From contig CBDDPY010000002.1 of assembly GCA_965232515.1 (NCBI GenBank), forward strand, positions 3,744,001-3,808,000: a stretch of 64,000 bases of DNA. The letters run 5' to 3'. A model generated the notes under the pieces. The model had not been told where the DNA came from. It ran no database searches and saw only the letters and a program-made list of their open reading frames with translations. Both the position numbers and the translations under genes were made by a program. How positions within the stretch are numbered: position 1 is the first letter of the stretch; each line of letters begins with the position of its first letter. Source of the DNA: Alphaproteobacteria bacterium. GTDB lineage: Bacteria; Pseudomonadota; Alphaproteobacteria; GCA-2731375. Shown here piece after piece: positions 1 through 64,000 of this stretch.

Positions 1-556
1 CGTCATCACCCGCCGCCGCGGCGACGGCAGCAAGGTCGCGTCCGCCGTGGCCGAAGACTCGCCGATCTGGCACTTTCGCTTCGCGCGCCGGCACGACGGC
101 GCGTCCGTCCGGCTGATCGATCATACCGTGCTGCGGATCGACACAACGACCGAGCAGGGCGTTTGGACCCGCTTTCTCGGACCCCGCTCCAGCTATATCC
201 GGATCAAGCGTCGCTTTGCCGAACCGGACTGCCAGCCGATCGGGGCCGAGATGTTTCTCGACCCCGCGCTGGCGCCGGGCCTGTCGCAACTGACGGCGAG
301 CGATCTGGAGATGATCAATATTCGCGCGCACCTCTTCGAGCAGTTCGGCATCGAGACGATCGGCGCCGAGCATCGCGTGCAGACGGCGACCGCGGACGCC
401 GCGACGGCGAGGACCTTCGGCATTGCGCCCGGCGAAGCGGTCTTCGAGATCCACGCCGAGGCGTTCTCGCACGACCACAGGCCGACATACTTTCAGCGCA
501 TCTATGTGCCGACGGCCGACTACGTGCTGCTGTTTCGCAACCTGATCGCGCGCTAA
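1..556 (+). CDS. GntR/HutC-family transcriptional regulator (wHTH wing + UTRA domain), 5'-truncated by window edge
   Basis: Frame 2 from base 2 reads VITRRRGDGSKV (GntR wing) and continues into ORF 47..556 with a UTRA-like C-terminus (AEHRVQTATADAATARTFGIAPGEAVF). Confidence 0.8.
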   Translation, partial: VITRRRGDGSKVASAVAEDSPIWHFRFARRHDGASVRLIDHTVLRIDTTTEQGVWTRFLGPRSSYIRIKRRFAEPDCQPIGAEMFLDPALAPGLSQLTASDLEMINIRAHLFEQFGIETIGAEHRVQTATADAATARTFGIAPGEAVFEIHAEAFSHDHRPTYFQRIYVPTADYVLLFRNLIAR

Positions 557-569
557 CGGCAGAACGCCG

Positions 570-797
570 TCATCCGACGAAGAGGATGATGAAAGCGATG
601 ATCAAGGCAAACAGCGCGATCGCCTCGGTCAGCGCGAAGCCGAGCAGGCCGACGGGCTGCACGACCTCGCCGGCGCCAGGGTTGCGGGCGATAGACGAAA
701 TCCAGTCGGCGAAGATCTTGCCGAGCGCGAGGGCGACGCCGAGCAGTGGAAGCACGGCGAACGAAGCCGCCAGCAGTCGGATGCCATCATCGGTCAT
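570..797 (-). CDS. atpE: F0F1 ATP synthase subunit c (orphan paralog)
   Basis: 75 aa helical hairpin with ARNP loop and GFALTEAIALFAL carrying the essential Glu; AAGGAG RBS upstream. Confidence 0.93.
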   Translation of the reverse strand: MTDDGIRLLAASFAVLPLLGVALALGKIFADWISSIARNPGAGEVVQPVGLLGFALTEAIALFALIIAFIILFVG

Positions 798-851
798 ATC
801 TTGGTCTCCTTTTCATTGACGTAAGCGATGGAGCCGGGGGGCTGGCTTTGG

Positions 852-1616
852 CTAATGCGCATGCAGCGCGTCCCGGATGTAGAGCGATGTGATCAGGATG
901 AAGATGTAGGCCTGGACCAGGAAGATCAGGCACTCGAAGCCGTAGAGCACGATCATCATGATGACCGGCAGGATCGAGACGCCCAATCCGGTCACGCCGA
1001 GCGCTTCCGTCAACATGACGCAGAAGTCCGCGAACAGCTTGATCATGATGTGGCCGGCAAGAATGTTGGCGAAGATCCGAACGCCGAGCGTGATCGGCCG
1101 GAACAGGTACGAGATCACCTCGATAACGACGAGCACGGGCGCGAGATAGAGCGGCGTGCCGGCCGGCAGGAAAAAGCGGAAGAAGCCCGCCCCTTGCGTG
1201 CGTACGGCGAGGATGTTGACGTAGGCGAAGACGGTCAGCGACAGGGCGAGCGTCACCACCAGGTGGCTCGTGAACGTAAACTTGATCGGCGTCAGGCCGA
1301 TCAGGCTGCCGAACAGGATGAAGACGAACAGCGAGAACACGAACGGAATCGCCGAACGGGCTTCCTGCCCGGCGGTCTTGACCACCGTGTTGGCGACGAA
1401 GGAATAGACCGCCTCGACACTTGCCTGCATGCGGCCGGGCACCAGCGCCCGCTCCCGGATACCGTACATCAGGTAGGCGCTGACCAGGATGACCGTGGTG
1501 ATCATCGCCTGCGCCGATGTCGTGAATGACACGTTCGCGCCGAACAGCTCGAGCGGCACCAGCACGTCGATCTCAAACTGCCTTATGGCGTAAGGGGCTT
1601 CCGGTTCGTAAGCCAC
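852..1616 (-). CDS. atpB: F0F1 ATP synthase subunit a (orphan paralog)
   Basis: FRPITLGVRIFANILAGH (essential Arg), LVQAYIFILITSLY, alphaproteobacterial-type N-terminus (QFEI..L..VSFT). GTG at 1616 lies 8 nt after AGGAGAGG; TTG at 1622 is an alternative start. Confidence 0.95.
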   Translation of the reverse strand: MAYEPEAPYAIRQFEIDVLVPLELFGANVSFTTSAQAMITTVILVSAYLMYGIRERALVPGRMQASVEAVYSFVANTVVKTAGQEARSAIPFVFSLFVFILFGSLIGLTPIKFTFTSHLVVTLALSLTVFAYVNILAVRTQGAGFFRFFLPAGTPLYLAPVLVVIEVISYLFRPITLGVRIFANILAGHIMIKLFADFCVMLTEALGVTGLGVSILPVIMMIVLYGFECLIFLVQAYIFILITSLYIRDALHAH

Positions 1617-1626
1617 AAACAAAACC

Positions 1627-1672
1627 TCTCCTGCGCGGCGGGCGTCATGCCCGCCGGCCGACGCGCAGGAGA
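1627..1672 (-). promoter_or_regulatory. GC-rich leader hairpin occluding the atpB Shine-Dalgarno
   Basis: mRNA UCUCCUGCGC-GUCGGCC-GGCGGGC-AUGAC-GCCCGCC-GCGCAGGAGA; the 3' arm contains the SD and is followed by GGUUUUGUUUG. Confidence 0.55.
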
Positions 1673-1748
1673 TGTTGGCTTACCGATAGAATTAAAACGG
1701 CTGAGTTGATCGGCTTTTCCGATCATGGCGCGGCGGGCCCGCCGCCGG

Positions 1749-2669
1749 TCACTGCATGACCGTGACTTCCGGCACCCCGCTCCTCAAGATCCCGCGAACC
1801 AGCGCGGCCAAGGCGGAGAACTCTTCCGTGCGTGCGGAGTGACGCCGCCAGATCATGCCGATCGAGCGGAACGGCGCCCGCGTGCGCAGCGGCAAGGCGA
1901 CGACCTGTTCATCGTTCAACACCTCGGAGCGGACGTAGAGCGCGGGCAGGAATGACAGTCCCATGCCCATGCCCACCATCTGCCGGAGGGTGTCCAGGCT
2001 GGTGCCCTCATAGTCGAGCGAGAGCCTGGCGCCGAACTGATTACAGAGATCGCGGACCTGATCGTGCAAGCGATGACCCTGTTCCAGCGACAGCACGGTC
2101 TCGCCTTCCAGGTCGGAGCGGTCGACATGCTTACGCTTGGCCAGGCGGTGATCGCGGGGCACCACCACCCACAGCGGCTCGCGGAACAGCGGCACGCTTT
2201 CGAGGTCGGCGCCCTTCACCGGCGCCGGAAACAGCAGCAGATCGAGATTCCCCTCGTCGAGGCCGGTGAGCAGCATGCGCGGCATGGCCTCGCGCACGTA
2301 GAGCCTGAGGTTGGGATAGGTTTGCCGCAGTTCCGGCAGGATATGCGGCAGCAGATACGGCCCCAACGAATGCAGGATACCAAGCCGTATCGTCCCGCCC
2401 AGCAAGGTCTGATCGTGCTTGGCCAGCGCCACAATGTCCTGCACGTCCCGCAGGATGACCCGCGCGCGCGTCGCGATCTCACCGCCGATGGGGGTCAGGA
2501 TAACCCGCGCCCGGCTGCGCTCGACCAGCTGCACGCCGAGCTTCTTCTCGAGCTCGCTGAGCTGCCCGCTCAGAGTCGGCTGGGTGACGTGGCTGATCTC
2601 CGCGGCGCGGCGGAAATGCAATGTGTCGGCAATGGCAACCAGATAACGCAGTTGCTGCAACGTCGGCAT
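1749..2669 (-). CDS. OxyR-like LysR-family regulator lacking the peroxidatic Cys
   Basis: MPTLQQLRYL...HFRRAAE...VTQPTLSGQ HTH; LEQGHRLHDQVRDLC aligns with the OxyR LEDGHCLRDQAMGFC motif; GTSLDTLRQMV. ATG at 2669 follows AAGGAG. Confidence 0.88.
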   Translation of the reverse strand: MPTLQQLRYLVAIADTLHFRRAAEISHVTQPTLSGQLSELEKKLGVQLVERSRARVILTPIGGEIATRARVILRDVQDIVALAKHDQTLLGGTIRLGILHSLGPYLLPHILPELRQTYPNLRLYVREAMPRMLLTGLDEGNLDLLLFPAPVKGADLESVPLFREPLWVVVPRDHRLAKRKHVDRSDLEGETVLSLEQGHRLHDQVRDLCNQFGARLSLDYEGTSLDTLRQMVGMGMGLSFLPALYVRSEVLNDEQVVALPLRTRAPFRSIGMIWRRHSARTEEFSALAALVRGILRSGVPEVTVMQ

Positions 2670-2851
2670 GTTCAGACCCCACTCCTTGTCAAAACGCTTT
2701 CGAAAGGCGAAGCCTATCGAAACTTGTCTTAACTTCGATTGGTTCGATGAGATTTTCAAGCGCATATCTGCGGAGCATTGGCCAGGACGCCGATGCGGTC
2801 CGGCTCGGCTGGGCCGGATTACCCTCTGGCGACGCGGAGCAGACGGACGGT

Positions 2852-3820
2852 ATGAAGCGTTTCAAGAACATTCTCATGGTCTGCGACGACCAGGGCCTGC
2901 ACGACGCGATGATCGGCCGCGCCATCTGGCTGGCCAAGGCCAACGACGCCCGGATCACACTGGTCGATATCGTCGACGCTGCGCCCGGCGACCTGACGCG
3001 AAAGTTCGCCGCCCTGCCGGGCTCAAGGTCATATGATTTCGAATACGAGGTGCTGGAGCTGCACCGCGCGCGGTTGAGCGAGATCGGCGGCGCCTTTCGA
3101 GCGGAAAAGATCGATACGACGGAGCTGGTGCTGCAAGGCACGCCGTTCATCGAGATCATCAAGCAGGTCCTGCGCGCGGAGCACGACCTTGTTTTCAAAG
3201 GCGTGGATCAGCCGTCCGACACGAACAGCTTTTTCTTCTCCAGCACCCACTTGCATCTGCTGCGCAAGTGCCCCTGCCCGGTCTGGGTCATCAAGAAGAG
3301 CCGTCGCCGTCAATACGCCCGGGTGCTGGCCGCCGTCGATCCGGATCCGGCGGACCCCGGCCGCAACGCGCTCAACCGGCTGATCATGGACCTGTCGACC
3401 TCGCTCTCGGCGCTGGACGGCAGCGAACTGCATGTGCTGAACGCCTGGGGCTTCGGCGAAGAGACGACGCTGCGTCACAGCGCATTCCTCAAGATTCCCG
3501 AGGAGGATCTCGACATCCTCATCGAGGAGGAGCGGAAGCGAAGCGCCGAGAGGTTGGATCAGCTGTTGCTGAACTATCCTGGCGACAAATCCGGGTCTGG
3601 CCCGGACCGCCAGATTCACCTGATCAAGGGCAACGCGCCGGAGGTGATACCTGAATTCGCGCGGAAGCGGCGGGTGGAGCTGATCGTCATGGGCACGGTC
3701 GCCCGCACCGGCATCAGCGGGCTGTTCATCGGCAACACGGCGGAGTCCATCCTCAGCCAGATCGAATGCTCGATCCTCGCCGTCAAGCCGCCGGGCTTCG
3801 AAACACCGGTGAAGTTGTAG
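2852..3820 (+). CDS. uspE: Universal stress protein, tandem USP domains (UspE-like)
   Basis: MKRFKNILMV; HLLRKCPCPVW; LIVMGTVARTGISGLFIGNTAESIL..CSILAVKP. Confidence 0.88.
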   Translation: MKRFKNILMVCDDQGLHDAMIGRAIWLAKANDARITLVDIVDAAPGDLTRKFAALPGSRSYDFEYEVLELHRARLSEIGGAFRAEKIDTTELVLQGTPFIEIIKQVLRAEHDLVFKGVDQPSDTNSFFFSSTHLHLLRKCPCPVWVIKKSRRRQYARVLAAVDPDPADPGRNALNRLIMDLSTSLSALDGSELHVLNAWGFGEETTLRHSAFLKIPEEDLDILIEEERKRSAERLDQLLLNYPGDKSGSGPDRQIHLIKGNAPEVIPEFARKRRVELIVMGTVARTGISGLFIGNTAESILSQIECSILAVKPPGFETPVKL

Positions 3821-3847
3821 GCGCGCGTTCGCGACGCGCTGCGGGGT

Positions 3848-4033
3848 TCACTCGGCGCGTTGCAGCACGCGCTCGCGACGCCAGAAGACCTGCGCCACAT
3901 AGGCTTCGGCCGAGTCGTGTCCGAACCGCGCCAGGCAATCATGGTAAACGGCTTCGGCCCGACCAACGGCACACATTTCCATGTCCGACTTGCCCTGCGC
4001 GTCGCGCACCCGTCCCAACTTGGTTTCCGACAT
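3848..4033 (-). CDS. Small hypothetical protein (61 aa)
   Basis: Clear GGAGG RBS 9 nt before the ATG; fills an otherwise empty gap and diverges from the DUF465 gene across an AT-rich promoter region. Confidence 0.55.
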   Translation of the reverse strand: MSETKLGRVRDAQGKSDMEMCAVGRAEAVYHDCLARFGHDSAEAYVAQVFWRRERVLQRAE

Positions 4034-4144
4034 CGGCCGTCCCTCCAGCTATCAGTGCGGCCTTGCAGCCGCGACGCCTTCCCCTTAGCAATCAATTTGG
4101 CGGCACCGGCCGGCCGCGGCCAATCGATCCGCAGGCGTAAGTTC

Positions 4145-4260
4145 ATCGAATCCCGCAATCAACCGCCGCGCCCATCAAATCGATTGACCATGACGATCCC
4201 ATATCAACTTTTTGATAGAAACAAACAATCAATACTTTGAAGAAAATCGACTAGGACAAT
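4145..4260. promoter_or_regulatory. Four LysR/OxyR-type boxes ATNG-N7-CNAT in a divergent promoter region
   Basis: ATCG-aatcccg-CAAT (4145), ATTG-accatga-CGAT (4183), ATAG-aaacaaa-CAAT (4215), ATCG-actagga-CAAT (4246). Confidence 0.65.
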
Positions 4261-4343
4261 CGGCCGCGAGCAGCCACATCCAAGCCAGTCAGCCAATCGG
4301 AATTCGGCAGACGTATCGGGACCGAGCAGGAGGAAATGGGCCA

Positions 4344-4562
4344 ATGGACATCGAAAACCGCTACGACGCGCTGATCGAGCGGCACTGCAGACTGGAAACC
4401 AAAATCGCTGCCGAACAAAAAAGGCCCCTGCCCGACGCGCTCCTGTTGCAACGGTTGAAGCGCGAGAAGCTGCTGCTGAAAGACGAGATCGAGTCGTGGG
4501 AACGGTTGTTGGCGGCGATTAAGGTCCGGCCGGTCTTCCGGGCCGGCGCGCCGCACGCCTGA
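4344..4562 (+). CDS. DUF465/YdcH-family small protein
   Basis: LIERHCRLETKIAAEQKRPLPDALLLQRLKREKLLLKDEI signature; AGGAGG RBS. Confidence 0.85.
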   Translation: MDIENRYDALIERHCRLETKIAAEQKRPLPDALLLQRLKREKLLLKDEIESWERLLAAIKVRPVFRAGAPHA

Positions 4563-4665
4563 TCCGTAGGAGACGGTGTTCAGGGGGCGGTACGGAATTC
4601 AATTGCATCGGATGGTGGGAAAGGGGACTTGATCCGACGTCACTGATAAACATGTCTACGCATGG

Positions 4666-4698
4666 CGGCCCCAGCCTCGCGGTGGGGCCGTTTTTCTT
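4666..4698 (+). terminator. Intrinsic terminator between the DUF465 gene and mrpA
   Basis: CGGCCCCA-gcctcgcgg-TGGGGCCG followed by TTTTTCTT. Confidence 0.8.
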
Positions 4699-4822
4699 CG
4701 GCTGGTCCGCCTCTGCGATAGACCGCGTGTCCGGCCAGCGTTATCAGATCCGCCCGTCGATCGAATTCAGCCCGTGGTCGACGAACCACCAACAATCAAC
4801 CGAATAAGGAACCGGAAGCGGA

Positions 4823-7120
4823 ATGAACAGGTCGGCGTCGCGGGGGGATCAGCAAGCGGACGGCACTTACGGCGAGAGCGGCAAAAGCAGAGCCGGTTTC
4901 GGCTGGCTGCCGGCGTTGCTGCCTGCCGCGTTCGCAGTGCTTTTCGCAACCGCCCTGCCGACCATCGCCGATGGCGACCCTATTCGGCTCGCTTACAACT
5001 GGGTGCCAAGTCTCGGCATCAATTTCTCCCTGCTACTCGATGGCCTGAGCCTGGCCTTCGCGCTGCTGATCAGCGGCATCGGTTTCTTCGTCACGCTCTA
5101 TGCGCGAACCTATCTCGCCGGCCATCCGCATCTCGGCCGGTTCACGCTCTACCTGCTCGCGTTCATGGTCGCGATGCTCGGCCTGGTGCTGGCCGACAAC
5201 CTGATTACGCTGTTCGTGTTCTGGGAGCTCACCACCCTCACCTCCTACTTCCTGATCGGCTTCAATCATGCCTCGGCCGACTCCCGCCGGTCGGCGCTGC
5301 AGGCGCTGTTGCTGACCGGCGCAGGCGGGCTGGCATTGCTGGCCGGTCTCATCCTGTTGGGCAACGTCGCCGGCAGCTTCGAGCTCTCCGAGATCCTCGC
5401 CCAGGGCGACCTGATCCGCGGCCACGACCTCTACCTGCCGATCCTGATCCTGGTGCTGCTGGGCGCGTTCACCAAATCGGCGCAGGTGCCGTTCCATTTC
5501 TGGCTGCCCAACGCCATGGCCGCCCCGACACCGGTCAGCGCCTATCTGCACTCGGCAACCATGGTGAAGGCCGGCATTTACCTGCTCGCCCGCATGCACC
5601 CGGCGCTCAGCGGCACGGAGGTCTGGATCTGGTCGCTCACCATCTTCGGCGCGGTGACGGCGCTGGCAGCCTCCGTGATCGCGCTACGACAGACGGACCT
5701 GAAACTGGCGCTCGCTTATACGACCGTCATGGCGCTCGGCACGCTGACCATGTTTCTGGGCGCCGAGGCGACGGTGGCGATCGCCGCCGCGATGACCTTC
5801 CTGGTCGTGCATTCGCTCTACAAGGCGTCTCTGTTCCTGATCGTCGGCATCCTCGACCACCAGGCCGGCAGCCGGGACGCCGAACGCTTGCGTGGCCTCG
5901 CCCGCGCCATGCCGATCACCGCAGCCGCGGCCGCCGCGGCCGCGCTGTCCATGGCCGGCTTTCCGCCGTTCCTGGGCTTCATCGGCAAGGAGCTGAAATA
6001 CGAAGGGGCGCTGGCCATCGCATCGGAACCGGCATTCGTCGCCACGGCGGCGGTGCTGGCCAATGCCCTGATGGTGGCGGTCGCCGGCATCGTCGCGCTG
6101 CGGCCGTTCTACGGCAGGCGGATTACGGCGGCCAAGACACCGCACGAGGCGCCCGTCGCGCTGTGGATCGGTCCCGTCGTACTGGCGAGTCTCGGCCTGA
6201 TCTTCGGCCTCGCGCCCTCGCTGATCGCCGACAGCCTGATCCAGCCCGCCGTGACCGCGATCCTCGGCCGGCCGGAGACCGTCAAGCTGGCGCTCTGGCA
6301 CGGCATCAACCTGCCGCTCGCCCTCAGTCTGCTCACCTTCTCCATCGGCCTGACGGTCTATGTCGTCCACGAGCGTCTTCGCCGCCTGCTGATCCGCGTC
6401 GAGGCAGGACTGCCGGCCACGGCCGATCAGGTCTGGGACCGGTTGCTCGACGGCCTGAAGGCGGTGGCCGCGGTACAGACGCGCGTCCTGCAGGGCGGCC
6501 TGTTGCGGCGCTATATGTTCATCGTCTTCGCCAGCGTCGCCGTCGCCGTCGGCGTCACGCTCGCCGCGACCGAGGCGGTGCGCCTGCCGGCCGAATGGCC
6601 CGAGCTGCTGTTCAAGCACTGGGCCTCGGTCGCGCTGATCGCGTCTGGCGCCATCATGACGGCGCTCTCCAAGACACGGCTTGCCGCGATTTGCGCGCTG
6701 GGCGTCGTCGGTGTCGGTGTGGCCTTGCTGTTCGTGATGTTCGGCGCGCCGGACCTCGCCATCACCCAGTTGCTGGTCGAGACCCTTGTGGTGGTGCTGG
6801 TCGGCGTGGTGATGCTCAGATTGCCCGGCCTCGATCAAGGCGCCCGCCCGGGGCGCGGCGCCGATGCGCTGCTGTCGGTCGCCGTCGGCGCGGTGGTCGC
6901 GCTGACGCTGCTGGCGGTCGTCGCCAGCCCCATCGACCGCTCGATCACCGACTATTTCGAAACGGCGAGCGTCGCCGAGGCGTTCGGGCGGAACATCGTC
7001 AACGTTATCCTGGTTGACTTCCGCGCCCTCGACACGTTCGGCGAGGTGGCCGTCGTCGCGGTCGCCGCAATCGGCGCCTACGCCCTGATCCGCGGCACGC
7101 GGCGGCGGGAACAGCCATGA
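4823..7120 (+). CDS. mrpA: Mrp Na+/H+ antiporter subunit A
   Basis: [38 protein letters not shown]; [20 protein letters not shown]. Confidence 0.96.
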
Positions 7121-7536
7121 ACTCGCTGATCCTGAGCACGGCGACCCGGCTTCTGGTGGCGCTGATGCTGCTGTTTTCGGTCTATATGCTGCTGCGCGGC
7201 CACAACGATCCGGGCGGCGGTTTCATCGGCGGACTGCTCGCCGGCATCGGCTTCGCGCTTTACGCCATCGCGCACGGCACCGCCGCAGCGCGCCGCGCCC
7301 TGCGCTTCGAGCCGCAGGCCATCGCCATGGTCGGCCTCGGCATCGCCTTGCTGGCGGGACTGTGGGCCGCCGTATTCGGCGACCCGCTGTTCACCGGGCA
7401 GTGGTGGTTCGTCGGCGCCAGCGACGACGACAAGGGGCTGCCGATCAGCTCGGTCCTGGTGTTCGACATCGGCGTCTATCTGGTCGTCGTCGGCGCCGTG
7501 CTGACGCTAGTCCTGGGTCTGGAAGAGGAGGTCTGA
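7117..7536 (+). CDS. mrpB: Mrp antiporter subunit B
   Basis: [16 protein letters not shown]; [11 protein letters not shown]; ATGA overlap with mrpA. Confidence 0.95.
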
Positions 7537-7538
7537 TC

Positions 7539-7910
7539 GTGGAGGCCGTGCTCGCGCTCCTGATCGGCGTCCTGGTGGCCGCCAGCGTCTACCTGATGTT
7601 GGCGCGCAACGTGATGCGCTTCCTGTTCGGCCTGGTGCTGCTCGGCAATGCGGCCAACCTGACCATCTTTGTGGCCGGACGCCTGACGCCGGAAGCCCCG
7701 CCCCTGGTGCCGGACGGCCTGACCGTGCCGCCCGAGCAGGTGGCGAACGCCCTGCCGCAGGCCCTGGTGCTGACCGCCATCGTGATCGGCTTCGGCCTGC
7801 TCGCCTTTACGCTGGTGCTGGTCTATCGCGGCTATCAGACGCTCGGCACGCTCGACAGCGACGCCATGCGCGTCGCCGAGCCGGTCGAAACCGACGGCGG
7901 CAAGCCATGA
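7539..7910 (+). CDS. mrpC: Mrp antiporter subunit C
   Basis: GTG start at 7539; [18 protein letters not shown] motif. Confidence 0.93.
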
Positions 7911-9409
7911 ACTGGCTGCTCGCCCTGCCGATCGTGCTGCCGTTCGTGACGGCGGTGCCGGCGTTTCTGTTGCGGGACAGGGGCGCTGCCGGACGCTGGA
8001 TCAGCCTCGGCGGCTGCGTTCTGCTGCTGCTCGCATCGGCGGCACTGATGGCCGCGGTCTGGCGCGAGGGCGTCATCGCCGCGCAGATGGGGGACTGGCC
8101 GGCGCCGTTCGGAATCACCCTGGTCGCCGATCTGTTGAGCGCCGTCATGGTGGTGATCACCGCGATCACCGGCCTCGCCGTCGCCGCCTATGCGCTCGCC
8201 GACATCGATTCGCGTCGGGAGTCGCTGGGCTATCATGCCCTATTCCAGATCCTGCTGGCCGGCGTCTGCGGCGCGTTCCTCACCGGCGACATCTTCAATC
8301 TCTATGTCTGGTTCGAGGTGATGCTGATCGCCTCGTTCGGCCTGCTGGTGCTGGGCGGCGACAAGGCGCAGCTCGACGGCGGCATCAAATACGTCACCCT
8401 GAACCTGGTCTCGACGGCGCTATTCCTCGCCGGCATCGGCCTGCTCTACGGCATGACCGGCACGCTGAACATGGCCGACCTGCACCTCGCCGTGCGCGAG
8501 GTCGAGAATACCGGCCTGCTGACTGTTGTGGCCGTCCTGTTCATCGTCGCCTTCGGCGTCAAGGCCGCAGTGTTTCCGCTGTTCTTCTGGCTGCCGGCTT
8601 CCTATCACACGCCACCGGTCGCGGTGTCGGCCGTCTTCGCCGGTCTGCTGACCAAGGTCGGCGTCTATGCGCTGATCCGCACCTTCACACTGATCTTCAC
8701 GCACGACACCGGCTATACGCACGGCCTGCTGCTGATCATTGCCGGTCTGACCATGGTCACCGGCGTGCTCGGCGCCGCGGCGCAGAACGAATTCCGCAAG
8801 ATCCTGTCGTTCCACATCGTCAGCCAGATCGGCTACATGGTGCTGGGCTTGGCGCTCTACACGCCGCTGGCGCTGGTCGGCGCGGTGTTCTATCTGGTCC
8901 ACCACATCATCGTGAAAGCGAACCTGTTCCTGGTGTCGGGCATCTCCAAACGGCTGACAGGATCGTTCGAGCTGTCGCAGATCGGCGGGCTCTACAAGTC
9001 GAGCCCCGTGCTCGCGATCCTGTTCCTGGTGCCGGCCTTCTCGCTGGCCGGCTTCCCGCCATTGTCCGGTTTCTGGGCCAAGTTCCTGCTGGTCAAGGCG
9101 AGCCTCGATATCGAGGCCTATCTGATCGCGGCGACGGCTTTGGTCGTCGGTATCCTGACCGTGTTCTCCATGACCAAGATCTGGGCCGAGGCGTTCTGGA
9201 AACCGCATCCCGCTGGCACCGCGCCGGTGCTTGCCGCCGTCGCCCCAGCCGAGCGCTACGCCCTGCTGGCGCCCGTCGTGGCGCTCGCCGGCCTCACCGT
9301 CGTGATCGGCCTCTACCCGGAACCGTTCGTGGGCTTCGCGGAGCGCTCGGCCGCTCAGTTGCTGGATCCCGCGCGCTACGTCGCGGCCGTGCTGGGCAGG
9401 ACGCCATGA
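7907..9409 (+). CDS. mrpD: Mrp antiporter subunit D
   Basis: [21 protein letters not shown]; [15 protein letters not shown]; [10 protein letters not shown]. Confidence 0.95.
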
Positions 9410-9879
9410 ACATCTTCGTTCTGAACGCCTTTCTGGCCGTCAGCTGGGCGGCGCTGATCGGCAGCTTTTCGGCGACCAACCTGCTGCTCGGCTACGGCAT
9501 CGGCTATCTCGCGCTCTGGATCGCGCGCCCGTTGTTCGGCGAGAGCAGCTATTTCGAGCGAGTCTGGCGCGTCCTGCGTCTTGCCGCCCTCTTCATCTAT
9601 GAACTGATCGTCTCCAGCCTGCGCGTGGTCTGGGACGTGCTGACGCCGACGCATCTGAGCCGCCCCGGCATCATCGCTCTACCGCTGGACGTAACCCGCG
9701 ACGACGAGATCCTGCTGGTCGCCAACCTGATCTCGTTGACGCCGGGCTCGTTGAGCCTCGACCTGTCCGCCGACCGGAAAACGCTCTACGTGCACGCCAT
9801 GTTCGTCGACGACCCAGAAAAAATCCGGCGCGAGCTGAAGATGGGCATGGAGCGCCGGGTGCTGGAGGCGCTGGAATGA
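9406..9879 (+). CDS. mrpE: Mrp antiporter subunit E
   Basis: [21 protein letters not shown]. Confidence 0.94.
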
Positions 9880-10199
9880 TGTTCGACAACGGCCGGATTC
9901 TCGACCTGGCGATCGAGGCATCGTTTGGGATGATCATGATCGCCCTGGTGCTTGCCTTCATCCGCCTCGCGCGCGGGCCGAGCCTGCCGGACCGGGTCGT
10001 GGCGCTGGACCTCATCACCATTCTGGCCGTCGCCTTCTGCGCGCTGTTCGCGATCTCGTCGGACCAGCAGGCCTTTCTCGATGTCGCCATCGCGCTGGCG
10101 CTGGTGGCGTTCCTGGCGACGGTCGCGCTCGCCCGGTTCGCCGAACGGCGCAAGGCGCGTTCCGAACGGCGGCCGGACGACGCGGAGGCCGGACCGTGA
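9876..10199 (+). CDS. mrpF: Mrp antiporter subunit F
   Basis: RLARGPSLPDRVVALD. Confidence 0.93.
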   Translation: MMFDNGRILDLAIEASFGMIMIALVLAFIRLARGPSLPDRVVALDLITILAVAFCALFAISSDQQAFLDVAIALALVAFLATVALARFAERRKARSERRPDDAEAGP

Positions 10200-10561
10200 G
10201 CGAGATCCTGACCGCCTTTTTCGTCGTCGCCGGCGGCTTCTTCGCGCTGGCCGCGGCGCTTGGCGTGCTGCGTCTGCCCGATGTGCTGATCCGCATGCAC
10301 GCGTCCACCAAGGCCGGCACGCTCGGCTGCGGCCTCACGCTGGTGGCCGTTGCCGTGCATTTCGGCGAGATCGGCATCACCGCGCGCGCCATCGCCGCCA
10401 TCGTCTTCCTGCTGCTGACGGCGCCCGTCGCCGCCCACATGATCGGCCGCGCCGCCTATCGCACCGGCGTGCCGCTGTGGCACGGTATGACCATCGACGA
10501 GGCCGCGAAACCGCCGGCCGAGAGCGCCGAACGGCGCGAGCAGAGCGCGCCGTCCGATTGA
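10196..10561 (+). CDS. mrpG: Mrp antiporter subunit G
   Basis: GVLRLPDVLIRMHASTKAGTLG; LLLTAPVAAHMIGRAAY. Confidence 0.94.
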   Translation: MSEILTAFFVVAGGFFALAAALGVLRLPDVLIRMHASTKAGTLGCGLTLVAVAVHFGEIGITARAIAAIVFLLLTAPVAAHMIGRAAYRTGVPLWHGMTIDEAAKPPAESAERREQSAPSD

Positions 10562-10585
10562 CAGATTATATATAATCTCCATAAT
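10558..10585 (+). promoter_or_regulatory. Sigma70 promoter with perfect palindromic GntR-type operator in the spacer
   Basis: TTGACA (10558)-N16-CATAAT (10580); AGATTATATATAATCT palindrome at 10563-10578. Confidence 0.75.
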
Positions 10586-10722
10586 TTTCGATGAAATCTA
10601 CAAGCCGTCGCGGGGTCGCGAATGCCCGTCGCCGGAAGGCGACGACGGGCCGGCCGGCCGTTGACGTCGAATGATGGACCGGCGGCCAGACACGAACAAC
10701 GGTCCGGGAGGGAGTGACCGAG

Positions 10723-11904
10723 ATGAGCGCAGACATGGAGATCGCGGCGGTCGAATGCCTGCATGCCGGCGCCGGCACGCGCAACTTCGATTTCGTCAAG
10801 ATCACGACGCGCGGCGGCCTGGTCGGCTGGAGCGAATATAACGAAGCTTTCGGCGGCCGGGGCCTAACCTCGGTCATCGAGCATATCGCGCCGCTGCTGA
10901 TCGGCCGGGATGCCCGCGCCACGGAAGCGATCGTCGCTTATGTGCACGCCATTCGCCGGCAGGCGCTGGGCGGCATCGTTCAGCAGGCGATCGGCGCCAT
11001 CGAGAACGCCCTGCTCGATGTCAAGGCGCGCGGCCTCGGCATTCCGGTCTACGAGCTGTTCGGCGGCCCGATCCGTCGCGAGATCGAGCTCTACTGGTCG
11101 CACTGCGGCACCTATCGCGCGGTCAACCACGAACAGCTCCAGATCCCGCGCGTCGACAGCCTCGACGACATCCGCGCGCTCGGCCGCGAGGTCGTCGAGG
11201 CCGGCTATCGCGGCCTGAAGACCAACCTGCTGCTGTTCGACGGCGAGACGCGCAGCCATGTACCGGGCTACGCGCGCGGGGACAACTTTCCGGAGCTGAC
11301 GGCCGAGCAGCCCTACGTCAAGGCGATCGCCGAACAGCTCGCCGCCTTTCGCGACGGCGCGGGTCCGGACACGCAGATCCATGTCGACCTGAATTTCAAC
11401 TACAAGACGGAGGGCTTCGTGCGCATGGCGAAGGCCATGGCGCCCTACAATCTGTCCTGGGTCGAGATCGACAGCCGCGACCCCGACGCCCTGCGCTACA
11501 TCCGCGACCAGGTCGAGATGCCGGTGGCGTCCGGTGAATGCCTGTTCGGGCGCCGGGAGTACAAGCCGTTCTTCGAGCGCCAGTCGTTCGACGTCGCCAT
11601 CATCGATGTGCCGTGGAACGGCCTGGGCGAGTCGGTCAAGATCGCGGCCATGGCGGAAGCGACCGAGATGAACGTCGCGCCGCACAATTTCTACGGGCCG
11701 CTGTCATCGATGATGAGCGCGCATTTCTCGGCGATCGTGCCCAATCTCCGGGTCATGGAAATCGATCCCGACCGGGTGCCCTGGTACGAGGACCTGGTGA
11801 CCGTGCCGCCGGAGGTCCGCAACGGCAAGATGATCCTGCCCGACGGACCGGGCTGGGGCACCGAGATCAACGAAGACGCCCTGGCGCAGCATCCGCCCGC
11901 ATAA
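10723..11904 (+). CDS. Mandelate racemase/muconate lactonizing (enolase superfamily) enzyme, probable acid-sugar dehydratase
   Basis: AIENALLDVKARGLGIPVYELFGG; metal ligands VDLN, VEID, GEC; APHNFYG. Confidence 0.88.
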   Translation: MSADMEIAAVECLHAGAGTRNFDFVKITTRGGLVGWSEYNEAFGGRGLTSVIEHIAPLLIGRDARATEAIVAYVHAIRRQALGGIVQQAIGAIENALLDVKARGLGIPVYELFGGPIRREIELYWSHCGTYRAVNHEQLQIPRVDSLDDIRALGREVVEAGYRGLKTNLLLFDGETRSHVPGYARGDNFPELTAEQPYVKAIAEQLAAFRDGAGPDTQIHVDLNFNYKTEGFVRMAKAMAPYNLSWVEIDSRDPDALRYIRDQVEMPVASGECLFGRREYKPFFERQSFDVAIIDVPWNGLGESVKIAAMAEATEMNVAPHNFYGPLSSMMSAHFSAIVPNLRVMEIDPDRVPWYEDLVTVPPEVRNGKMILPDGPGWGTEINEDALAQHPPA

Positions 11905-11932
11905 CAGAACGAATACAGGGGAGATCGAACGC

Positions 11933-12715
11933 ATGTTCCGACCGAACAGGCTGAAGCAGACCATCGCCACCGGCGGCCGCGCCTATGGTTTCTGGCTGAT
12001 GGGCGCCATGCCGACGTTGGCCGAAATCGCCGCCAATGCCGGTTTCGATTTCGTGGTCATCGACAACGAGCATGGCCCCGGCGACCTGTTCACCACGATC
12101 GCCATGATGCGCGCGGCGCAGGGTTCGGACGCCACCTGCATGGTCCGGGCACCCAGCCACGACCCGGCCCTGCTCTCGCGCCTGGTCGATTCCGGCGTCG
12201 ATACGCTGCTGATCCCGATGGTGAATTCGGCCGCGGAAGCCAAGGCCGTGGTCGATGCCTGCCTCTACCCGCCGGCCGGCCGCAAGGGCTTCGCCGCCGG
12301 CGCGGTGCGCGCCTCAGGCTACGGTCTCGCCGCCGACTATGTCGAGAAGGCGAACGACAATCTGTTCATCGCGGTGCAGATCGAGTCCGTCGACGCGGTG
12401 GCCCAGACCGCCGAGATCGCCGCCGTGCCCGGCGTCGATATGATCTTCATCGGTCCGAACGATCTCGCCGGCTCGCTTGGCCGGCCCGGCCAGTCGGACG
12501 ATCCGGAATGCGCAGCCCTGGTGGCGCAGGCCTGCGAGGCGGCCCGAAGCGTCGGCAAGCCGCTCGGCAGCATCCCGCGTAAGGGCATGACCTATCGCGA
12601 CGCGTTCGCGGAGGGCTTCCAGCTGGTGATCGACGGCGCCGACGTCGCGCTCTACCGCGAGGGTGTGCGCCAGGCCGTCGCCGGCTATCGCGAGTGGGCC
12701 GGCGCCTCAACGTAG
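11933..12715 (+). CDS. HpcH/HpaI-family class II pyruvate aldolase
   Basis: GFDFVVIDNEHG; YPPAGRKG; VQIES; DMIFIGPNDL. Confidence 0.9.
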   Translation: MFRPNRLKQTIATGGRAYGFWLMGAMPTLAEIAANAGFDFVVIDNEHGPGDLFTTIAMMRAAQGSDATCMVRAPSHDPALLSRLVDSGVDTLLIPMVNSAAEAKAVVDACLYPPAGRKGFAAGAVRASGYGLAADYVEKANDNLFIAVQIESVDAVAQTAEIAAVPGVDMIFIGPNDLAGSLGRPGQSDDPECAALVAQACEAARSVGKPLGSIPRKGMTYRDAFAEGFQLVIDGADVALYREGVRQAVAGYREWAGAST

Positions 12716-13468
12716 GCCGGCGTCGACCTGCAGCACCTGCTTGGTGATCATCTCGGCTTCGTCGGAGGCCAGGAACAACGCCGCGCGGGCCACGGCCCGG
12801 CCATCGAGTTCCCGTTTCAGGCATTGCCGCTCGAGCACACCCCTGATCTTCTCTGCATCGAACCAGAGCCGGCGCTGCTTCTCGGTCAGCACCGCGCCCG
12901 GCGCGATGGCGTTGACGCGGATATTGTCCGGCCCCAGGTCCTTCGCCAGCGCATTTGTCATGCCCACGACGGCTGCCTTCGCCGCGCAGTAGGCCGGCAT
13001 GTCATGGCCGCCGCCCATCCAGGCGATCGAGCTGAAATTGACGATGGCGCCCCGGCCCAGCGCGCGCATGTCGGGAACCACGGCCTGAGCGGCGAAGAAC
13101 TGGTGGCGGAGATTCACGGCCTGCGTCCAGTCCCAGTAGTCGGCCGTGACCTCGCCGAGCTTGTGGCGCTCGTCGTTGGCCGCGTTGTTGATCAGGATGC
13201 CGATGGGGCCAAGCCGTTCCCGGATATCGCCGATGGCGCGCTCCAGCGCGGCGATATCGGTCAGGTCGCAAAGGCTGAAGTCCGGCACATGCCGGCTATC
13301 CGATAGTTCGTCGACGAGCGCCCGCGACGCCGCGTCCTGGATGTCGAGGAACGCGACGGCCGCGCCCTGGCCGGCGAATGCCCGCACCAGATCGGCACCA
13401 ATGCCCGAGCCGCCGCCGGTAATCAGCACCACGCGGTCGCGCAGATCGGGATATAAGGCAATCGTCAC
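12707..13468 (-). CDS. SDR aldose 1-dehydrogenase (Caulobacter XylB-like)
   Basis: YPDLRDRVVLITGGGSGIG; NNAANDERH; VNLRHQFF; YCAAK. Strong recalled resemblance to D-xylose dehydrogenase XylB. Confidence 0.85.
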   Translation of the reverse strand: MTIALYPDLRDRVVLITGGGSGIGADLVRAFAGQGAAVAFLDIQDAASRALVDELSDSRHVPDFSLCDLTDIAALERAIGDIRERLGPIGILINNAANDERHKLGEVTADYWDWTQAVNLRHQFFAAQAVVPDMRALGRGAIVNFSSIAWMGGGHDMPAYCAAKAAVVGMTNALAKDLGPDNIRVNAIAPGAVLTEKQRRLWFDAEKIRGVLERQCLKRELDGRAVARAALFLASDEAEMITKQVLQVDAGLR

Positions 13469-13484
13469 GAGACCGGATCGCGGT

Positions 13485-14603
13485 TCAAGCGCCGATCCGG
13501 CGCTCGGTCTTCGGATCGAACAGACAGGCTTTCCGCATATCCACCGTCAGGCGGATGTTGTCGCCGGGCCGCGGCGCCCGATCCGGCTCGACTCGCGCCA
13601 CCATCTCCTCGTTGCCGAAGCGGAACACGACCATGGTTTCGGCCCCGGTCGGCTCCGTCACCTCGACATTGCAGTCGATCACGCCCATATGCGGCGGCAC
13701 CTCGCCATTTAGTTCCTCGCGCTCGCCGAAATTCTCCGAGCGGATGCCGAGGATCACCTCGCTGTCGACAAAGGCCGCGAGCCCGCCATGCGGATTGGGA
13801 ATCGGCAGATCGAAGCTCGATCCGTTGTCGTCGCTGACGGTGATCCGATGCGCGCCGTCGTTCGTCAGCGTGCCCCGGACCAGGTTCATCGGCAGCGCGC
13901 CCATGAAGCCGGCAACGAAAGTGTTGGCCGGCTTCTCGTAGGTCGTCTGCGGGTCGGCATACTGCTGGATCTGGCCGCCATGCATGACGGCGATGCGGCT
14001 CGCGAGCGTCATCGCCTCGATCTGGTCGTGGGTCACGTAGACGACCGTGGTCTGCAGGGCCTGGTGCAGCTTCTTTATCTCGGTCCGCATCTCGACCCGC
14101 AGCTTGGCGTCGAGATTGGAGAGCGGCTCGTCGAACAGGAACAACACGGGATTCCGCACCAACGCGCGGCCCATGGCGACGCGCTGCCGCTGGCCGCCCG
14201 ACAACTGACTCGGCCGCCGGTCTAGAAGCTGGTCGATCTTCAGGAACTCCGAGACCCGCTTGACGGCCGCATCCTGCTCGTCCTTGCCGACCCGGCGCAC
14301 CTGCAAGCCGAAGGTCAGGTTCTCGCGCACGGTCATGGTCGGATAGAGCGCGTAGCTCTGAAACACCATGGCGATGTCGCGGTCCTTGGGATGCACATCG
14401 TTGACGATCCGGTTGCCGATGATGACGTCGCCGCCGCTCGCATGCTCGAGTCCGGCGATGATCGACAGCAGCGTCGATTTTCCACAGCCGGACGGACCGA
14501 CCAGCACGATGAACTCACCGGCCTCGGCCTCCAGGTCGATGCCCTTCAGAACCTCGACCGTGCCGAAGTTCTTGTACAGGTTGGAAACGGTCAATGACGC
14601 CAT
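13485..14603 (-). CDS. Carbohydrate ABC transporter ATP-binding protein (MalK/GtsD-like)
   Basis: GPSGCGKST, LSGGQRQRVAMGRA, FLFDEPLSNLDAKLR, C-terminal TOBE region. Confidence 0.95.
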   Translation of the reverse strand: MASLTVSNLYKNFGTVEVLKGIDLEAEAGEFIVLVGPSGCGKSTLLSIIAGLEHASGGDVIIGNRIVNDVHPKDRDIAMVFQSYALYPTMTVRENLTFGLQVRRVGKDEQDAAVKRVSEFLKIDQLLDRRPSQLSGGQRQRVAMGRALVRNPVLFLFDEPLSNLDAKLRVEMRTEIKKLHQALQTTVVYVTHDQIEAMTLASRIAVMHGGQIQQYADPQTTYEKPANTFVAGFMGALPMNLVRGTLTNDGAHRITVSDDNGSSFDLPIPNPHGGLAAFVDSEVILGIRSENFGEREELNGEVPPHMGVIDCNVEVTEPTGAETMVVFRFGNEEMVARVEPDRAPRPGDNIRLTVDMRKACLFDPKTERRIGA

Positions 14604-14606
14604 CGA

Positions 14607-15500
14607 TCAGCCCTTGAGTGACCCGGCCGTGAGCCCGCGCATGAAGTAGCGCCCAGCAAAGAAGTAGATCAGTAGCGTCGGCAGCGCCGCGATGATCACC
14701 GCTGCGCTCTCGACGTTGTATTCCTTGAGGTCCGTCTGCGGCGCCGTCATGGCCAGCAACGCCGGCGTGATCGGCTTGTTGTAGCCGGACGTGAACGTGG
14801 TCGCGAACAGGAACTCGTTCCAGATATGCGTGAACTGCCAGATCACGACGACGACCAGGATCGGCGGCGACAGCGGCAGCACGATGCGGCGAAAGATGGT
14901 CCAGAACCCGGCGCCGTCGATGCGCGCCGCCTTGATCAACTCGTCGGGAATATTCATGTAGTAGTTGCGGCAGAACAGCGTCACGAAGCCGAGGCCGAGC
15001 ACGACGTGGACCATGACCAGGCCGGCCGTGGTGTTGGCGAGGCCGAGCTTGCCCAGCACCCAGGCCCAGGGCAGCAGCATGAGCTGACCCGGCACGAAAA
15101 CGCCGAACAGAATGAAGGCGAACACGAATTCGGAGCCACGGAAACGCCACTTGGTCAGCGCGTAGCCGTTGATCGCGCCGATCGCGGTCGAGATGATCGT
15201 CGCCGGAATCACCAGCTGCACCGAATTGATGAAGTAGGGGCTGATGCCCTGGCAATTGCCGCCGACGCAGCCGGTGCTCCAGACCTTGCCCCAGGCGCTG
15301 AGATCGAACGATTTCGGGAAGGCGATCAGCGAGCCGCCGTAGATATCCTCGATCGAGCGGAAGCTGGTCAGGAAAACGACGATCAGCGGCAGCAGATAGA
15401 TCGCCGCGAAGGCCAGCAGAATGCCGTAGATAACCATGCGCGAGATGAGCTGTTGGCGTCGCGTGCCGAGCCGTGTGTGGTCGAAGGTTTCGTCGGACAT
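14607..15500 (-). CDS. Carbohydrate ABC transporter permease (GtsC-like)
   Basis: IPDELIKAARIDGAG EAA loop; WQFTHIWNEFLF. Confidence 0.93.
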   Translation of the reverse strand: MSDETFDHTRLGTRRQQLISRMVIYGILLAFAAIYLLPLIVVFLTSFRSIEDIYGGSLIAFPKSFDLSAWGKVWSTGCVGGNCQGISPYFINSVQLVIPATIISTAIGAINGYALTKWRFRGSEFVFAFILFGVFVPGQLMLLPWAWVLGKLGLANTTAGLVMVHVVLGLGFVTLFCRNYYMNIPDELIKAARIDGAGFWTIFRRIVLPLSPPILVVVVIWQFTHIWNEFLFATTFTSGYNKPITPALLAMTAPQTDLKEYNVESAAVIIAALPTLLIYFFAGRYFMRGLTAGSLKG

Positions 15501-16462
15501 CAGCCGCCGCCCCGCGCCCGGCGGACGCGCAGATAAATGAAGTAGGGCACGAGAAACACCAGCAGCATCGCCAGCATCATGATCGCGCCGGCCGCGCCCT
15601 GACCGAGCTGTCCGCGCGCATACATGACGTCAAAAACGAAAATCGCCGGCACGGTGGTCGCGATCCCTGGCCCGCCGCTGGTCAGCGCCTGCACCAGTTC
15701 GAATGTCTTCAGCGCCGTCTGCACGAGAATGATCAGCACGGCGATGACGATGGGCTGGATCGACGGAATGATGATCCGCCAGTAGATCATCCACAGCGGC
15801 GCGCCGTCGATCTGCGCCGCCTTGACCAGGTTGGCGTCCACCGACCGCAAGCCCGCCAGGAACAGCACCATCACAAAGCCGGAGGCCTGCCAGACGCCGG
15901 CGAAGACCACGGTGTAGATCGCCATGTCCTTCTGGACGATCCAGTCGAACTGGAAGCTGAGCCAGCCGAGATCCTGGATGAGCCGCTCGACGCCGGTCTG
16001 CGGGTTCAAAAGCCAGCGCCAGACGACGCCGGTCACGACGAAGGAGATCGCCATCGGATAGAGCAGGATCGAGCGGAAGAAGGACTCGGCCCGGATGCGC
16101 TGGTCCATGAAGATGGCCAGCGCCAAGCCGACGATGGTGGTGATGATGACGTAGAAGAAGCCGAAGACGAAGAAGTTGGTGTAGGCGATCTGCCAGCGGA
16201 TGTTGGCCCAGAGCTTGGCGTGCGACTTCAGCCCGGTCAGCTCGTAGTTCGGGAACAGTGTCGAGTCGGTGAAGCTGAGATAGAGCGTCCAGAGAACGAA
16301 GCCGTAGGTGAAGATCAACGCCGCCAGCACCGATGGCGCCATGACGATCTGTGGCATGTAGGATTGAATGCGGTCCGACAGCGTCGGCTTGGGCCGGATC
16401 GCAGCCATATCGGGCTCGGACGCATCGGACCTGTCGATCCCGGTCCTGTCGATCGAAGCCAT
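15500..16462 (-). CDS. Carbohydrate ABC transporter permease (GtsB-like)
   Basis: LYPMAISFVVTG; VWQASGFVMVLFLAGLRSVD..KAAQIDGA. Confidence 0.93.
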   Translation of the reverse strand: MASIDRTGIDRSDASEPDMAAIRPKPTLSDRIQSYMPQIVMAPSVLAALIFTYGFVLWTLYLSFTDSTLFPNYELTGLKSHAKLWANIRWQIAYTNFFVFGFFYVIITTIVGLALAIFMDQRIRAESFFRSILLYPMAISFVVTGVVWRWLLNPQTGVERLIQDLGWLSFQFDWIVQKDMAIYTVVFAGVWQASGFVMVLFLAGLRSVDANLVKAAQIDGAPLWMIYWRIIIPSIQPIVIAVLIILVQTALKTFELVQALTSGGPGIATTVPAIFVFDVMYARGQLGQGAAGAIMMLAMLLVFLVPYFIYLRVRRARGGG

Positions 16463-16536
16463 CAACCGCCCCCGCCTGACTGTCCCCGTCCGATCCGGCG
16501 CATCGCGCCGGTGGCGCGTATTCTATCCCGAAACGC

Positions 16537-16582
16537 CGGCCGGCGATGCGGCATCGAAACGCCGATGCCGCATCGCCGGCCG
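16537..16582. repeat. 20-bp perfect inverted repeat (mRNA-stabilising hairpin after SBP gene)
   Basis: CGGCCGGCGATGCGGCATCG-aaacgc-CGATGCCGCATCGCCGGCCG. Confidence 0.75.
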
Positions 16583-16602
16583 TTAAACGATACCGGCGCC
16601 AA

Positions 16603-17871
16603 CTACATGTTGGCCTGAACGGCGTCCGCCACTTGTTCGGCAGCGTCCTTCGAGCTCATGTCGGTATTCATGAAGTTGCTGACGATCTCCATGACGGACG
16701 AGCGAATTCGCTGCGGCTGGGCCATGGAATGCGCCAGCGTCGGCACCAGACCGCCGGTTTCGATCGCCTGTTCCAGATGCTTCTGCGAAAGCTGCTGACA
16801 GTGCGGGAACTCGGACAGGCTGATGTCGCGGCGGGCCGGGATCGAGCCCTTGGCGAGATTGAAGAAGATCTGCACGTCGGGCGACATCACCAGCTCGGCG
16901 AACAGTGCCTGCCCCTGTTTGCGATCGTCATCATCCTGCACGAAGAAGGCGAAGGAATCGGAGTTAAGCGTAAAGGCCAGCTTGCCGTCGTTGGCCGGCT
17001 GGGTGTCACAGAGAAAATCGACGCCGTGCTTGTAGCCGAGCTGGGTCATGTTGCCCTGGAACCAGTCGCCCATGAACTGGAAACCAGCCTCGCCCTTGGC
17101 CACCATCACGGCCGCTTCACTCCACGGTCGGCCGGGCATGGCGTCGTCCATCCAGTTCACCATCTTGCGCAGCTGGTCGAACGTCGCGACCATCTGCGGC
17201 CCGCGCAGCGTGGCGTCGTCCAAATCCATGAACGCCTTCTTGTAGAAGTCGAGGCCCATCCCGACCGCGACCGCTTCGTAAAGCGTGATGTCCTGCCAGT
17301 CCTGGCCGCCGTGGGCGACCGGAACGATACCGGCCGCCGCCATCTTTTCGGCGATCGCGTTGAACTCGTCCCAGGTCTTGGGCAGCTCTTTCTCACCGAC
17401 CGCGTCCATCGCCTTCTTGGATGCGTACATCCAGTTGACGCGGTGGATGTTCACCGGCACGGCGACGAACTTGCCGTCGTACGACATGATGTCGATCAGC
17501 GTCGGCGCCATGACGTCACGCCACTTGCCCTCGTCGGCGATGGCGTTGAGGTCAGCGAGGCCGACGGCTTCGGCCCATTCATGGATGTTGGGCCCTTTGA
17601 GCTGCACCGCCGTCGGCGCGTCGCCGGCGATGACCCGTGCACGGAGCGCCGCGTACTGGCTGGCGGTGTGGCCGGCGATGGCGTTGTCGGTCCAGTCGCC
17701 GCCCTGCTCCCGGAACTTGTCCGCCAGCTTGGCCAGCGCTTCTGCGCTGGAGCCGCCGGTCCACATATGCATGAGCTCGACCTTCGGTTCGGCAAACGCC
17801 GTGACTGCGCCGAGAGAAAGCGAGCCAACGACGGCAACCGCCGCGGTTCTGGCAATCGTTTGAAGCTTCAT
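16603..17871 (-). CDS. Carbohydrate ABC transporter substrate-binding protein (GtsA-like)
   Basis: Signal peptide; VELMHMWTGG; AVPVNIHRVNW; QFMGDW; FNLAKGSIPAR. Confidence 0.92.
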   Translation of the reverse strand: MKLQTIARTAAVAVVGSLSLGAVTAFAEPKVELMHMWTGGSSAEALAKLADKFREQGGDWTDNAIAGHTASQYAALRARVIAGDAPTAVQLKGPNIHEWAEAVGLADLNAIADEGKWRDVMAPTLIDIMSYDGKFVAVPVNIHRVNWMYASKKAMDAVGEKELPKTWDEFNAIAEKMAAAGIVPVAHGGQDWQDITLYEAVAVGMGLDFYKKAFMDLDDATLRGPQMVATFDQLRKMVNWMDDAMPGRPWSEAAVMVAKGEAGFQFMGDWFQGNMTQLGYKHGVDFLCDTQPANDGKLAFTLNSDSFAFFVQDDDDRKQGQALFAELVMSPDVQIFFNLAKGSIPARRDISLSEFPHCQQLSQKHLEQAIETGGLVPTLAHSMAQPQRIRSSVMEIVSNFMNTDMSSKDAAEQVADAVQANM

Positions 17872-17930
17872 TGGTTCCTCCCCGATTGGGTTTCGTGAAA
17901 TTGACCTTCGTTGTTGCCGTTATCTTCTGG

Positions 17931-19649
17931 TCACTTGTAGGGCGGTTCGGCGCCACGGGAACCGACAAGAACGTCGAGATCGGCGCCCTTGTCGGCCTGC
18001 AGCACGTGATCGGCGTAGATCCGCTGCCAACCGCTGGCCATGGCGCTGTCGTGGGTGCCGCGTTCCGCCAGCCGCCGGGCGATCTCGGCCTCGTCGACCT
18101 CGAGCGTCAGGCGGCGGTTCGGCACGTCCAGTTCGATCATGTCGCCGTTCTCGACGGCAGCCAGCGGACCGCCGACCGCGCTCTCCGGCGCCGAGTGCAG
18201 CACGACCGTGCCGAAGGCGGTGCCGCTCATGCGGGCGTCCGAGATCCGCACCATGTCGCGCACACCCTTTTCGAGCAGCTTCTTCGGCAGGCCCATGTTG
18301 CCGGTTTCCGGCATGCCCGGAAAACCCTTCGGCCCGCAGCTCTTCAACACCAGGATGCAGCTCTCGTCGACATCCAGATCGGGATCGTCGATCCGGGCGC
18401 GGAAATCCCTGATGTCTTCGAACACCACGGCGCGGCCGCGGTGGGTCATCAGTTCGGGCGTCGCCGCCGACGGCTTCAGCACGGCGCCGTCGGGGCAGAG
18501 ATTGCCGCGCAGCACGGCGATGCCGCCCTGCGGCTTGAACGGTTGATCGAAGCTGTGAATGACGTCGCGGTTGCCTGACGCCGCGCCTTCGAGGTTTTCG
18601 CCGACCGTCTTGCCGGTGACCGTCATTGCGCCGAGATGCAGCTTGTGGCCGATCTCGCTCATCACGGCCGGCAGACCCCCGGCGTAGAAAAAATCTTCCA
18701 TCAGATATTCGCCGGACGGCATCAGGTTGACGAGGCAAGGCATGTCGCGGCCCAGCCGGTCCCAGTCGTCGAGCGTCAGGTCAATGCCCATGCGGCCGGC
18801 GATGGCCAGCAGATGGATGACCGCGTTCGTCGAGCCGCCGATGGCCCCGATGGTCATGATGACGTTCTCGAAGTTCGCCTTGGTCAGGATCTTCGACATG
18901 GTCAGGTCTTCCTCGACCAGGCCCACGGCGCGGCGGCCGACCATGCGGGCGAGCGCGTTGCGGCGCGCATCGGCGGCCGGAATGGCGGCGTTCTGCGGCA
19001 ACGCCAGGCCCAGCGACTCGACCACCGAGGCCATCGAGGACGCGGTGCCCATGGTGTTGCAGTGGCCGATGGACCGGGCCGTCGAGGCCTCCAGTTCCTC
19101 ACCCAGACTTGGGTCGAAGGCACCGGCGCGGATCTCCTCGCGCAGCTTGATGAAGGTGGTGCCGTTGCCCATGCGCTGGCCGCGCCACCAGCCGTTCAGC
19201 ATCGGCCCGCCGGAAATGACGATCGAGGGTATGTCGCAAGACGCCGCCCCCATCACCAGCGCCGGCGTGGTCTTGTCGCAACCGCACATCAGCACCACGC
19301 CGTCGAGCGGATTGGCGCGGATCGACTCCTCGACGTCCATGGCCGCGAGGTTGCGGTAGAGCATGGTCGTCGGCCGCATCAGCGTTTCGCCGAGTGACGT
19401 GACCGGAAATTCGAGCGGAAAGCCGCCCGCCTCCAGCACGCCGTCATGCACATGCTTCGCCATTTGCCGCATATGCTGGTTACAAGGCGTCAGCTCCGAC
19501 CAGGTATTGCAGATGCCGATCACCGGCCGCCCGTCGAACAGGTCGTGCGGATAGCCCTGGTTCTTCATCCAGCCGCGCGAGCCCGACTGGCCAAACGGCG
19601 CGCCGAACCAGACCTGCGAGCGACGTTTCTTCCGGGTTTCTTCGTCCAT
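17931..19649 (-). CDS. IlvD/Edd-family sugar-acid dehydratase (L-arabinonate dehydratase-like)
   Basis: WMKNQGYPHDLFDGRPVIGICNTWSELTPCN; GCDKTTP; GHCNTMGTAS; DARMSGT. Confidence 0.9.
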   Translation of the reverse strand: MDEETRKKRRSQVWFGAPFGQSGSRGWMKNQGYPHDLFDGRPVIGICNTWSELTPCNQHMRQMAKHVHDGVLEAGGFPLEFPVTSLGETLMRPTTMLYRNLAAMDVEESIRANPLDGVVLMCGCDKTTPALVMGAASCDIPSIVISGGPMLNGWWRGQRMGNGTTFIKLREEIRAGAFDPSLGEELEASTARSIGHCNTMGTASSMASVVESLGLALPQNAAIPAADARRNALARMVGRRAVGLVEEDLTMSKILTKANFENVIMTIGAIGGSTNAVIHLLAIAGRMGIDLTLDDWDRLGRDMPCLVNLMPSGEYLMEDFFYAGGLPAVMSEIGHKLHLGAMTVTGKTVGENLEGAASGNRDVIHSFDQPFKPQGGIAVLRGNLCPDGAVLKPSAATPELMTHRGRAVVFEDIRDFRARIDDPDLDVDESCILVLKSCGPKGFPGMPETGNMGLPKKLLEKGVRDMVRISDARMSGTAFGTVVLHSAPESAVGGPLAAVENGDMIELDVPNRRLTLEVDEAEIARRLAERGTHDSAMASGWQRIYADHVLQADKGADLDVLVGSRGAEPPYK

Positions 19650-19706
19650 GGTTCCGTTGCCTGTCGTTATTCCATCACCGCCTTGACGGTCGGCCGGTGT
19701 CCGGCG

Positions 19707-20870
19707 CTAGTCAACCTCGACCCGCTCGAACCGGTTCAGGAACTCGTCGTTCAGCGACACGCCGAGCCCCGGCAGATCGCGCACCTTGATGACGCCGTTC
19801 TCGATTCCCGTCTCGTAGGCGTCCATCACGATGTCGTAGCGGCCATCGTCGAAGAACGGAAACACCTCCTGTATGGCAAAGTTGGTCAGGCCGGCGTCGA
19901 GCTGCACGCAGGCCGCCGTCGAGACCGGGCCGCCGCAATTGTGCGGCTGGACATGCAGATTGTAGGTCTCGCCGTGCGCGGCGATTTTCTTCGCTTCCGT
20001 CAGGCCGCCGCACAGGCCCATGTCCGGCTGCAGGATGTCGAGCGCCTGTTGCTCGATGAACGGCCGGAACTGGTAGCGGGTGTAGAGACGTTCGCCGCCG
20101 GCAATGGGCACATCAACGGATTCGGCGATCTTCCGCATCGACTCCACGTTCATGGGATCGACCGGTTCTTCCATGAAATAGGGATCGAGATCGGCGATCC
20201 GCCGGCCGAACTTGATCGCGTCCATGGTGCCGAGATTGCCGTGGATCTCGACCAGGATATCGATGCCGTCGCCGACCGCCTCGCGCACGGCGGCCAGGCG
20301 CTCGTAGGCGAGATCGTGCCGGGCCCGGCTGGTATGGCGGCGCGGATAGATCAGCTTGCCGTTCTCATCGAGCTTGAAGGGGTCGAGCTTCATGGCCGTA
20401 TAGCCCTTCTCGACTACCCGAAGCGCCGCTTCCGCATACTCGGCCGGTTCCACCTTCTTGCGGTACCAGCCGTTGGCGTAGAGACGCAGCTCGTCGTTCA
20501 CCCGTCCGCCCATCATCTCGTGCACCGACAGGCCGGCCGCCTTGCCCTTGATGTCCCAGAGGGCCTGGTCGATGGCGCTCAGCGCGCCGTAGAGCACGGG
20601 CCCGCCGCCCTGCCCCCAGAAGGTCTGGCGGAAGACCTGATCCCAGACCCATTCGACGCGGCCGGGATCGGCGCCGATCAGGAACTGCCTGGCGAGATCG
20701 GCCAGCATGGCGATCGCGGCGTGCGCGCCGGTGCCGTAGGCGAGCCCGACTTCGCCGCAGCCATAGATGTCTGAATCCGTGTCGATCCGCAGGATGACCG
20801 GGTTCTGCCGGGTCCCGTCCGCGTCCGAGTTCAGCGGCAGGTCGTAGATGGTCGCCTTGCGAATACGCAC
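19707..20870 (-). CDS. Enolase-superfamily acid-sugar dehydratase (galactonate/gluconate dehydratase-like)
   Basis: SAIDQALWDIKGK; KLD; VEIHG; MEEP; GGER; QPD; QPHNCGGP. Confidence 0.9.
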   Translation of the reverse strand: MRIRKATIYDLPLNSDADGTRQNPVILRIDTDSDIYGCGEVGLAYGTGAHAAIAMLADLARQFLIGADPGRVEWVWDQVFRQTFWGQGGGPVLYGALSAIDQALWDIKGKAAGLSVHEMMGGRVNDELRLYANGWYRKKVEPAEYAEAALRVVEKGYTAMKLDPFKLDENGKLIYPRRHTSRARHDLAYERLAAVREAVGDGIDILVEIHGNLGTMDAIKFGRRIADLDPYFMEEPVDPMNVESMRKIAESVDVPIAGGERLYTRYQFRPFIEQQALDILQPDMGLCGGLTEAKKIAAHGETYNLHVQPHNCGGPVSTAACVQLDAGLTNFAIQEVFPFFDDGRYDIVMDAYETGIENGVIKVRDLPGLGVSLNDEFLNRFERVEVD

Positions 20871-20909
20871 GTGTCCTCCCCGGACGGCTTCGATTATGTT
20901 GGTTTTTCA

Positions 20910-20939
20910 AAATAATATATAATCTGTAGAGATCGTCAA
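20910..20939 (-). promoter_or_regulatory. Promoter with second copy of the GntR-type operator
   Basis: Minus strand TTGACG-N16-TATTAT; AAATAATATATAATCT (20910-20925) matches the 10563 palindrome at 14/16 positions. Confidence 0.7.
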
Positions 20940-21077
20940 TTATCTAACAGGCTACGTCGAAGGAAACGGCGGACACGGGGCGACAATGTGCTACCAAGAC
21001 AAACGGCCCACCGATGCGTGCGGGCCAATGGGGGTCGCTGGCGGTCGCGGTTGCGACGCAGAGTTGGGGTGGTCCTG

Positions 21078-21854
21078 ATGGCAGACGACACGTCGAGCGG
21101 GGGCGAGGCGTTCGAATTCAGCGCGACCAATTATGCGCGGGTGCGTGACGTCCTGCGCGCCGACATCATCAACGCCGTGTTCCAGCCGGGCGACCGGCTG
21201 AAGATCGCCGAGTTGTCGAAACGCTACGAGATTTCCGCCAACCCGATTCGCGAGGCATTGCAGCAGCTGCAGGGCGAAGGCCTGGTCGAGATGCTGCCCA
21301 ACAAAGGCGCCCGCGTCCGGGTTCTGGATCTGGACGTGCTCAGCGACTGGATCGAGGTGCGCGAGGCCATGGAAGTGTTCTTCGCCCGACGGTTCGTCGA
21401 GCTGGCGAACAAGCGCGACATTACCGAGCTCGAACGGATCGAGGCCGAGCTCGAAGCCGCCGCCGCGGCGCCGGACATGGAAGCGGTGCAGGCGAAGAAT
21501 TCGGAGTTCCACACCCTGATCCATCGGGTCTCCGGAAACCGCGAGGCCACCGCCATCATCAACAAGAACACCGATCTCATCCGCGCCCTGCGTCATCGCG
21601 TCGGCTTCGCCGACAAACGGCTGCCGGGAATCATCCGGCAGCACCGCGCCCTGATCCGGGCGTTCAAGGCACGCAACGCCGAGCAGGCCGGCACGCTGAT
21701 GCGCGAGCATGTGGTCGACGCCGGCAAGGACCTGCGCGATCAGTACGAAGCCTCGATGCGCGACACCTTCGCGAAGTCGGTCGACAGCTACCTGTCGCGC
21801 AAGAAGGTGCCGAAGGGCTGGCGTCCGACCTATCCGGCCGACGCGAAAGGCTGA
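21078..21854 (+). CDS. GntR/FadR-family regulator (wHTH + FCD)
   Basis: PGDRLKIAELSKRYEISANPIREALQQLQGEGLV; NSEFHTLI; QHRALI. Confidence 0.92.
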   Translation: MADDTSSGGEAFEFSATNYARVRDVLRADIINAVFQPGDRLKIAELSKRYEISANPIREALQQLQGEGLVEMLPNKGARVRVLDLDVLSDWIEVREAMEVFFARRFVELANKRDITELERIEAELEAAAAAPDMEAVQAKNSEFHTLIHRVSGNREATAIINKNTDLIRALRHRVGFADKRLPGIIRQHRALIRAFKARNAEQAGTLMREHVVDAGKDLRDQYEASMRDTFAKSVDSYLSRKKVPKGWRPTYPADAKG

Positions 21855-21976
21855 CCGGCGACAAAAGTTTCGTCCGGGTCGTGCCGACGCACTTCGTGAT
21901 GGTCGTGTTGCCGGCTATTTTGCTGGAGAATATCCCCTTCCCACAGGCGGTGTAGGAATAGCGGCCATGACGCATC

Positions 21977-23701
21977 ATGACTGACGCGGCGAATTCAAAC
22001 GCGCCCCTGTCCGAGGACGCATACCTGCAACGGCTCCGCGACTTGCAGGCGCAACACTGGCCGCCCGATGTGCCACGGGAGCCGCACTACCCGTTCGGCG
22101 AGATCGCGATCACCGACTATCTGCGCCGCTGGGCCGAGCAGGCGCCGGACAGGCCGCTCTACATCTTCTATGGCCGCGAGGTGACCTATGCCGACGTGGA
22201 CCGCCTGAGCGACCGGTTCGCGGCCGTCCTGCAGGCCGACGGCATCAAGCCGGGCGACGCGGTCGCCGTCTTCCTCGGCAACTGCCCGCAATTCACCATC
22301 GCGTTCTTCGGCATCCTCAAGGCGGGCGCCGTGCATGTGCCGGTCAACCCGATGTTCAAGGAGCATGAGCTGCTCTACGAGCTGAACGACAGTCAGGCGC
22401 AGGTGGTCGTCGCCGACCACGCGCTGATGCCCCTCGTCGCCAAGGTGAAGGACCAGACCCGCGTACGGCGTTTGTTCGGCACCGGGCTTGGCGAGATGGT
22501 GCCCGACGCTCCGACCTTCCACGTCCCCAACAGCGTGACCGCCGGGCCGCGCACATCGGACGGCGTCGAGGACTTCCTGACCGCGCTCGATGCGGCGGGC
22601 GAACCGCGTCCCTACGCCGCCGACCTCGATGCCGTCGCCGCCCTGAACTATACCGGCGGCACGACCGGCATGCCGAAAGGTTGCGTCCATACCCAGCGCG
22701 ACATGATCTATACGGCGGCCACGGCCTGCCGCACCAACGCCCCGCTCCACGCCGGCGACGTCAGCGTCAACTTCCATCCGCTGTTCTGGATCGCGGGCGA
22801 AGATCTCGGCCTGATCTTTCCCGTGTTCACCGGCTCGACCTGCATCCTTCTCGCCCGCTGGGATCCGCTGAGCTACATGGGCGCCGTCGACCGGCATCGG
22901 GCCAATCGGGCGGTGCTGCTGGTCGACAACGCCGTGGAACTCATGGACCACGACAGCGTCGGCGATTTCGATCTGACCTCGATTGAAACGACGGGCGTCT
23001 CCTCGTTCGTGAAGAAGCTCAACCGCGACTACCGCCAGCGCTGGCGGGCGCTCACCGGCTCGACCATGGTCGAGCTGTCCTACGGCATGACCGAGACCCA
23101 TACCTGCGACAGTTTCACCACGGGTTTTCAGAACGACGACTTCGACCTCGGCCTGGAGCCCATCGTCGTCGGCCTGCCGGTGCCGGGCACCGAATTCAAG
23201 ATCAGCGACTTCGAGACCGGCGCGTTGCTGCCGCTCGGCGCCGAAGGCGAGATCTGCGTGCGCTCGCCGTCGAACCTGAAGGCCTACTGGAACAAGCCCG
23301 ACGCCACGGCCGACGCGCTCCGCGACGGCTGGCTGCATACCGGCGATATCGGCATGATCGACGAGATGGGCCTCCTGCATTTCCTCGGTCGGCGCAAGGA
23401 GATGCTGAAGGTCAAGGGCATGTCCGTGTTCCCCGCCGAGCTGGAGGCGCTGCTGGGCCGGCATCCGGCGGTGATCGGATCGGGCGTCATCGGCCGCCCG
23501 GACGAGGAACGCGGTCAGGTGCCGGTCGCCTTCATCCGACTCGACCCGGAACGCGGCGCCGGCCTGACGGCCGATGACATCGCGGCCTGGTGCAGGGACG
23601 CGATGGCGACCTACAAACGGCCTGAGATCCGTATCGTCGACGCGCTGCCGATGACGGCGACGGGCAAGGTCAAAAAGGGCGAGCTGGAAAAGCTGCTTTG
23701 A
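21977..23701 (+). CDS. Acyl-CoA synthetase (AMP-binding)
   Basis: YTGGTTGMPKG P-loop; YGMTET; WLHTGD; TATGKV. Confidence 0.92.
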   Translation: MTDAANSNAPLSEDAYLQRLRDLQAQHWPPDVPREPHYPFGEIAITDYLRRWAEQAPDRPLYIFYGREVTYADVDRLSDRFAAVLQADGIKPGDAVAVFLGNCPQFTIAFFGILKAGAVHVPVNPMFKEHELLYELNDSQAQVVVADHALMPLVAKVKDQTRVRRLFGTGLGEMVPDAPTFHVPNSVTAGPRTSDGVEDFLTALDAAGEPRPYAADLDAVAALNYTGGTTGMPKGCVHTQRDMIYTAATACRTNAPLHAGDVSVNFHPLFWIAGEDLGLIFPVFTGSTCILLARWDPLSYMGAVDRHRANRAVLLVDNAVELMDHDSVGDFDLTSIETTGVSSFVKKLNRDYRQRWRALTGSTMVELSYGMTETHTCDSFTTGFQNDDFDLGLEPIVVGLPVPGTEFKISDFETGALLPLGAEGEICVRSPSNLKAYWNKPDATADALRDGWLHTGDIGMIDEMGLLHFLGRRKEMLKVKGMSVFPAELEALLGRHPAVIGSGVIGRPDEERGQVPVAFIRLDPERGAGLTADDIAAWCRDAMATYKRPEIRIVDALPMTATGKVKKGELEKLL

Positions 23702-23736
23702 GCGGACGGGGACACGGTGGCAAAGAGAGGACAGGC

Positions 23737-24759
23737 ATGGCCGACAAGCGCATTTTGATTGCTCAGATGGCGGAGCGTGACGATTGGCTCGCCCAGGTCG
23801 AGGAACCGGCCATCGATCCGGCGCGCGAGATCGTCGACCCGCACCATCACCTCTGGGACCGCAACGGCTCACGCTACCTGCTGGAGCGGCTCTGGGCTGA
23901 CACCGGGTCCGGGCACAACGTGGTCCAGACGGTCTTTGTCGAATGCCGATCCGGCTATCTCCAGGATGGGCCGGAACATCTGCGCCCCGTCGGCGAGACC
24001 CGGTACGTGGCGGACATCGCCAAGGCTTCGGCGGAGAACCCGAACGGCGCCACCGTAGCCGCCATCGTCTCGCATGCCGATCTCAGACATCCCGATCTGG
24101 ACGCGGTGCTCGACGCGCACGTGGACGCAGGCGAAGGATTGTTCCGCGGCATCCGGCATGCCGGCGCACATGAGCCGGAACCGGCGGCATTGATGATTGC
24201 CGGCCGCGCGCCGGCCGGGCTCTACGCCGATCCGGATTTCCGCCGCGGCGTCGCCACCCTGGGCGAACGCGGGCTGACCTACGACACCTGGCACTACCAC
24301 CATCAGAACCGGGACTTCCACGACCTGGCCTTGGCCGTGCCCGGCACCACGCTGGTGCTCGATCATTTCGGCACGCCGCTCGGCGTCGGCCAGTATGCCG
24401 GGCGACGCGACGAGATCTTCGCCGCCTGGAAGGACGATATCGCCGCCATCGCCGAGTGCCCGAACGTCGTCGCCAAGCTCGGCGGGCTCGCCATGCCCGA
24501 CAACGGCTTCGGCTGGCACGAACGCGCGGCGCCGCCGACCTCGGACGAGTTCGTCGAGGTCCAGGCGCCCTATTACCATCACGCCATCGCTTGCTTCGGC
24601 CCGGAACGCTGCATGTTCGAAAGCAACTTCCCGGTCGACCGCGTCTCGATCAGCTACGCCGTCCTGTGGAACGGCCTGAAGAAGATCGCCGCCGATTACG
24701 ACGAAGCCGCGCAGGCGGCGCTGTTCAGCGGCACCGCCCGCCGCGTCTATCGGCTCTGA
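23737..24759 (+). CDS. Amidohydrolase_2-family metal-dependent hydrolase
   Basis: IVDPHHHLW; LVLDHFG; CMFESNFPVD. Confidence 0.88.
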   Translation: MADKRILIAQMAERDDWLAQVEEPAIDPAREIVDPHHHLWDRNGSRYLLERLWADTGSGHNVVQTVFVECRSGYLQDGPEHLRPVGETRYVADIAKASAENPNGATVAAIVSHADLRHPDLDAVLDAHVDAGEGLFRGIRHAGAHEPEPAALMIAGRAPAGLYADPDFRRGVATLGERGLTYDTWHYHHQNRDFHDLALAVPGTTLVLDHFGTPLGVGQYAGRRDEIFAAWKDDIAAIAECPNVVAKLGGLAMPDNGFGWHERAAPPTSDEFVEVQAPYYHHAIACFGPERCMFESNFPVDRVSISYAVLWNGLKKIAADYDEAAQAALFSGTARRVYRL

Positions 24760-24770
24760 TCGCGCCGGCC

Positions 24771-26057
24771 TCAGCCGTGCTGGCCGCCGACGTTGCCGCG
24801 GAAGTTCGACTCCGCGAAGGCCCGGACCTCGGCGCGAGCGACGACGTGGTGGTGCACCTCGTCCGGCCCGTCGGCCAGGCGCAGGACACGCTGCCGGGTG
24901 TACATGTTCGACAACGGCGACCATTGCGAGACGCCGGTGGCGCCGTGCACCTGCATGGCCTGGTCGATGATCTGACCGGCCTTCTCGGGCACCATGGCCT
25001 TGACCATGCTGACCCAGATGCGGGCCTCCTTGTTGCCCAGCACGTCCATGGCCTTGGCCGCCTTCAGCACCATCAGGCGCATGGCCTCGATCTCGATTCG
25101 AGCGCGTGAGACCAGCTCCATGTTCTTGCCGAGATCGATGATCTTCTTGCCGAACGCCTCGCGCGTGGTCGCGCGCTGCAGCAGCAGGTCGAGCGCTTTC
25201 TCGGCCTGACCGATCGAGCGCATGCAGTGATGGATCCGGCCGGGGCCGAGGCGCACCTGGCTGATCTCGAAACCGCGGCCCTCGCCCCAGAGGATGTTCT
25301 CCTTCGGCACCCGCACGTTTTCGAGCTTGATGTGCATATGGCCGTGCGGGGCGTCGTCGTGGCCGAACACGCACATCGGCCCGACGATATTGACGCCGGG
25401 CGTGTCCAACGGCACTAGGATCTGCGACTGCTGCCGGAACTTCTCGGCCTCCGGGCTGGTCTTGACCATGCAGATCATGATCTTGCAGCGCGGGTCGCCG
25501 GCCCCGGAGATGTAGTATTTCTCGCCGTTGATGACCCACTCGTCGCCTTCCAGCACCGCGGTGGTCGCGATGTTCTTGGCGTCGGACGAGGCCACGTCCG
25601 GCTCCGTCATGCCGAAACAGGAGCGGATCTCGCCGGCCAGCAGCGGCTTCAGCCACTGCTCCTTTTGCTCGGGCGTGCCGACGCGCTCCAGCACCTCCAT
25701 GTTGCCGGTATCGGGCGCCGAGCAGTTCAGCGTCTCGGACGCCAGCGGGTTCTTGCCGAGCTCGGCCGCGATATAGGCATAGTCGAGGTTGGGCAGGCCC
25801 TCGCCGGTCTCAGCGTTGGGCAGGAAGAAGTTCCAGAGGCCGGCTTCGCGGGCCTTCTTCTTCGCGCCCTCCAGCAGCTCCAATTGGCCGGGCGCGTAGC
25901 TCCAACGGTCCGTGCGGTCTTCGCCCAGCTTGTAGTATTCCTCGGTGATCGGATCGACGTCCTCGACGATATGCCGGATCACCGCATCCAGCAGCGGCTT
26001 GGTCTTCTCCGACATCCGGAGATCGTTGAGTTCGCTGTCGACGGCTTCCTGCCGCAT
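24771..26057 (-). CDS. Acyl-CoA dehydrogenase
   Basis: NCSAPDTGNMEVL; MTEPDVASSDA; RLGPGRIHHCMR; LRLADGPDEVH. Confidence 0.94.
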   Translation of the reverse strand: MRQEAVDSELNDLRMSEKTKPLLDAVIRHIVEDVDPITEEYYKLGEDRTDRWSYAPGQLELLEGAKKKAREAGLWNFFLPNAETGEGLPNLDYAYIAAELGKNPLASETLNCSAPDTGNMEVLERVGTPEQKEQWLKPLLAGEIRSCFGMTEPDVASSDAKNIATTAVLEGDEWVINGEKYYISGAGDPRCKIMICMVKTSPEAEKFRQQSQILVPLDTPGVNIVGPMCVFGHDDAPHGHMHIKLENVRVPKENILWGEGRGFEISQVRLGPGRIHHCMRSIGQAEKALDLLLQRATTREAFGKKIIDLGKNMELVSRARIEIEAMRLMVLKAAKAMDVLGNKEARIWVSMVKAMVPEKAGQIIDQAMQVHGATGVSQWSPLSNMYTRQRVLRLADGPDEVHHHVVARAEVRAFAESNFRGNVGGQHG

Positions 26058-26078
26058 GGGTGGTACCTCCTCGGTTCG

Positions 26079-26852
26079 TTAGGTCGCGATGATGAAGCGG
26101 GTGCCGCAGACGGTGATCTGCCCATCGGCGGTCCGGCAATGATGTGTCTCGGCCTGGGCCAGCAGCCGGTCGGGATCGGTCGCGCGGACCACGAGGCCGC
26201 CAAGGCCTGGCCCGCGTCCGTCGGTCGCTTCGACAAACGTCAGGTCCGCGTTCGCCAGGCGGACCGTCGGCATGCCGTTGCGCAGTTCGGCCGGACTGTC
26301 GGCAACCCGGCCCCAGTGTTCGGCGAGCGCGACCGGGTCCGGCCCCTGCAACTCGACGCCGGTGATGGCGTCGACCACGTCGGTCGCCACAGCTTCAGTC
26401 CAGCCGGATCCGCCGGCCGGCTCCCAATGTCCCGTCAGCTCGGCCTGATCGTCCCAGTCGACCTCGAAGAAGGCCGCGCCCATGTCGCGGGGATGGAGTT
26501 GCATCAGGCGATAGCTGCCGCGATCCGCCTCCCAGGCAACGCGCACGCCAATGTCGGCGGCGCGTTGCCGGCAGGCGTCTTGCTCGGCCGGCGTCGGCAC
26601 CTGGCAGATCACCATATAGCCGCCGTCGCCGCCGCGCCGCGCCAGATAACGGCCGGCCGCCGTATCGTCTTGGATCGGCGCGACGACCTCGAGGAACTGC
26701 GTGCCGACCGGCAGCAGCACGTTCTCCAGCCCGAACTTGGCCACACCGTCGTCGACGAAGCAGGGATTGATCGAAAAGACGTCCATCAACTGCTGGCGCA
26801 CTGGGGAGAGCTCGGCCGCGACCAGGCAGATCTGCCTCAAGTAGATCGCCAT
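26079..26852 (-). CDS. VOC/glyoxalase-like domain protein
   Basis: LRQICLVA; FGLENVL..GTQFLEVVAP; GDGGYMVI; QLHPRD. Confidence 0.75.
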   Translation of the reverse strand: MAIYLRQICLVAAELSPVRQQLMDVFSINPCFVDDGVAKFGLENVLLPVGTQFLEVVAPIQDDTAAGRYLARRGGDGGYMVICQVPTPAEQDACRQRAADIGVRVAWEADRGSYRLMQLHPRDMGAAFFEVDWDDQAELTGHWEPAGGSGWTEAVATDVVDAITGVELQGPDPVALAEHWGRVADSPAELRNGMPTVRLANADLTFVEATDGRGPGLGGLVVRATDPDRLLAQAETHHCRTADGQITVCGTRFIIAT

Positions 26853-26863
26853 ATCAGACCGCC

Positions 26864-27643
26864 CTAGCGGTTCTTCCACTGCGGCGGGCGCTTCTCGACG
26901 AAGGCGTTGACGCCTTCCGAGAAGTCCTCGGTCTTGCGCAGGTCCGCCAGCACCGGGCCGCTGATGGCGAGACCGTCCGCCACGTGCTCGAGCTCGTCGA
27001 GCTTGGCCAGCACCCGCATCGTCGCCTTGACGGACGACGGCGAGTTGCCGGCGATCTCGCGCGCCTTCGCCATGGCGGTCTCCATCAGCTCGGCCGCCGG
27101 CACCACCTGGTTGGCGATGCCCAGTTCCTTTGCCTCGCTCGCGCCGACATGCCGGCCGGACAGCATCAGCTCGATCGCGGCCTTGCGGCCGATCTGCCGG
27201 CTCAGGCGCTGCACGCCGCCGGCGCCGGCGAAGAAGCCGACCTTGACCTCCGGCAGCGCGAAGGTGGCCGTGTCGGCGGCGATGATGATGTCACAGGCGA
27301 GCGCCGTCTCCATGCCGCCGCCCATGGCGAAGCCGTTGACCGCGGCAATGATCGGCTTCTCCCGGTCGAGCCGGTTGGCGAGCCCGGCAAAACCGCTCGC
27401 CGGCGGCTGCATGGTGCCGCCCGAGGCTGTGTATTTCAGGTCGTTGCCGGCCGAGAACGCCTTGTCGCCGGCGCCGGTCAGCACCGCCACCCACAGGTCC
27501 TGGTCGGCGGCGAAATCGTTCCAGATCTGGTCCAGCTCGTGATGCATCGGCGGATGCATGGCGTTGTAGACCTTGGGCCGGTTCAGCGTGACCTTGAGAA
27601 TATTGCCTTCGCGCTCGGTCTCGACGAATTCGTAACTCGACAT
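26864..27643 (-). CDS. Enoyl-CoA hydratase/isomerase (crotonase family)
   Basis: AFSAGNDL; KPIIAAVNGFAMGGGMETALACD; FALPEVK. Confidence 0.93.
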   Translation of the reverse strand: MSSYEFVETEREGNILKVTLNRPKVYNAMHPPMHHELDQIWNDFAADQDLWVAVLTGAGDKAFSAGNDLKYTASGGTMQPPASGFAGLANRLDREKPIIAAVNGFAMGGGMETALACDIIIAADTATFALPEVKVGFFAGAGGVQRLSRQIGRKAAIELMLSGRHVGASEAKELGIANQVVPAAELMETAMAKAREIAGNSPSSVKATMRVLAKLDELEHVADGLAISGPVLADLRKTEDFSEGVNAFVEKRPPQWKNR

Positions 27644-27676
27644 CGTGTCTCTCCCACTCCTTGAAATCTTGTCTGC

Positions 27677-28984
27677 CTAGGCCGTGCCGGTCCGGAGGCC
27701 GCCCTTGTCGATATCGACGAAGCGGCCGCCGCTCGCGGCCAGCTCCTTCAGCGTCTCGGCCGGTGTGACGCGGTCGTCCTCGGCGGCAAGCGCATTGATC
27801 TTGGCCAGCACCGCCGGCGGGCCGACCATATCGCCATAGAACATCGGGCCGCCTTTGTCCGCCGGCCAGCCATAGCCGTTCAGCCAAACGACGTCGACGT
27901 CGGACGGCCGCTGCGCTTTGCCTTCCTCCAGGATCTTCACGCTCTCGTTGATCATCGGGTAGATGCAGGCCTCGATGATCTCCTGCTCGGATACCTTCGC
28001 GCCATCCGCGACGCCGGTAATCTCGCGGATGATGCCGGCGGTCACCTCCGACGGGCTCGGCTTGCGGTTCTCGTCGTAATCGTAGTAGCCGGCGCCGGTC
28101 TTCTGGCCGCGACGGTCGATCTCGCACAACGCGTCGCGGATCGGATTCTGGGTCGTTGCCCCCTTGGACCAGCCGATGTCCAGGCCCGCCAGGTCCGACA
28201 TCTGGAACGGGCCCATCCGAAACCCGAAGGCGTTGATGGCGGCGTCGATATCCCACGGCATCACGCCCTGATAGACCAGCCGCAGGGCCTGCATCTGCCG
28301 CTGATAAAGAATGCGGTTGCCGACAAAGCCGGGGCAGACGCCGACCAGCACGGCGATCTTGTTGATGGTCTTGGCCATGTCCATGCACGTCGCCACCACG
28401 TCGTCGGCCGTGTGGTCGGCGCGCACGATCTCCAGCAGCTTCATGACGTTGGCGGGCGAGAAGAAATGCAGGCCGATCACGTCCTGCGGCCGCTTGGTCG
28501 ACGCCGCGATCTCGTCGATGTTCAGACCTGAGGTATTGGTGGCGAGGATCGCGCCGGGCTTGGCGATGCCGTCCAGCTCGGCGAAGACCTTCTTCTTCAG
28601 GTCCATGTTTTCGAACACCGCCTCGATGATCAGGTCGCAATCGGCCAGCGCCGACATCGAGAGCTCGCCCGTCACCCGGCCCATGCGCAGATCGACCTCC
28701 TCGACCGGGAACCGGCCCCTGTCGGCGCTGCGTTGATAGTTGCCGCGCATGACCTTGAGCCCGCGGTCCAGCGCTTCCTGCGCCGTCTCGACGATGGTCA
28801 CCGGGATTCCGGCGGTCAGGAAGTTCATCGAAATTCCGCCGCCCATGGTACCTGCGCCGATCACGCCGACGGTGGCGACCGGACGGCGCGGCGTGTTCTC
28901 GGGCAGCCCCGGGATCACCCAAGCCTGTCGGCCGGCCTCGGCAATATAATCCGCAGTTTCCTGTTGCGTCGGCGTGGCGGTCAT
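27677..28984 (-). CDS. 3-hydroxyacyl-CoA dehydrogenase (HCDH half of a FadB/PimF-type multifunctional enzyme)
   Basis: VGVIGAGTMGGGI; IIEAVFE; ATNTS; GLHFFSPANVM; two C-terminal HCDH domains; ATG at 28984 after AAGGAG. Confidence 0.9.
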   Translation of the reverse strand: MTATPTQQETADYIAEAGRQAWVIPGLPENTPRRPVATVGVIGAGTMGGGISMNFLTAGIPVTIVETAQEALDRGLKVMRGNYQRSADRGRFPVEEVDLRMGRVTGELSMSALADCDLIIEAVFENMDLKKKVFAELDGIAKPGAILATNTSGLNIDEIAASTKRPQDVIGLHFFSPANVMKLLEIVRADHTADDVVATCMDMAKTINKIAVLVGVCPGFVGNRILYQRQMQALRLVYQGVMPWDIDAAINAFGFRMGPFQMSDLAGLDIGWSKGATTQNPIRDALCEIDRRGQKTGAGYYDYDENRKPSPSEVTAGIIREITGVADGAKVSEQEIIEACIYPMINESVKILEEGKAQRPSDVDVVWLNGYGWPADKGGPMFYGDMVGPPAVLAKINALAAEDDRVTPAETLKELAASGGRFVDIDKGGLRTGTA

Positions 28985-28997
28985 GTCTCGGGCTCCT

Positions 28998-30710
<1,713 letters not shown>

Positions 30711-30868
30711 GCCACTCGCCCCGACGAACCCCAACGCGTCAATCCAACCGCGCCGTCAGGCCATTATGGCATGACAACCGCGGTCGGAGTCCGGCTGCCG
30801 ACGTCGATCTCAGCAATGTCACCGGTCCGCCGGGCCCAAGGAGCGGCACGCGCATCGATACCTGGTTG

Positions 30869-31636
30869 TTATGTGAAATTGATCTCGACGGCGCCGAAGG
30901 CGCCGAACTCCGCGCGGGCGTTGTCGCCCAGTCTGACCGGGTCAAGACCGGTGCAGGTTCCGGTCGAGACGCACATGCCCCGCGTCAGGCCGCGGCCGCG
31001 TTTCGACTGCTGGTTGGCGAGCCAGACCATCACGTTGATCGGGTCGCCGAGCGCGCGGGCGCCGTCGCCTTCGCCCGCCGGCCCGCCATTGATCGCCATC
31101 GCGACCCGATGCGCCGTCAGGTCCATGCCTTGCGGACATGCCGACCACGCGCCGACCACGAGGGCTATATTAGCGCCGCTGTCGGCCGTGACGAGATAGC
31201 GCCCCTTGCCGGTGAGGCCGCCGGCGATGCGCGTGCCCACGACCTCGATCGCGCCGGCGACGGCGTCGATCGCCTCGACGACCTCGGCGCGGCCATAGGC
31301 CGCCTCGCGCGCCGGCAGGTCGCGGCCCAGCCGGAACGCGAACTCACCCTCGACCGCCGGCGTCTGGGCCAGCGCGATGGCAATGCGGGCGGGACTTTCG
31401 TACAGGTACGGCGCTGGTACCGGGCAGGAGCCGGGTTCCGAGGTGCCGAGCACGCGCTGTGCCTCCTTGCTGGTGGAGCCGACCTTGAAGGCGCGGATCG
31501 GATGCCCCAGCAGGCGGACGACTTCGTCCTGGATGGCATAGGCGTCCGGCATGGTCGTCGGCGCGACGACATCCTCGTTGGCAACCACGTCGCCGTTCTC
31601 GCGCGCCGTCGAGAGACGTCTCGCCAGGTCACTCAA
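30869..31636 (-). CDS. FAA-hydrolase family, 2-keto-4-pentenoate hydratase-like
   Basis: AYAIQ; FKVGSTSKEAQ; VEGEFAF; AIEVV; LGDP..WLAN; VSTGTC. Probable TTG start at 31636. Confidence 0.85.
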   Translation of the reverse strand: MSDLARRLSTARENGDVVANEDVVAPTTMPDAYAIQDEVVRLLGHPIRAFKVGSTSKEAQRVLGTSEPGSCPVPAPYLYESPARIAIALAQTPAVEGEFAFRLGRDLPAREAAYGRAEVVEAIDAVAGAIEVVGTRIAGGLTGKGRYLVTADSGANIALVVGAWSACPQGMDLTAHRVAMAINGGPAGEGDGARALGDPINVMVWLANQQSKRGRGLTRGMCVSTGTCTGLDPVRLGDNARAEFGAFGAVEINFT

Positions 31637-31673
31637 TGTCCGACCGCCCTTCGCGGTGGCGTCAATACACTGC

Positions 31674-33077
31674 TCAAACGGCCAATGGCGGGCTCGTCGG
31701 CCAGTCGGCGTCCTGTTGATAGACCATGCCGGCCTGGAACAGCCGCGCCTCGCCCAGATGTCGTCCGACGAGTTGGAAGCCAACGGGGGCACCCGACGCA
31801 TCGAGGCCACCCGGCAGAATAAGCGCCGGACTGCCGGTCAGATCCTGCGGGCTGGTGTAGGTCACAAGACGGGTGAGGCCGTCCGGCTCTTCGCACAGCG
31901 CCAGGAAGTCTGCGGTGCTGGGGACCGGCGACCACATGATCGGCGCAACGAAGACATCGACCGGCTCGAGCATGGCGGCGAAGGCGCCGGCGAACTCGCG
32001 GCGCGCGATGGTCGCCCGGGCATAGTCGACGCCGCCCGCGGCCTGACCGCCGTCCAGGAAGCCGCGATAGGCCGGGCTGTAATCGTCCTGGCGTTCGGGA
32101 TAGGTCGCGGCGTGCGCGATCGCGGCCTCGACGGCGCAGAGCGTGCCCCACAAGGCGACGGCCTCGGTGCTGTCGGGCATGGTGACCGGCACGATCTCGG
32201 CGCCGCGCGCCTTCAGGATCTCGACACCGCGGCTGATCGCGGCGGCGACCGGCGTTTCGATGGTTTCGGTGCAATAGCGTTCGTCGTAACCGATGCGCAT
32301 GCCCGAGACGCCGTCATCGATGGTCGCGAGATAGTCGGGCGCGGCGCCGGGCAGGCTGGTGGGGTCGCTCGGATCCTGGCCGGCGATGGCGCCGAGCATG
32401 GCAGCGGCATCCTCGACGCGCCGCGTCATCGGCCCGACATGGTCGAGCGTGTCCGAGAGCGGGAACACGCCGTGCCGGCTGACGCGGCCCCAGGTCGGCT
32501 TCAGGCCGACGAGGTGATGCGTATAGCAGGGGAACCGGATCGAACCGCCGGTGTCCGAACCCAGCGAACCGAAGCAAAGGCCGGCGGCCGTGGCCGCGCC
32601 CGAACCGCTGGACGACGCGCCGCACCAGAGATCGGCGTTCCACGGGTTCACCGGCGGGGCGACGTCTGGATGGTGCAGGGCGAGCGCGCCTTCGGTCAGT
32701 TGCAGCTTGCCGAGGATCACGGCGCCGGCGGCGCGAAGCCGCTGCACCACAGTCGCGTCGGACCGGGCGACCCGATCCTTGAAACCCGGAATGCCGGCCA
32801 TCGTCGGCACGCCTTCGCTGTCGCAGAGATCCTTCACCGCCAGCGGCACGCCGTGCAACGGTCCGCGAGACTTGCCGGATGCGAGCTCGGCCTCTGCCTG
32901 CCCGGCCTCGGCCAGCGCCTGGTCGGCCATCAGCGTGGCGTAGCTCTTGATGTCGGGATCGAGCGCGGCGATGCGCGCCAGCATGGCTTCGGTCAACGCG
33001 ACCGGCGACAGTTCCTTGGCGGCGAGCCTGCGGCCCGTCTCGACCAGACCCGCAAGGCCCAACTCAGAATGCGTCAT
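31674..33077 (-). CDS. Amidase-signature family amidase
   Basis: GPLHGVPLAVKD; GASSSGSG; GSDTGGSIRFP. Confidence 0.92.
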   Translation of the reverse strand: MTHSELGLAGLVETGRRLAAKELSPVALTEAMLARIAALDPDIKSYATLMADQALAEAGQAEAELASGKSRGPLHGVPLAVKDLCDSEGVPTMAGIPGFKDRVARSDATVVQRLRAAGAVILGKLQLTEGALALHHPDVAPPVNPWNADLWCGASSSGSGAATAAGLCFGSLGSDTGGSIRFPCYTHHLVGLKPTWGRVSRHGVFPLSDTLDHVGPMTRRVEDAAAMLGAIAGQDPSDPTSLPGAAPDYLATIDDGVSGMRIGYDERYCTETIETPVAAAISRGVEILKARGAEIVPVTMPDSTEAVALWGTLCAVEAAIAHAATYPERQDDYSPAYRGFLDGGQAAGGVDYARATIARREFAGAFAAMLEPVDVFVAPIMWSPVPSTADFLALCEEPDGLTRLVTYTSPQDLTGSPALILPGGLDASGAPVGFQLVGRHLGEARLFQAGMVYQQDADWPTSPPLAV

Positions 33078-33145
33078 GGTTTTCTCCCCCGTTTCCGTTA
33101 GCTGTTGTGCGTCTCCCGGCGTCGATGCAGGCGAAGACCGGGGCC

Positions 33146-33775
33146 TCAACCCAGGACATGCCGGCGGTCACCGGCGTCGTCGGCCAACAGTTCCGCAATC
33201 GACCGTCGCTTCGACATGATCTGCAGGCTCAGATCCTCGATACTGATCCGTCGCGCCATCGCGCCGCGCTGCAGCAGCCGGTACGCCTCGCCTTCCGAAA
33301 GCTGGCCGTGCCGCATTAGGTGAACGACCGCCGAGATGACCTTGCGGCGCAGGCGCACGCGTTCTTCCGCCGCCCGCAGGCGAAGATGCGTTTCCCGTAA
33401 CGCCGCGAACTGGTGCATGGCGATCGCCAGGCAGGAATAGACACCGGTCCGCCGGATCGGTTTGGTCAGATAGGCCGACGGCTGACGGCTCAGCAACGCC
33501 TCCAGGCGGCTCGGCGCTTCGAAACCGATCAACGCGATACTCGGCACGGCATGCGGCTGCCAGTCGTCGTCCTCGCCCGGCCGGCTGGCCAGGCGGTCGG
33601 CATCGAAGAAAAACACGTCGACATCGGCGGCGATTTGCGCCGGCTGGTCATCGAAAGCGGTGACGCGAAGGCCGAGCTGTTCGAGCTGGTTTTGCAGCAC
33701 CGTGCGATCGGCGCCGGCCGCGTGCTCGATCAGCGCATGCAGGCCGCGGAACGAGGGAATGCGGTTGCGCTTCAT
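33146..33775 (-). CDS. amiR: AmiR-like ANTAR antitermination regulator
   Basis: Pseudo-receiver domain (FFFDAD, IALIGFEAPSRL, YLTKPI) plus ANTAR (LMRHGQLSEGEAYRLLQRGAMARRISIEDL); overlaps amiC stop. Confidence 0.85.
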   Translation of the reverse strand: MKRNRIPSFRGLHALIEHAAGADRTVLQNQLEQLGLRVTAFDDQPAQIAADVDVFFFDADRLASRPGEDDDWQPHAVPSIALIGFEAPSRLEALLSRQPSAYLTKPIRRTGVYSCLAIAMHQFAALRETHLRLRAAEERVRLRRKVISAVVHLMRHGQLSEGEAYRLLQRGAMARRISIEDLSLQIMSKRRSIAELLADDAGDRRHVLG

Positions 33776-34977
33776 CGTACGACCCTCAGCCGCGGCCCGG
33801 CCCGATCGCGCGATCGCTGCCGCACCGCCGCGCCAGCCAGCGCGTCGACATCGAGCCAGGCCAGATAGGGGTCCGGCTTCACCGGTTCGCCGGCGGCCTC
33901 GACAATGTCGAAACGGAAACCGCTTTGCGAGCGGGCGAGGCGCGGCGTCAGGTAGCAGTGGTTGGTCTCCCGATCGACGGTGACCTTGCCTTGCGGCGCG
34001 TCGATCGTTTCGCCGTAGACGGCGTTGCGCACCGCGTGCACGTCGGCACGACCGGCGCGGCGGATCGCCCGCGCGAGCAGGATGCCGCAGAGATAGGCGG
34101 CCTCGGCATCGACCCCGGGCAGGGCGTCCGATCCGAACTTGGCCTGGTATCGGCGCACGAAACTGCGGTTGGCCGGCGTGTCGATGCTGGCGAAATAGAC
34201 CGACGAGCTCAGGTGGCCTACCGATGCCGCGGGTCCGATCAGCCGCAGTTCCGGCTCGCTGAGGCTGCAACTCAATATCGGCACGGCTGCGTCATCGCCG
34301 ATACCGGCGCGATGGCGGGCCTCGCGCAGCTTGCGGTGAAACAGATAGCTGGCCTCGCCGACGAGCGTGTTGAAGATGGCCGGCGGCCGCTTGTCGACGA
34401 TCTCCTGCACGATGTGGTCGATGTCGGTGTCGCCCAAGGCGACCAGCCGCTTGGCCAGCACCTGGCCGCCCGCCGCGTTGACGATCTCCTGCAGGACACG
34501 TGTTGTTTCCCAGGTCCAGATGTAGTTCGAGCCGACGCAGAACACATCGGCGCCGATGTCCCGGATCATGTGCGCGGCCAGCGGCACGATGTGCTGGTTC
34601 GGCGCGGCGCCGACATAGATCACGTTGTCGCTGCTTTCGAAGCCTTCGTAGCGCGCGGAGTGCCAGAGCAGGCGGTCATAGCGCTCCAGCAATGGCAGCA
34701 CCTGCTTGCGGGAAGCAGACGTGTAGCAACCGACGATGTGATGGACCGACTTGTCGCGGATCAGGGTCTGCAGGTGCGCTTCGTACTGGCGCAGGTCGCC
34801 GCCGGGGTCGAGCGTCAGCGGCACCAGCTCGAAGTCGTTGTCGGGACCGGCATTGACCTCGTCGATCGCCAACGAGATGCCGTTCACCATCTCGCGGCCG
34901 ATCGGCCCATAGGGCCCGGTGCGTGAGTACAGCACACCGATGTGCACCGGCTCGCGTCGACGTCGCATCCCAGTCAT
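33772..34977 (-). CDS. amiC: AmiC-like cytoplasmic amide sensor (type I periplasmic-binding fold)
   Basis: IGVLYSRTG; GCYTSASRK; YEGFESSDNVIYVGAAPNQH; no signal peptide. Confidence 0.88.
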   Translation of the reverse strand: MTGMRRRREPVHIGVLYSRTGPYGPIGREMVNGISLAIDEVNAGPDNDFELVPLTLDPGGDLRQYEAHLQTLIRDKSVHHIVGCYTSASRKQVLPLLERYDRLLWHSARYEGFESSDNVIYVGAAPNQHIVPLAAHMIRDIGADVFCVGSNYIWTWETTRVLQEIVNAAGGQVLAKRLVALGDTDIDHIVQEIVDKRPPAIFNTLVGEASYLFHRKLREARHRAGIGDDAAVPILSCSLSEPELRLIGPAASVGHLSSSVYFASIDTPANRSFVRRYQAKFGSDALPGVDAEAAYLCGILLARAIRRAGRADVHAVRNAVYGETIDAPQGKVTVDRETNHCYLTPRLARSQSGFRFDIVEAAGEPVKPDPYLAWLDVDALAGAAVRQRSRDRAGPRLRVVR

Positions 34978-35046
34978 GTCCCTTCACTTAAAGCCTCACA
35001 TCGTCACCCCGACCCTGTCAAATGACGCCGCCGCATGGCAGCTATC

Positions 35047-35076
35047 TTGACAACGTTCAGGGGCGCCGCCTACCGT
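35047..35076 (+). promoter_or_regulatory. Sigma70 promoter of the amidase operon
   Basis: TTGACA-N18-TACCGT upstream of the ANTAR leader; a divergent TTGACA at 35021-35016 faces amiC. Confidence 0.55.
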
Positions 35077-35101
35077 ATTGGCAGTACGGCGCGCACGGCC
35101 A

Positions 35102-35208
35102 CGGACAATGGCGTCCGGCAACGCGGCGCGCGCCTCGTAATCATTCTGGGCGTTACGATGCCCACGGCAAGGTAGCCTCGACCCAAGTTTTTGGGTGCGG
35201 GGCTTTTT
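35102..35208 (+). promoter_or_regulatory. ANTAR-target leader RNA with antiterminator/terminator
   Basis: Hexaloop hairpins CGGAC-AAUGGC-GUCCG (35102-35117) and GGC-AAGGUA-GCC (35166-35177), both with A1/G4 loops; the second overlaps terminator GCCUCGACCCAA-GUUU-UUGGGUGCGGGGC-UUUUU. Confidence 0.8.
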
Positions 35209-35257
35209 GCGTTTTACCGCCATGTGTGCCGCAGGACGGAACAAGGAGGGGGGCCCG

Positions 35258-36808
35258 ATGCCGGTCAGGCTGCCGACAACAGACCAACTGGACGACATCG
35301 CCGTATCCTTCGGTCTCGACCTCGACGACGATGACCTGCGGTCGTTCCGCGAGATCATGCGCGGGCCGCTGACGTCCTATGCCAGGCTCGACCAACTCGC
35401 CGAGCCCAAGCTGCCGGTGCGTTATGCGCGAACGCCCGGCCACCGGCCGACCGAGGCCGACAATCCCTACAACGCATGGTATTGGCGCACCGAGATCAAG
35501 GGCGCGCGCAACGGCCTGCTGGCCGGCAAGTCGGTGGCGATCAAGGACAATATCTGCGTCGCCGGCGTGCCGATGATGAACGGCTCGGCCTTGCTCGAAG
35601 GCTATGTGCCCGAGATCGATGCGACGGTGGTGACACGCATTCTCGAGGCCGGCGGCACCATCGCCGGCAAGGCCGCATGCGAGGATCTGTGTTTCTCCGG
35701 CGCCAGCCACACGGCGGCGACGGGGCCGATCCGCAATCCGCACAATCCCAAGCACAGCGCCGGCGGATCGTCGGGCGGCAGCGCCGCGCTGGTCGCGGCC
35801 GGCGAGGTGCCGATGGCCCTGGGCGGCGACCAGGGCGGCTCGATCCGCACGCCGTCGAGCTGGTGTGGCGTTTACGGGCTGAAACCGACCTGGGGCCTGG
35901 TGCCGACAACGGGATCGATGCCGATCTCCTATTCGGTCGATCATTGCGGCCCGATCTGCGCCAGCACCGAGGACGTGGCGCGGCTGCTGACGGTGATCGC
36001 TGGGCACGACGGCTACGACAGCCGGACGCAGCTGGCCAGCACCGGCGACTATATGGGCGCGTTGGAAGCGGGCGTCAAAGGACTGCGCATCGGCATCCTG
36101 AAGCAGGGCTTCGGTCATCCCGAAAGCGATGCCGCCGTCGACCGTGCCGCGCGGGACGCCATCGGCGTTCTGAAATCGCTGGGCGCCAAGGTCAGCAAGG
36201 TTTCGGTGCCGATGCATTACGACGGCCCGCATATCTGGAGCGGTATCATCCTGGAAGGCGCCGCCGAGATGATGCTGAAAGGCTATGGCGTCGGCAACAA
36301 CGTGCAGGGTTACTACCCGCTGTCGATGCAGGAAGCCTTTGCGCGCGGCATGTCGACCCGCTTGAACGATGCCGCGGAGACGGTGAAGCTGGTGCTGATG
36401 CTGGGCGAATACCTGCATCGCAACTATCACAACCGCTATCATTCCAAGGCGCAGAATTTGCGCGTGCTGTTGCGCGACGCCTATGCTGAGGCATTGAACG
36501 AGGTCGACATCCTGGCGATGCCGACGATCCCGTTCACCGCGACTGAGATTCCGCCGGCCGACTGTCCTCTGGAGCAATATGTCGATCTGGCGCTGAACAT
36601 GCAGGCGAATACCTGTCCGTTCGATGTCAGCGGCAATCCGGCGTTCACCCTGCCGTGTGCGCAGAAGGGCGGCTTGCCTGTCGGGCTGATGCTGGTCGGC
36701 CGGCATTTCGAGGAAGCGACGCTGATAAAGGCGGCGGCCGCGTTCGAGGGCGCGGCCGACTGGCGCAAGACGGCCGCCGGTGGCGCCCGCCGCAAGGCCA
36801 AGACCTGA
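35258..36808 (+). CDS. Amidase-signature amidase (CX3C subgroup, similar to NHase-associated amidases)
   Basis: AIKDNICVAGVPMMNGS; KAACEDLCFSG; GGSSGGSAA; GGDQGGSIR; AAGGAGG RBS. Confidence 0.93.
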   Translation: MPVRLPTTDQLDDIAVSFGLDLDDDDLRSFREIMRGPLTSYARLDQLAEPKLPVRYARTPGHRPTEADNPYNAWYWRTEIKGARNGLLAGKSVAIKDNICVAGVPMMNGSALLEGYVPEIDATVVTRILEAGGTIAGKAACEDLCFSGASHTAATGPIRNPHNPKHSAGGSSGGSAALVAAGEVPMALGGDQGGSIRTPSSWCGVYGLKPTWGLVPTTGSMPISYSVDHCGPICASTEDVARLLTVIAGHDGYDSRTQLASTGDYMGALEAGVKGLRIGILKQGFGHPESDAAVDRAARDAIGVLKSLGAKVSKVSVPMHYDGPHIWSGIILEGAAEMMLKGYGVGNNVQGYYPLSMQEAFARGMSTRLNDAAETVKLVLMLGEYLHRNYHNRYHSKAQNLRVLLRDAYAEALNEVDILAMPTIPFTATEIPPADCPLEQYVDLALNMQANTCPFDVSGNPAFTLPCAQKGGLPVGLMLVGRHFEEATLIKAAAAFEGAADWRKTAAGGARRKAKT

Positions 36809-36826
36809 GCAGGGAGCGACGGACAT

Positions 36827-37825
36827 ATGGGCATGAACGATTGGGTCGGCAACTCGCTGATGGGGCTGCGCGGCGAGAGCAAAGGCGAAACCGGCGCCAC
36901 GCACGAGCTGACCGAAGAGAAGCAGGAGACCTTTCACTTCACCATCGGCCCCTATACCGATCCGGTGATGACGGCGCGCCCCGGCGATCGGATCGTCGTG
37001 GAAACGCGCGACGCCTTCAGCGGCAAGATCAAGACCGAACAGGACAAGCCGTCGGAAAAGATCCGCATGCCGTTCGCCAATCCGCAGAACGGCCCGATCA
37101 TGATCGAGGGCGCGGAGCCGGGCGACGCGCTGGCGGTCCATATCGAGAGCATGCAGCCGCGCGGCGAGCAGCCCCGCGGCACCTGCGCGATGATCCCTGA
37201 GTTCGGCGCCCTGACCGGCACCTACTACACCGCGACGCTGAACGATCCATTGCCGGAGGTGGTGCGCAAGGTGCACGTCACCGAAGAGAAGGTGGAATGG
37301 AGCGACCGGGTGACGCTGCCCTACAAGCCGCATATCGGCACCTTGAGCTGCTCGCCGGAAATCGACTCCATCAGCTCGCTGACGCCCGACAACCACGGCG
37401 GCAACATGGACCTGCCGGATATGGGCCCGGGCACGGTGACCTACCTGCCGGTGCGGGTGCCGGGCGCGCGGCTATTCATCGGCGATGCGCATGCCTGTCA
37501 GGGCGACGGCGAGGTCTGCGGCGTCGCCGTCGAACATGCCAGCCTGACGACGATCCGCGTCGACGTGATCAAGGGCTGGACCATCGAATGGCCGCGGCTG
37601 GAAAGCGACGAGATGATCATGGCGATCGGCAGCGCCCGGCCGCTGGAAGACGCGACCCGCATCGCCTATCGCGAGCTGATCCGCTGGATGGTGGCGGACC
37701 ACGGCTTCGACCAATGGGACGCCTACATGATGCTGAGCCAATGCGGGCGGGTTCGGCTCGGCAACTTTGTCGACCCGAAATACACCGTGGGCGCGGCCGT
37801 ATCGAAGAAGTACCTGGTCCAATAA
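36827..37825 (+). CDS. Acetamidase/formamidase family protein
   Basis: NPQNGPIMIEGAEPGDAL; HGGNMDLPD; IGDAHACQGDGE. Confidence 0.92.
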   Translation: MGMNDWVGNSLMGLRGESKGETGATHELTEEKQETFHFTIGPYTDPVMTARPGDRIVVETRDAFSGKIKTEQDKPSEKIRMPFANPQNGPIMIEGAEPGDALAVHIESMQPRGEQPRGTCAMIPEFGALTGTYYTATLNDPLPEVVRKVHVTEEKVEWSDRVTLPYKPHIGTLSCSPEIDSISSLTPDNHGGNMDLPDMGPGTVTYLPVRVPGARLFIGDAHACQGDGEVCGVAVEHASLTTIRVDVIKGWTIEWPRLESDEMIMAIGSARPLEDATRIAYRELIRWMVADHGFDQWDAYMMLSQCGRVRLGNFVDPKYTVGAAVSKKYLVQ

Positions 37826-37851
37826 CGGTCTGAACAGGGGAGAAAAGAATA

Positions 37852-39084
37852 ATGCAACGATACGCTTCAAAACCGTGGCTCGGCGCCCTGTCGGCGCTGG
37901 CGATGCTGTCGGCGACTGGTGTCGCCGCACAGGACAAGATCACGATCGGCCTGCTGGAGGACGTGTCCGGCGACATCGCGCTGATGGGCGCGCCGAAACT
38001 GAACGGCACCCTGCTGGCGGTCGAGGAGATCAACAACGCCGGCGGCATCATGGGCCGGCAGATCGAGGTCAAGCATCTCGATCCGCAGATGGACAACGCG
38101 CGCTATCAGGAATTCGCCCGCCGGCTGATCAAGCGCGACAAGGTCGACGTGCTGATCGGCGGCATCACCAGCGCCTCGCGCGAGGCCATCCGGCCGATCG
38201 TCAACCGCTCCAACGTCTTCTATTTCTATACCAACCAGTACGAGGGCGGTGTCTGCGACGCCAGCATGGTCAGCACCGGCGCCGTGCCGGAGCAGCAGTT
38301 CTCGACGCTGATCCCGTGGATGGTCGAGAAGTTCGGCAAGAGGGTTTATGTCATCGCCGCCGACTACAATTTCGGCCAGCTCTCGGCGGTCTGGACCCGC
38401 GACATTCTGAACAAGCTGGGCGGCGAGGTCATCGGCGAGGAGTTCATCCCGCTGGGCGTGTCGCAGTTCGGCCAGACAATCCAGAACATCCAGAAGGCGA
38501 AGCCGGACTGGATCATGACGCTGAACGTGGGCGCGGCGCAGGACTCGTTCTTCGAGCAGGCGGCCGCGGCCAAGCTCGATATCCCGATGGGCAGCTCGAT
38601 CAAGATCATGCTCGGTTTCGAGCACAAGCGCTTCGCGCCGCCGGCGCTGGCCAACATGCATGCGGTGGCGAACTGGTTCGAGGAGGTCGACACGCCGGCC
38701 GCCGCGGACTTCAAGAAGCGCTGGCGGGCCAAGTTCCCGGAGGAGAAGTACATCAACGACATGGGCTACAACGCCTATGTGACGGTGTACATGTACAAGA
38801 TGCTGGTCGAGGCCGCGAAGTCGACCGACAAGGAAGACCTGCGCAAGGTCATCGCCACGGGCGAGGCCTGCATCGAGGCGCCGGAAGGCAAGATCTGCAT
38901 CGATCCGAAAAGCCAGCACACCTCGCATCGCATGCGGCTGATCAGTGTCGACAACAGCCACAACGTGAGCGTGACCAAGGATTTCGGATTGATCGAGCCC
39001 TATTGGTTAGGCGAGGTCGGTTGCGATCTGACGCAGCACGATCCCAAGGAACAATACGACCCCAACAATCTGCCGAAGAAGTAG
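37852..39084 (+). CDS. Urea/short-chain amide ABC transporter substrate-binding protein (UrtA/FmdD-like)
   Basis: Signal peptide; SASREAIRP; YTNQYEGGVC; GAVPEQQ. Confidence 0.88.
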   Translation: MQRYASKPWLGALSALAMLSATGVAAQDKITIGLLEDVSGDIALMGAPKLNGTLLAVEEINNAGGIMGRQIEVKHLDPQMDNARYQEFARRLIKRDKVDVLIGGITSASREAIRPIVNRSNVFYFYTNQYEGGVCDASMVSTGAVPEQQFSTLIPWMVEKFGKRVYVIAADYNFGQLSAVWTRDILNKLGGEVIGEEFIPLGVSQFGQTIQNIQKAKPDWIMTLNVGAAQDSFFEQAAAAKLDIPMGSSIKIMLGFEHKRFAPPALANMHAVANWFEEVDTPAAADFKKRWRAKFPEEKYINDMGYNAYVTVYMYKMLVEAAKSTDKEDLRKVIATGEACIEAPEGKICIDPKSQHTSHRMRLISVDNSHNVSVTKDFGLIEPYWLGEVGCDLTQHDPKEQYDPNNLPKK

Positions 39085-39164
39085 GCAAGGGCGCTACTCT
39101 TTGATCGGGCGGCGGCGCGCGGGCAACGCGCGCCGCTGACCCGGCCATTGCCGCCGGAGGGGCG

Positions 39165-40031
39165 ATGTTCGCCGAGATCTTCTCGATACTCTTTCAGTTC
39201 GCCGACGTGTTTGCGTTTCTGGTGCTGGCCGCCGCCGGGCTGGCGATCATCTTCGGCATGATGGGCATCATCAACCTCGCGCACGGCGAGTTCATTACCT
39301 GCGGCATTTACGTGACCGTCGCTGGCGTGCAGCAGGGACTGCCGCTGCCGGTGGCGCAGGCGCTGGGCGCGCTGACCGCCGGCGTCATCGGCGTCATTCT
39401 GGAACGCACCGTCATCCACCGGCTCTATAACCGGCCGCTCGACTCGATCCTGGCGACCTGGGGCATCAGCCTGATCGTCACGCAAGGTATGCTGGTCACG
39501 CTGGGTTCGAGCTGGGCCGGGATCGGCACGCCCGAAGGCAGCTTCCAGGTCGGCGAGTACACCTTCTCCACCTATCGGCTGGTGCTGTTCGCGGCGGCCG
39601 TGCTGGTGATGCTGGCGCTCTATCTGCTGTTCATGCGCACGCGCTACGGCGTTCTGGCGCGCGCCACGATGCAGAACCCGCAGATGGCGCGCGCGCTCGG
39701 CGTCCGCACGCCATGGGTCTACGCCACCAGCTTCGGCGTCGGCGCGGCGCTGGCCGGCCTGTGCGGCGCGCTCTATGCGCCGACCATGACCCTGATCCCG
39801 ACCATGGGCATCACCTTCATCGTCGAGGCCTTCGTCACCGTCGTCGTTGGCGGCTCCAACGTGCTGATCGGCACGGTGCCGGCGGCCATGGTGCTGGGCG
39901 CCATCCGCACGGCGCTGAACGCCTGGCAGGGCCAGATCATCGGCCAGATCGGCATGCTGATCGCGGTGATCCTGGTGATCCGGGTGCTGCCCGAGGGCGT
40001 CTCGGGCTGGCTGCTGCGCCGGAACCGCTGA
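39165..40031 (+). CDS. Urt/branched-chain-type ABC permease (UrtB-like)
   Basis: GLAIIFGMMGIINLAHGEF; ILATWGISL. Confidence 0.9.
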   Translation: MFAEIFSILFQFADVFAFLVLAAAGLAIIFGMMGIINLAHGEFITCGIYVTVAGVQQGLPLPVAQALGALTAGVIGVILERTVIHRLYNRPLDSILATWGISLIVTQGMLVTLGSSWAGIGTPEGSFQVGEYTFSTYRLVLFAAAVLVMLALYLLFMRTRYGVLARATMQNPQMARALGVRTPWVYATSFGVGAALAGLCGALYAPTMTLIPTMGITFIVEAFVTVVVGGSNVLIGTVPAAMVLGAIRTALNAWQGQIIGQIGMLIAVILVIRVLPEGVSGWLLRRNR

Positions 40032-41086
40032 TGCGCATGCGGCTACAGGCGCTGAACGGACCGCAGACGATTGGCAACGGCCGGGCGTTCTGGATCAGCT
40101 TCATCGTCGTCCTGATCGGCGCGCTGATCTACCCGGCCTGGGCCGATCCCTACGACGTCGGCAACTCGGCCTATTTCCTGATCTGGATTTTCATGGCCCT
40201 CGGCCTGTCGCTGATGTGGGGTTATACCGGCATCATGTCGTTCGGACAGACGGCGTTTTTCGGCGTCGCCGGTTATGGCTATGGCGTCATCGCGATCAAT
40301 ATCGACGCCACGGGCGGCCTGACGCTTGTCGCGCTGCTCTGCGCCGTGTCGTTGGCGGCCGTGTCGGCCGCGGTGCTGGGCTATTTCATGATTTACGGCC
40401 GCGTCGGCGGCGTGTTTTTCGGCATCGTCACCTTTGCGACGACGCTGGCGTTGGCGGCGTTCCTGCACCAGACGGCCGGTCCGGAATGGGCCATCGGCAA
40501 GGCCCGCCTGAACGGCTTCAACGGCATGGGCGGCATGTCGCCGCTGGAACTGCCCTGGTTCGACGGGCCGATCTATTTGGAGGACACGGCGCTCTACTAT
40601 TTCGTCCTGCTGTTGCTGCTGGCCGTCTATCTCGGCCTGCGCCTGCTGGTGAACGGCCGCTTCGGCAACGTCCTGGTGGCGATCCGCGAGGACCCGCTGC
40701 GGGCCGAGCTGCTGGGCTACGATGTGCGCAAGTTCCAGCTCGCGGCCTTCGTCATCGGCAGCGCGCTGGCCGGTCTCAGCGGCGTGCTCTATACGGCCTG
40801 GGGGCAGTTCATCACGCCCGCCAGCATGGGCCTGCCGGCGGCGGCGATGCCGATTATCTGGGTTGCGTTCAGCGGTCGCAGCGACTTGACGGCGACGCTG
40901 GTCGGCACCTTCACGCTGCTGCTGGCGTTCCAAACCATCACCATCTACAGCCAGCAATACGCCCTGATCCTGATGGGCGCGGTGCTGTTGGCGACCGTGC
41001 TGTTCATGCCGACCGGGCTGATGGTCGAGATCGGGCGGCTGATCAAGCGGATGCATGCGAGAGCGACCGCGGGGTCGACGTTGTGA
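40031..41086 (+). CDS. Urt/branched-chain-type ABC permease (UrtC-like)
   Basis: LMWGYTGIMSFGQTAFFG; FGNVLVAIREDPLRAELLGY. Confidence 0.9.
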   Translation: MRMRLQALNGPQTIGNGRAFWISFIVVLIGALIYPAWADPYDVGNSAYFLIWIFMALGLSLMWGYTGIMSFGQTAFFGVAGYGYGVIAINIDATGGLTLVALLCAVSLAAVSAAVLGYFMIYGRVGGVFFGIVTFATTLALAAFLHQTAGPEWAIGKARLNGFNGMGGMSPLELPWFDGPIYLEDTALYYFVLLLLLAVYLGLRLLVNGRFGNVLVAIREDPLRAELLGYDVRKFQLAAFVIGSALAGLSGVLYTAWGQFITPASMGLPAAAMPIIWVAFSGRSDLTATLVGTFTLLLAFQTITIYSQQYALILMGAVLLATVLFMPTGLMVEIGRLIKRMHARATAGSTL

Positions 41087-41805
41087 CGGCGATCCTGGAG
41101 GCGCATGGCCTGCACAAGCGGTTCGGCGGTCTCGCCGCCGTCTCGGATGTCGACCTGGCGATCGAGGAAGGCGAGATCCACTGCCTGATCGGCCCCAACG
41201 GCGCCGGCAAGAGCACGTTGTTCAAGCTGCTGCTGGGCACCTACGATCCGTCCGCCGGCCGGGTCATGTTCCAGGGCGTCGACGTGACCCGGCAGAAACC
41301 CTTCGAGCGTGTGCTGCACGGCATGAGCATCAAGATGCAGGTGCCGAGCGTGTTTCGCGATCTGCCGGTATCGCAGAACCTGGTGATCGCGCTGCAACGC
41401 CGGCTGCCGCGGGCCGAGATCGACGCCGAGATGCGACAGCTTCTAACCCTGCTGGAACTGGAAGCGGAGATCGACAAGCCGGCCGGCGAACTGTCGCACG
41501 GCCAGCAGCAGTGGCTGGAGATCGGCATGGCGCTGGCCCTGCGGCCGCAACTGCTGCTGCTGGACGAACCGACCGCGGGCATGTCAACGGACGAGACCTT
41601 CCGGACCGGCGAGCTGATCCAGCGCTTGAATGCCTCCGGCATGACCATCCTCGTGGTCGAGCACGACATGGCTTTCATCCGGCAGATTGCGCAGCGGGTG
41701 ACGGTCCTGCATCTGGGCCGGGTCTTCGCCCAGGATTCGATCGACAAGATCATCGCCGACCCGCGCGTCGCCGAAATCTATCTCGGGAAGACCGATGTCG
41801 ACTGA
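41083..41805 (+). CDS. ABC ATP-binding protein (UrtD-like)
   Basis: GPNGAGKST; LSHGQQQWLEIG; LLLDEPTAG. Confidence 0.92.
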   Translation: MTAILEAHGLHKRFGGLAAVSDVDLAIEEGEIHCLIGPNGAGKSTLFKLLLGTYDPSAGRVMFQGVDVTRQKPFERVLHGMSIKMQVPSVFRDLPVSQNLVIALQRRLPRAEIDAEMRQLLTLLELEAEIDKPAGELSHGQQQWLEIGMALALRPQLLLLDEPTAGMSTDETFRTGELIQRLNASGMTILVVEHDMAFIRQIAQRVTVLHLGRVFAQDSIDKIIADPRVAEIYLGKTDVD

Positions 41806-42508
41806 GCCCGTGCTGTCGGTGACCGGGCTGCATGCCGGCTACGGGCCGACGCCGATCCTGCAAGGCGTCGACCTGCAGGTGGCGCGCGGCGAGATCGTCA
41901 GCCTGATCGGACGCAACGGCGTCGGCAAGACCACGATCCTGCGCTGCCTGATGGGTCAGCTCCGGGTCACGGCCGGCGAGATCCGCTATCTCGATCAGGA
42001 CATCACCAAACTGACGCCGGACGCGCGGGCACGGCTGGGGATCGGCTACATTCCGCAGGGGCGGGAGGTCTTTCCCCGCCTCACGGTGGAAGAGAATCTT
42101 TATGTCGGCGAGCTGATTGGCGGGCCGAAGGGCCGCAAGGTGGCCGATCGGGTCTACGACTATTTCCCGCGCCTGCATGAGCGCCGTGGCCAGGCCGCTG
42201 GCACCATGAGCGGCGGCGAACAACAACAGCTCGCCATCGGCCGGGCGCTGATCGGCAACCCATCCCTGCTGCTGCTCGACGAACCGTCGGAGGGCATTCA
42301 GCCGTCGATCGCGCAGATGATCTGCGAGGCGCTGAAATCGATCCGGGACGAGCTGGGCAGCACCATTCTGTTCGTCGAACAGAACCTGGACACCATCATG
42401 ACGCTGAGCGAACGTTGCTATGTCGTCGAGAAGGGGCGCATCGATGCGCATATCGACGCCGGGCAACTCGCCGACCGGAATACCGTACGCCAAAGCCTGC
42501 TGATCTGA
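41795..42508 (+). CDS. ABC ATP-binding protein (UrtE-like)
   Basis: GRNGVGKTT; MSGGEQQQLAIGRAL; DEPSEGIQP. Confidence 0.92.
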   Translation: MSTEPVLSVTGLHAGYGPTPILQGVDLQVARGEIVSLIGRNGVGKTTILRCLMGQLRVTAGEIRYLDQDITKLTPDARARLGIGYIPQGREVFPRLTVEENLYVGELIGGPKGRKVADRVYDYFPRLHERRGQAAGTMSGGEQQQLAIGRALIGNPSLLLLDEPSEGIQPSIAQMICEALKSIRDELGSTILFVEQNLDTIMTLSERCYVVEKGRIDAHIDAGQLADRNTVRQSLLI

Positions 42509-42542
42509 GCCGGGTCGCGCGTATTGCGGAGGAGCAAGGGAC

Positions 42543-43304
42543 ATGGATCTCGGACTAAAAGGATTGCGCGCCGTGGTGAGCGGCGGAACCAAGGGCATCG
42601 GGCGGGCGATCGCCGACGCGCTGGCCGACGACGGCGCCGGCGTATCGATCTGCGCCCGCGACGCGGATGAGGTCGGGTCGGCCGTGGCGGCGCTGTCGGC
42701 GAAGGGCGTTCCGGCATTCGGCCAGGCTTGCGACGTCGCCGATGCGGCAGCCCTGAAAGCCTGGGTCACCGGCGCGGCGGAGCAGCTCGGCGGCATCGAT
42801 ATCGTCATCGCCAATGTCAGCGCGCTCGCGATCGGCGCCGACGAGGACAGCTGGCGCAAGAGCTTCGAGGTCGATCTCATGCACAGCGTGCGCATGGTCG
42901 AAGCGGCGACGCCCTTTCTGGAGCAGAGCGAGGCGGCCTCGGTGGTGACGGTCTCGAGCGTTTCGGGCCGGGAGATCGACTTCGCGGCCGGCCCGTACGG
43001 CGCCTTCAAGGCGGCGCTGATCCACTACACCCAGGGCCTGGCCTTCCAACTGGCGGGCAAGGGCATTCGCGCCAACAGCGTGTCGCCCGGCAACACCTAT
43101 TTCGACGGCGGCGTCTGGCAGCAGATCGAAGAGGGCAACCCGGACTTCTTCAAAGAAGCGCTGGCGTTGAACCCGACCGGCCGGATGGCGAAGCCCGAGG
43201 AGATCGCGCGCGCCGTTGTCTTCCTGGCCAGCCCCGCCGCCAGCTTCATCATGGGCACGAACCTGGTGGTCGACGGCGCGTTGACCCGCGGCGTGCAACT
43301 CTGA
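42543..43304 (+). CDS. SDR-family oxidoreductase
   Basis: SGGTKGIG; YGAFK; NSVSPG. Confidence 0.9.
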   Translation: MDLGLKGLRAVVSGGTKGIGRAIADALADDGAGVSICARDADEVGSAVAALSAKGVPAFGQACDVADAAALKAWVTGAAEQLGGIDIVIANVSALAIGADEDSWRKSFEVDLMHSVRMVEAATPFLEQSEAASVVTVSSVSGREIDFAAGPYGAFKAALIHYTQGLAFQLAGKGIRANSVSPGNTYFDGGVWQQIEEGNPDFFKEALALNPTGRMAKPEEIARAVVFLASPAASFIMGTNLVVDGALTRGVQL

Positions 43305-43430
43305 GCCGACGGTACGTTCGAGCATCGCCCTTTCCGGCACGGTCGATGCCAGGACCGGATTGAAGACTATCAGCCGGACATCGGCACATTGGCTGGGCTG
43401 TTCACGGGCTCGCCACCCCGTGGAACATGG

Positions 43431-45206
43431 CTAGCGACCGTAAACCGGCGTCGGAATGCCTTCCATACGCGCTTTGATCTGCAAGGAAACATAAAGCGAG
43501 AACTGGCGGGACAGGGCGAGGTTGCCGCCATGGAACCAGAGCGCTTCCTGCTTCGTCGGCTTCCACATGTTGCGCAATTCCCCTTCCCAGGGACCGGGGT
43601 CGCCCCGGATGCCGGAGCCGTAACCCCAGAACTTGCCCACGGTCTCGGCCACCTCGTCGGAGATCAGGTGCGCGACCATTTCATCCATCGAGCCATAGCC
43701 GGTCGCGTGAATGATCACATCGGCGGGAAGCTCCTGACCGTCCTCAAACGCAATCCCGGTTTCGGTGAATTCCTTGATCTCGACACCCGGCTTCAACTTG
43801 ATCTCACCCTTGGCGATCAGGTCGGACGCCCCGACATCGATGTAATAGCCCGATGCGGTCCGCAGGGCCTGGGCCATCAGACCGGAAGCGTCTTCACCGA
43901 AGTTGAGCAGGAAGCCTGCGGCCTCGAGCCGGGCATAGAAGTCCGCGTCGACCCGGGCAATTTCCGCATACAGAGGCGTTTGCGATTCCGCCAGCAAGGC
44001 ATAGGGGACGGACGCCGCGATCAGGTCGGCCTTCTCCGTATCGATGCCACGGGCCAGCGCCTCCTCGGAATAGAGCGCCGCGAAGCCAAGCGTCATCAAC
44101 GTCTCCGACCGCACGACAATGGTCGGCGACCGCTGAATCATGGTGACGTCGGCGTCATGCTCCCACAAATCGACACAGATATCGTGCGCCGAGCTGCCCG
44201 ATCCGATGACCAGGCATTTCCTGCCCCTGAAGTCTTCGCCGCTGGAGAACTGACTGGTGTGGATGGCGGCGCCTTTGAAACGGTCAGCGCCGGGAAAATC
44301 GATCACCTTCGCATAGCCGTAGGCGCCGGTGGCGAACACGAGCTGTTTGGGACGTAACTCGATGTCGTTGTCGCCACGCGTGACCCGGACCCGCCATTCC
44401 TTGCCGGCCTCATCGAATTCGGCCTGCCGGCACTCGGTCTCGGTCCAATAGTCCAGCTCCATCACCCGGGCATACATCTCCAGCCAATCGCCGAACTTGT
44501 CCTTCGGCGTGAAAACCGGCCAGTCGTCGGGAAATGGCAGATAAGGCATGTGGTCGTACCAGACCGGATCATGCAGCACGAGCGAGCGATAGCGGTTTCG
44601 CCAGGAATCGCCCGCGCGCTTGTTCTTCTCGACGACGAGCGTCGACACCCCCAACCGCTTCAGGCGCGCGGCGAGCGCGATCCCACCCTGCCCGCCGCCG
44701 ATGATCAGACAATACGGTTGTTTTTCGTAGCCGAGCGCGGCCGTTTCGGCTCGACGCCGGTCCTGCCAGGTTTCGCGGTTCTTGACCGCGCCATGTTTGA
44801 CGCCGTTGATCCGGCTCCTGCCCTTGCGTTCCTCGTGCCCTTTCAATTCGGTCATGGTGGTCAGAAGCGTCCGACACTTGCCCGCAACCAGACGCAGGAG
44901 CCCGCGGCCTCTGGCCACCGCGGTTTCGAACCTGAACCAAACCTCGATAACGCCATCGTCGAGCATGGTTTCGTCTTCGACCCGCCAGGCACTTGGCGCC
45001 GTCGCATCGAGGGTTTGCGTCAGCATGTCGGCGATCCCCGCCGGCCCCTCCACGGTTTTGATATTCCAGGTGAAGGTCAGGAAATCGCGCCAATAGCATT
45101 CCGGCGCGAAGCAGGCGACCGTACCCGGGATATCGCGACGCTCGAGCGCGTCCGCGAACCCGGCGAGCCAGGCTTCAGCGGTGGTTTGTTGGCGCGTGTC
45201 GTTCAT
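43431..45206 (-). CDS. Flavin-containing monooxygenase, type II FMO-like, with N-terminal SnoaL-like extension
   Basis: IIGGGQGG; WRNRY; FKGAAIHTSQF (FxGxxxHxxxF); IGSGSSAHD; ATGY; about 160 aa N-terminal extension (WRDFLTFTW, FRFET). Confidence 0.88.
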   Translation of the reverse strand: MNDTRQQTTAEAWLAGFADALERRDIPGTVACFAPECYWRDFLTFTWNIKTVEGPAGIADMLTQTLDATAPSAWRVEDETMLDDGVIEVWFRFETAVARGRGLLRLVAGKCRTLLTTMTELKGHEERKGRSRINGVKHGAVKNRETWQDRRRAETAALGYEKQPYCLIIGGGQGGIALAARLKRLGVSTLVVEKNKRAGDSWRNRYRSLVLHDPVWYDHMPYLPFPDDWPVFTPKDKFGDWLEMYARVMELDYWTETECRQAEFDEAGKEWRVRVTRGDNDIELRPKQLVFATGAYGYAKVIDFPGADRFKGAAIHTSQFSSGEDFRGRKCLVIGSGSSAHDICVDLWEHDADVTMIQRSPTIVVRSETLMTLGFAALYSEEALARGIDTEKADLIAASVPYALLAESQTPLYAEIARVDADFYARLEAAGFLLNFGEDASGLMAQALRTASGYYIDVGASDLIAKGEIKLKPGVEIKEFTETGIAFEDGQELPADVIIHATGYGSMDEMVAHLISDEVAETVGKFWGYGSGIRGDPGPWEGELRNMWKPTKQEALWFHGGNLALSRQFSLYVSLQIKARMEGIPTPVYGR

Positions 45207-45236
45207 GGCGTACGGTCACGTTTTCGGATGGCGGTC

Positions 45237-46331
45237 TCAGGCCAGATGTATCGCCTGCTCGGTTTCGATGCTCTCTTCGGCCGCCAGAACGATGCGCAGG
45301 CTGTTGACGGCCGCATCCATGGATTCGCTCAGGTCGAGGTCTTCACGGATCGCCTTCAGAAAGTAGGCCTGTTCCCGGTCGCAGAGTTCCTGGTGATCGG
45401 GCTCGTCCTCCATGCTCATGATCTCGTCGGGTTTGGCGAAGTTCTTGTCGGCATCGACGGCGGCGTGATGGATTTTCAGAGCGTTGGTCTTGGTGTGCTG
45501 ATCGATATCGGCGGAATCGGACACATCGTCCTTCTGCTGCCCGCCACCTTCGCCGTCTTGCGGCACGACGATGGAAACGGCGCCCTTGGGACCGACGACG
45601 TCTTTCACGAAAAAGGCGATCTCGCTCATCATCGGCCCCCAGCCGGCCTCATACCAGCCGACCGAGCCGTCATCGAAGGTCACGTGCAGATGGCCGTAGT
45701 TCTGCTTCGCCGCATCGGCCCACAGGCTGGCGCCGATGCCGTGCACGCGCACCGGCTTCGCGCCGGTCAGCTGGCACATCACGTCGACATAGTGCACGCC
45801 GCAATCGACGATCGGGATCAGGGAATCGATCAGGTTCTTGTGCCAGGCCCAGGCCGGCCCGCTGCTCTGCTGGTTGAGGTTGAGCCGCATCACCAACGGT
45901 TTGCCGAGCGTCTTGCCGACTTCGATGAATTTCACCCAGGACGGATGCACGCGAAGGATATAGCCCAACACCAGTTTTCGGTTCTTGGCGCGGGCGGCGG
46001 CGACGACTTTTTCAGCGTCCTCGATATTCGTCGCGATCGGTTTTTCCATGAACACGTGGCAATTGGCGTCGAAAGCCTTGAGGGCATATTCGGCATGGGT
46101 ATTCGGCCACGTGTTGATCGACACCGCGTCCGGCCGGGTTTCCGCCAGGGCCTGCTCGTAGTCCTCGAACAGCGGATAGCCCGCCAGCTCCGCGGGGATG
46201 TCGGTGCGGCTCTTGATCGTCCGGCTCATGATCCCGACGATCTCGAAGCCGTCCATGTTGTGATAGGCCTTGGCGTGCGAGACGCCCATATTGCCCAGAC
46301 CGACGACCAGTATTTTCAACTTATCAGCCAT
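45237..46331 (-). CDS. Gfo/Idh/MocA oxidoreductase, probable NAD+-dependent sulfoquinovosidase (GH188/SqgA-like)
   Basis: VVGLGNMG; FMEKP; GYILR; LNQQS...W..H; IVDCGVHYVD; WYEAGWGPM. The SQase assignment rests on recalled family resemblance and context. Confidence 0.7.
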   Translation of the reverse strand: MADKLKILVVGLGNMGVSHAKAYHNMDGFEIVGIMSRTIKSRTDIPAELAGYPLFEDYEQALAETRPDAVSINTWPNTHAEYALKAFDANCHVFMEKPIATNIEDAEKVVAAARAKNRKLVLGYILRVHPSWVKFIEVGKTLGKPLVMRLNLNQQSSGPAWAWHKNLIDSLIPIVDCGVHYVDVMCQLTGAKPVRVHGIGASLWADAAKQNYGHLHVTFDDGSVGWYEAGWGPMMSEIAFFVKDVVGPKGAVSIVVPQDGEGGGQQKDDVSDSADIDQHTKTNALKIHHAAVDADKNFAKPDEIMSMEDEPDHQELCDREQAYFLKAIREDLDLSESMDAAVNSLRIVLAAEESIETEQAIHLA

Positions 46332-46470
46332 GATTCATTCCCCCAGCGGAAGGCAGGCGTGGGACACAGGCCCTGTTGCTCGACGGACGCTGCCGGCACC
46401 GCGATGCCGGCGTCCGGCGCGGAACCGGCGGGCGCCCGCATCGGGGCGTCCGCCAATCCCGGAACACCGA

Positions 46471-47646
46471 TCAGCGAACGGCGTTGGCGAAGAAGCGTTC
46501 TTTGATCGCGTCGATATCAACGGCCGCCATATCGGCCGACAGTTCGTAGCCATCGGCATCGGCCTTGACCTTGGCCTTGTCGAAGCTGTTCGCCGGACCG
46601 ATGAATTCGTTGCTGACGACTTTCGACACATCGACCGGTTTGGTCAGCTGGCCAATGTCGTTCAATGTCTTGAAGAACAGCTCCCATCGAGCCATTTCGT
46701 GCCAGCCCCAGCCTTCCCGCTTCGACATGTCGCCACGGAAAACGTTGGCCAGCTGCATCATCGATTCGGTCCCCAATTCCGTGCCGAGATTCTTCTTCAC
46801 GATCGGGAACTGCTTGAAGACGATCTCGGTCGCCGCCAAGGGATTCTGATGTCCGAATTCCATGCCCATAGCCCAGCCGCGCAGATACGCTTCCAGGAAT
46901 TTGTGGCGCTCGGCATCGGCAATATCACTCCGCCGGACAACAAAGGAGTTTGCCGGGAAGTTGGAATGATCGACGCCGAGCCAATATTCGAACTCCAGGC
47001 CCTTGCCGGTCCAGTCGGCCCGCAAGCCTTCCCATGCCAGCGCGGCATCGCCCTGACCTGACGCCAGAACCGTGCCCCATTGCGGCCAGCCGGCCTCGAC
47101 ATACTTGATCTTTTTCGGATCGACACCGGCGGCGGCAAACATCGGATCGGTGATCGATTGCCAGGCGGCGCTGCCCAGCAGCACGGTCTTGCCTTCCATA
47201 TCCTTCAGGTCTTTCACGCCCTCGCCGGGACGGAAGGCGAAATCGAAGACGTCCAGCGCGCCCATGTTGAAGACGGAAACCAGATCCATGTCGTTCTGCA
47301 GGGCGAACGAGAACACGCCCGGCGACGGGAAACCCATATCGGCCTGACCGAGCGCGACGAACTTTACGGTCGACGTGCCATCCGAAGGACCAGGTTCCAT
47401 CTTGGTTTCGAGGTCGCCGAAATAGCCCATGGCCTTGGCAACCCAATAGCCATAGTCGTCAAGCACCTCCAACGTGCCGCGCGGCGAAATCCAGGTAAAC
47501 GGCTTGTCCGCCGCGCTCGCGGCACCGCACAACAACGACGTGCCGCCCAGCGTCGATGCCACGACCGCGCCACTGGCGGACACTTGCAGGAACCGTCGAC
47601 GGTCCATGCCGCCCCGTTTGATGTTGTTATTGGTTATTTCCGACAT
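46471..47646 (-). CDS. NitT/TauT (NMT1/SsuA-like) ABC substrate-binding protein with Tat signal
   Basis: MDRRRFLQ twin-arginine motif; GQADMG; GVKDLKDMEGKTV; AYLRGWAMG. Confidence 0.85.
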   Translation of the reverse strand: MSEITNNNIKRGGMDRRRFLQVSASGAVVASTLGGTSLLCGAASAADKPFTWISPRGTLEVLDDYGYWVAKAMGYFGDLETKMEPGPSDGTSTVKFVALGQADMGFPSPGVFSFALQNDMDLVSVFNMGALDVFDFAFRPGEGVKDLKDMEGKTVLLGSAAWQSITDPMFAAAGVDPKKIKYVEAGWPQWGTVLASGQGDAALAWEGLRADWTGKGLEFEYWLGVDHSNFPANSFVVRRSDIADAERHKFLEAYLRGWAMGMEFGHQNPLAATEIVFKQFPIVKKNLGTELGTESMMQLANVFRGDMSKREGWGWHEMARWELFFKTLNDIGQLTKPVDVSKVVSNEFIGPANSFDKAKVKADADGYELSADMAAVDIDAIKERFFANAVR

Positions 47647-47764
47647 TTCATCCTCCTCCTTATCGGGCCATTCTTCGGTTCTGTTCTTGGCGAATGCCTT
47701 TGTGCTCCGGGCCCGTCATGTCGTGCAAATCCGGCTCGCTCGATTGCCGGACCTTTCAGATTTT

Positions 47765-48622
47765 CTATGCCTCCCAACTCGCCCACTTCTTCCCGATCAG
47801 GAAGAAGGTGACGTAGATCAGGATACCCAATATCGACAGGATCAGGATCACGGCGAAGAACTGCGGCATCTGCAGCGTCGCGGAAAACGTCGTCAGCCGG
47901 TTGCCGAGGCCAAATCCGCCACCGACCATTTCGGCGCCGACAGCCGTCAGCAGGCCGAAGATCGCGCCGATCATCAAGCCGACGATGATCATCGGCATCG
48001 CCATCGGCACGCGGATCTTCATGAATATCTGCATGGTCGTGGCGCCGAAAGACCGCGCCAGCGCGATCTTCGCCAGATCGACCCGGCGAAAGCCCGTTGC
48101 CGAATTGATCATCACCATCGGACCCGATGCCAGCGCCACGGCAATGATCCGCGGCTCGTAGCCGAACCCGAAATAAAGGATCAGCAGCGGCACCAGCGCC
48201 AGCATCGGCGTGGTGACGAGCATCAGAATGTAGGGCGCAATGATTTTCTCAACGAAGGGGAACTGGGTGATGACCGCGGCCAGGATCAGGCCGACCGAGG
48301 CGCCGATGCCATAGCCGGCAAACAACTCGATCAGCGTGTGACCGAGATGGGGACCGATAAATTCGAAATCCTGGAACAGGGCCAGGACAATCAGACTGGG
48401 CGGCGGCATGACGTAAAGCGGGATCTCCGCCAGCCGCAAATAGGCTTCGGCACCGCCAACGATGCAAACCGCGATCAGGACAATCGCCACGACCTCGCGG
48501 ATGGATTTGATACCTGGCCCACTGGTGATGCCCGATGGCGCGACGAGACTGGCGGATTGTTGTTGACCCGCCGCGTCTCCGCCGAACTCCGGGATCTTAT
48601 CGCCTAGCGCTTTATCAACCAT
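47765..48622 (-). CDS. NitT/TauT ABC permease
   Basis: MPPPS; TPMLALVPL; ARSFGAT..IFMKIRVP; AVGAEMVGG..GLG. Confidence 0.9.
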   Translation of the reverse strand: MVDKALGDKIPEFGGDAAGQQQSASLVAPSGITSGPGIKSIREVVAIVLIAVCIVGGAEAYLRLAEIPLYVMPPPSLIVLALFQDFEFIGPHLGHTLIELFAGYGIGASVGLILAAVITQFPFVEKIIAPYILMLVTTPMLALVPLLILYFGFGYEPRIIAVALASGPMVMINSATGFRRVDLAKIALARSFGATTMQIFMKIRVPMAMPMIIVGLMIGAIFGLLTAVGAEMVGGGFGLGNRLTTFSATLQMPQFFAVILILSILGILIYVTFFLIGKKWASWEA

Positions 48623-48635
48623 CGTTGCGGCCTCT

Positions 48636-49457
48636 CTACGACAAGCTTTCCGCCGGCATGTTCACGTCGCTCCCGGCAACCTGTTGGGGGCCATGTTCAA
48701 TTTCCGCCTTGATCTCATTGACCAGGTCGAACACCTCCCTGGTCGCCAGAAGATCGAGCGTTCTGGGCCGCGGAAACGGAATGGCAAAAACCTTGGCCAG
48801 CCGGCCCGGGCGGGCGGACATGACAAAGACCCGGTCGGACAGAAAGATTGCCTCGGCGATGTTGTGCGTAATGAAGACGATGGTCTTGCGGGTCTCCAGC
48901 CAGATCTCCTCGACCAGCATGTTCATCTCGTCGCGCGTGAACGCATCCAGCGCGCCGAACGGCTCGTCCATCAACAGCACGGACGGATTGAAGGACAGGG
49001 CCCGAACGATGGCCGCCCTTTGCTGCATGCCGCCCGACAATTCGCGCGGAAACTTGTTGCCGAACCCGCCAAGACCGACGCGTTCCAGCAGCCGGTCTAT
49101 GCGGTCGGCATCCGGTTTGACGCCCTTGATTTCGAACGGCAGCTCTATGTTTTTCGCCAGGTTTCGCCAGGGCAGCAGATTTGCTTCCTGGAACACCATG
49201 CCGATCTGTGGGTGGGGGCCCGTTACCTGCTCGCCGTCGAGATAAACGGCGCCGCTGGTCAAACTGTGCAAACCGGCCATGGACCACAGCAACGTCGTCT
49301 TGCCGCAACCAGATGGTCCGACAACCGAGACGAACTCGCTGTCGTCGACGGACATCGAGTATCGATCGATCGCATGAAGAGGCCCGGATTTTGTCTCGTA
49401 GAATTTGCTCGCGTTATCTACGACCAGTTTATGCGCACCCCCGGTCGCCTCACTCAT
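48636..49457 (-). CDS. NitT/TauT ABC ATP-binding protein
   Basis: GPSGCGKTT; LLPWR; LSGGMQQR; MDEPFGALDAFTR; MSARPG. Confidence 0.93.
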   Translation of the reverse strand: MSEATGGAHKLVVDNASKFYETKSGPLHAIDRYSMSVDDSEFVSVVGPSGCGKTTLLWSMAGLHSLTSGAVYLDGEQVTGPHPQIGMVFQEANLLPWRNLAKNIELPFEIKGVKPDADRIDRLLERVGLGGFGNKFPRELSGGMQQRAAIVRALSFNPSVLLMDEPFGALDAFTRDEMNMLVEEIWLETRKTIVFITHNIAEAIFLSDRVFVMSARPGRLAKVFAIPFPRPRTLDLLATREVFDLVNEIKAEIEHGPQQVAGSDVNMPAESLS

Positions 49458-49569
49458 ACCGTCACCCCCCTCACCCTGCCTGAACTTATCTTGGATTTTC
49501 TTTTCGTTGTCTCAGATGTCATGCCCGGAAGCGGGCCGCGAATGCGTTGAGGCGGCACCCGGATGCGAA

Positions 49570-49704
49570 TGTAAGTATCTTACACCTGCATATCACGCGC
49601 AACAGATTCAGCGCGATTATTGATGTTGTACTGCCTCGGTTCTAGGATAACCGAAACAATCGGCTTAAGTTTCCTACACGCTCGCGGCATGTTGGAAATC
49701 TACA
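49570..49704. promoter_or_regulatory. Three HexR/RpiR-type operators (TGTA-N7-TACA-like)
   Basis: TGTAAGTATCTTACA (49570), CTTAAGTTTCCTACA (49664), TGTTGGAAATCTACA (49690) in the divergent intergenic region. Confidence 0.65.
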
Positions 49705-49720
49705 TCGAGAGGCTTCCCAA

Positions 49721-50905
49721 TTGCCACAACGGTCCATGTACTGCTACGCGTGGGATCTGAAGGATGTTGGCGTCCCTGCCTTCGCCGAGGAATTACGCGC
49801 CAGACATCTAAATGCGATCACCCTGGCCTGCGCCTATCACGCCGGCAAATTCCTCAGACCGCATGGCCAGAGCGGCAAGGTCTATTTCCCCGAAGACGGC
49901 ACCGCCTACTTCAAATTTCACGGCGAGCGCTACGGCACCATCAAACCGGACGCCAACCACCTGATGGACGAACAGGACATCCTGGCTGAATGCTGTGCCC
50001 TCGGCGACGTGCCGGTCAATGCCTGGTTGGTGTTGATGCACAACAGCCGGTTGGGAGAGAGGCATCCCGAGGCGTGCGTCGCCAACGCCTTTGGCGACAG
50101 GTTCATCTACAGTCTCTGTCCAGCGGCGCCGGCGGCGCGCGCGTACGCCATCGCCATCTGCCAGGATGTGTCAGGCAGCTATCCGGTCGCCGGACTGACC
50201 TTGGAGACGCCCGGCTTTATGCCGTTCGAGCACGGTTACCACCATGAATTCGGCTTGTTGCGCCAGAATGCCTGGCTCAACAATCTGCTCGGGCTTTGTT
50301 TTTGCGACCATTGCACCGCCGGCGCCACGGCAACCGGCATCGACGTCGCCGGCTTGCGCGATCGGGTTGCCGCGATGATCGACAATTATCTCGCCAGCGA
50401 CATCGACTATGACGACGATATGGCGGATGCCTACTGGCTTGCCGACATCGTCACCGATCCGGATCTCGGCCGGTTCCTGAACTGGCGCTGCGGTGTGGTC
50501 GAGAGCTTGATTGGCGAGATCCGCCAGGCCGTCCGCGATGACTGCGTCATTTCGGTCCTGCCGTCGGTCGCCAGACCGACGGCCGGCGCCTGGTATGAAG
50601 GCAGCGACCTGGCTGGATTGGCACGCGTGGCGGACTATCTGGACGTCTGTTTCTACGAAACGGGACCTGAACGAATTGCGGCCGACCTGCATGATGTCAT
50701 GCGTCGCGTCGGGGATGTCGGCCACCTGCGCGCGGTGTTGCGGCCGGCGCACCCGGATCTGCGCAACGGCGACATGGTCGCGCAGGCCGTTCAGCTGCTG
50801 TGCGCCGCCGGCATCAAGGATATTGGTTTCTACAACTATGGGCATTTGCGCCCCGCCAGCCTGGACTGGATGGCGACGGCCCTGTCAAATCTGGAAGCCG
50901 GATGA
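49721..50905 (+). CDS. Conserved hypothetical protein, glycoside-hydrolase-like TIM barrel with CFCxxC motif
   Basis: TTG start after GAGAGG; Y.WD, AYHAG, W.V..H, LCP, LETP, HGYHHE, LCFCDHC; overlaps the downstream SDR start. Confidence 0.75.
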   Translation: MPQRSMYCYAWDLKDVGVPAFAEELRARHLNAITLACAYHAGKFLRPHGQSGKVYFPEDGTAYFKFHGERYGTIKPDANHLMDEQDILAECCALGDVPVNAWLVLMHNSRLGERHPEACVANAFGDRFIYSLCPAAPAARAYAIAICQDVSGSYPVAGLTLETPGFMPFEHGYHHEFGLLRQNAWLNNLLGLCFCDHCTAGATATGIDVAGLRDRVAAMIDNYLASDIDYDDDMADAYWLADIVTDPDLGRFLNWRCGVVESLIGEIRQAVRDDCVISVLPSVARPTAGAWYEGSDLAGLARVADYLDVCFYETGPERIAADLHDVMRRVGDVGHLRAVLRPAHPDLRNGDMVAQAVQLLCAAGIKDIGFYNYGHLRPASLDWMATALSNLEAG

Positions 50906-51693
50906 TGACTGATTTCGCGGGCAAGGTCGTTCTCATTACTGGCGCCGCCGGTGGTATCGGTCAGGCCCTTTGCCGTCTTTTTGCCGGTCGGGGCGGCCGC
51001 ATCGCCGCCCTGGACCGGGCACCAACCGTGTTGGAATTCGGCCGGCAACTGACCGGCGAGGGGTTTGACGCGGCTGCCGTGGTCGCCGATATCGCCGACC
51101 TGTCCCAGGTCGGCCAAGCCGTCGCCCAAATCCATGACGACCTGGGCAACATCGACATTCTGATCAACAACGCGGGCTTCTCGAAAGCCCCCAATCTGGA
51201 AACCGCCACCCCCGAGACCTGGAATGAAGATATCGCCGGCAATCTCGGTGGCGCCTTCCATTGCACCCGCCTGGCGATCGAAGACATGAAGGCCGCCGGC
51301 GCCGGCGCCATCGTCAACATCGGGTCGGTTAACGGCTTGTCGGCCCTCGGCGATCCGGCCTACAGCGCCGCCAAAGCCGGCCTGATCAGCTACACCAAGT
51401 CGGTGGCGCTCGAATATGGCCGCTTCGGCATCCGCGCCAATGTCATTTGTCCGGGAACGGTACGCACGCCGATCTTGGACAAGAAGGCTGAGCGCAACCC
51501 GGATGTCGAGGCGCAACTGGTCAAATGGTATCCGCTGGGACGCGTGGCGGAGCCGATTGAAATTGCCAAGGCGGCGGCATTCCTGGCCTCCGATGACGCG
51601 TCGGCTATCACCGGAACCATGCTGGCCGTCGATTGCGGCCTGACCGCGGGAAACATCCTCATGGCGCGCGAGTTGACGGCGGCGGAGTTCTGA
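50902..51693 (+). CDS. SDR oxidoreductase, probable sulfoquinovose 1-dehydrogenase-like
   Basis: TGAAGGIG; NNAGFS; GSVNGLSALGDPAYSAAKAG; EYGRFGIRAN; WYPLGR; DCGLTAGNILMARELT. Recalled resemblance to the sulfo-ED SQ dehydrogenase. Confidence 0.75.
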   Translation: MMTDFAGKVVLITGAAGGIGQALCRLFAGRGGRIAALDRAPTVLEFGRQLTGEGFDAAAVVADIADLSQVGQAVAQIHDDLGNIDILINNAGFSKAPNLETATPETWNEDIAGNLGGAFHCTRLAIEDMKAAGAGAIVNIGSVNGLSALGDPAYSAAKAGLISYTKSVALEYGRFGIRANVICPGTVRTPILDKKAERNPDVEAQLVKWYPLGRVAEPIEIAKAAAFLASDDASAITGTMLAVDCGLTAGNILMARELTAAEF

Positions 51694-51709
51694 GCGACGG
51701 GACGATGAC

Positions 51710-52651
51710 TTGACCGATCAAGACGTGAAACAGACAGAAACTGCTACCAGGGCCAACACCGAGCGCACGTCGGCGCCGTTCGACGACATCATTTCGCGTC
51801 TGCGGGAACTCCGGTCCGAGATGAAGCCGGCGGAACGCCGGGTCGCCGACGTGGTGCTGGGCGATGTCGAGTTCGCCGTCCGGGCCAGCAACACGACGCT
51901 CGCCGCCCAGGCCAATGTCAGTGAGCCCACCGTCACGCGGTTCTGTCGCACGCTGGGCTGCGAAGGCGTTCGGGATTTCAAGCTGCGTCTGGCGCAAAGC
52001 CTGGTCGTCGGCGATCTGTATTTTCAGAACCCGCCGCCCGTGCAGGAAAACTCCAACCTGCCCTATTGGAACAATGTCTTCCAGAAAGCCGGCGAGGCGG
52101 TACGGCTGGCGGAACGGCAATTGGACGAAGCGGCGGTCAGGGTCGCCGTCGATCACATCGCCCGGGCCAAGCGGATATTCATCTTCGGGGTCGGCGGCGG
52201 CTCGACGGCGCTGGCCCAGGACGCCCAGTTCCGGCTGTTCCGTTACGGACTATCGGTGACCGCCTATTCGGACACCTATCTGATCCGCATGGTCGCGTCC
52301 ACTTTGCGGCCAGACGATGTCGTGATCGCCATTTCCGCCACCGGGCGAACCCCGGAAATCGTCGATGCCGCAAACCTGGCGCGCCAATACCATGCCGTTG
52401 TCGTCGCCATCACACAGCCCGGCTCCGAACTGGCGGCCGCGGCGGATGTGGCGCTGACGATCGGCGTGCCCGAGATCGCCGACATCCTGAAGCCAACCGC
52501 GTCTCGTTTCGCCTTCATGGTGACGATGGATCTGCTGGCGACGGGTGTCGCCTATCAGCTCGGGTTGGACGCGCAGGAAAATCTGCGGCGGATCAAATAC
52601 AACCTCATGAATCTTCGTGACGGCGAGGTGTTGGAGCCGCTCGGCGACTAA
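51710..52651 (+). CDS. RpiR/HexR-family regulator (HTH + SIS)
   Basis: LAAQANVSEPTVTRFCRTLG; FGVGGGS; ISATGRT. Confidence 0.92.
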   Translation: MTDQDVKQTETATRANTERTSAPFDDIISRLRELRSEMKPAERRVADVVLGDVEFAVRASNTTLAAQANVSEPTVTRFCRTLGCEGVRDFKLRLAQSLVVGDLYFQNPPPVQENSNLPYWNNVFQKAGEAVRLAERQLDEAAVRVAVDHIARAKRIFIFGVGGGSTALAQDAQFRLFRYGLSVTAYSDTYLIRMVASTLRPDDVVIAISATGRTPEIVDAANLARQYHAVVVAITQPGSELAAAADVALTIGVPEIADILKPTASRFAFMVTMDLLATGVAYQLGLDAQENLRRIKYNLMNLRDGEVLEPLGD

Positions 52652-52693
52652 CGTCGATAATGTCGAACCGCGATCCGCCGGCGGCGGGTTCGG

Positions 52694-53104
52694 TCATTCC
52701 TCGGGGACCTCTACGTCCACCCAGCCTTCGCCCTTCTTCATTTCGTTGAAAGCACGGCAGGTCGACTCGAAGGCCGGGATGCCGGCCGGCAGCGCCGCCA
52801 TGAACGCGGCCTCATACACCTCGTTCCACGTCGCGCCGTTCTGGATCGCCCGTGCCGCCGCCCACTCGACCCCCTCACGGTCGCCCTTGACGGCCGTGGT
52901 GACGCCGACCAGCACGAGAAAGCGGGTCTTCAGGTCCATCGGCCGGCCCTCGGCGTCGCCGAAGAGTGTGTAGGACGCGAGATCGCCGTAGCGCCGCAGC
53001 ATTTCGGGATCGAGTTCCGCCAGATATTCGTGAACCGGCAGCGTGTAACCGCGAACCGCGCGGATCTTGTCGAGTTCGGCCTTGCCTTCTGGTGTCATGT
53101 CCAT
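52694..53104 (-). CDS. Carboxymuconolactone decarboxylase (CMD/AhpD-like) family protein
   Basis: MDLKTRFLVLVGV..A..AIQNGATWNEVYEA....G.P; no CxxC. Confidence 0.78.
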   Translation of the reverse strand: MDMTPEGKAELDKIRAVRGYTLPVHEYLAELDPEMLRRYGDLASYTLFGDAEGRPMDLKTRFLVLVGVTTAVKGDREGVEWAAARAIQNGATWNEVYEAAFMAALPAGIPAFESTCRAFNEMKKGEGWVDVEVPEE

Positions 53105-53149
53105 CTCTCTCCTGATTGTGCGTTCGTGGATGTCGGCGCCGCGCCGGCC

Positions 53150-55165
53150 TCAAACCTTGCGGGCGATCAGCTCGCCTTCGCGAATGGCGTCGTTGACCCG
53201 CCGGGGCGCCATGGCGTCGCCGATCAGATGGCAGGCCGGCGCGCCATCACGATCCGACAGCCCGTGGTAAAGCGCGTCGTTGGCGGCGGCGCCGATGACC
53301 AGCACGACCTGGTCGATCCCATCCAGCGCCTCGGTCTCGTCGGTGTAAAGATCGCGGACCGTCACCGATGCCGGCGAAATCGCCGTCAGTTCGCGGTCGA
53401 CCAGAAAGCGGACGCCGGCCTTGCGCAGCATGCCATGCACCTTGCCCCAGTCGCGGCTGGCGGCCAGGTCGGGCGAGGGCTGCCCCAGTTGCGTGACGAA
53501 GGTGACCTCGGCGCCGTTCTGGGTCAGGTATTCCGCCGTCACGGCCGCCTGACGGCCGCCCATGGTGTCGAACAGCACGACACGGTCGCCGACCGGGCGG
53601 TCGGACCCGAGCAAATCCATATAGCTCAGGACATGCGGCAGGTCCGCGCCCGGCAACGGCGGGCCATCCCATTTCTCCGGCCGCAGCATGGTCCAGCCAT
53701 GGGTCAATCCGGTCGACCCGGTGGCGAAGACAACGTCGTCGAAGCCGCCCTGCTGCAGTTCCGCCAGCGTGATCTCGTGGCCGAGGCGGATATCCACCGC
53801 TTCTTCCGCGACCCGGGCGGCCAGCCAGTCGACGATATCGACCAGCTCCTGCCGACTTTCGGATTTCGCCCACCAGCGCACCTGACCGCCAAGCTCGACC
53901 CGCCGTTCGAACAGCGTCACCTGGTGGCCGCGCCGCGCCAACGTCCACGCGGCCCGCAAGCCCGCCGGCCCGCCGCCGACGACCGCCACCCGCTTGGCCG
54001 CCGGGGCCGTTGCCGGCGAGTCCTCGTCCAGCTCGAGTTCAGCGCCGGCCGACGGATTGTGGATACAGCCGATCGCGGCCTGCGCGAAGATCGCCGACAT
54101 GCACCAGTTCGCGCCCACGCAGGGGCGAATGCGTCTCGACTGGCCCCGTTCGGCCTTCGCGCCCCAGTTCGGATCGGCGACCAGCGCGCGAGCCATGCCG
54201 ACGAAGTCGCATTTGCCGTCGGCGAGAAAGCGCTCGGCCTCGTCCGGATAGACAATGCGGCCGACGCCGACAACAGGTACCGTGACAGCCTGCTTGACCT
54301 GCCGGGTCGCGGCCAACTGATATCCATGTTCCTCCGGCGAGGTCGGATAGATCAGCATGCGATTGATGTAGGTGCCGTGGGTCATGGACAGGTAATCGAT
54401 CAACCCGGTGTCCTGAAACCGGCGCGCCAGATCGGCCCATTCGTCCGGCCGCAGCCCGCCCTCGTGCCCGTCATCGGAATTGATGCGCATGCCCATGATC
54501 ATGTCCGGGCCGATCTCCTCGCGGGTGGCTTCGAGGATCTCGATGACGATGCGCATGCGGTTCTCGATCGAGCCGCCGAAGCCGTCGTTTCTGTGATTGG
54601 TCGCCGGCGACAGAAACTGGTTCAGCAGATAGCCGTGCGACATGCCATGGACTTCGACGCCATCCAATCCGCCTTCCCGCGAATAGCGCGCCGACAGCCG
54701 GTAGCCGTCGATGATCTCGTCGATGTCCTTCGGCGTCATGACATGCGGCATCTCGCGGTAGACGCCGCACGGGATCGATGACGGCGCCCAGACGGGCAGG
54801 CCGTTCGCGACGCTGTTGGTCTGGCGGCCCCGATGCCAGGGCTGCGACAGCAGTAGCGTGTCGAATTCGTGCACCGCGTCGGCCAGCTTGCGGTACTGCG
54901 CGGCCATGCGCGGATCGAACGCAAACGCCTTGCCCTTATAGGGCTGGGTCGTCGGATGCGCGGCCATCGCCTCCATGGTGATCACCGCCGCGCCACCCTT
55001 GGCGCGGGCCCGGTAGTAGGCGATATGGGCGTCGGTGAAGAGGTGGTCCTTCACCAGCAGCGTCGCGTGCGCGGTCATCCAGATGCGGTTGCGCACCGTT
55101 TTCGGGCCCAGCTTGATCGGGCTGAACAGCGTCGGGAACGCCGGCGTGTCGGTTGGATCGGTCAT
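53150..55165 (-). CDS. NADH:flavin oxidoreductase (OYE + FAD domain; DgcA/StcD-like)
   Basis: RNRIWMTAH; YYRARAKGG; GVEVH..HGYLLNQFLSP; IRPCVGANWC..C; VVGGGPAG. Confidence 0.9.
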   Translation of the reverse strand: MTDPTDTPAFPTLFSPIKLGPKTVRNRIWMTAHATLLVKDHLFTDAHIAYYRARAKGGAAVITMEAMAAHPTTQPYKGKAFAFDPRMAAQYRKLADAVHEFDTLLLSQPWHRGRQTNSVANGLPVWAPSSIPCGVYREMPHVMTPKDIDEIIDGYRLSARYSREGGLDGVEVHGMSHGYLLNQFLSPATNHRNDGFGGSIENRMRIVIEILEATREEIGPDMIMGMRINSDDGHEGGLRPDEWADLARRFQDTGLIDYLSMTHGTYINRMLIYPTSPEEHGYQLAATRQVKQAVTVPVVGVGRIVYPDEAERFLADGKCDFVGMARALVADPNWGAKAERGQSRRIRPCVGANWCMSAIFAQAAIGCIHNPSAGAELELDEDSPATAPAAKRVAVVGGGPAGLRAAWTLARRGHQVTLFERRVELGGQVRWWAKSESRQELVDIVDWLAARVAEEAVDIRLGHEITLAELQQGGFDDVVFATGSTGLTHGWTMLRPEKWDGPPLPGADLPHVLSYMDLLGSDRPVGDRVVLFDTMGGRQAAVTAEYLTQNGAEVTFVTQLGQPSPDLAASRDWGKVHGMLRKAGVRFLVDRELTAISPASVTVRDLYTDETEALDGIDQVVLVIGAAANDALYHGLSDRDGAPACHLIGDAMAPRRVNDAIREGELIARKV

Positions 55166-56163
55166 GCGGCCCCCCTTGACCCAATGATGTTGCCGCCGTC
55201 GGCGATCCGCAGGCAGGACGCCATGTGGCCATTGCCGTCTATCGCCACCTGTCCCGGTTCGATCGATCGGCAGTCCGGGATCGCAACCGGACAGCGGGTA
55301 TGGAACGCGCAGCCCGACGGCATGTCGATCGGCGACGGCACTTCGCCGTCCAGGACGTGACGCGCGATCTTGACCTTGGGATCGGCCGGCAGATGGGCGG
55401 ACAGAAGAGACTGCGTGTAGGGATGGACCGGCCGGTCGAAGAGATCCGTGGCAGACGCTTCTTCGACGATGCGGCCGAGGTAGAGCACGACGATCCGGTC
55501 GCTGATCAACCGGATGGTGCCGAGATCGTGTGAGATGAACAGCATGGCGGCCTTGGTCTGCGACCGGATCTCCGACAACAGCTCCAGGATCCCGGCCCGC
55601 ACCGACAGGTCGAGCGAGCTGGTCGGTTCGTCGAGCACGATCAGTCGCGGGTTGGTCGCGATCGCGCGCGCGATACAGACCCGCTGCAACTGGCCGCCGG
55701 ACAAGTCGCTGGGATGACGGTTCAGGAATTCCGGGCTCAGATGCACCCGGCGGGCCAGCGCCTCGGTCCGGTCGCGACGCTCGCTGCCCGACATGTCCTC
55801 GTGCAGCAACAGCGGCTCGCCGATCAGGTTGCCGACCTTCATGCGCGGGTTCAGCGCGCTCCAAGGGTCCTGGAAAACAATCTGCATGTCGCGCCGCAGC
55901 CGCCGGGTCGATTTCGCCGGCAGGTGTGTGATGTCCTGGCCACCGAACACGATTCTGCCGGCTGTCGGCTCGGTGAGCCGGAGCATGGCTCGACCGATCG
56001 TCGACTTGCCCGAGCCGCTCTCGCCGACCATGCCGAGCGTTTCGCCGGGGCGGATCGACAGGCTGACGCCGTTGACCGCGTTCACCACCTGCCCGGTCCG
56101 GCCCACCGGAAAGCGCTTCGTGAGACCGGATACCTCGACTGTCGGTTCCAGGCGTTCCGTCAT
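55162..56163 (-). CDS. Peptide/nickel ABC ATP-binding protein (OppF-like)
   Basis: GESGSGKST; LSGGQLQR; HPYTQSL; GCAFHTRC. Confidence 0.93.
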   Translation of the reverse strand: MTERLEPTVEVSGLTKRFPVGRTGQVVNAVNGVSLSIRPGETLGMVGESGSGKSTIGRAMLRLTEPTAGRIVFGGQDITHLPAKSTRRLRRDMQIVFQDPWSALNPRMKVGNLIGEPLLLHEDMSGSERRDRTEALARRVHLSPEFLNRHPSDLSGGQLQRVCIARAIATNPRLIVLDEPTSSLDLSVRAGILELLSEIRSQTKAAMLFISHDLGTIRLISDRIVVLYLGRIVEEASATDLFDRPVHPYTQSLLSAHLPADPKVKIARHVLDGEVPSPIDMPSGCAFHTRCPVAIPDCRSIEPGQVAIDGNGHMASCLRIADGGNIIGSRGAA

Positions 56164-57176
56164 GCGGCGGCGCCCTCGGATTCCGTGGCGTCCACGCGCT
56201 CCGGCAGGTCTCCAGCGAAATGACACCTGGCCCGGTGGCGCTCGGAAATCTCCACATCGGGCGGCGGTTCGCCGCAGACATCCTGGGCATAACGACAGCG
56301 GTCGCGGTGATGACAACCGCTGGGCAGGTTGTAGAGATCGGGCGGCGGCCCGCCGAGGGTGGATGCCTGTCCGATCGACAGGCGCTCCGGCGTCGCCGCG
56401 ATCAGGTTGCGCGTGTAGGGGTGGGACGGATTGTCGAAGACGGCGCCGACAGGGCCGATCTCGACGATGCCGCCGGCGAACATCACGGCGATGCGTTCGC
56501 AGTAGTGCGCCACGATGCCGAGGTCGTGGGTAATGACGATCGCCGCCATGTTGAAGCGCGCCACGAGATCCCTCAGCAGGTCGAGGATCTGGGCCTGGAC
56601 CGTGACGTCCAATCCGGTGGTCGGCTCGTCCGCGATCAGAAGCTTCGGCGAATTCATCAGCGCCATGGCGATCAGCACCCGCTGGGCCATGCCGCCGGAC
56701 AGCTCGTGCGGCCAGGCGTCGGCGCGGCTGGTCGGATCGGGAATGCCGACCGCCTCCATCATGTCGAGCGCACGTTTGCGCGCGTCCGACCGCGAAACCT
56801 GCTTGTGCGCCTGATGCACCCGGACCAGCTGCTCGCCGATCCGCGTCAGCGGATCGAGCGAGGTCCGCGGGTTCTGAACCACCATGGCGATCGCATCGCC
56901 GCGCAACCGGTTGAGGTCATCGGGGGCCATGTCCAGCAGGCTAGCGCCGTCGAACACGACCTCACCGCCGACGACCCTGGCCGGTGGGCGCAACAGACCG
57001 CAGATCGATTGCGCCGTCAGGGACTTCCCCGCGCCGGTCTCGCCGACCAGGCCAAGGATTTCCCCGGCCGACACCGAGAACGACACGTCGTTCAGCGCCG
57101 CCGCGACGCGCACGCGATTGTCGATGTCCCGGGAAACGAAATGCGTTCTGAGATCCTTGACGGCCAGAATGGTCAT
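56160..57176 (-). CDS. Peptide/nickel ABC ATP-binding protein (OppD-like)
   Basis: GETGAGKS; HELSGGMAQR; ADEPTTGLDVTVQ. Confidence 0.93.
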   Translation of the reverse strand: MTILAVKDLRTHFVSRDIDNRVRVAAALNDVSFSVSAGEILGLVGETGAGKSLTAQSICGLLRPPARVVGGEVVFDGASLLDMAPDDLNRLRGDAIAMVVQNPRTSLDPLTRIGEQLVRVHQAHKQVSRSDARKRALDMMEAVGIPDPTSRADAWPHELSGGMAQRVLIAMALMNSPKLLIADEPTTGLDVTVQAQILDLLRDLVARFNMAAIVITHDLGIVAHYCERIAVMFAGGIVEIGPVGAVFDNPSHPYTRNLIAATPERLSIGQASTLGGPPPDLYNLPSGCHHRDRCRYAQDVCGEPPPDVEISERHRARCHFAGDLPERVDATESEGAAA

Positions 57177-58075
57177 TTCGCCGCCTTGCGCCGCGGGTTC
57201 AGAAGTTCCTGCAGGCCGTCGCCGAACATGTTCAGGCCGAAGACCAGAAAGATCAGAGCGATGCCGGGGAACAAGGCGACCCACCACTGGCCGGTGATCA
57301 TGAACTCGGCGCCCTGCCGGATCATCGCGCCCCATTCCGGCGTCGGCGCCTGGATACCGACACCGAGGAACGCCAATGTGGCGCTGATCCTGACCGCCCA
57401 GGCGGCGCGGACCGCCGACTGCGCCATCGCGCCCTGGATGGCATTCGGCAGCAGGTGGAAGAACATGATCCGCCAGGTTGGATTGCCCACCGCCACCGCC
57501 GCCTCGACGAAGACCGACGATCGCAGCGCCAGAACTTCCGACCGGACGACGCGGGCGAAGACCGGCGAATCCAGAAACCCGAGCACGAGCACGACATTCA
57601 GCAGCGACGGCCCCGTCGCCGCCACCACCGCCAGGGCCAGGATGATCGACGGGAAGACCCGCAGGCCGTCGAAGAACCGCATCAGGACTTCGTCCAGCAT
57701 GCCGCCGCGATAGCCGGCGAACAGGCCGACCGGGATGCCGATGAGCAGCGAGATCAGAACCGCCGGAATGGCAATACCAAATCCGAAGCGTGATCCGTAA
57801 ATGACCCGGGAGAACACGTCCATGCCGTTGCCGTCGGTGCCGAGCCAGTGATCGGCCGACGGCGGTTCCAGCACCCGTTGGGCATAAGCGAGCTCCGGAT
57901 CGTGCGGCATCAGCACGTCGGCAAAGACCGCCAGAAATCCGAAGAAGAGGATGATCAGCAGACCCACCGTCGCGGTCGGGCTGAGCCGGGCAATTCCGAT
58001 CGCCCGATTGATGACGGAGAATCCTTCGTCCGCCGGCCCGGCTCCATGCCCCGCGGTCGCGACGCGATCCGTCAT
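57173..58075 (-). CDS. Peptide/nickel ABC permease (OppC-like)
   Basis: HWLGTD..GMDVFSR; FVEAAVAVG; PTPEWG. Confidence 0.92.
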   Translation of the reverse strand: MTDRVATAGHGAGPADEGFSVINRAIGIARLSPTATVGLLIILFFGFLAVFADVLMPHDPELAYAQRVLEPPSADHWLGTDGNGMDVFSRVIYGSRFGFGIAIPAVLISLLIGIPVGLFAGYRGGMLDEVLMRFFDGLRVFPSIILALAVVAATGPSLLNVVLVLGFLDSPVFARVVRSEVLALRSSVFVEAAVAVGNPTWRIMFFHLLPNAIQGAMAQSAVRAAWAVRISATLAFLGVGIQAPTPEWGAMIRQGAEFMITGQWWVALFPGIALIFLVFGLNMFGDGLQELLNPRRKAAK

Positions 58076-59088
58076 CACTGCAACTCCGCCCGGGGCTCGA
58101 TCAGGAACACGACGAGATCGATGATCAGGAACACGATGACGGAGAACAACGCGAGACTGAGCACATATCCCTGCACCGCCGTGAAATCACCCCTGACGAT
58201 CGCGTTCAGCCCGTATTGGCCCAGGCCGCCCCAGGCGAACACATATTCGATCAGCGACATGGTGCCGACGAGGCCTGTGATCTCCGTGCCAACGAAGGTC
58301 AGGACCGGTGTCGCGCTGTTTCTCAGGACCACCTTGCGCACGATCTGGGCCGGCAGTCCGGACGCCCGGGCATAGCGGATCGCGTCCGACGACAGCACCT
58401 CGAGCGCGATGGCGCGCGTGTGCTTGATAATCGGCGCCGCCGAGATGATCGCCAGGCAAACCACAGGCAGCACCATGTGCGCGAACGCGGAGCGAAGCGC
58501 CGGCCAGTTCCCGCTCAGCAAGGCGTCGATGAAGTAGGACCCGGTGATGAAATCCGGCGGACTGACCATCAGGCCGATCCGACCGATACCGGGCGGCGCC
58601 CAGCGCAGCAGATAGAAAAACACGAACAGCATCACCAGCCCGAGCCAGTAGGTCGGGATCGAAAACCCGAACAGCGAGAAGATGCGACTGATCTGGTCGA
58701 AGCGGCCGCCCGGCCGAAATGCCGCGCGCAGGCCGATCGGTATGCCGATCAGCGCGCCGAAGCCGACGCCCAGCAGAAGCAGCTCCAGCGAGATAATCGT
58801 GCGTTCGAGGATGTCGTCCAGCACCGGCCGATTGGACAGCCAGGATTCGCCGAGATCGCCTTGCAGGACATTGCCGACGTAAATCGCGAACTGCATCCAG
58901 ATCGGCTGATCGAGCCCGAGCTCGGCCCGGATCATCTCGAACTCTTCGGCCGTCGCCGTCGGGCCGGCCAGCAGCCCGATGGGATCGAGACCGCCGACCC
59001 GCACAAGCATGAACGTCAGAAAGACGATCCCGACGAGCAGCGGGATGACCATCAGCATGCGGCGAAGCAGGAACTTTCCGAAGCTCAC
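58075..59088 (-). CDS. Peptide/nickel ABC permease (OppB-like)
   Basis: LGLDQPIWMQF; GDLGES; YARASGL; IEYVFAWGGLG. Confidence 0.92.
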   Translation of the reverse strand: MSFGKFLLRRMLMVIPLLVGIVFLTFMLVRVGGLDPIGLLAGPTATAEEFEMIRAELGLDQPIWMQFAIYVGNVLQGDLGESWLSNRPVLDDILERTIISLELLLLGVGFGALIGIPIGLRAAFRPGGRFDQISRIFSLFGFSIPTYWLGLVMLFVFFYLLRWAPPGIGRIGLMVSPPDFITGSYFIDALLSGNWPALRSAFAHMVLPVVCLAIISAAPIIKHTRAIALEVLSSDAIRYARASGLPAQIVRKVVLRNSATPVLTFVGTEITGLVGTMSLIEYVFAWGGLGQYGLNAIVRGDFTAVQGYVLSLALFSVIVFLIIDLVVFLIEPRAELQ

Positions 59089-59164
59089 GTTCGAACCTCA
59101 GCGCGACGAACGATCGGCCGGCCGACGCCCCGTGAGGCGCCTGCCGGCCGCCATGTTACCAGGA

Positions 59165-60742
59165 TCAGTTGCCCTTCAGCTCCTTCCAGCGCTCGTGCTC
59201 GTCCGGATAATGCACCCAGCCCGAGACATTCGGCGCCATGGCCTCGAAGGTCGCGGGATAGGTCGTCAGGATCCACGGCGCATCCTCGACCCACAGCTTC
59301 TGCGCTTCGTCCATCATGCCGAGACGCTTGTCCGCATCCAGCTCCTCGCGGGACATGTCGATCAGCTCGTCGACCCGCGGGTTGTTGTAGGCGGCGCGGT
59401 TCGACACGCCCTTCGAGTGCGACATCAGGTACATGGTATAGACCGGATCCAGCACGATCGGGCCGTCTTCCCAGGTGAAGAAGCACATGCTCATTTCCTT
59501 GGGCGAACCCTTCGCACGCATTTCCGAGGTCGTGACCCGGGTCGGCTTCACGTTGACGCCGATGCGCTTCAGCTGGTCGGCGATCTGGATCGCGACCGGC
59601 TCCTGGTGCCAGAAGGCGTCGGCATAGAGCAGCGGGATTTCCTCGCTGATGCCGTTCGGGAACCCGGCCTCGGCCAGCAGGGCCTTGGCCTTCTCGGGAT
59701 CGTAGTCGTACTTGTAGTGGTTCGGGTTGTAGCCATCGACGATGGGCGGCACGATGGATTTGGCGAGGTCGGCCGAGCCGGCGAACACGGCGGCGTTCAG
59801 GGCGTCCTTGTCGACGCCATAGTTGAAGGCCTGCCGCACCCGCGGGTCATCGAACGGCTCGCATTTCGGGTTCATCCGGGCCGACGCGATCGAACGGCCG
59901 GATGCCCGGTCGACCCGCACATTCGGATCTTTCTGCAGGTCCACCGCCTTCTGGATCGACGGCCGGTCGATCATCTGCACCTGACCGGTCTTCAGCAGCG
60001 TGACCCGGCTCGCCTCCGACGGGATCTCCTTATAGATCACCCGGGTGAAATACGGCTGACCGCCGAAGTAGTTCGGATTGGCGACGAAGACCGCCTGGTC
60101 GTCGGCCCGCAGGCTGTCCAGATGGTAGGCGCCGAAGCCGGCGGTGTTGCTTTGCATCCATTTCAGGGCCCAGGGATCGTCGCTGGTCGCGTGCTTTTTC
60201 ACTTCCGTCGTGTCGTAGATCCCCGGCACGTAAAGCGTCAGCGCCTTCAGGAAGATCGAGCTCGGCGCGGACAGCGTGAACTCCACCTCGTATTTTGAGA
60301 GCGCCTTCACGCCGACGACGTTCGACACGCGGGCGATAAAGTTGCCGGTGCGCTTCTGGGCGAACGACTTGTTCCAGCTCCATTCGACATCGTCGGCCGT
60401 CAGCTCGTTGCCGCGCGCGCTCTTGATGCCCTCGCGAAGCTTGAAGACCCAGGTCTTGCCGTCTTCCGACACCGTCCAGCTCTCGGCGAGATGCGGCTCG
60501 ACCTTGGAGGGATCGTTGACCAGGCGGCCATCGACCGTTTTCTTGCCGTAGACGACCAGGTTTTCATAGACCTGCACGACCACGTTCTGGGTGTGCGCCT
60601 TCAGGGCATCGCCGTCGAAGCCTTCCGGCACCTGCGGCGATGCGACGATCATCGTGTTGGCCGAAGCCGCCGTCGCCAGCAGCATGCCGGCGGCGACGGC
60701 GGTCCCCGTCAGGACCTGTTTTCTCAGGTTCCAGAATCTCAT
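59165..60742 (-). CDS. Peptide/nickel ABC substrate-binding protein (family 5)
   Basis: Signal peptide; VYENLV; LAESWTVSEDGKTWVFKLREG; PFDDPRVRQA. Confidence 0.92.
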   Translation of the reverse strand: MRFWNLRKQVLTGTAVAAGMLLATAASANTMIVASPQVPEGFDGDALKAHTQNVVVQVYENLVVYGKKTVDGRLVNDPSKVEPHLAESWTVSEDGKTWVFKLREGIKSARGNELTADDVEWSWNKSFAQKRTGNFIARVSNVVGVKALSKYEVEFTLSAPSSIFLKALTLYVPGIYDTTEVKKHATSDDPWALKWMQSNTAGFGAYHLDSLRADDQAVFVANPNYFGGQPYFTRVIYKEIPSEASRVTLLKTGQVQMIDRPSIQKAVDLQKDPNVRVDRASGRSIASARMNPKCEPFDDPRVRQAFNYGVDKDALNAAVFAGSADLAKSIVPPIVDGYNPNHYKYDYDPEKAKALLAEAGFPNGISEEIPLLYADAFWHQEPVAIQIADQLKRIGVNVKPTRVTTSEMRAKGSPKEMSMCFFTWEDGPIVLDPVYTMYLMSHSKGVSNRAAYNNPRVDELIDMSREELDADKRLGMMDEAQKLWVEDAPWILTTYPATFEAMAPNVSGWVHYPDEHERWKELKGN

Positions 60743-60798
60743 TTTCGAGCACTCCCTGTTTTGTCGTTGCAAGATCTGCCGGTCGTACCGGCCGGGCC

Positions 60799-61539
60799 CT
60801 AAGCCCCCGCAGGCTTGGGGTTGAAGAACGGTATCCGGAACTCATCAGTTACCTCGGCGAGGATGTCGGTGACCCGGTATTCGGCTGTAATCGACCGCTT
60901 GTTGGTCGGGTCCTCGATCTCGTACCGCCAGGTCGTGCCGAAGCCCAGAGCCTTGTCGACGCTGACGATGGTGCCGCCGAAGACGGTGAAATCGCGATCC
61001 GGCACATCGCTGACGCGCGCCCGCAGGATGCTCAACATGTCCTCGGGCCGCAGAAAGGCGGAGACGCCGACGTCCTGGTAAAGCCGGCCGTCGACCCAAC
61101 TGCGAAGCACGCAATCGTCCCAGCTCGCCCGAATTTCCTCGTAAGGCCAGAGAACCGGACCGAGATGATTGGGACAGGCCTGCTTGCTGCCGGGGATCGA
61201 GACTGTTTCCAGCGCCCGGTCGGTATGGTCGCTGCCGACGCCGACATAGACCTGGTCGGCGACATGAATGACGATTTCCACCTCGCCCGACGTCCGGTCG
61301 GTCTGCACGAAGACTTCGTCGTCCTGAACCAGCGCCGGGACGCCGATCGGATAGATCCGCGGCGACGGCACGTCGAAGGCGATGTGGATGCCGGATTTCG
61401 CGACTTCTTCCTGATGCGCGACCGCGGTATCGGGATTGCGCGTGGCCGAGCCCAGATTGTAAAGCCGTCTGACGTCAAAGACCTCGACCCGTGGGTCGCC
61501 TTGCAGCGGTTCGACCCGCGCCTCGAACTGTCCGCTCAC
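60799..61539 (-). CDS. DUF2848-like protein (FAH-like fold)
   Basis: TSGEVEIV; VGVGSDHTDRALE; SKQACP; GTG start overlapping the tauD-like stop. Confidence 0.8.
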   Translation of the reverse strand: MSGQFEARVEPLQGDPRVEVFDVRRLYNLGSATRNPDTAVAHQEEVAKSGIHIAFDVPSPRIYPIGVPALVQDDEVFVQTDRTSGEVEIVIHVADQVYVGVGSDHTDRALETVSIPGSKQACPNHLGPVLWPYEEIRASWDDCVLRSWVDGRLYQDVGVSAFLRPEDMLSILRARVSDVPDRDFTVFGGTIVSVDKALGFGTTWRYEIEDPTNKRSITAEYRVTDILAEVTDEFRIPFFNPKPAGA

Positions 61540-62588
61540 GCAAGTTCCTCCAAATCGAGGGCGACGGGATCGACGCCCGCGCCGATATGGCGTCGCCACA
61601 TCCATATCCGTTTGAGTATCCGACCGCCGGTCGCGCCCGGCGCGAACGCCTCGCGGCCATGCAGCATGACCAGATTGTTCACAAGCAGGATTTCGCCGGG
61701 CTGAAGTGGATGCCGGAAGCACAATTCGGGGCGTTCGATGACCGCGTCCAGGAAATCGAGCGCTTCGCGCTGACGGGCGTCGAGCGGCGTGCCCGCCAAC
61801 TCCATGCCCGGCTCGATCATCACGCGCGCGTAGTGGATCCGAAGTTCGCCGTGGCTGAACTCCAAGACCGGTTTCCGGATGGTCGGCCCGCCGCTCGGCC
61901 AGACATGCAATTGCGGCGACCGGAAATGATAGTGATCGAAATAGAGCGGCAGCAGATCGGGGCGTTCCCGTTGAATCGTGTCGAAGATGGTCCGGGCCGA
62001 AATCACGGTGCTGTCACCGCCGTCGCTGGCGGCGCGATAGCAAAGCAGGCCGATATAACAGGGCGGTCGGGGCTCCAGACAGCCGTTGTCCGAATGCTTG
62101 GCCGACCGTTTGGCGCTTGCGCCGATCCGGGTCGGATCGGTATTCGCCGCGCCTCTGTCCGACACCGTGAACAGCCGGCGATCGGTGGCGATGCCCTGGC
62201 GTACGGGACGTCCGAGATAATTGCAGAGTCCCCAGGCAATGATCTCGGCGTCGGATTCGGAGAATGTCGACGGATCGAGGCCACGAAGAATGGCGATGCC
62301 GATGCCATGGTCGAGCTGGGCCTGAATTTCACCGACGTCGGCGGCGAAGCTCGGAACCCGAAAATCCTCCTGCTCGACATTGTCCACGGTCAGCCCATTC
62401 GCATGCGCAAAACGCAGACACCGATCGATCTCCGCCAGGGCCATATCCTTGAGATCGAAACAGACGGATGACGATGACAGGGATTGCCGGTTCCAGGCGC
62501 GCGCCTGGGGCTCATTCGCGGGGAGTTCTCGTATGGCCGGCGCGGTTTTCGCACCGTCACCGGAAACGGCCGGCATTGGCTCGTACAT
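61536..62588 (-). CDS. TauD/TfdA-family Fe(II)/2-oxoglutarate dioxygenase
   Basis: HSD...LHGR facial triad; GLLC....GGDS; C-terminal RILKR. Confidence 0.85.
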   Translation of the reverse strand: MYEPMPAVSGDGAKTAPAIRELPANEPQARAWNRQSLSSSSVCFDLKDMALAEIDRCLRFAHANGLTVDNVEQEDFRVPSFAADVGEIQAQLDHGIGIAILRGLDPSTFSESDAEIIAWGLCNYLGRPVRQGIATDRRLFTVSDRGAANTDPTRIGASAKRSAKHSDNGCLEPRPPCYIGLLCYRAASDGGDSTVISARTIFDTIQRERPDLLPLYFDHYHFRSPQLHVWPSGGPTIRKPVLEFSHGELRIHYARVMIEPGMELAGTPLDARQREALDFLDAVIERPELCFRHPLQPGEILLVNNLVMLHGREAFAPGATGGRILKRIWMWRRHIGAGVDPVALDLEELA

Positions 62589-62629
62589 GTCGCTCGCCAC
62601 CCCCTCCCCCAACACCTCGCTCGATACCG

Positions 62630-62661
62630 ATAACGTTATAATGTTATAACAATGGGTGCAA
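62630..62661 (-). promoter_or_regulatory. Promoter with tandem HutC-type operator
   Basis: GTTATAAT-GTTATAAC (62635-62650) overlapping minus-strand TTGCAC-N17-TAACGT. Confidence 0.65.
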
Positions 62662-62748
62662 TGCAGGACGTTATGCCTATGCTGGAAATCGGCTGTTGAC
62701 GTCGGTGGCGCTGACAGGGGCCATCAATCCAAAGGTGTCGCGAAACGA

Positions 62749-63597
62749 ATGACCGATCGACTCTCCGCCGAAGGGCTTACGCCGTTGAAACTCGACGGCT
62801 CGCAACGACAAAGCCCGTTTCACCATCAAGTGTTTCTGGTCCTGCGCGACAAGATCCAGTCCGGCGCCTGGCCGGAGGGAAAGGTGATCCCGAGCGAGGC
62901 GAAGCTTGCCGAAGCCTTCTCGGTCTCGCGCATCACCGTGCGCCAGGCGGTCAACCGGCTGGCCGACATCGGTCTGGTCGGCCGCAAACAGGGACGCGGC
63001 ACCTGGGTCCTGCCGAACACGGCCGAACCGGTCATGCGGATGGACGCCACATCGATCATCGACGGCCTGTTCGAGATCGGCCGGGCGACGACGGCGACGC
63101 TGCTGGAGCATCAGACGATTCCGGCGCCGCCGCATGTCGCCGACGCGCTGGGCCTGGAAAACGGCACGCCCGTGCTCCGGACCGTTCGCGTCCGGTCGTC
63201 ATCGGGCGAGACATTTTCGCATATCGTTTCGCATGTCCCGGCGGCCACCGCCCGCAACTTCACCGAAGAAGAGCTGACGAACGGTTCGCTGGTGGAGATG
63301 CTGGAATCCCAGGGCCTGCGTCTCGCCCGCGCGCGCCAGAGCATTTCCGCCGGCCTGGCGGACCCCGGTCTGGCCCGGGCGTTGGGGATCGATATCGGCT
63401 CGCCGCTGCTCACCGCCAAGCGCGTCATGATCGACGACAGCGGCCGCAAGGTTCAGTACATCGAAGCCAGCTACAGGCCCGACAGGTTCCAATACTGGAT
63501 CGACCTCGACCGGGTTTCTTCCGGCGGCGGCAAGGGCCAGGCCTTCGTCGTCAGCAGCGCCGGCCGCGTCGAGCCGTCGCCCGAGGCCGCGGAATGA
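62749..63597 (+). CDS. GntR/HutC-family regulator (wHTH + UTRA)
   Basis: IPSEAKLAEAFSVSRITVRQA; RKQGRGTWV; YRPDRF. Confidence 0.92.
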   Translation: MTDRLSAEGLTPLKLDGSQRQSPFHHQVFLVLRDKIQSGAWPEGKVIPSEAKLAEAFSVSRITVRQAVNRLADIGLVGRKQGRGTWVLPNTAEPVMRMDATSIIDGLFEIGRATTATLLEHQTIPAPPHVADALGLENGTPVLRTVRVRSSSGETFSHIVSHVPAATARNFTEEELTNGSLVEMLESQGLRLARARQSISAGLADPGLARALGIDIGSPLLTAKRVMIDDSGRKVQYIEASYRPDRFQYWIDLDRVSSGGGKGQAFVVSSAGRVEPSPEAAE

Positions 63598-64000
63598 CGA
63601 CGGAGAGATCGCTTTGCGTCGTCGGCGCCTGCGGCGGCATTGGGGCGGCTATCGCCCGCCGGGCAGCAGCGGCCGGCTACGCACCCCTGATCCTGATGGA
63701 CCGGAATGAATCAGGTCTGCAAGACCTGGCACGGGAAACGGACGGGATCGCGATCGCGGTCGATATCACCGATGACGACGCCGTCGAGGCGGCGTTCGCC
63801 AAGGCCCGGTCCAGCGTGGCGCGCCTCTACGGCCTGGTGCTGGCGGCCGGTGTCGTCGACAACGGCAAGCTCGCGGACCTGACAGCACGCCAGTGGGCCG
63901 ATATTCTGGCCGTCAACCTGACCGGCCCGTTTCTGTGCTGCCGCGCGGCGCAGGACTGGCTGGCCAATGGCGGCCGGATCGTGACATTGGGCTCGCTCGC
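63594..64000 (+). CDS. SDR oxidoreductase, 3'-truncated by window edge
   Basis: ATG at 63594: MTTERSLCVVGACGGIGAAIA...VNLTGPF...GRIVTLGS. Confidence 0.82.
   Translation, partial: MTTERSLCVVGACGGIGAAIARRAAAAGYAPLILMDRNESGLQDLARETDGIAIAVDITDDDAVEAAFAKARSSVARLYGLVLAAGVVDNGKLADLTARQWADILAVNLTGPFLCCRAAQDWLANGGRIVTLGSL

Follow-up and report, generated by a model that had tools for sequence, protein, structure and literature searches.

For a given species, the H+/ATP ratio of its ATP synthase is regarded as a constant set by the single c ring. In Acetobacterium woodii (PDB entry 4bem), the genes for c1, c2 and c3 lie inside a single atp operon. Photobacterium profundum SS9 is reported to have two complete ATPase sets (PMC10054830). 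In Bacillus pseudofirmus OF4, the helix-1 motif of subunit c is reported to determine the size of the ring and to support growth at high pH; an exchange of Ala for Gly in it reduces the ring from c13 to c12, and larger c rings are favourable at low proton-motive force (PMC4453477). A full-text literature search returned nothing on an orphan pair of a and c genes. The matches to "subunit c paralog" in this search were to methane monooxygenase and were rejected.

Such an orphan pair is present near one end of the window, by which we mean the whole 64-kb stretch of alphaproteobacterial DNA that was analysed. We give an even chance to the reading that the pair forms an alternative rotor/stator module, regulated by stress, and joins the housekeeping b, b' and F1 subunits. 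The features of the locus are as follows.

1..556, plus strand: 3' part of a GntR/UTRA regulator gene, with UTRA domain, convergent with c
570..797, minus strand: F-type c subunit paralog, 75 aa (PF00137)
798..851, minus strand: a-c spacer, 54 nt
852..1616, minus strand: F-type a subunit paralog, 254 aa (PF00119)
1627..1672, minus strand: GC-rich hairpin in the leader of a (fold compared with shuffles)
1709..1723, no strand: palindromic LysR-type box ATCGG-N5-CCGAT (T-N11-A), centred 100 nt upstream of the a start
1749..2669, minus strand: OxyR-like LysR regulator, 306 aa (PF00126 and PF03466)
2670..2852, no strand: divergent LysR/Usp promoter region
2853..3820, plus strand: tandem universal stress protein (UspE-like)
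4212..4562, plus strand: DUF465 small protein, start uncertain
4823..10561, plus strand: seven-gene Mrp/Pha-type cation:proton antiporter operon, MrpA to MrpG

The a and c genes most likely form a single transcription unit. In each of the 23 loci that extend far enough to reveal the order, gene c lies downstream of a and both frames are intact. Within the window, the pair has no atpI, b, b' or F1 gene beside it, and the canonical atpI-B-E-F'-F layout is not found, PF00430 being absent nearby. Likewise, ATP-synthase families were found in none of the 85 neighbour ORFs of 18 related loci, and tblastn with housekeeping atpI, b and b' gave no match in the flanks of related loci. A preliminary description of this DNA had placed here a and c only, without atpI, b, b' or F1 genes, between a LysR gene and a convergent GntR gene. 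Its coordinates and gene content agree with the ORFs, the Pfam matches and the neighbour scan, and both bounding genes are confirmed, with the LysR gene directly upstream of a on the same strand and the GntR/UTRA gene ending at 556. The GntR/UTRA ORF extends beyond the left edge of the window, and its counterpart in a sister genome, which is 83% identical, carries a GntR helix-turn-helix and a UTRA domain. This regulator is part of the neighbouring tctA unit and lies outside the a/c module.

The a paralog matched PF00119 with 181.9 bits (cut-off, 33.9) and passed the NCBIfam equivalog NF004482 (280.5 bits versus a cut-off of 225). Its preferred start is the GTG at 1616, with GGAGAGG 8 nt upstream, and the TTG at 1622 is an alternative (852-1622). 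The protein keeps Arg180 in GVRIFANILAGH. Together with Asn184, His189, Glu228 and Gln235, this residue is invariant in 28 members of the a family, and all five align with housekeeping residues. The corresponding roles are those of the essential helix-5 Arg and of the Asn/His, Glu and Gln of the a half-channels. The link between H5 and H6 is 9 residues longer than that of Paracoccus a and equal in length to that of yeast a; because yeast a has the same length, the long link was dropped as a sign of a larger ring.

The c paralog matched PF00137 with 38.8 bits (cut-off, 24) and fell below the housekeeping equivalog NF005733 (61.2 bits versus a cut-off of 85). It starts with an ATG preceded at 8 nt by AGGAGA, and it keeps Glu58 (within LTEA) and the loop Arg38-Asn39-Pro40. 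Across the family, Glu58 within LTEA is found in 114 of 120 paralog c clusters. The earlier judgement that both genes are intact thus holds for Arg180 of a, for Glu58 and the loop of c, and for the ribosome-binding sites 8 nt before the two starts. Na+-coupled c subunits have a Gln in helix 1 and a Ser or Thr directly after the carboxylate. This type was rejected for the paralog, in which Ala59 follows Glu58 and the hydrophobic Leu25 stands 13 residues before Arg38; at these positions the ion-site residues match housekeeping c of the proton type.

The helix-1 motif of the paralog c is changed. In the window, it reads G20xA22xA24xG26, followed by K27, D31 and W32 and preceded by Pro17. Among 119 paralog c clusters, the motif was GxAxAxG in 64, AxAxAxG in 52 and GxAxGxG in 3; hence, (G/A)xAxAxG is found in 116 of 119 paralog clusters, versus GxGxGxG in 14 of 15 housekeeping alphaproteobacterial c subunits.

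The same genome contains a second, complete F0/F1 set. The separate canonical F0 operon on which the preliminary reading depended is present 0.72 Mb from the a/c pair, at about 3.0226-3.0251 Mb of contig C2, in the order 147-aa ORF (putative atpI, by position), a, c, b' and b. The idea that the a/c pair is part of a split housekeeping operon was rejected because this operon has its own a, c, b' and b genes. Genome-wide, PF00430 was found only at C2:3024176-3025038, besides one sub-threshold chance match, and F1 alpha and beta as a single pair at C2:5.118-5.121 Mb; the genome therefore holds one b/b' set and one F1. With a protein query, this genome (G000) and the genome G001 each gave one paralog-level and one housekeeping-level a match, and PF00119 gave exactly two matches in each of G000 and G041 to G045. 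The a/c pair is always accompanied by a full housekeeping set.

Next, we examined the regulator upstream of a. OxyR was defined by the NF008361 cut-off and by a peroxidatic Cys in GHC with a resolving Cys 9 residues later. The LysR protein of the window fails this test (249.9 bits versus a cut-off of 329), and its peroxidatic Cys is replaced by Arg (GHRLHDQ), while the second Cys is kept. The same holds for the a/c-linked LysR proteins as a group: in 14 of 14, the first Cys is R, A or Q and the second is kept. The other OxyR-like gene of the genome keeps GHC...VC. Of the 18 related loci of sufficient length, 13 have an OxyR-like LysR gene no more than 2.1 kb upstream of a, as does the window, and 5 have no adjacent LysR gene.

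The box at 1709..1723 is the only exact match within the 64-kb window. In the window, and likewise in all six related loci whose LysR gene immediately precedes a in the same orientation, a box of this kind occupies -95 to -101; it was absent from all three close loci without LysR. A half-box with one mismatch at 2703-2717 is weak, as the one-mismatch search of the window gave 16 matches versus 8.6 expected. The leader hairpin had a folding energy of -46.1 kcal/mol (z = -4.08), and none of 200 shuffles folded as well. Its 3' arm overlaps part of the Shine-Dalgarno sequence (1625-1631), and UUUUGUUUG comes after it. This hairpin could serve as the LysR terminator, an attenuator or a translational gate. 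A sigma-70 promoter scan of 400-3000 returned no site, and an Rfam scan of 1-5000 returned no match at E ≤ 0.1.

Contigs from three RNA-seq runs of one study covered parts of a (829-1080, 1045-1342 and 1396-1615) and also LysR, Usp and Mrp, at a depth of 2 to 8 that was even across genes and spacers. These contigs belong to a relative with 95 to 99% identity and may stem from DNA carry-over, and they were not counted as expression.

The surroundings of the pair differ by subclade, with Usp and Mrp in one and Dps in another. Among 19 loci, 9 have Usp and 8 have MrpA. In six loci, the gene for a Dps-like ferritin separates LysR from a, and the DUF465 gene recurs at three related loci (L023, L029 and L031). 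These surroundings, together with the Cys-less OxyR-like regulator, its box and the change in the helix-1 motif of c, had been missed in the preliminary description.

The Mrp antiporter plays a central part in alkaline and salt homeostasis. In the window and at 8 of 19 loci, a full Mrp operon lies near the pair and is probably under common control with it, and the duplication is limited to the ion-path subunits. Both observations would suit a regulated proton conduit, an unlikely alternative in which the paralogs, with or without housekeeping b/b', form an F0 without F1. Inward H+ flow down the membrane potential would then, together with Mrp, acidify the cytoplasm at high pH or salt; this corresponds to the regulated H+ leak of the preliminary description. 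However, no Mrp match was found in the available flanks of the six Dps-subclade loci, and an open F0 is generally harmful. In addition, the RNP loop of F-type c subunits is the docking place for gamma/epsilon, and it stands at the expected place in 119 of 120 paralog c clusters (the remaining one is short or without RNP), although a pore free of F1 would not need it. The loop is consistent with the preferred reading of a module that assembles with F1.

The paralogs belong to a family of at least 120 protein clusters for a and at least 120 for c, which occurs in several alphaproteobacterial groups and is currently annotated as "F0F1 ATP synthase subunit A/C" or "subunit C family protein". The module is rare: among 400 further genomes sampled from the class, one carries it. 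When metagenomes were scanned with the family alignment, most of the matches were to housekeeping a, and 5 of the 80 loci kept were of the paralog type, all on short contigs. In the a tree, the paralog family was monophyletic (SH-aLRT 100) on a long stem (1.24) and nested in the alphaproteobacterial a-subunit radiation (SH-aLRT 99); the support for its sister group was low, and long-branch attraction was flagged there. The pair is not a decaying duplicate but belongs to a distinct monophyletic paralog family.

This divergence bears on whether the paralogs are functionally equivalent back-up copies, which would replace damaged or repressed housekeeping a and c under stress, for example after oxidative damage. 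We consider this rather improbable. An OxyR-like regulator and Dps or Usp do adjoin the pair, and the catalytic residues are all of the same type as the housekeeping ones. However, besides the long stem, a and c are only 46 to 47% identical to the housekeeping copies of the genome, and the helix-1 signature of c (Pro17, Ala22, Ala24 and Trp32) is kept family-wide, which argues for a distinct selected property rather than simple redundancy.

F0 poisons of the oligomycin/venturicidin type bind the c ring or the a/c interface. The duplicated, divergent subunits are exactly those that form the known inhibitor sites, and their distribution is patchy and accessory-like, so resistance by target duplication, with an inhibitor-insensitive a/c interface against natural poisons, was considered. 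This explanation is very doubtful. The divergence of c is concentrated in the inner helix 1, whereas the inhibitor-facing outer helix 2 is nearly identical to that of housekeeping c, and the 85 neighbour ORFs include no biosynthetic or efflux genes, the neighbours being those of stress and ion homeostasis.

Selection on the pair was estimated from dN/dS by the NG86 method, which gave 0.061 to 0.187 for paralog a (9 pairs) and 0 to 0.196 for paralog c (10 pairs). Between G000 and G001, the values were 0.083 for a and 0.019 for c, and those of the housekeeping genes were 0.044 for a, 0 for c and 0.094 for b'. The a/c pair is under strong purifying selection. Relaxed selection, which the preliminary description had named as speaking against a functional pair, is refuted by these values, and the phylogeny places the pair in a clade of its own. 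A silent or non-functional remnant of a transferred operon, or a pseudogene, is strongly disfavoured and scarcely credible. The pair is rare, and its RNA-seq coverage was not counted as expression, but every pairwise comparison gave a dN/dS far below 1, both reading frames are intact at all 23 loci that show them, each subunit has at least 120 clusters and the cis box is conserved.

The earlier suggestion that the two subunits could be swap-in parts fits a conserved and regulated family, the presence of other atpB/atpE copies and purifying selection; as judged from sequence, it is retained as a plausible reading. In a stress-regulated alternative module, a matched a subunit (stator half-channels) and c subunit (rotor ring) would be produced under the adjacent Cys-less OxyR-like LysR, presumably upon stress. 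The paralogs would join the only b, b', delta and F1 subunits of the cell, thereby giving the proton-driven ATP synthase a second isoform. Paralog c departs from housekeeping c mainly by the Ala for Gly in the ring-packing motif of the inner helix 1; the isoform would therefore most likely have a different ring geometry or stoichiometry and, therefore, a different H+/ATP ratio. Yeast c, which forms a c10 ring, also has an Ala in the helix-1 motif in our alignment, and because of this the size of the c ring is not readable from the motif alone. A changed ratio would suit a low or altered proton-motive force under the conditions in which Mrp, Usp or Dps is needed as well. The constant association of a with c, while b, b' and F1 are common to both enzymes, may be explained because a changed curvature of the ring would need a matched a subunit. 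Tentatively, and with less confidence than in the module as such, we propose that a stress signal causes the ring and stator a to be swapped for the co-evolved pair while F1 and the stalks are kept, so that either the H+/ATP ratio is changed or F0 becomes a controlled proton inlet linked to Mrp.

If real, such a modular and regulated exchange of rotor and stator would be the first of its kind among F-type enzymes. A second regulated a/c pair on one F1 would make the H+/ATP ratio, or the coupling, physiologically changeable. The natural (G/A)xAxAxG variants provide material for the study of ring-size determinants, and the family extends the OxyR-like regulators by a branch that lacks the peroxidatic Cys and is linked to genes of stress and ion homeostasis. 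The question is directly testable because one carrier, Pelagibius litoralis DSM 21314, is available as a cultured isolate with a genome.

Finally, we compared the pair with known systems. The paralogs have the folds, families (PF00119 and PF00137), key residues and proton-type site in common with housekeeping alphaproteobacterial a and c, but they form a separate clade on a long stem, stand without atpI, b and b', and have their own LysR. The N-ATPase (atpDCQRBEFAG) is likewise a second F-type membrane set beside the housekeeping enzyme. However, the N-ATPase operon is complete and encodes an F1, b, AtpQ and AtpR of its own, whereas the paralog locus consists of a and c only. Assignment to the N-ATPase was rejected from the scores (46.4 versus 302.1 bits for TIGR03306 and 25.1 versus 130.85 bits for TIGR03322) and from the one F-type alpha/beta pair of the genome. 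The c subunit of alkaliphilic Bacillus (AxAxAxA, c13) has the Ala-for-Gly change in common with the paralog c, of which 52 of 119 clusters carry AxAxAxG. In contrast, the Bacillus motif occurs in the sole housekeeping c of an obligate alkaliphile, while the paralog is an extra regulated copy with its own a, and the PxxExxP of Bacillus is absent from the paralog c, which keeps LTEA. A. woodii and P. profundum also have more than one rotor subunit or enzyme set per cell with which the enzyme is tuned; neither arrangement is an orphan pair of a and c.

The orphan pair of F-type a and c subunit genes (hereafter paralog a and paralog c) was located behind a LysR-type regulator gene, and the features of the locus were as follows.

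1749-2669, minus strand: LysR-type regulator, first in the transcription order LysR-a-c
126-nt spacer between the LysR-type regulator and the a subunit
852-1616, minus strand: F-type a subunit, GTG start 8 nt after GGAGAGG
54-nt spacer between a and c
570-797, minus strand: F-type c subunit, AGGAGA 8 nt before ATG

The longest open reading frame of the a subunit begins at TTG 1622. Paralog a matched PF00119 (181.9 bits, Pfam) and, at 280.5 bits, passed the NCBIfam threshold of 225 bits for NF004482, the alphaproteobacterial equivalog. Paralog c matched PF00137 (38.8 bits, Pfam) and scored under the cut-off of the equivalog NF005733 (61.2 versus 85 bits, NCBIfam), and both subunits scored far below the N-ATPase models of NCBIfam. 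The preliminary description of a pair lacking atpI, b, b', and F1 genes was confirmed by open reading frames, Pfam, tblastn of the flanks, and neighboring open reading frames. The proposed boundaries, LysR on one side and a convergent GntR on the other, also held. The convergent gene facing c contains a UTRA domain and extends past the left edge of the window, behind a tctA gene; the corresponding gene of the sister genome, with 83% identity, carries both a GntR HTH and UTRA. This gene is a member of the neighboring tctA unit. The stop codons of the convergent gene and c are 13 nt apart (window 554-572), thereby leaving scarcely any space for separate terminators.

The remaining ATP synthase genes were searched in the whole genome (7.39 Mb, 4 contigs). 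A separate housekeeping F0 locus was found 0.72 Mb from the pair, so the pair does not represent the only atpB and atpE copies. Its order is a 147-aa open reading frame (atpI by position only), a (244 aa), c (75 aa), b' (163 aa), and b (161 aa), and PF00430 matches above the cut-off occurred solely at this locus genome-wide. PF00119 had exactly two matches, and PF00137 had four: housekeeping c, paralog c, and two repeats in the K subunit of a V/A-type ATPase. PF00006 matched one F-type alpha/beta pair, a V-type A/B pair, and had four further matches. The paralogs shared 46% identity with housekeeping a over 240 aa and 47% with housekeeping c over 68 aa (57% over 44 aa by BLASTP with composition adjustment). 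A full V/A-type ATPase operon lies on the same contig outside the window (about 5,690,000-5,700,000); its genes encode subunits A, B, D, and I, an E-like subunit, and a K subunit of the double-hairpin type.

Next, we examined the spread of the pair. Paralog a was represented by at least 120 clusters in a large protein database (59 to 96% identity among the matches listed), with Kiloniellales, Pelagibius litoralis, Hyphomicrobiales, Aestuariivirga, and Rhodospirillales as named sources. Paralog c also gave at least 120 clusters (64 to 100% identity among the matches listed), nearly all exactly 75 aa long. Among species-representative genomes, 19 loci carried paralog a, and c was immediately 3' in all of them; the same order in one more genome (G319) and three metagenome contigs of sufficient reach raised this to 23 of 23. 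In the flanks of the 19 loci, tblastn found no housekeeping atpI, b, or b', and none of the 85 neighbor open reading frames of 18 loci belonged to an ATP-synthase Pfam family. A housekeeping a subunit was also present in every carrier genome checked. A protein query of the window's genome and its sister (G001) returned one paralog-level and one housekeeping-level match each, and exactly two PF00119 matches were found in the window's genome and in each of G041 to G045. The module is rare and patchy. Of the 24 other family members compared with the window's genome, the sister genome alone had the pair. At class level, the pair turned up once among 400 evenly sampled other genomes, 337 of which were ≥90% complete. 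The pair-linked LysR occurred at orthologue level only in the sister genome among 30 family genomes. Outside the class, 8 of 14 genomes of family f32 in a phylum sample had two full-length a-subunit genes each, 50 to 60 kb apart or on separate contigs (e.g., G054, G062, G066, G070, and G090); these are probably two ATPase operons.

The features named in the preliminary description, the a-subunit Arg, the c-subunit Glu and RNP loop, and good ribosome-binding sites, were all borne out. Paralog a retains R180, N184, H189 (GVRIFANILAGH), E228, and Q235, which were invariant in 28 family members. Its helix 5-6 link is 9 residues longer than that of Paracoccus denitrificans a; because yeast a has the same length, nothing was inferred from it. 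In paralog c, Glu58 lies within LTEA in 114 of 120 clusters and the Arg-Asn-Pro loop is at the expected place in 119 of 120, both among the matches listed, and Glu58 is followed by Ala, as in proton-type subunits. As judged from alignments, the divergence of paralog from housekeeping c is concentrated in inner helix 1, where a motif mediates the packing between the ring's inner helices. The housekeeping motif was GxGxGxG in 14 of 15 sequences and GxGxGxA in the other, versus GxAxAxG (64), AxAxAxG (52), or GxAxGxG (3) among the 119 paralog clusters listed. In addition, the N-terminal IGAGLA of housekeeping c is mostly AAA or ATA in the paralog (94 of 118 clusters with a readable position). Two paralog features are not conserved in housekeeping c: a Pro upstream of the motif (119 of 119 clusters listed) and a Trp at position -6 from the loop Arg (119 of 120).

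The ion path is built from a and c, which have to match in geometry, and the c loop docks F1. The simplest account, to which we give an even chance, is that the pair would serve as a regulated alternative F0 core. Only a and c would then be duplicated because they are the ion-path parts needing a geometric match. An alternative F0 core would also account for the inseparability of a and c, the conserved F1-docking loop, the single b, b', and F1 set, and the constant coexistence with a full housekeeping set. The altered packing motif suggests an altered ring geometry; a truly different ring stoichiometry may claim perhaps a third to a half of the likelihood given to the alternative core. In Bacillus pseudofirmus OF4, the 13-subunit ring shrank to 12 when two motif Ala residues were replaced with Gly, and growth at high pH was impaired; larger rings were held to be advantageous at low proton-motive force (PMC4453477). 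Sequence does not predict the size of the paralog ring; the solved c subunits closest to it come from mitochondria, and a single motif Ala occurs in yeast c as well.

Beyond LysR and divergent from it, the window contains a gene for a tandem universal stress protein (Usp; 2853-3820) and the seven-gene operon of an Mrp antiporter (4823-10561), with a DUF465 gene between them. Usp was adjacent in 9 and MrpA in 8 of the 19 genome loci, all in a Kiloniellales/Pelagibius-like subclade. The small DUF465 gene directly precedes the Mrp operon in the window (4212-4562) and in L023:4296-4514, L029:11069-11341, and L031:4873-5127, lying between Usp and Mrp in the window, L023, and L031. An Aestuariivirga/Rhodobiaceae-like subclade has a Dps-type ferritin between LysR and a (LysR-dps-a-c) in six loci (L032, L033, L034, L038, L039, and metagenome contig L093); there, the palindromic box described below is found upstream of LysR instead (ATTGATGCCGACAAT in three loci). 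In one Dongiaceae locus (L037:6870-7964), a TerC-family membrane protein gene replaces LysR upstream of a, ending 30 nt before it on the same strand. The regulator is the constant partner, and every variable one belongs, by predicted function, to stress response or ion homeostasis. These neighbors suggest use at low proton-motive force or disturbed ion balance. The main rival, a controlled proton inlet that would work with Mrp and be free of F1, draws on the same neighborhood and would not need the conserved docking loop; we consider it unlikely.

No other gene of the genome scored as high as this regulator for likeness to OxyR, with 249.8 bits, below the cut-off of 329. Alignment to solved OxyR proteins placed Arg at the peroxide-sensing Cys (GHRLHDQ), with the second Cys retained, and this position was R, A, or Q in 14 of 14 a/c-linked LysRs compared. 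The genome's other OxyR-like copy (C2:3149282 on the same contig, 238.8 bits) has the canonical GHC...VC. The a/c-linked LysRs represent a Cys-less OxyR branch. Across this branch (the window LysR, those of L022 to L039, and L087 and L088), the residue was Arg, Ala, Gln, or His and the second Cys was kept; relatives without the pair (G008 and G012) likewise carry such a LysR, with GHHLHDQ.

A palindromic T-N11-A box, AT(A/C)G(G/T)-N5-(C/A)CNAT, is centered 95 to 101 nt upstream of the a start. It was found in six of six related loci with LysR directly upstream on the same strand. Where close loci have no LysR beside the pair, the box was missing (three of three); it was also missing in L029, whose LysR is divergent. 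The window copy (1709-1723) is the sole exact match in 64 kb, and the L022 box reads ATAG-N7-CTAT, the OxyR core. Between box and start codon, a very stable hairpin (1627-1672, minus strand; -46.1 kcal/mol, z -4.08) overlaps part of the a-gene ribosome-binding site, with a U-run after it; it is a candidate LysR terminator, attenuator, or translational gate. By eye, a CUCC-type stretch is also present upstream in several related loci, where it could base-pair with the Shine-Dalgarno sequence of the same locus.

We compared 63 a subunits by maximum likelihood, drawing on 19 paralogs, 28 housekeeping sequences from Alphaproteobacteria, and 16 sequences from other classes; the truncated housekeeping open reading frame L045 was excluded. 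In the resulting tree, paralog a formed a single clade (SH-aLRT 100, stem 1.24 changes per site). The clade was nested in the alphaproteobacterial group (SH-aLRT 99), apart from other classes; the tree was flagged for long-branch attraction and does not fix the exact sister. Simple back-up copies seem somewhat less probable still than the proton inlet, and copies serving as inhibitor-resistant targets are improbable. Nei-Gojobori dN/dS was 0.061 to 0.187 for paralog a (9 pairs) and 0 to 0.196 for paralog c (10 pairs). Between the window's genome and its sister, the values were 0.083 and 0.019 for paralogs a and c, and 0.044, 0, and 0.094 for housekeeping a, c, and b'. Selection maintains the pair with a strength similar to that acting on the housekeeping F0 genes; the relaxed selection considered in the preliminary description was not seen, and dead genes are highly improbable. 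RNA-library contigs from one study, which derive from a related strain, covered parts of a at a depth as low as in the surroundings and were not counted as expression.

The preliminary idea of swap-in parts or a regulated H+ leak was partly supported and sharpened by the addition of a conserved family with its own architecture and regulator; the swap or leak itself stays a proposal. The alternative F0 core is a hypothesis specific enough to be tested, and one carrier of the family is in culture. A search of full-text literature yielded no description of an orphan a/c pair. Altogether, known parts occur here in a new and conserved variant: F-type a and c subunits that make up a paralog family with its own architecture and regulator.

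What the first reader, a model, noticed from the sequence alone, without database searches (positions are those of the whole stretch)
49721..50905. Uncharacterised Zn-motif TIM-barrel protein translationally coupled to the SQ-dehydrogenase-like SDR
394 aa, no signal peptide, GH-like barrel features (LE, HGYHHE, CFCDHC reminiscent of the metal site of GH42-type proteins); its stop overlaps the SDR start (ATGA). It is a candidate new sulfo-glycosidase, lactonase or isomerase acting next to the dehydrogenase step.
Basis: partly seen in the sequence, partly recalled or inferred. Interest (0 to 1): 0.7.

Follow-up and report, generated by a model that had tools for sequence, protein, structure and literature searches.

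The report
Unnamed GHL10-like barrel enzyme, dehydrogenase-coupled
This gene is real and encodes a member of a large, unnamed family of sugar-cleaving-type barrel enzymes that is almost always made together with a dehydrogenase, and its gene neighbours point to amino-sugar breakdown, not to the sulfosugar pathway first proposed.

Summary
The ORF, its motifs and the ATGA stop/start overlap with the downstream SDR are all real. The protein matches no Pfam or NCBIfam model. It belongs to a large family: 1,561 50%-identity cluster representatives at E<=0.001. A family profile aligns with true GHL10 proteins over 266 columns (hhalign 92.6%). It does not align with GH42 (0.5%). One Glu (E157) is invariant in 97 of 97 relatives. 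There is no conserved carboxylate at barrel strand 7. A His-rich constellation is conserved, and a Cys4 site is kept or lost as a unit.

An SDR gene follows directly in 67 of 83 orthologous loci, with a 4-nt overlap in 45 of those. Other recurrent neighbours are Gfo/Idh/MocA dehydrogenases, ABC importers, de-N-acylases, fold-type-III PLP deaminase-like enzymes and RidA. The last three, with RpiR, mirror the published OngR/B/C/D module for N-acetyl-glucosaminate.

No sulfoglycolysis enzyme is among the conserved neighbours I annotated. My best reading is a cytoplasmic glycoside-cleaving enzyme of an oxidative amino-sugar pathway (confidence 0.42).

The parts
49721..50905 (+). Target gene ('TGT'): GHL10-like TIM-barrel protein, 394 aa from TTG 49721 (389 aa from ATG 49736)
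49707..49712 (+). GAGAGG Shine-Dalgarno-like motif, 8 nt upstream of the TTG start
   Evidence: read; no tool test
50204..50206 (+). Codon of the invariant Glu (E157 in 389-aa numbering). It lies at the predicted end of barrel strand 4 and aligns with the Asp-Asp pair of GHL10.
   Evidence: 97 of 97; alignment
50231..50248 (+). HGYHHE motif (H166, H169, H170, E171), in an insertion after strand 4 that GHL10 lacks
   Evidence: 92, 92, 93 and 86 of 97; insertion seen
50297..50314 (+). CFCDHC motif (C188, C190, C193). With C128 (50117-50119) it forms a probable structural Cys4 metal site.
   Evidence: All four Cys in 87 of 97; 3 or 4 of them replaced together in 6 of the other 10
50902..51693 (+). 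Classical SDR whose start overlaps the target's stop (ATGA). It has an Asn-Ser-Tyr-Lys tetrad and an Asp after strand 2.
51710..52651 (+). MurR/RpiR-family regulator (HTH_6 plus SIS domains), nearest the HexR model but below its cut-off
   Evidence: homologue in 34 of 84 loci
48636..49457 (-). ABC transporter ATPase, transcribed divergently from the target
   Evidence: 52 of 84 loci
47765..48622 (-). ABC transporter permease
   Evidence: 49 of 84 loci
46471..47646 (-). NMT1/THI5-like substrate-binding protein with a twin-arginine-like N-terminus (RRRFLQ, read by eye)
   Evidence: 49 of 84 loci
45237..46331 (-). Gfo/Idh/MocA oxidoreductase ('GfoA')
   Evidence: 59 of 84 loci
43431..45206 (-). 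Class-B flavin monooxygenase with an N-terminal SnoaL-like domain
   Evidence: 19 of 84 loci
49458..49720 (.). Divergent intergenic region between the transporter operon and the target operon. It holds an imperfect palindrome at 49563-49591.
   Evidence: no function shown

Best explanation
The gene encodes a cytoplasmic enzyme of a large, unannotated sister family of the GHL10 glycoside-hydrolase-like TIM barrels.

Shown:
- Homology to GHL10 across the barrel.
- One invariant Glu (E157) at the place of the GHL10 strand-4 Asp pair.
- A His (H102) where GHL10 has its conserved Arg.
- The strand-6 Tyr is kept.
- No conserved carboxylate at strand 7.
- A family-specific insertion carries HGYHHE and three of the four Cys.
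- Production is tightly coupled to an SDR.

Inferred:
- The protein cleaves a glycosidic bond in a small imported amino-sugar-containing compound. E157 acts as general acid. There is no enzyme nucleophile at strand 7, so cleavage would be substrate-assisted through a 2-acylamido group, or lytic.
- The coupled SDR, read as NAD-preferring, and the Gfo/Idh/MocA enzymes then oxidise the released sugar to an N-acyl-amino-aldonate.
- In sister loci this product is deacylated by an OngB-like D-aminoacylase and deaminated by a fold-type-III PLP enzyme with RidA.
- The Cys4 site is a structural Zn-type site, not the catalytic centre.
- The window's own cluster is a reduced version: importer, monooxygenase, GfoA, target, SDR and RpiR.
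For: Fold.
- 39 of 97 relatives hit GHL10 and 11 of 97 hit GHL6.
- The family profile's best solved match is the GHL10 protein Cwp19, 5oq2, E 0.014.
- hhalign against 7 true GHL10 proteins: 92.6%, 266 columns, query 11-372.
- In the Atlas, the nearest named clusters for the 62%-identical P0071 are GHL10, DUF4015, GHL6 and GH42, at scores 0.89-0.92.

Active-site pattern.
- E157 is present in 97 of 97 relatives. E308 is present in 19 of 97.
- All nine of D7, H35, H102, D121, E157, H166, H169, H170, E171 are present in 73 of 97.
- H102 aligns with the GHL10 Arg, Y307 with the strand-6 Tyr, and A333 with the Gly that replaces the strand-7 Glu (residue names from passages of PMC5765458).

Cys4 site. 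Of the 10 relatives lacking the full set, 6 have 3 or 4 Cys replaced. Five of those 6 still keep the His/Asp/Glu set.

Coupling. The SDR follows directly in 67 of 83 loci; the overlap is 4 nt in 45 of the 67.

Context in 84 orthologous loci.
- By tblastn: SDR 76, GfoA 59, importer parts 49-52.
- By cluster counts, which are lower bounds: GfoB 40, VOC protein 27 plus 9, Amidohydro_3 24, deacetylase-type amidohydrolase 12, RidA 12, DSD-like 12. 42 of 84 loci hold at least one of the amide-hydrolase, DSD or RidA families.
- The Amidohydro_3 neighbour matches D-aminoacylase (E 1.5e-163) and PpOngB (E 4.8e-145).
- The DSD-like neighbour matches D-threonine aldolase and D-threo-3-hydroxyaspartate dehydratase.
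- The published ong cluster has the same set: RpiR regulator, D-aminoacylase, fold-type-III PLP deaminase and RidA (passages of PMC9537276).

Divergent relatives (27-40% identity) repeat the theme.
- H. volcanii pHV4: sugar ABC transporter, creatininase, target homologue, MR/MLE enzyme, SDR, RidA, eda.
- Rhizobium plasmids: deacylase, RidA, alanine-racemase-like enzyme, amidohydrolase.
- 80 metagenome loci: SDR in 23, amide hydrolases in 20, Creatininase-target-MBL triads in 5.
- In those triads a separate MBL-fold hydrolase is present, which leaves the glycosidase step as the one unassigned.
Against: - No structure could be predicted, so strand assignments rest on alignments.
- The window protein itself matches no Pfam model at E<=0.01. 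The relatives' GHL10/GHL6 hits that I inspected are below the cut-off and cover only profile positions about 60-163 of 311.
- hhalign pairs E157 with the first Asp of the GHL10 pair, not with the Asp proposed as catalytic.
- The His-rich site looks more like a metal or anion site than a classical glycosidase site.
- The window's own cluster, and its genome nearby, lack the deacylase, deaminase, RidA, GfoB and VOC genes. The one 52%-identical Amidohydro_3 copy sits in an unrelated context.
- On a Burkholderia plasmid the pair sits beside GH88, KduD and a KduI-like gene. After GH88 acts, no glycoside need remain.
- The importer in the window is of the NMT1/THI5 type, not a sugar type.
- No member of the family has been assayed.
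Confidence: 0.42

Rival explanations
1. It is a hydrolase for the SDR's own product, such as an N-acyl-amino-aldonolactone. This would be the usual dehydrogenase-plus-lactonase pair, built here on a GH-like barrel with a His/Asp/Glu site, perhaps metal-assisted.
For: - Target-SDR adjacency is the most universal feature: 67 of 83 loci. It also holds at 40% identity on a Burkholderia plasmid, where GH88 already removes the glycosidic bond.
- The conserved site is His-rich.
- Many loci have no other lactonase candidate.
Against: - Five divergent loci pair the target with a separate MBL-fold hydrolase. An Alicyclobacillus locus has a phosphotriesterase-like protein. Either could be the lactonase.
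- The fold's known relatives act on glycans (listing, passages).
- In the window the target gene lies upstream of the SDR gene, which is a weak point.
Confidence: 0.2
2. It is a metal-dependent lyase, hydratase or isomerase acting on a keto-sugar intermediate. This would be an oxidative, non-hydrolytic glycoside-cleavage route: a Gfo/Idh/MocA or SDR enzyme oxidises the glycoside, the target eliminates the aglycone, and a second reductase restores the sugar.
For: - Orthologous clusters carry three oxidoreductases (GfoA, GfoB, SDR) and a VOC-fold protein.
- GfoA and GfoB give weak hits to glycoside, disaccharide, levoglucosan and UDP-GlcNAc 3-dehydrogenase models, all below their cut-offs.
- DgpA is among GfoA's solved relatives.
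- The target has no strand-7 nucleophile and is His-rich.
Against: - The known eliminases of such routes are, by my recollection and not by any test here, xylose-isomerase-like barrels, not GH-like ones.
- Metal binding has not been shown.
- Subfamilies with Creatininase-target-MBL triads lack the SDR.
Confidence: 0.15
3. One reading: a sulfosugar enzyme (sulfo-glycosidase, sulfogluconolactonase or isomerase) working beside a sulfoquinovose dehydrogenase.
For: - The importer's binding protein is distantly SsuA-like (TIGR01728, E 8e-10).
- Conserved His, Lys and Arg residues could bind an anionic group.
- One relative's locus (L094) has a PF04143 sulphur-transport gene two genes away.
Against: - No known sulfoglycolysis enzyme is among the conserved neighbour families I annotated in 84 plus 80 loci.
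- The SsuA score is 38 bits against a cut-off of 163.5.
- The genome's single GH31 scores best on the alpha-xylosidase model, 554 bits. It reaches only 233 of the required 553 bits on PRK10426. That PRK10426 is the YihQ model is my recollection.
- Most divergent relatives sit beside sugar-type ABC importers and amine-handling enzymes.
Confidence: 0.05

Closest known systems
GHL10 (Pfam PF02638; Cwp19 of Clostridioides difficile, PDB 5oq2; YddW-like proteins)
   Same: - Homologous across the barrel: hhalign 92.6%, 266 columns. The profile's best solved match is Cwp19, E 0.014.
- Shared features: an acidic residue at the end of strand 4, a WR motif after the strand-4 region, a strand-6 Tyr, and no strand-7 Glu (passages of PMC5765458).
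   Different: - The window protein does not match the Pfam model.
- It has Glu plus Ser/Thr in place of Asp-Asp, His in place of the conserved Arg, and Cys in place of the Asp of the DPG motif.
- It has an insertion with HGYHHE and CxCxxC that the 7 GHL10 proteins lack.
- It is cytoplasmic and lies in catabolic operons, whereas Cwp19 is a surface cell-wall enzyme.
GH42 beta-galactosidases
   Same: - A GH-type TIM barrel with an acid at strand 4.
- GH42 is among the nearest structural matches of Cwp19 according to PMC5765458.
   Different: - hhalign 0.5% against 5 GH42 proteins.
- PF02449 was not among the 19 families listed for the 97 relatives.
- There is no strand-7 Glu.
- CxCxxC occurs once in the 5 GH42 proteins, at residue 49 of one of them and away from any NE motif.
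The ong pathway for oxidised chitin (OngR, OngA, OngB, OngC, OngD, KdgK; PMC9537276, passages read)
   Same: Sister loci of the window's cluster hold an RpiR regulator, a D-aminoacylase/OngB-type deacylase (E 4.8e-145 to PpOngB), a fold-type-III PLP DSD/DTA-like enzyme and RidA. A glycosidase-like protein stands at the entry of the route.
   Different: - The entry enzyme in ong is a periplasmic GH20. Here it is a cytoplasmic GHL10-like protein.
- These clusters add an SDR, two Gfo/Idh/MocA enzymes, a VOC protein and often a flavin monooxygenase.
- They use ABC importers.
- The window's own cluster lacks the OngB/C/D-like genes.

Membership tests
GHL10 (PF02638) | Scores above the Pfam gathering cut-off (27.9 bits) | tested here: not met
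   The window protein has no family at E<=0.01. 39 of 97 relatives hit at E<=0.1, best 1.1e-7. The three GHL10 hits I inspected score 16.5-22.9 bits and cover profile positions 60-163 of 311.
GHL10 (PF02638) | Profile-level homology to true members over the whole barrel | tested here: met
   hhalign of alignment A2 against 7 proteins that pass the PF02638 cut-off: 92.6%, E 4.7e-7, 266 columns, query 11-372. The template alignment is shallow.
GHL10 (PF02638) | Conserved active-site residues named for Cwp19: Arg132, Asp195/Asp196, Tyr297, Gly328 in place of the strand-7 Glu | tested here: inconclusive
   By alignment the equivalents are His102, Glu157 plus Thr158, Tyr307 and Ala333 (residue names). 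The Tyr and the missing strand-7 acid are shared. The Arg and the Asp pair are replaced.
GH42 (PF02449) | Sequence or profile match to the family | tested here: not met
   hhalign 0.5%. PF02449 was not among the 19 families listed for the 97 relatives.
GH42 (PF02449) | Glu acid/base at strand 4 and Glu nucleophile at strand 7 | tested here: not met
   E157 is invariant, but there is no conserved carboxylate at the strand-7 position. E308 is present in 19 of 97 relatives and aligns just after strand 6.
Structural Cys4 metal (Zn) site | Four Cys conserved together and lost together | tested here: met
   CCCC in 87 of 97 relatives. In 6 of the other 10, 3 or 4 Cys are replaced at once. Metal binding itself cannot be tested here.
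Sulfoglycolysis gene clusters | Co-location with known sulfoquinovose enzymes (GH31 sulfoquinovosidase, SQ isomerase, kinase, aldolase, SG dehydratase, SLA dehydrogenase or reductase, SQ monooxygenase) | tested here: not met
   None appears among the neighbour families that recur in 84 and 80 loci and that I annotated. The list of pathway enzymes is recalled. Rare neighbours were not all annotated.
Sulfoquinovose 1-dehydrogenase (for the coupled SDR) | Orthology to the characterised enzyme | not testable with these tools
   No curated model or reference sequence was on hand. The SDR's best matches are generic: PRK07074 below its cut-off and unnamed PDB 5tt0.

The most novel reading that the evidence does not exclude
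The protein is the founding member of a new glycoside-cleaving enzyme family that has evolved from the GHL10 scaffold, with a remodelled His-rich centre and a Zn clasp. It would be the missing cytoplasmic entry enzyme of a widespread oxidative, non-phosphorylative amino-sugar route in soil Alphaproteobacteria, Acidobacteriota, Bacillota and haloarchaea. One example substrate is aldonate-ended (LPMO-oxidised) or partly deacetylated chito-disaccharides, whose products feed an Ong-like deacylase, deaminase and RidA module. In the window's variant, the imported glycoside would be anionic or otherwise unusual, taken up by an NMT1-type ABC system.
Probability: 0.15. Interest if true: 0.75.

Novelty: new variant of a known kind. 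Interest (0 to 1): 0.5.

Why it matters
The family is large: 1,561 representatives of 50%-identity clusters at E<=0.001, of which 355 are at E<=1e-30. It has no Pfam or NCBIfam model and no solved structure. My searches found no paper on it.

Its gene context is unusually consistent. That gives testable candidates for a gap in amino-sugar and oxidised-chitin catabolism outside the Gammaproteobacteria. If it is a glycosidase, it would define a new CAZy-type family with a non-classical mechanism. If it is a lactonase or lyase, it would be a case of a GH scaffold recruited to other chemistry.

For annotation, the practical outcome is that the sulfoquinovose label should not be propagated.

Tried and rejected
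Structure and binding.
- Complex prediction for the target with the SDR was unavailable.
- The Atlas does not hold the window protein. I used the 62%-identical P0071 instead.

GH42 kinship.
- hhalign against 5 alphaproteobacterial GH42 proteins gave 0.5%.
- A CxCxxC search found one match in those 5 proteins, at residue 49 of L098 and not near an NE motif, and none in 7 GHL10 proteins.
- The GH42 comparison is rejected as homology. The Zn-site resemblance stays a recollection.

Fusions. No longer relatives of 682-2000 aa were found. The tool itself calls this weak evidence.

Own genome.
- It has no GHL10 or GH42 gene.
- The OngB-like copy at C2:2.69 Mb lies among unrelated genes.

Regulatory signals. 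Promoter-like sites around the operon matched chance (1 found, 1.0 expected). Terminator-like sites were fewer than chance (1 found, 3.3 expected).

Literature.
- Protein accession numbers of four homologues: 0 papers.
- Haloferax cluster terms: 0 papers.
- GHL10/DUF187/YngK/Cwp19: only Cwp19 and DogH papers were relevant (listing; PMC5765458 passages read).
- Oxidative GlcNAc terms and 3-keto-glycoside terms: listings only, nothing on this family.
- PMC12343721 (passages) predicts, from genomes only, a glucosaminate route in chitin-degrading natronoarchaea. Its clusters hold an IclR regulator, a dehydratase, a dehydrogenase and a RutC/RidA protein, much like the H. volcanii locus.
- Supplementary files were not opened.

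Counts. My own ORF caller undercounts genes: it found the SDR in 43 loci where tblastn found it in 76. Cluster counts are therefore lower bounds.
Full report
OBSERVATION

The ORF 49721..50905 (+) is present.
- It runs 394 aa from a TTG start. An in-frame ATG at 49736 gives 389 aa, which is the form stored in the protein collection (P0002).
- I favour the TTG. A GAGAGG motif lies 8 nt upstream of it (49707-49712). Homologues carry an equivalent five-residue N-terminal extension, and one of them has Ile at the position of the internal Met.
- The TGA stop (50903-50905) overlaps the ATG of the next gene (50902-50904) as ATGA.
- Codon-position GC content is typical of a real gene in this genome: GC3 0.77 against GC2 0.45.
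- The gene occurs once in the 7.39-Mb genome.

Residue numbers below follow the 389-aa form.

WHAT THE PROTEIN IS

It matches no Pfam-A or NCBIfam model. As a single sequence it matches no solved structure.

The family is large.
- 2,559 proteins at E<=0.001 among 8,000 scored candidates, all unnamed or called 'hypothetical protein'.
- 1,561 representatives of 50%-identity clusters at E<=0.001, of which 355 are at E<=1e-30.

The family is spread thinly across many lineages.
- 4 of 300 other genomes sampled from the same class hold it, and neither of the 2 sampled from the same family.
- It is found in Hyphomicrobiales and Acidobacteriota, and in single Gemmatimonadota and Gammaproteobacteria MAGs.
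- It is found on Rhizobium plasmids (113 records), in haloarchaea, and in single Alicyclobacillus, Nonomuraea and Burkholderia records.

Remote homology places it beside GHL10.
- 39 of 97 diverse relatives hit PF02638 at E<=0.1 (best 1.1e-7), and 11 of 97 hit GHL6.
- The hits I inspected are below the gathering cut-off and cover only the strand-3 to strand-4 part of the model.
- A profile of the 97 relatives finds the GHL10 protein Cwp19 as its best solved match (E 0.014).
- hhalign of the same profile against seven proteobacterial proteins that pass the PF02638 cut-off gives 92.6% probability, E 4.7e-7, 266 aligned columns spanning residues 11-372.
- The same test against five GH42 proteins gives 0.5%.
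- The Atlas, queried with the 62%-identical P0071, holds a confident model (pTM 0.94). Its nearest named clusters are GHL10, DUF4015, GHL6 and GH42.

ACTIVE-SITE PATTERN

Conservation in the 97-sequence alignment:

| Residue(s) | Present in (of 97) |
|---|---|
| E157 | 97 |
| D7, H35, H102, D121 | 93, 92, 94, 90 |
| H166, H169, H170, E171 | 92, 92, 93, 86 |
| R251, Y307, Y366 | 92, 88, 93 |

All nine of D7, H35, H102, D121, E157, H166, H169, H170 and E171 are present together in 73 of 97 relatives.

By the GHL10 alignments and the residue names given in the Cwp19 structure paper (PMC5765458, passages):
- E157 lies at the Asp195/Asp196 pair at the end of strand 4. hhalign pairs it with the first Asp.
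- H102 takes the place of the conserved Arg132.
- W250-R251 match the WRR motif.
- Y307 matches the strand-6 Tyr297.
- A333 stands where GHL10 has Gly328, which is the position of the nucleophile Glu in GH42 and GH5.

E308, which looks like a candidate second acid in the window protein, is present in only 19 of 97 relatives. The family therefore shares with GHL10 a single acid and no strand-7 nucleophile.

The stretch from about residue 162 to 250 is an insertion relative to GHL10. It carries HGYHHE and CxCxxC.

The four Cys (C128, C188, C190, C193) behave as one unit.
- All four are present in 87 of 97 relatives.
- In six of the other ten, three or four are replaced together. Five of those six keep the His/Asp/Glu set.
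- I read this as a dispensable structural metal site, separate from the catalytic centre.
- CxCxxC is absent from the seven GHL10 proteins. It occurs once in the five GH42 proteins, at residue 49 of one of them and away from any NE motif.

GENE CONTEXT: ORTHOLOGUES

I compared 84 loci: 80 from genome contigs (54-68% identity) and 4 from the class sample (45-48%).

Window proteins found by tblastn:

| Window protein | Loci (of 84) |
|---|---|
| SDR | 76 |
| GfoA | 59 |
| ABC ATPase / permease / binding protein | 52 / 49 / 49 |
| RpiR regulator | 34 |
| Flavin monooxygenase | 19 |

Many loci are cut short by contig ends.

The SDR gene follows the target directly in 67 of 83 loci examined.
- Its start overlaps the target's stop by 4 nt in 45 of the 67. 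It lies within -1 to +5 nt in 20 more.
- One of the 67, L038, had stop codons in my reading frame.
- The SDR has the Asn-Ser-Tyr-Lys tetrad and an invariant Asp after strand 2. From general SDR knowledge I read that Asp as NAD preference.

Families that recur in these loci but are missing from the window (counts are lower bounds):

| Family | Loci |
|---|---|
| Second Gfo/Idh/MocA enzyme (GfoB) | 40 |
| 114-aa protein without a Pfam match; from its FDHVGI-type motifs I read it as VOC/glyoxalase-like (no tool test) | 27 |
| Larger glyoxalase-family protein | 9 |
| Amidohydro_3 protein | 24 |
| Deacetylase-type amidohydrolase (PRK09237, 370 bits, cut-off 371) | 12 |
| RidA | 12 |
| Ala_racemase_N plus D-ser_dehydrat protein | 12 |
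| CutC | 7 |
| Amidase | 7 |

42 of the 84 loci hold at least one amide hydrolase, DSD-like protein or RidA.

- The Amidohydro_3 protein matches D-aminoacylase (E 1.5e-163) and PpOngB (E 4.8e-145).
- The PLP protein matches D-threonine aldolases and D-threo-3-hydroxyaspartate dehydratase.

The published ong cluster for oxidised chitin (PMC9537276, passages) consists of:
- a MurR/RpiR repressor;
- a GH20 hexosaminidase;
- the D-aminoacylase-type GlcNAc1A deacetylase OngB;
- the RidA protein OngD;
- a KDG kinase.

The nearest relatives of the window's cluster (for example L010 and L063, in the order target, SDR, RpiR, Amidohydro_3, GfoB, glyoxalase, DSD, with RidA also present in L063) thus carry the same regulator, deacylase and deaminase set. 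It sits behind a different, cytoplasmic, GH-like entry enzyme and extra dehydrogenases.

GENE CONTEXT: DIVERGENT RELATIVES

| Locus | Identity | Neighbours |
|---|---|---|
| H. volcanii pHV4 | 29% | IclR, sugar ABC transporter, creatininase-family protein, target homologue, MR/MLE enzyme, SDR, RidA, eda |
| Alicyclobacillus plasmid | 32% | sugar ABC transporter, phosphotriesterase-like protein, creatininase, KDGP aldolase, FGGY kinase |
| Rhizobium plasmids | 35-36% | AstE/AspA-type deacylase, RidA, 'alanine racemase', amidohydrolase, two ABC systems, SDR |
| Burkholderia plasmid | 40% | target plus SDR beside GH88, KduD, a KduI-like gene and a sugar ABC transporter |
| Acidobacteriota loci | 55% | MBL-fold protein, target, SDR, GfoA, a further Gfo enzyme and a DSD-like protein |

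In 80 metagenome loci seeded from a 33%-identical subfamily, the recurrent neighbours were:
- SDR in 23 loci. It lies directly downstream in 14 of the 49 loci that have enough flanking sequence.
- Amide hydrolases in 20.
- Gfo enzymes in 13.
- Sugar-type ABC parts in 12.
- RidA, DSD, ornithine-cyclodeaminase-like or class-III aminotransferase genes in 14.
- Creatininase-target-MBL triads in five loci.

A genome-based paper on chitin-degrading natronoarchaea predicts a glucosaminate route. Its clusters hold IclR, a dehydratase, a dehydrogenase and a RutC/RidA protein (PMC12343721, passages).

INTERPRETATION

Across very different lineages the target travels with four kinds of partner:
- a dehydrogenase, usually a coupled SDR;
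- an importer, often of the disaccharide type;
- a de-N-acylase, drawn from any of five superfamilies;
- enzymes that deaminate D-alpha-amino-beta-hydroxy acids.

The simplest scheme that uses all of these is as follows.
1. An amino-sugar-containing glycoside is imported.
2. It is cleaved.
3. The released sugar is oxidised to the N-acyl-amino-aldonate.
4. That product is deacylated.
5. It is deaminated to a 2-keto-3-deoxy acid.

Cleavage is the step left for a GH-like protein, above all where a separate MBL-fold or phosphotriesterase-like hydrolase could serve as the lactonase. With one acid and no strand-7 nucleophile, cleavage would be substrate-assisted or lytic. Cwp19 is reported as a lytic transglycosylase (title in the listing).

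This mechanism is inferred, not shown, and I put it at 0.42. The rivals are:
- a lactonase for the SDR's product (0.20);
- a metal-dependent lyase or isomerase in an oxidative glycoside-cleavage route (0.15);
- the sulfosugar reading (0.05).

THE WINDOW'S OWN CLUSTER

The cluster is reduced. It comprises the monooxygenase, GfoA, the three transporter genes, and, transcribed divergently, the target, the SDR and RpiR (43431-52651).
- The genome has no close GfoB, VOC or CutC homologue. Its best Amidohydro_3 copy (52% identity) lies 1.1 Mb away among unrelated genes.
- The cluster's GC content (0.59-0.62) is below that of its flanks (0.64-0.67). Together with the patchy distribution, this suggests acquisition by gene transfer.

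THE SULFOSUGAR IDEA

- The SDR is generic.
- The binding protein is far below the SsuA cut-off.
- No known sulfoglycolysis enzyme is among the recurrent neighbours that I annotated.
- The genome's only GH31 looks like an alpha-xylosidase.
- One relative's locus holds a PF04143 sulphur-transport gene. That is the only hint in its favour besides the transporter type.

NOVELTY

The fold class is known. GHL10 itself is barely characterised. This sister family has no model, no name, no structure and no assay, and my searches found no paper on it. I rate it a new variant of a known kind, of moderate interest.

Noticed in passing
window 43500-51000: The whole cluster has a lower GC content (0.59-0.62) than its flanks (0.64-0.67). 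The family is found in only 4 of 300 other genomes sampled in the class. Both facts are consistent with horizontal acquisition.
   Followed up: partly
window 49563-49591: An imperfect 13-nt inverted repeat (77% complementary, 3-nt spacer) lies in the divergent intergenic region between the transporter and target operons. It is a possible RpiR operator; its conservation was not tested.
   Followed up: no
L044:9627-9986 and 26 other loci (e.g. L023:9604-9945): A conserved protein of about 114 aa lies directly upstream of the target in 27 orthologous loci. It has no Pfam or NCBIfam match. Its FDHVGI...H...E pattern looks like a minimal VOC/glyoxalase fold. It is absent from the window's genome.
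   Followed up: partly
L018:11952-13337: A 461-aa protein with no Pfam match follows target-SDR in this sugar-ABC-type cluster.
   Followed up: no
window 35195-42508: Upstream lies a separate block: an ORF with a GGSSGGS amidase-signature-like motif, a second amidase/formamidase-like ORF, and what look like five branched-chain-amino-acid-type ABC transporter genes. These were read by eye and not run against family libraries.
   Followed up: no
window 53150-56290 (-): The 1,046-aa ORF listed here probably runs over more than one gene. Its C-terminal part reads like an NADH:flavin oxidoreductase and its upstream part overlaps a peptide-type ABC ATPase frame. Not examined.
   Followed up: no
L094:12091-13554 (-): A PF04143 sulphur-transport (YeeE/YedE-like) gene lies two genes from a 45%-identical target homologue. 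This is the only sulphur-related neighbour seen.
   Followed up: no
G000:C2:363158-365545 (L188:721-3108): This is the genome's single GH31 gene. It scores best on the alpha-xylosidase model (554 bits, cut-off 606).
   Followed up: partly
L088 (H. volcanii pHV4 285099-306226): A tractable model archaeon carries a 29%-identical homologue in an IclR-regulated cluster with creatininase, an MR/MLE enzyme, an SDR, RidA and eda. No paper on it was found. It is a good system for genetics.
   Followed up: partly
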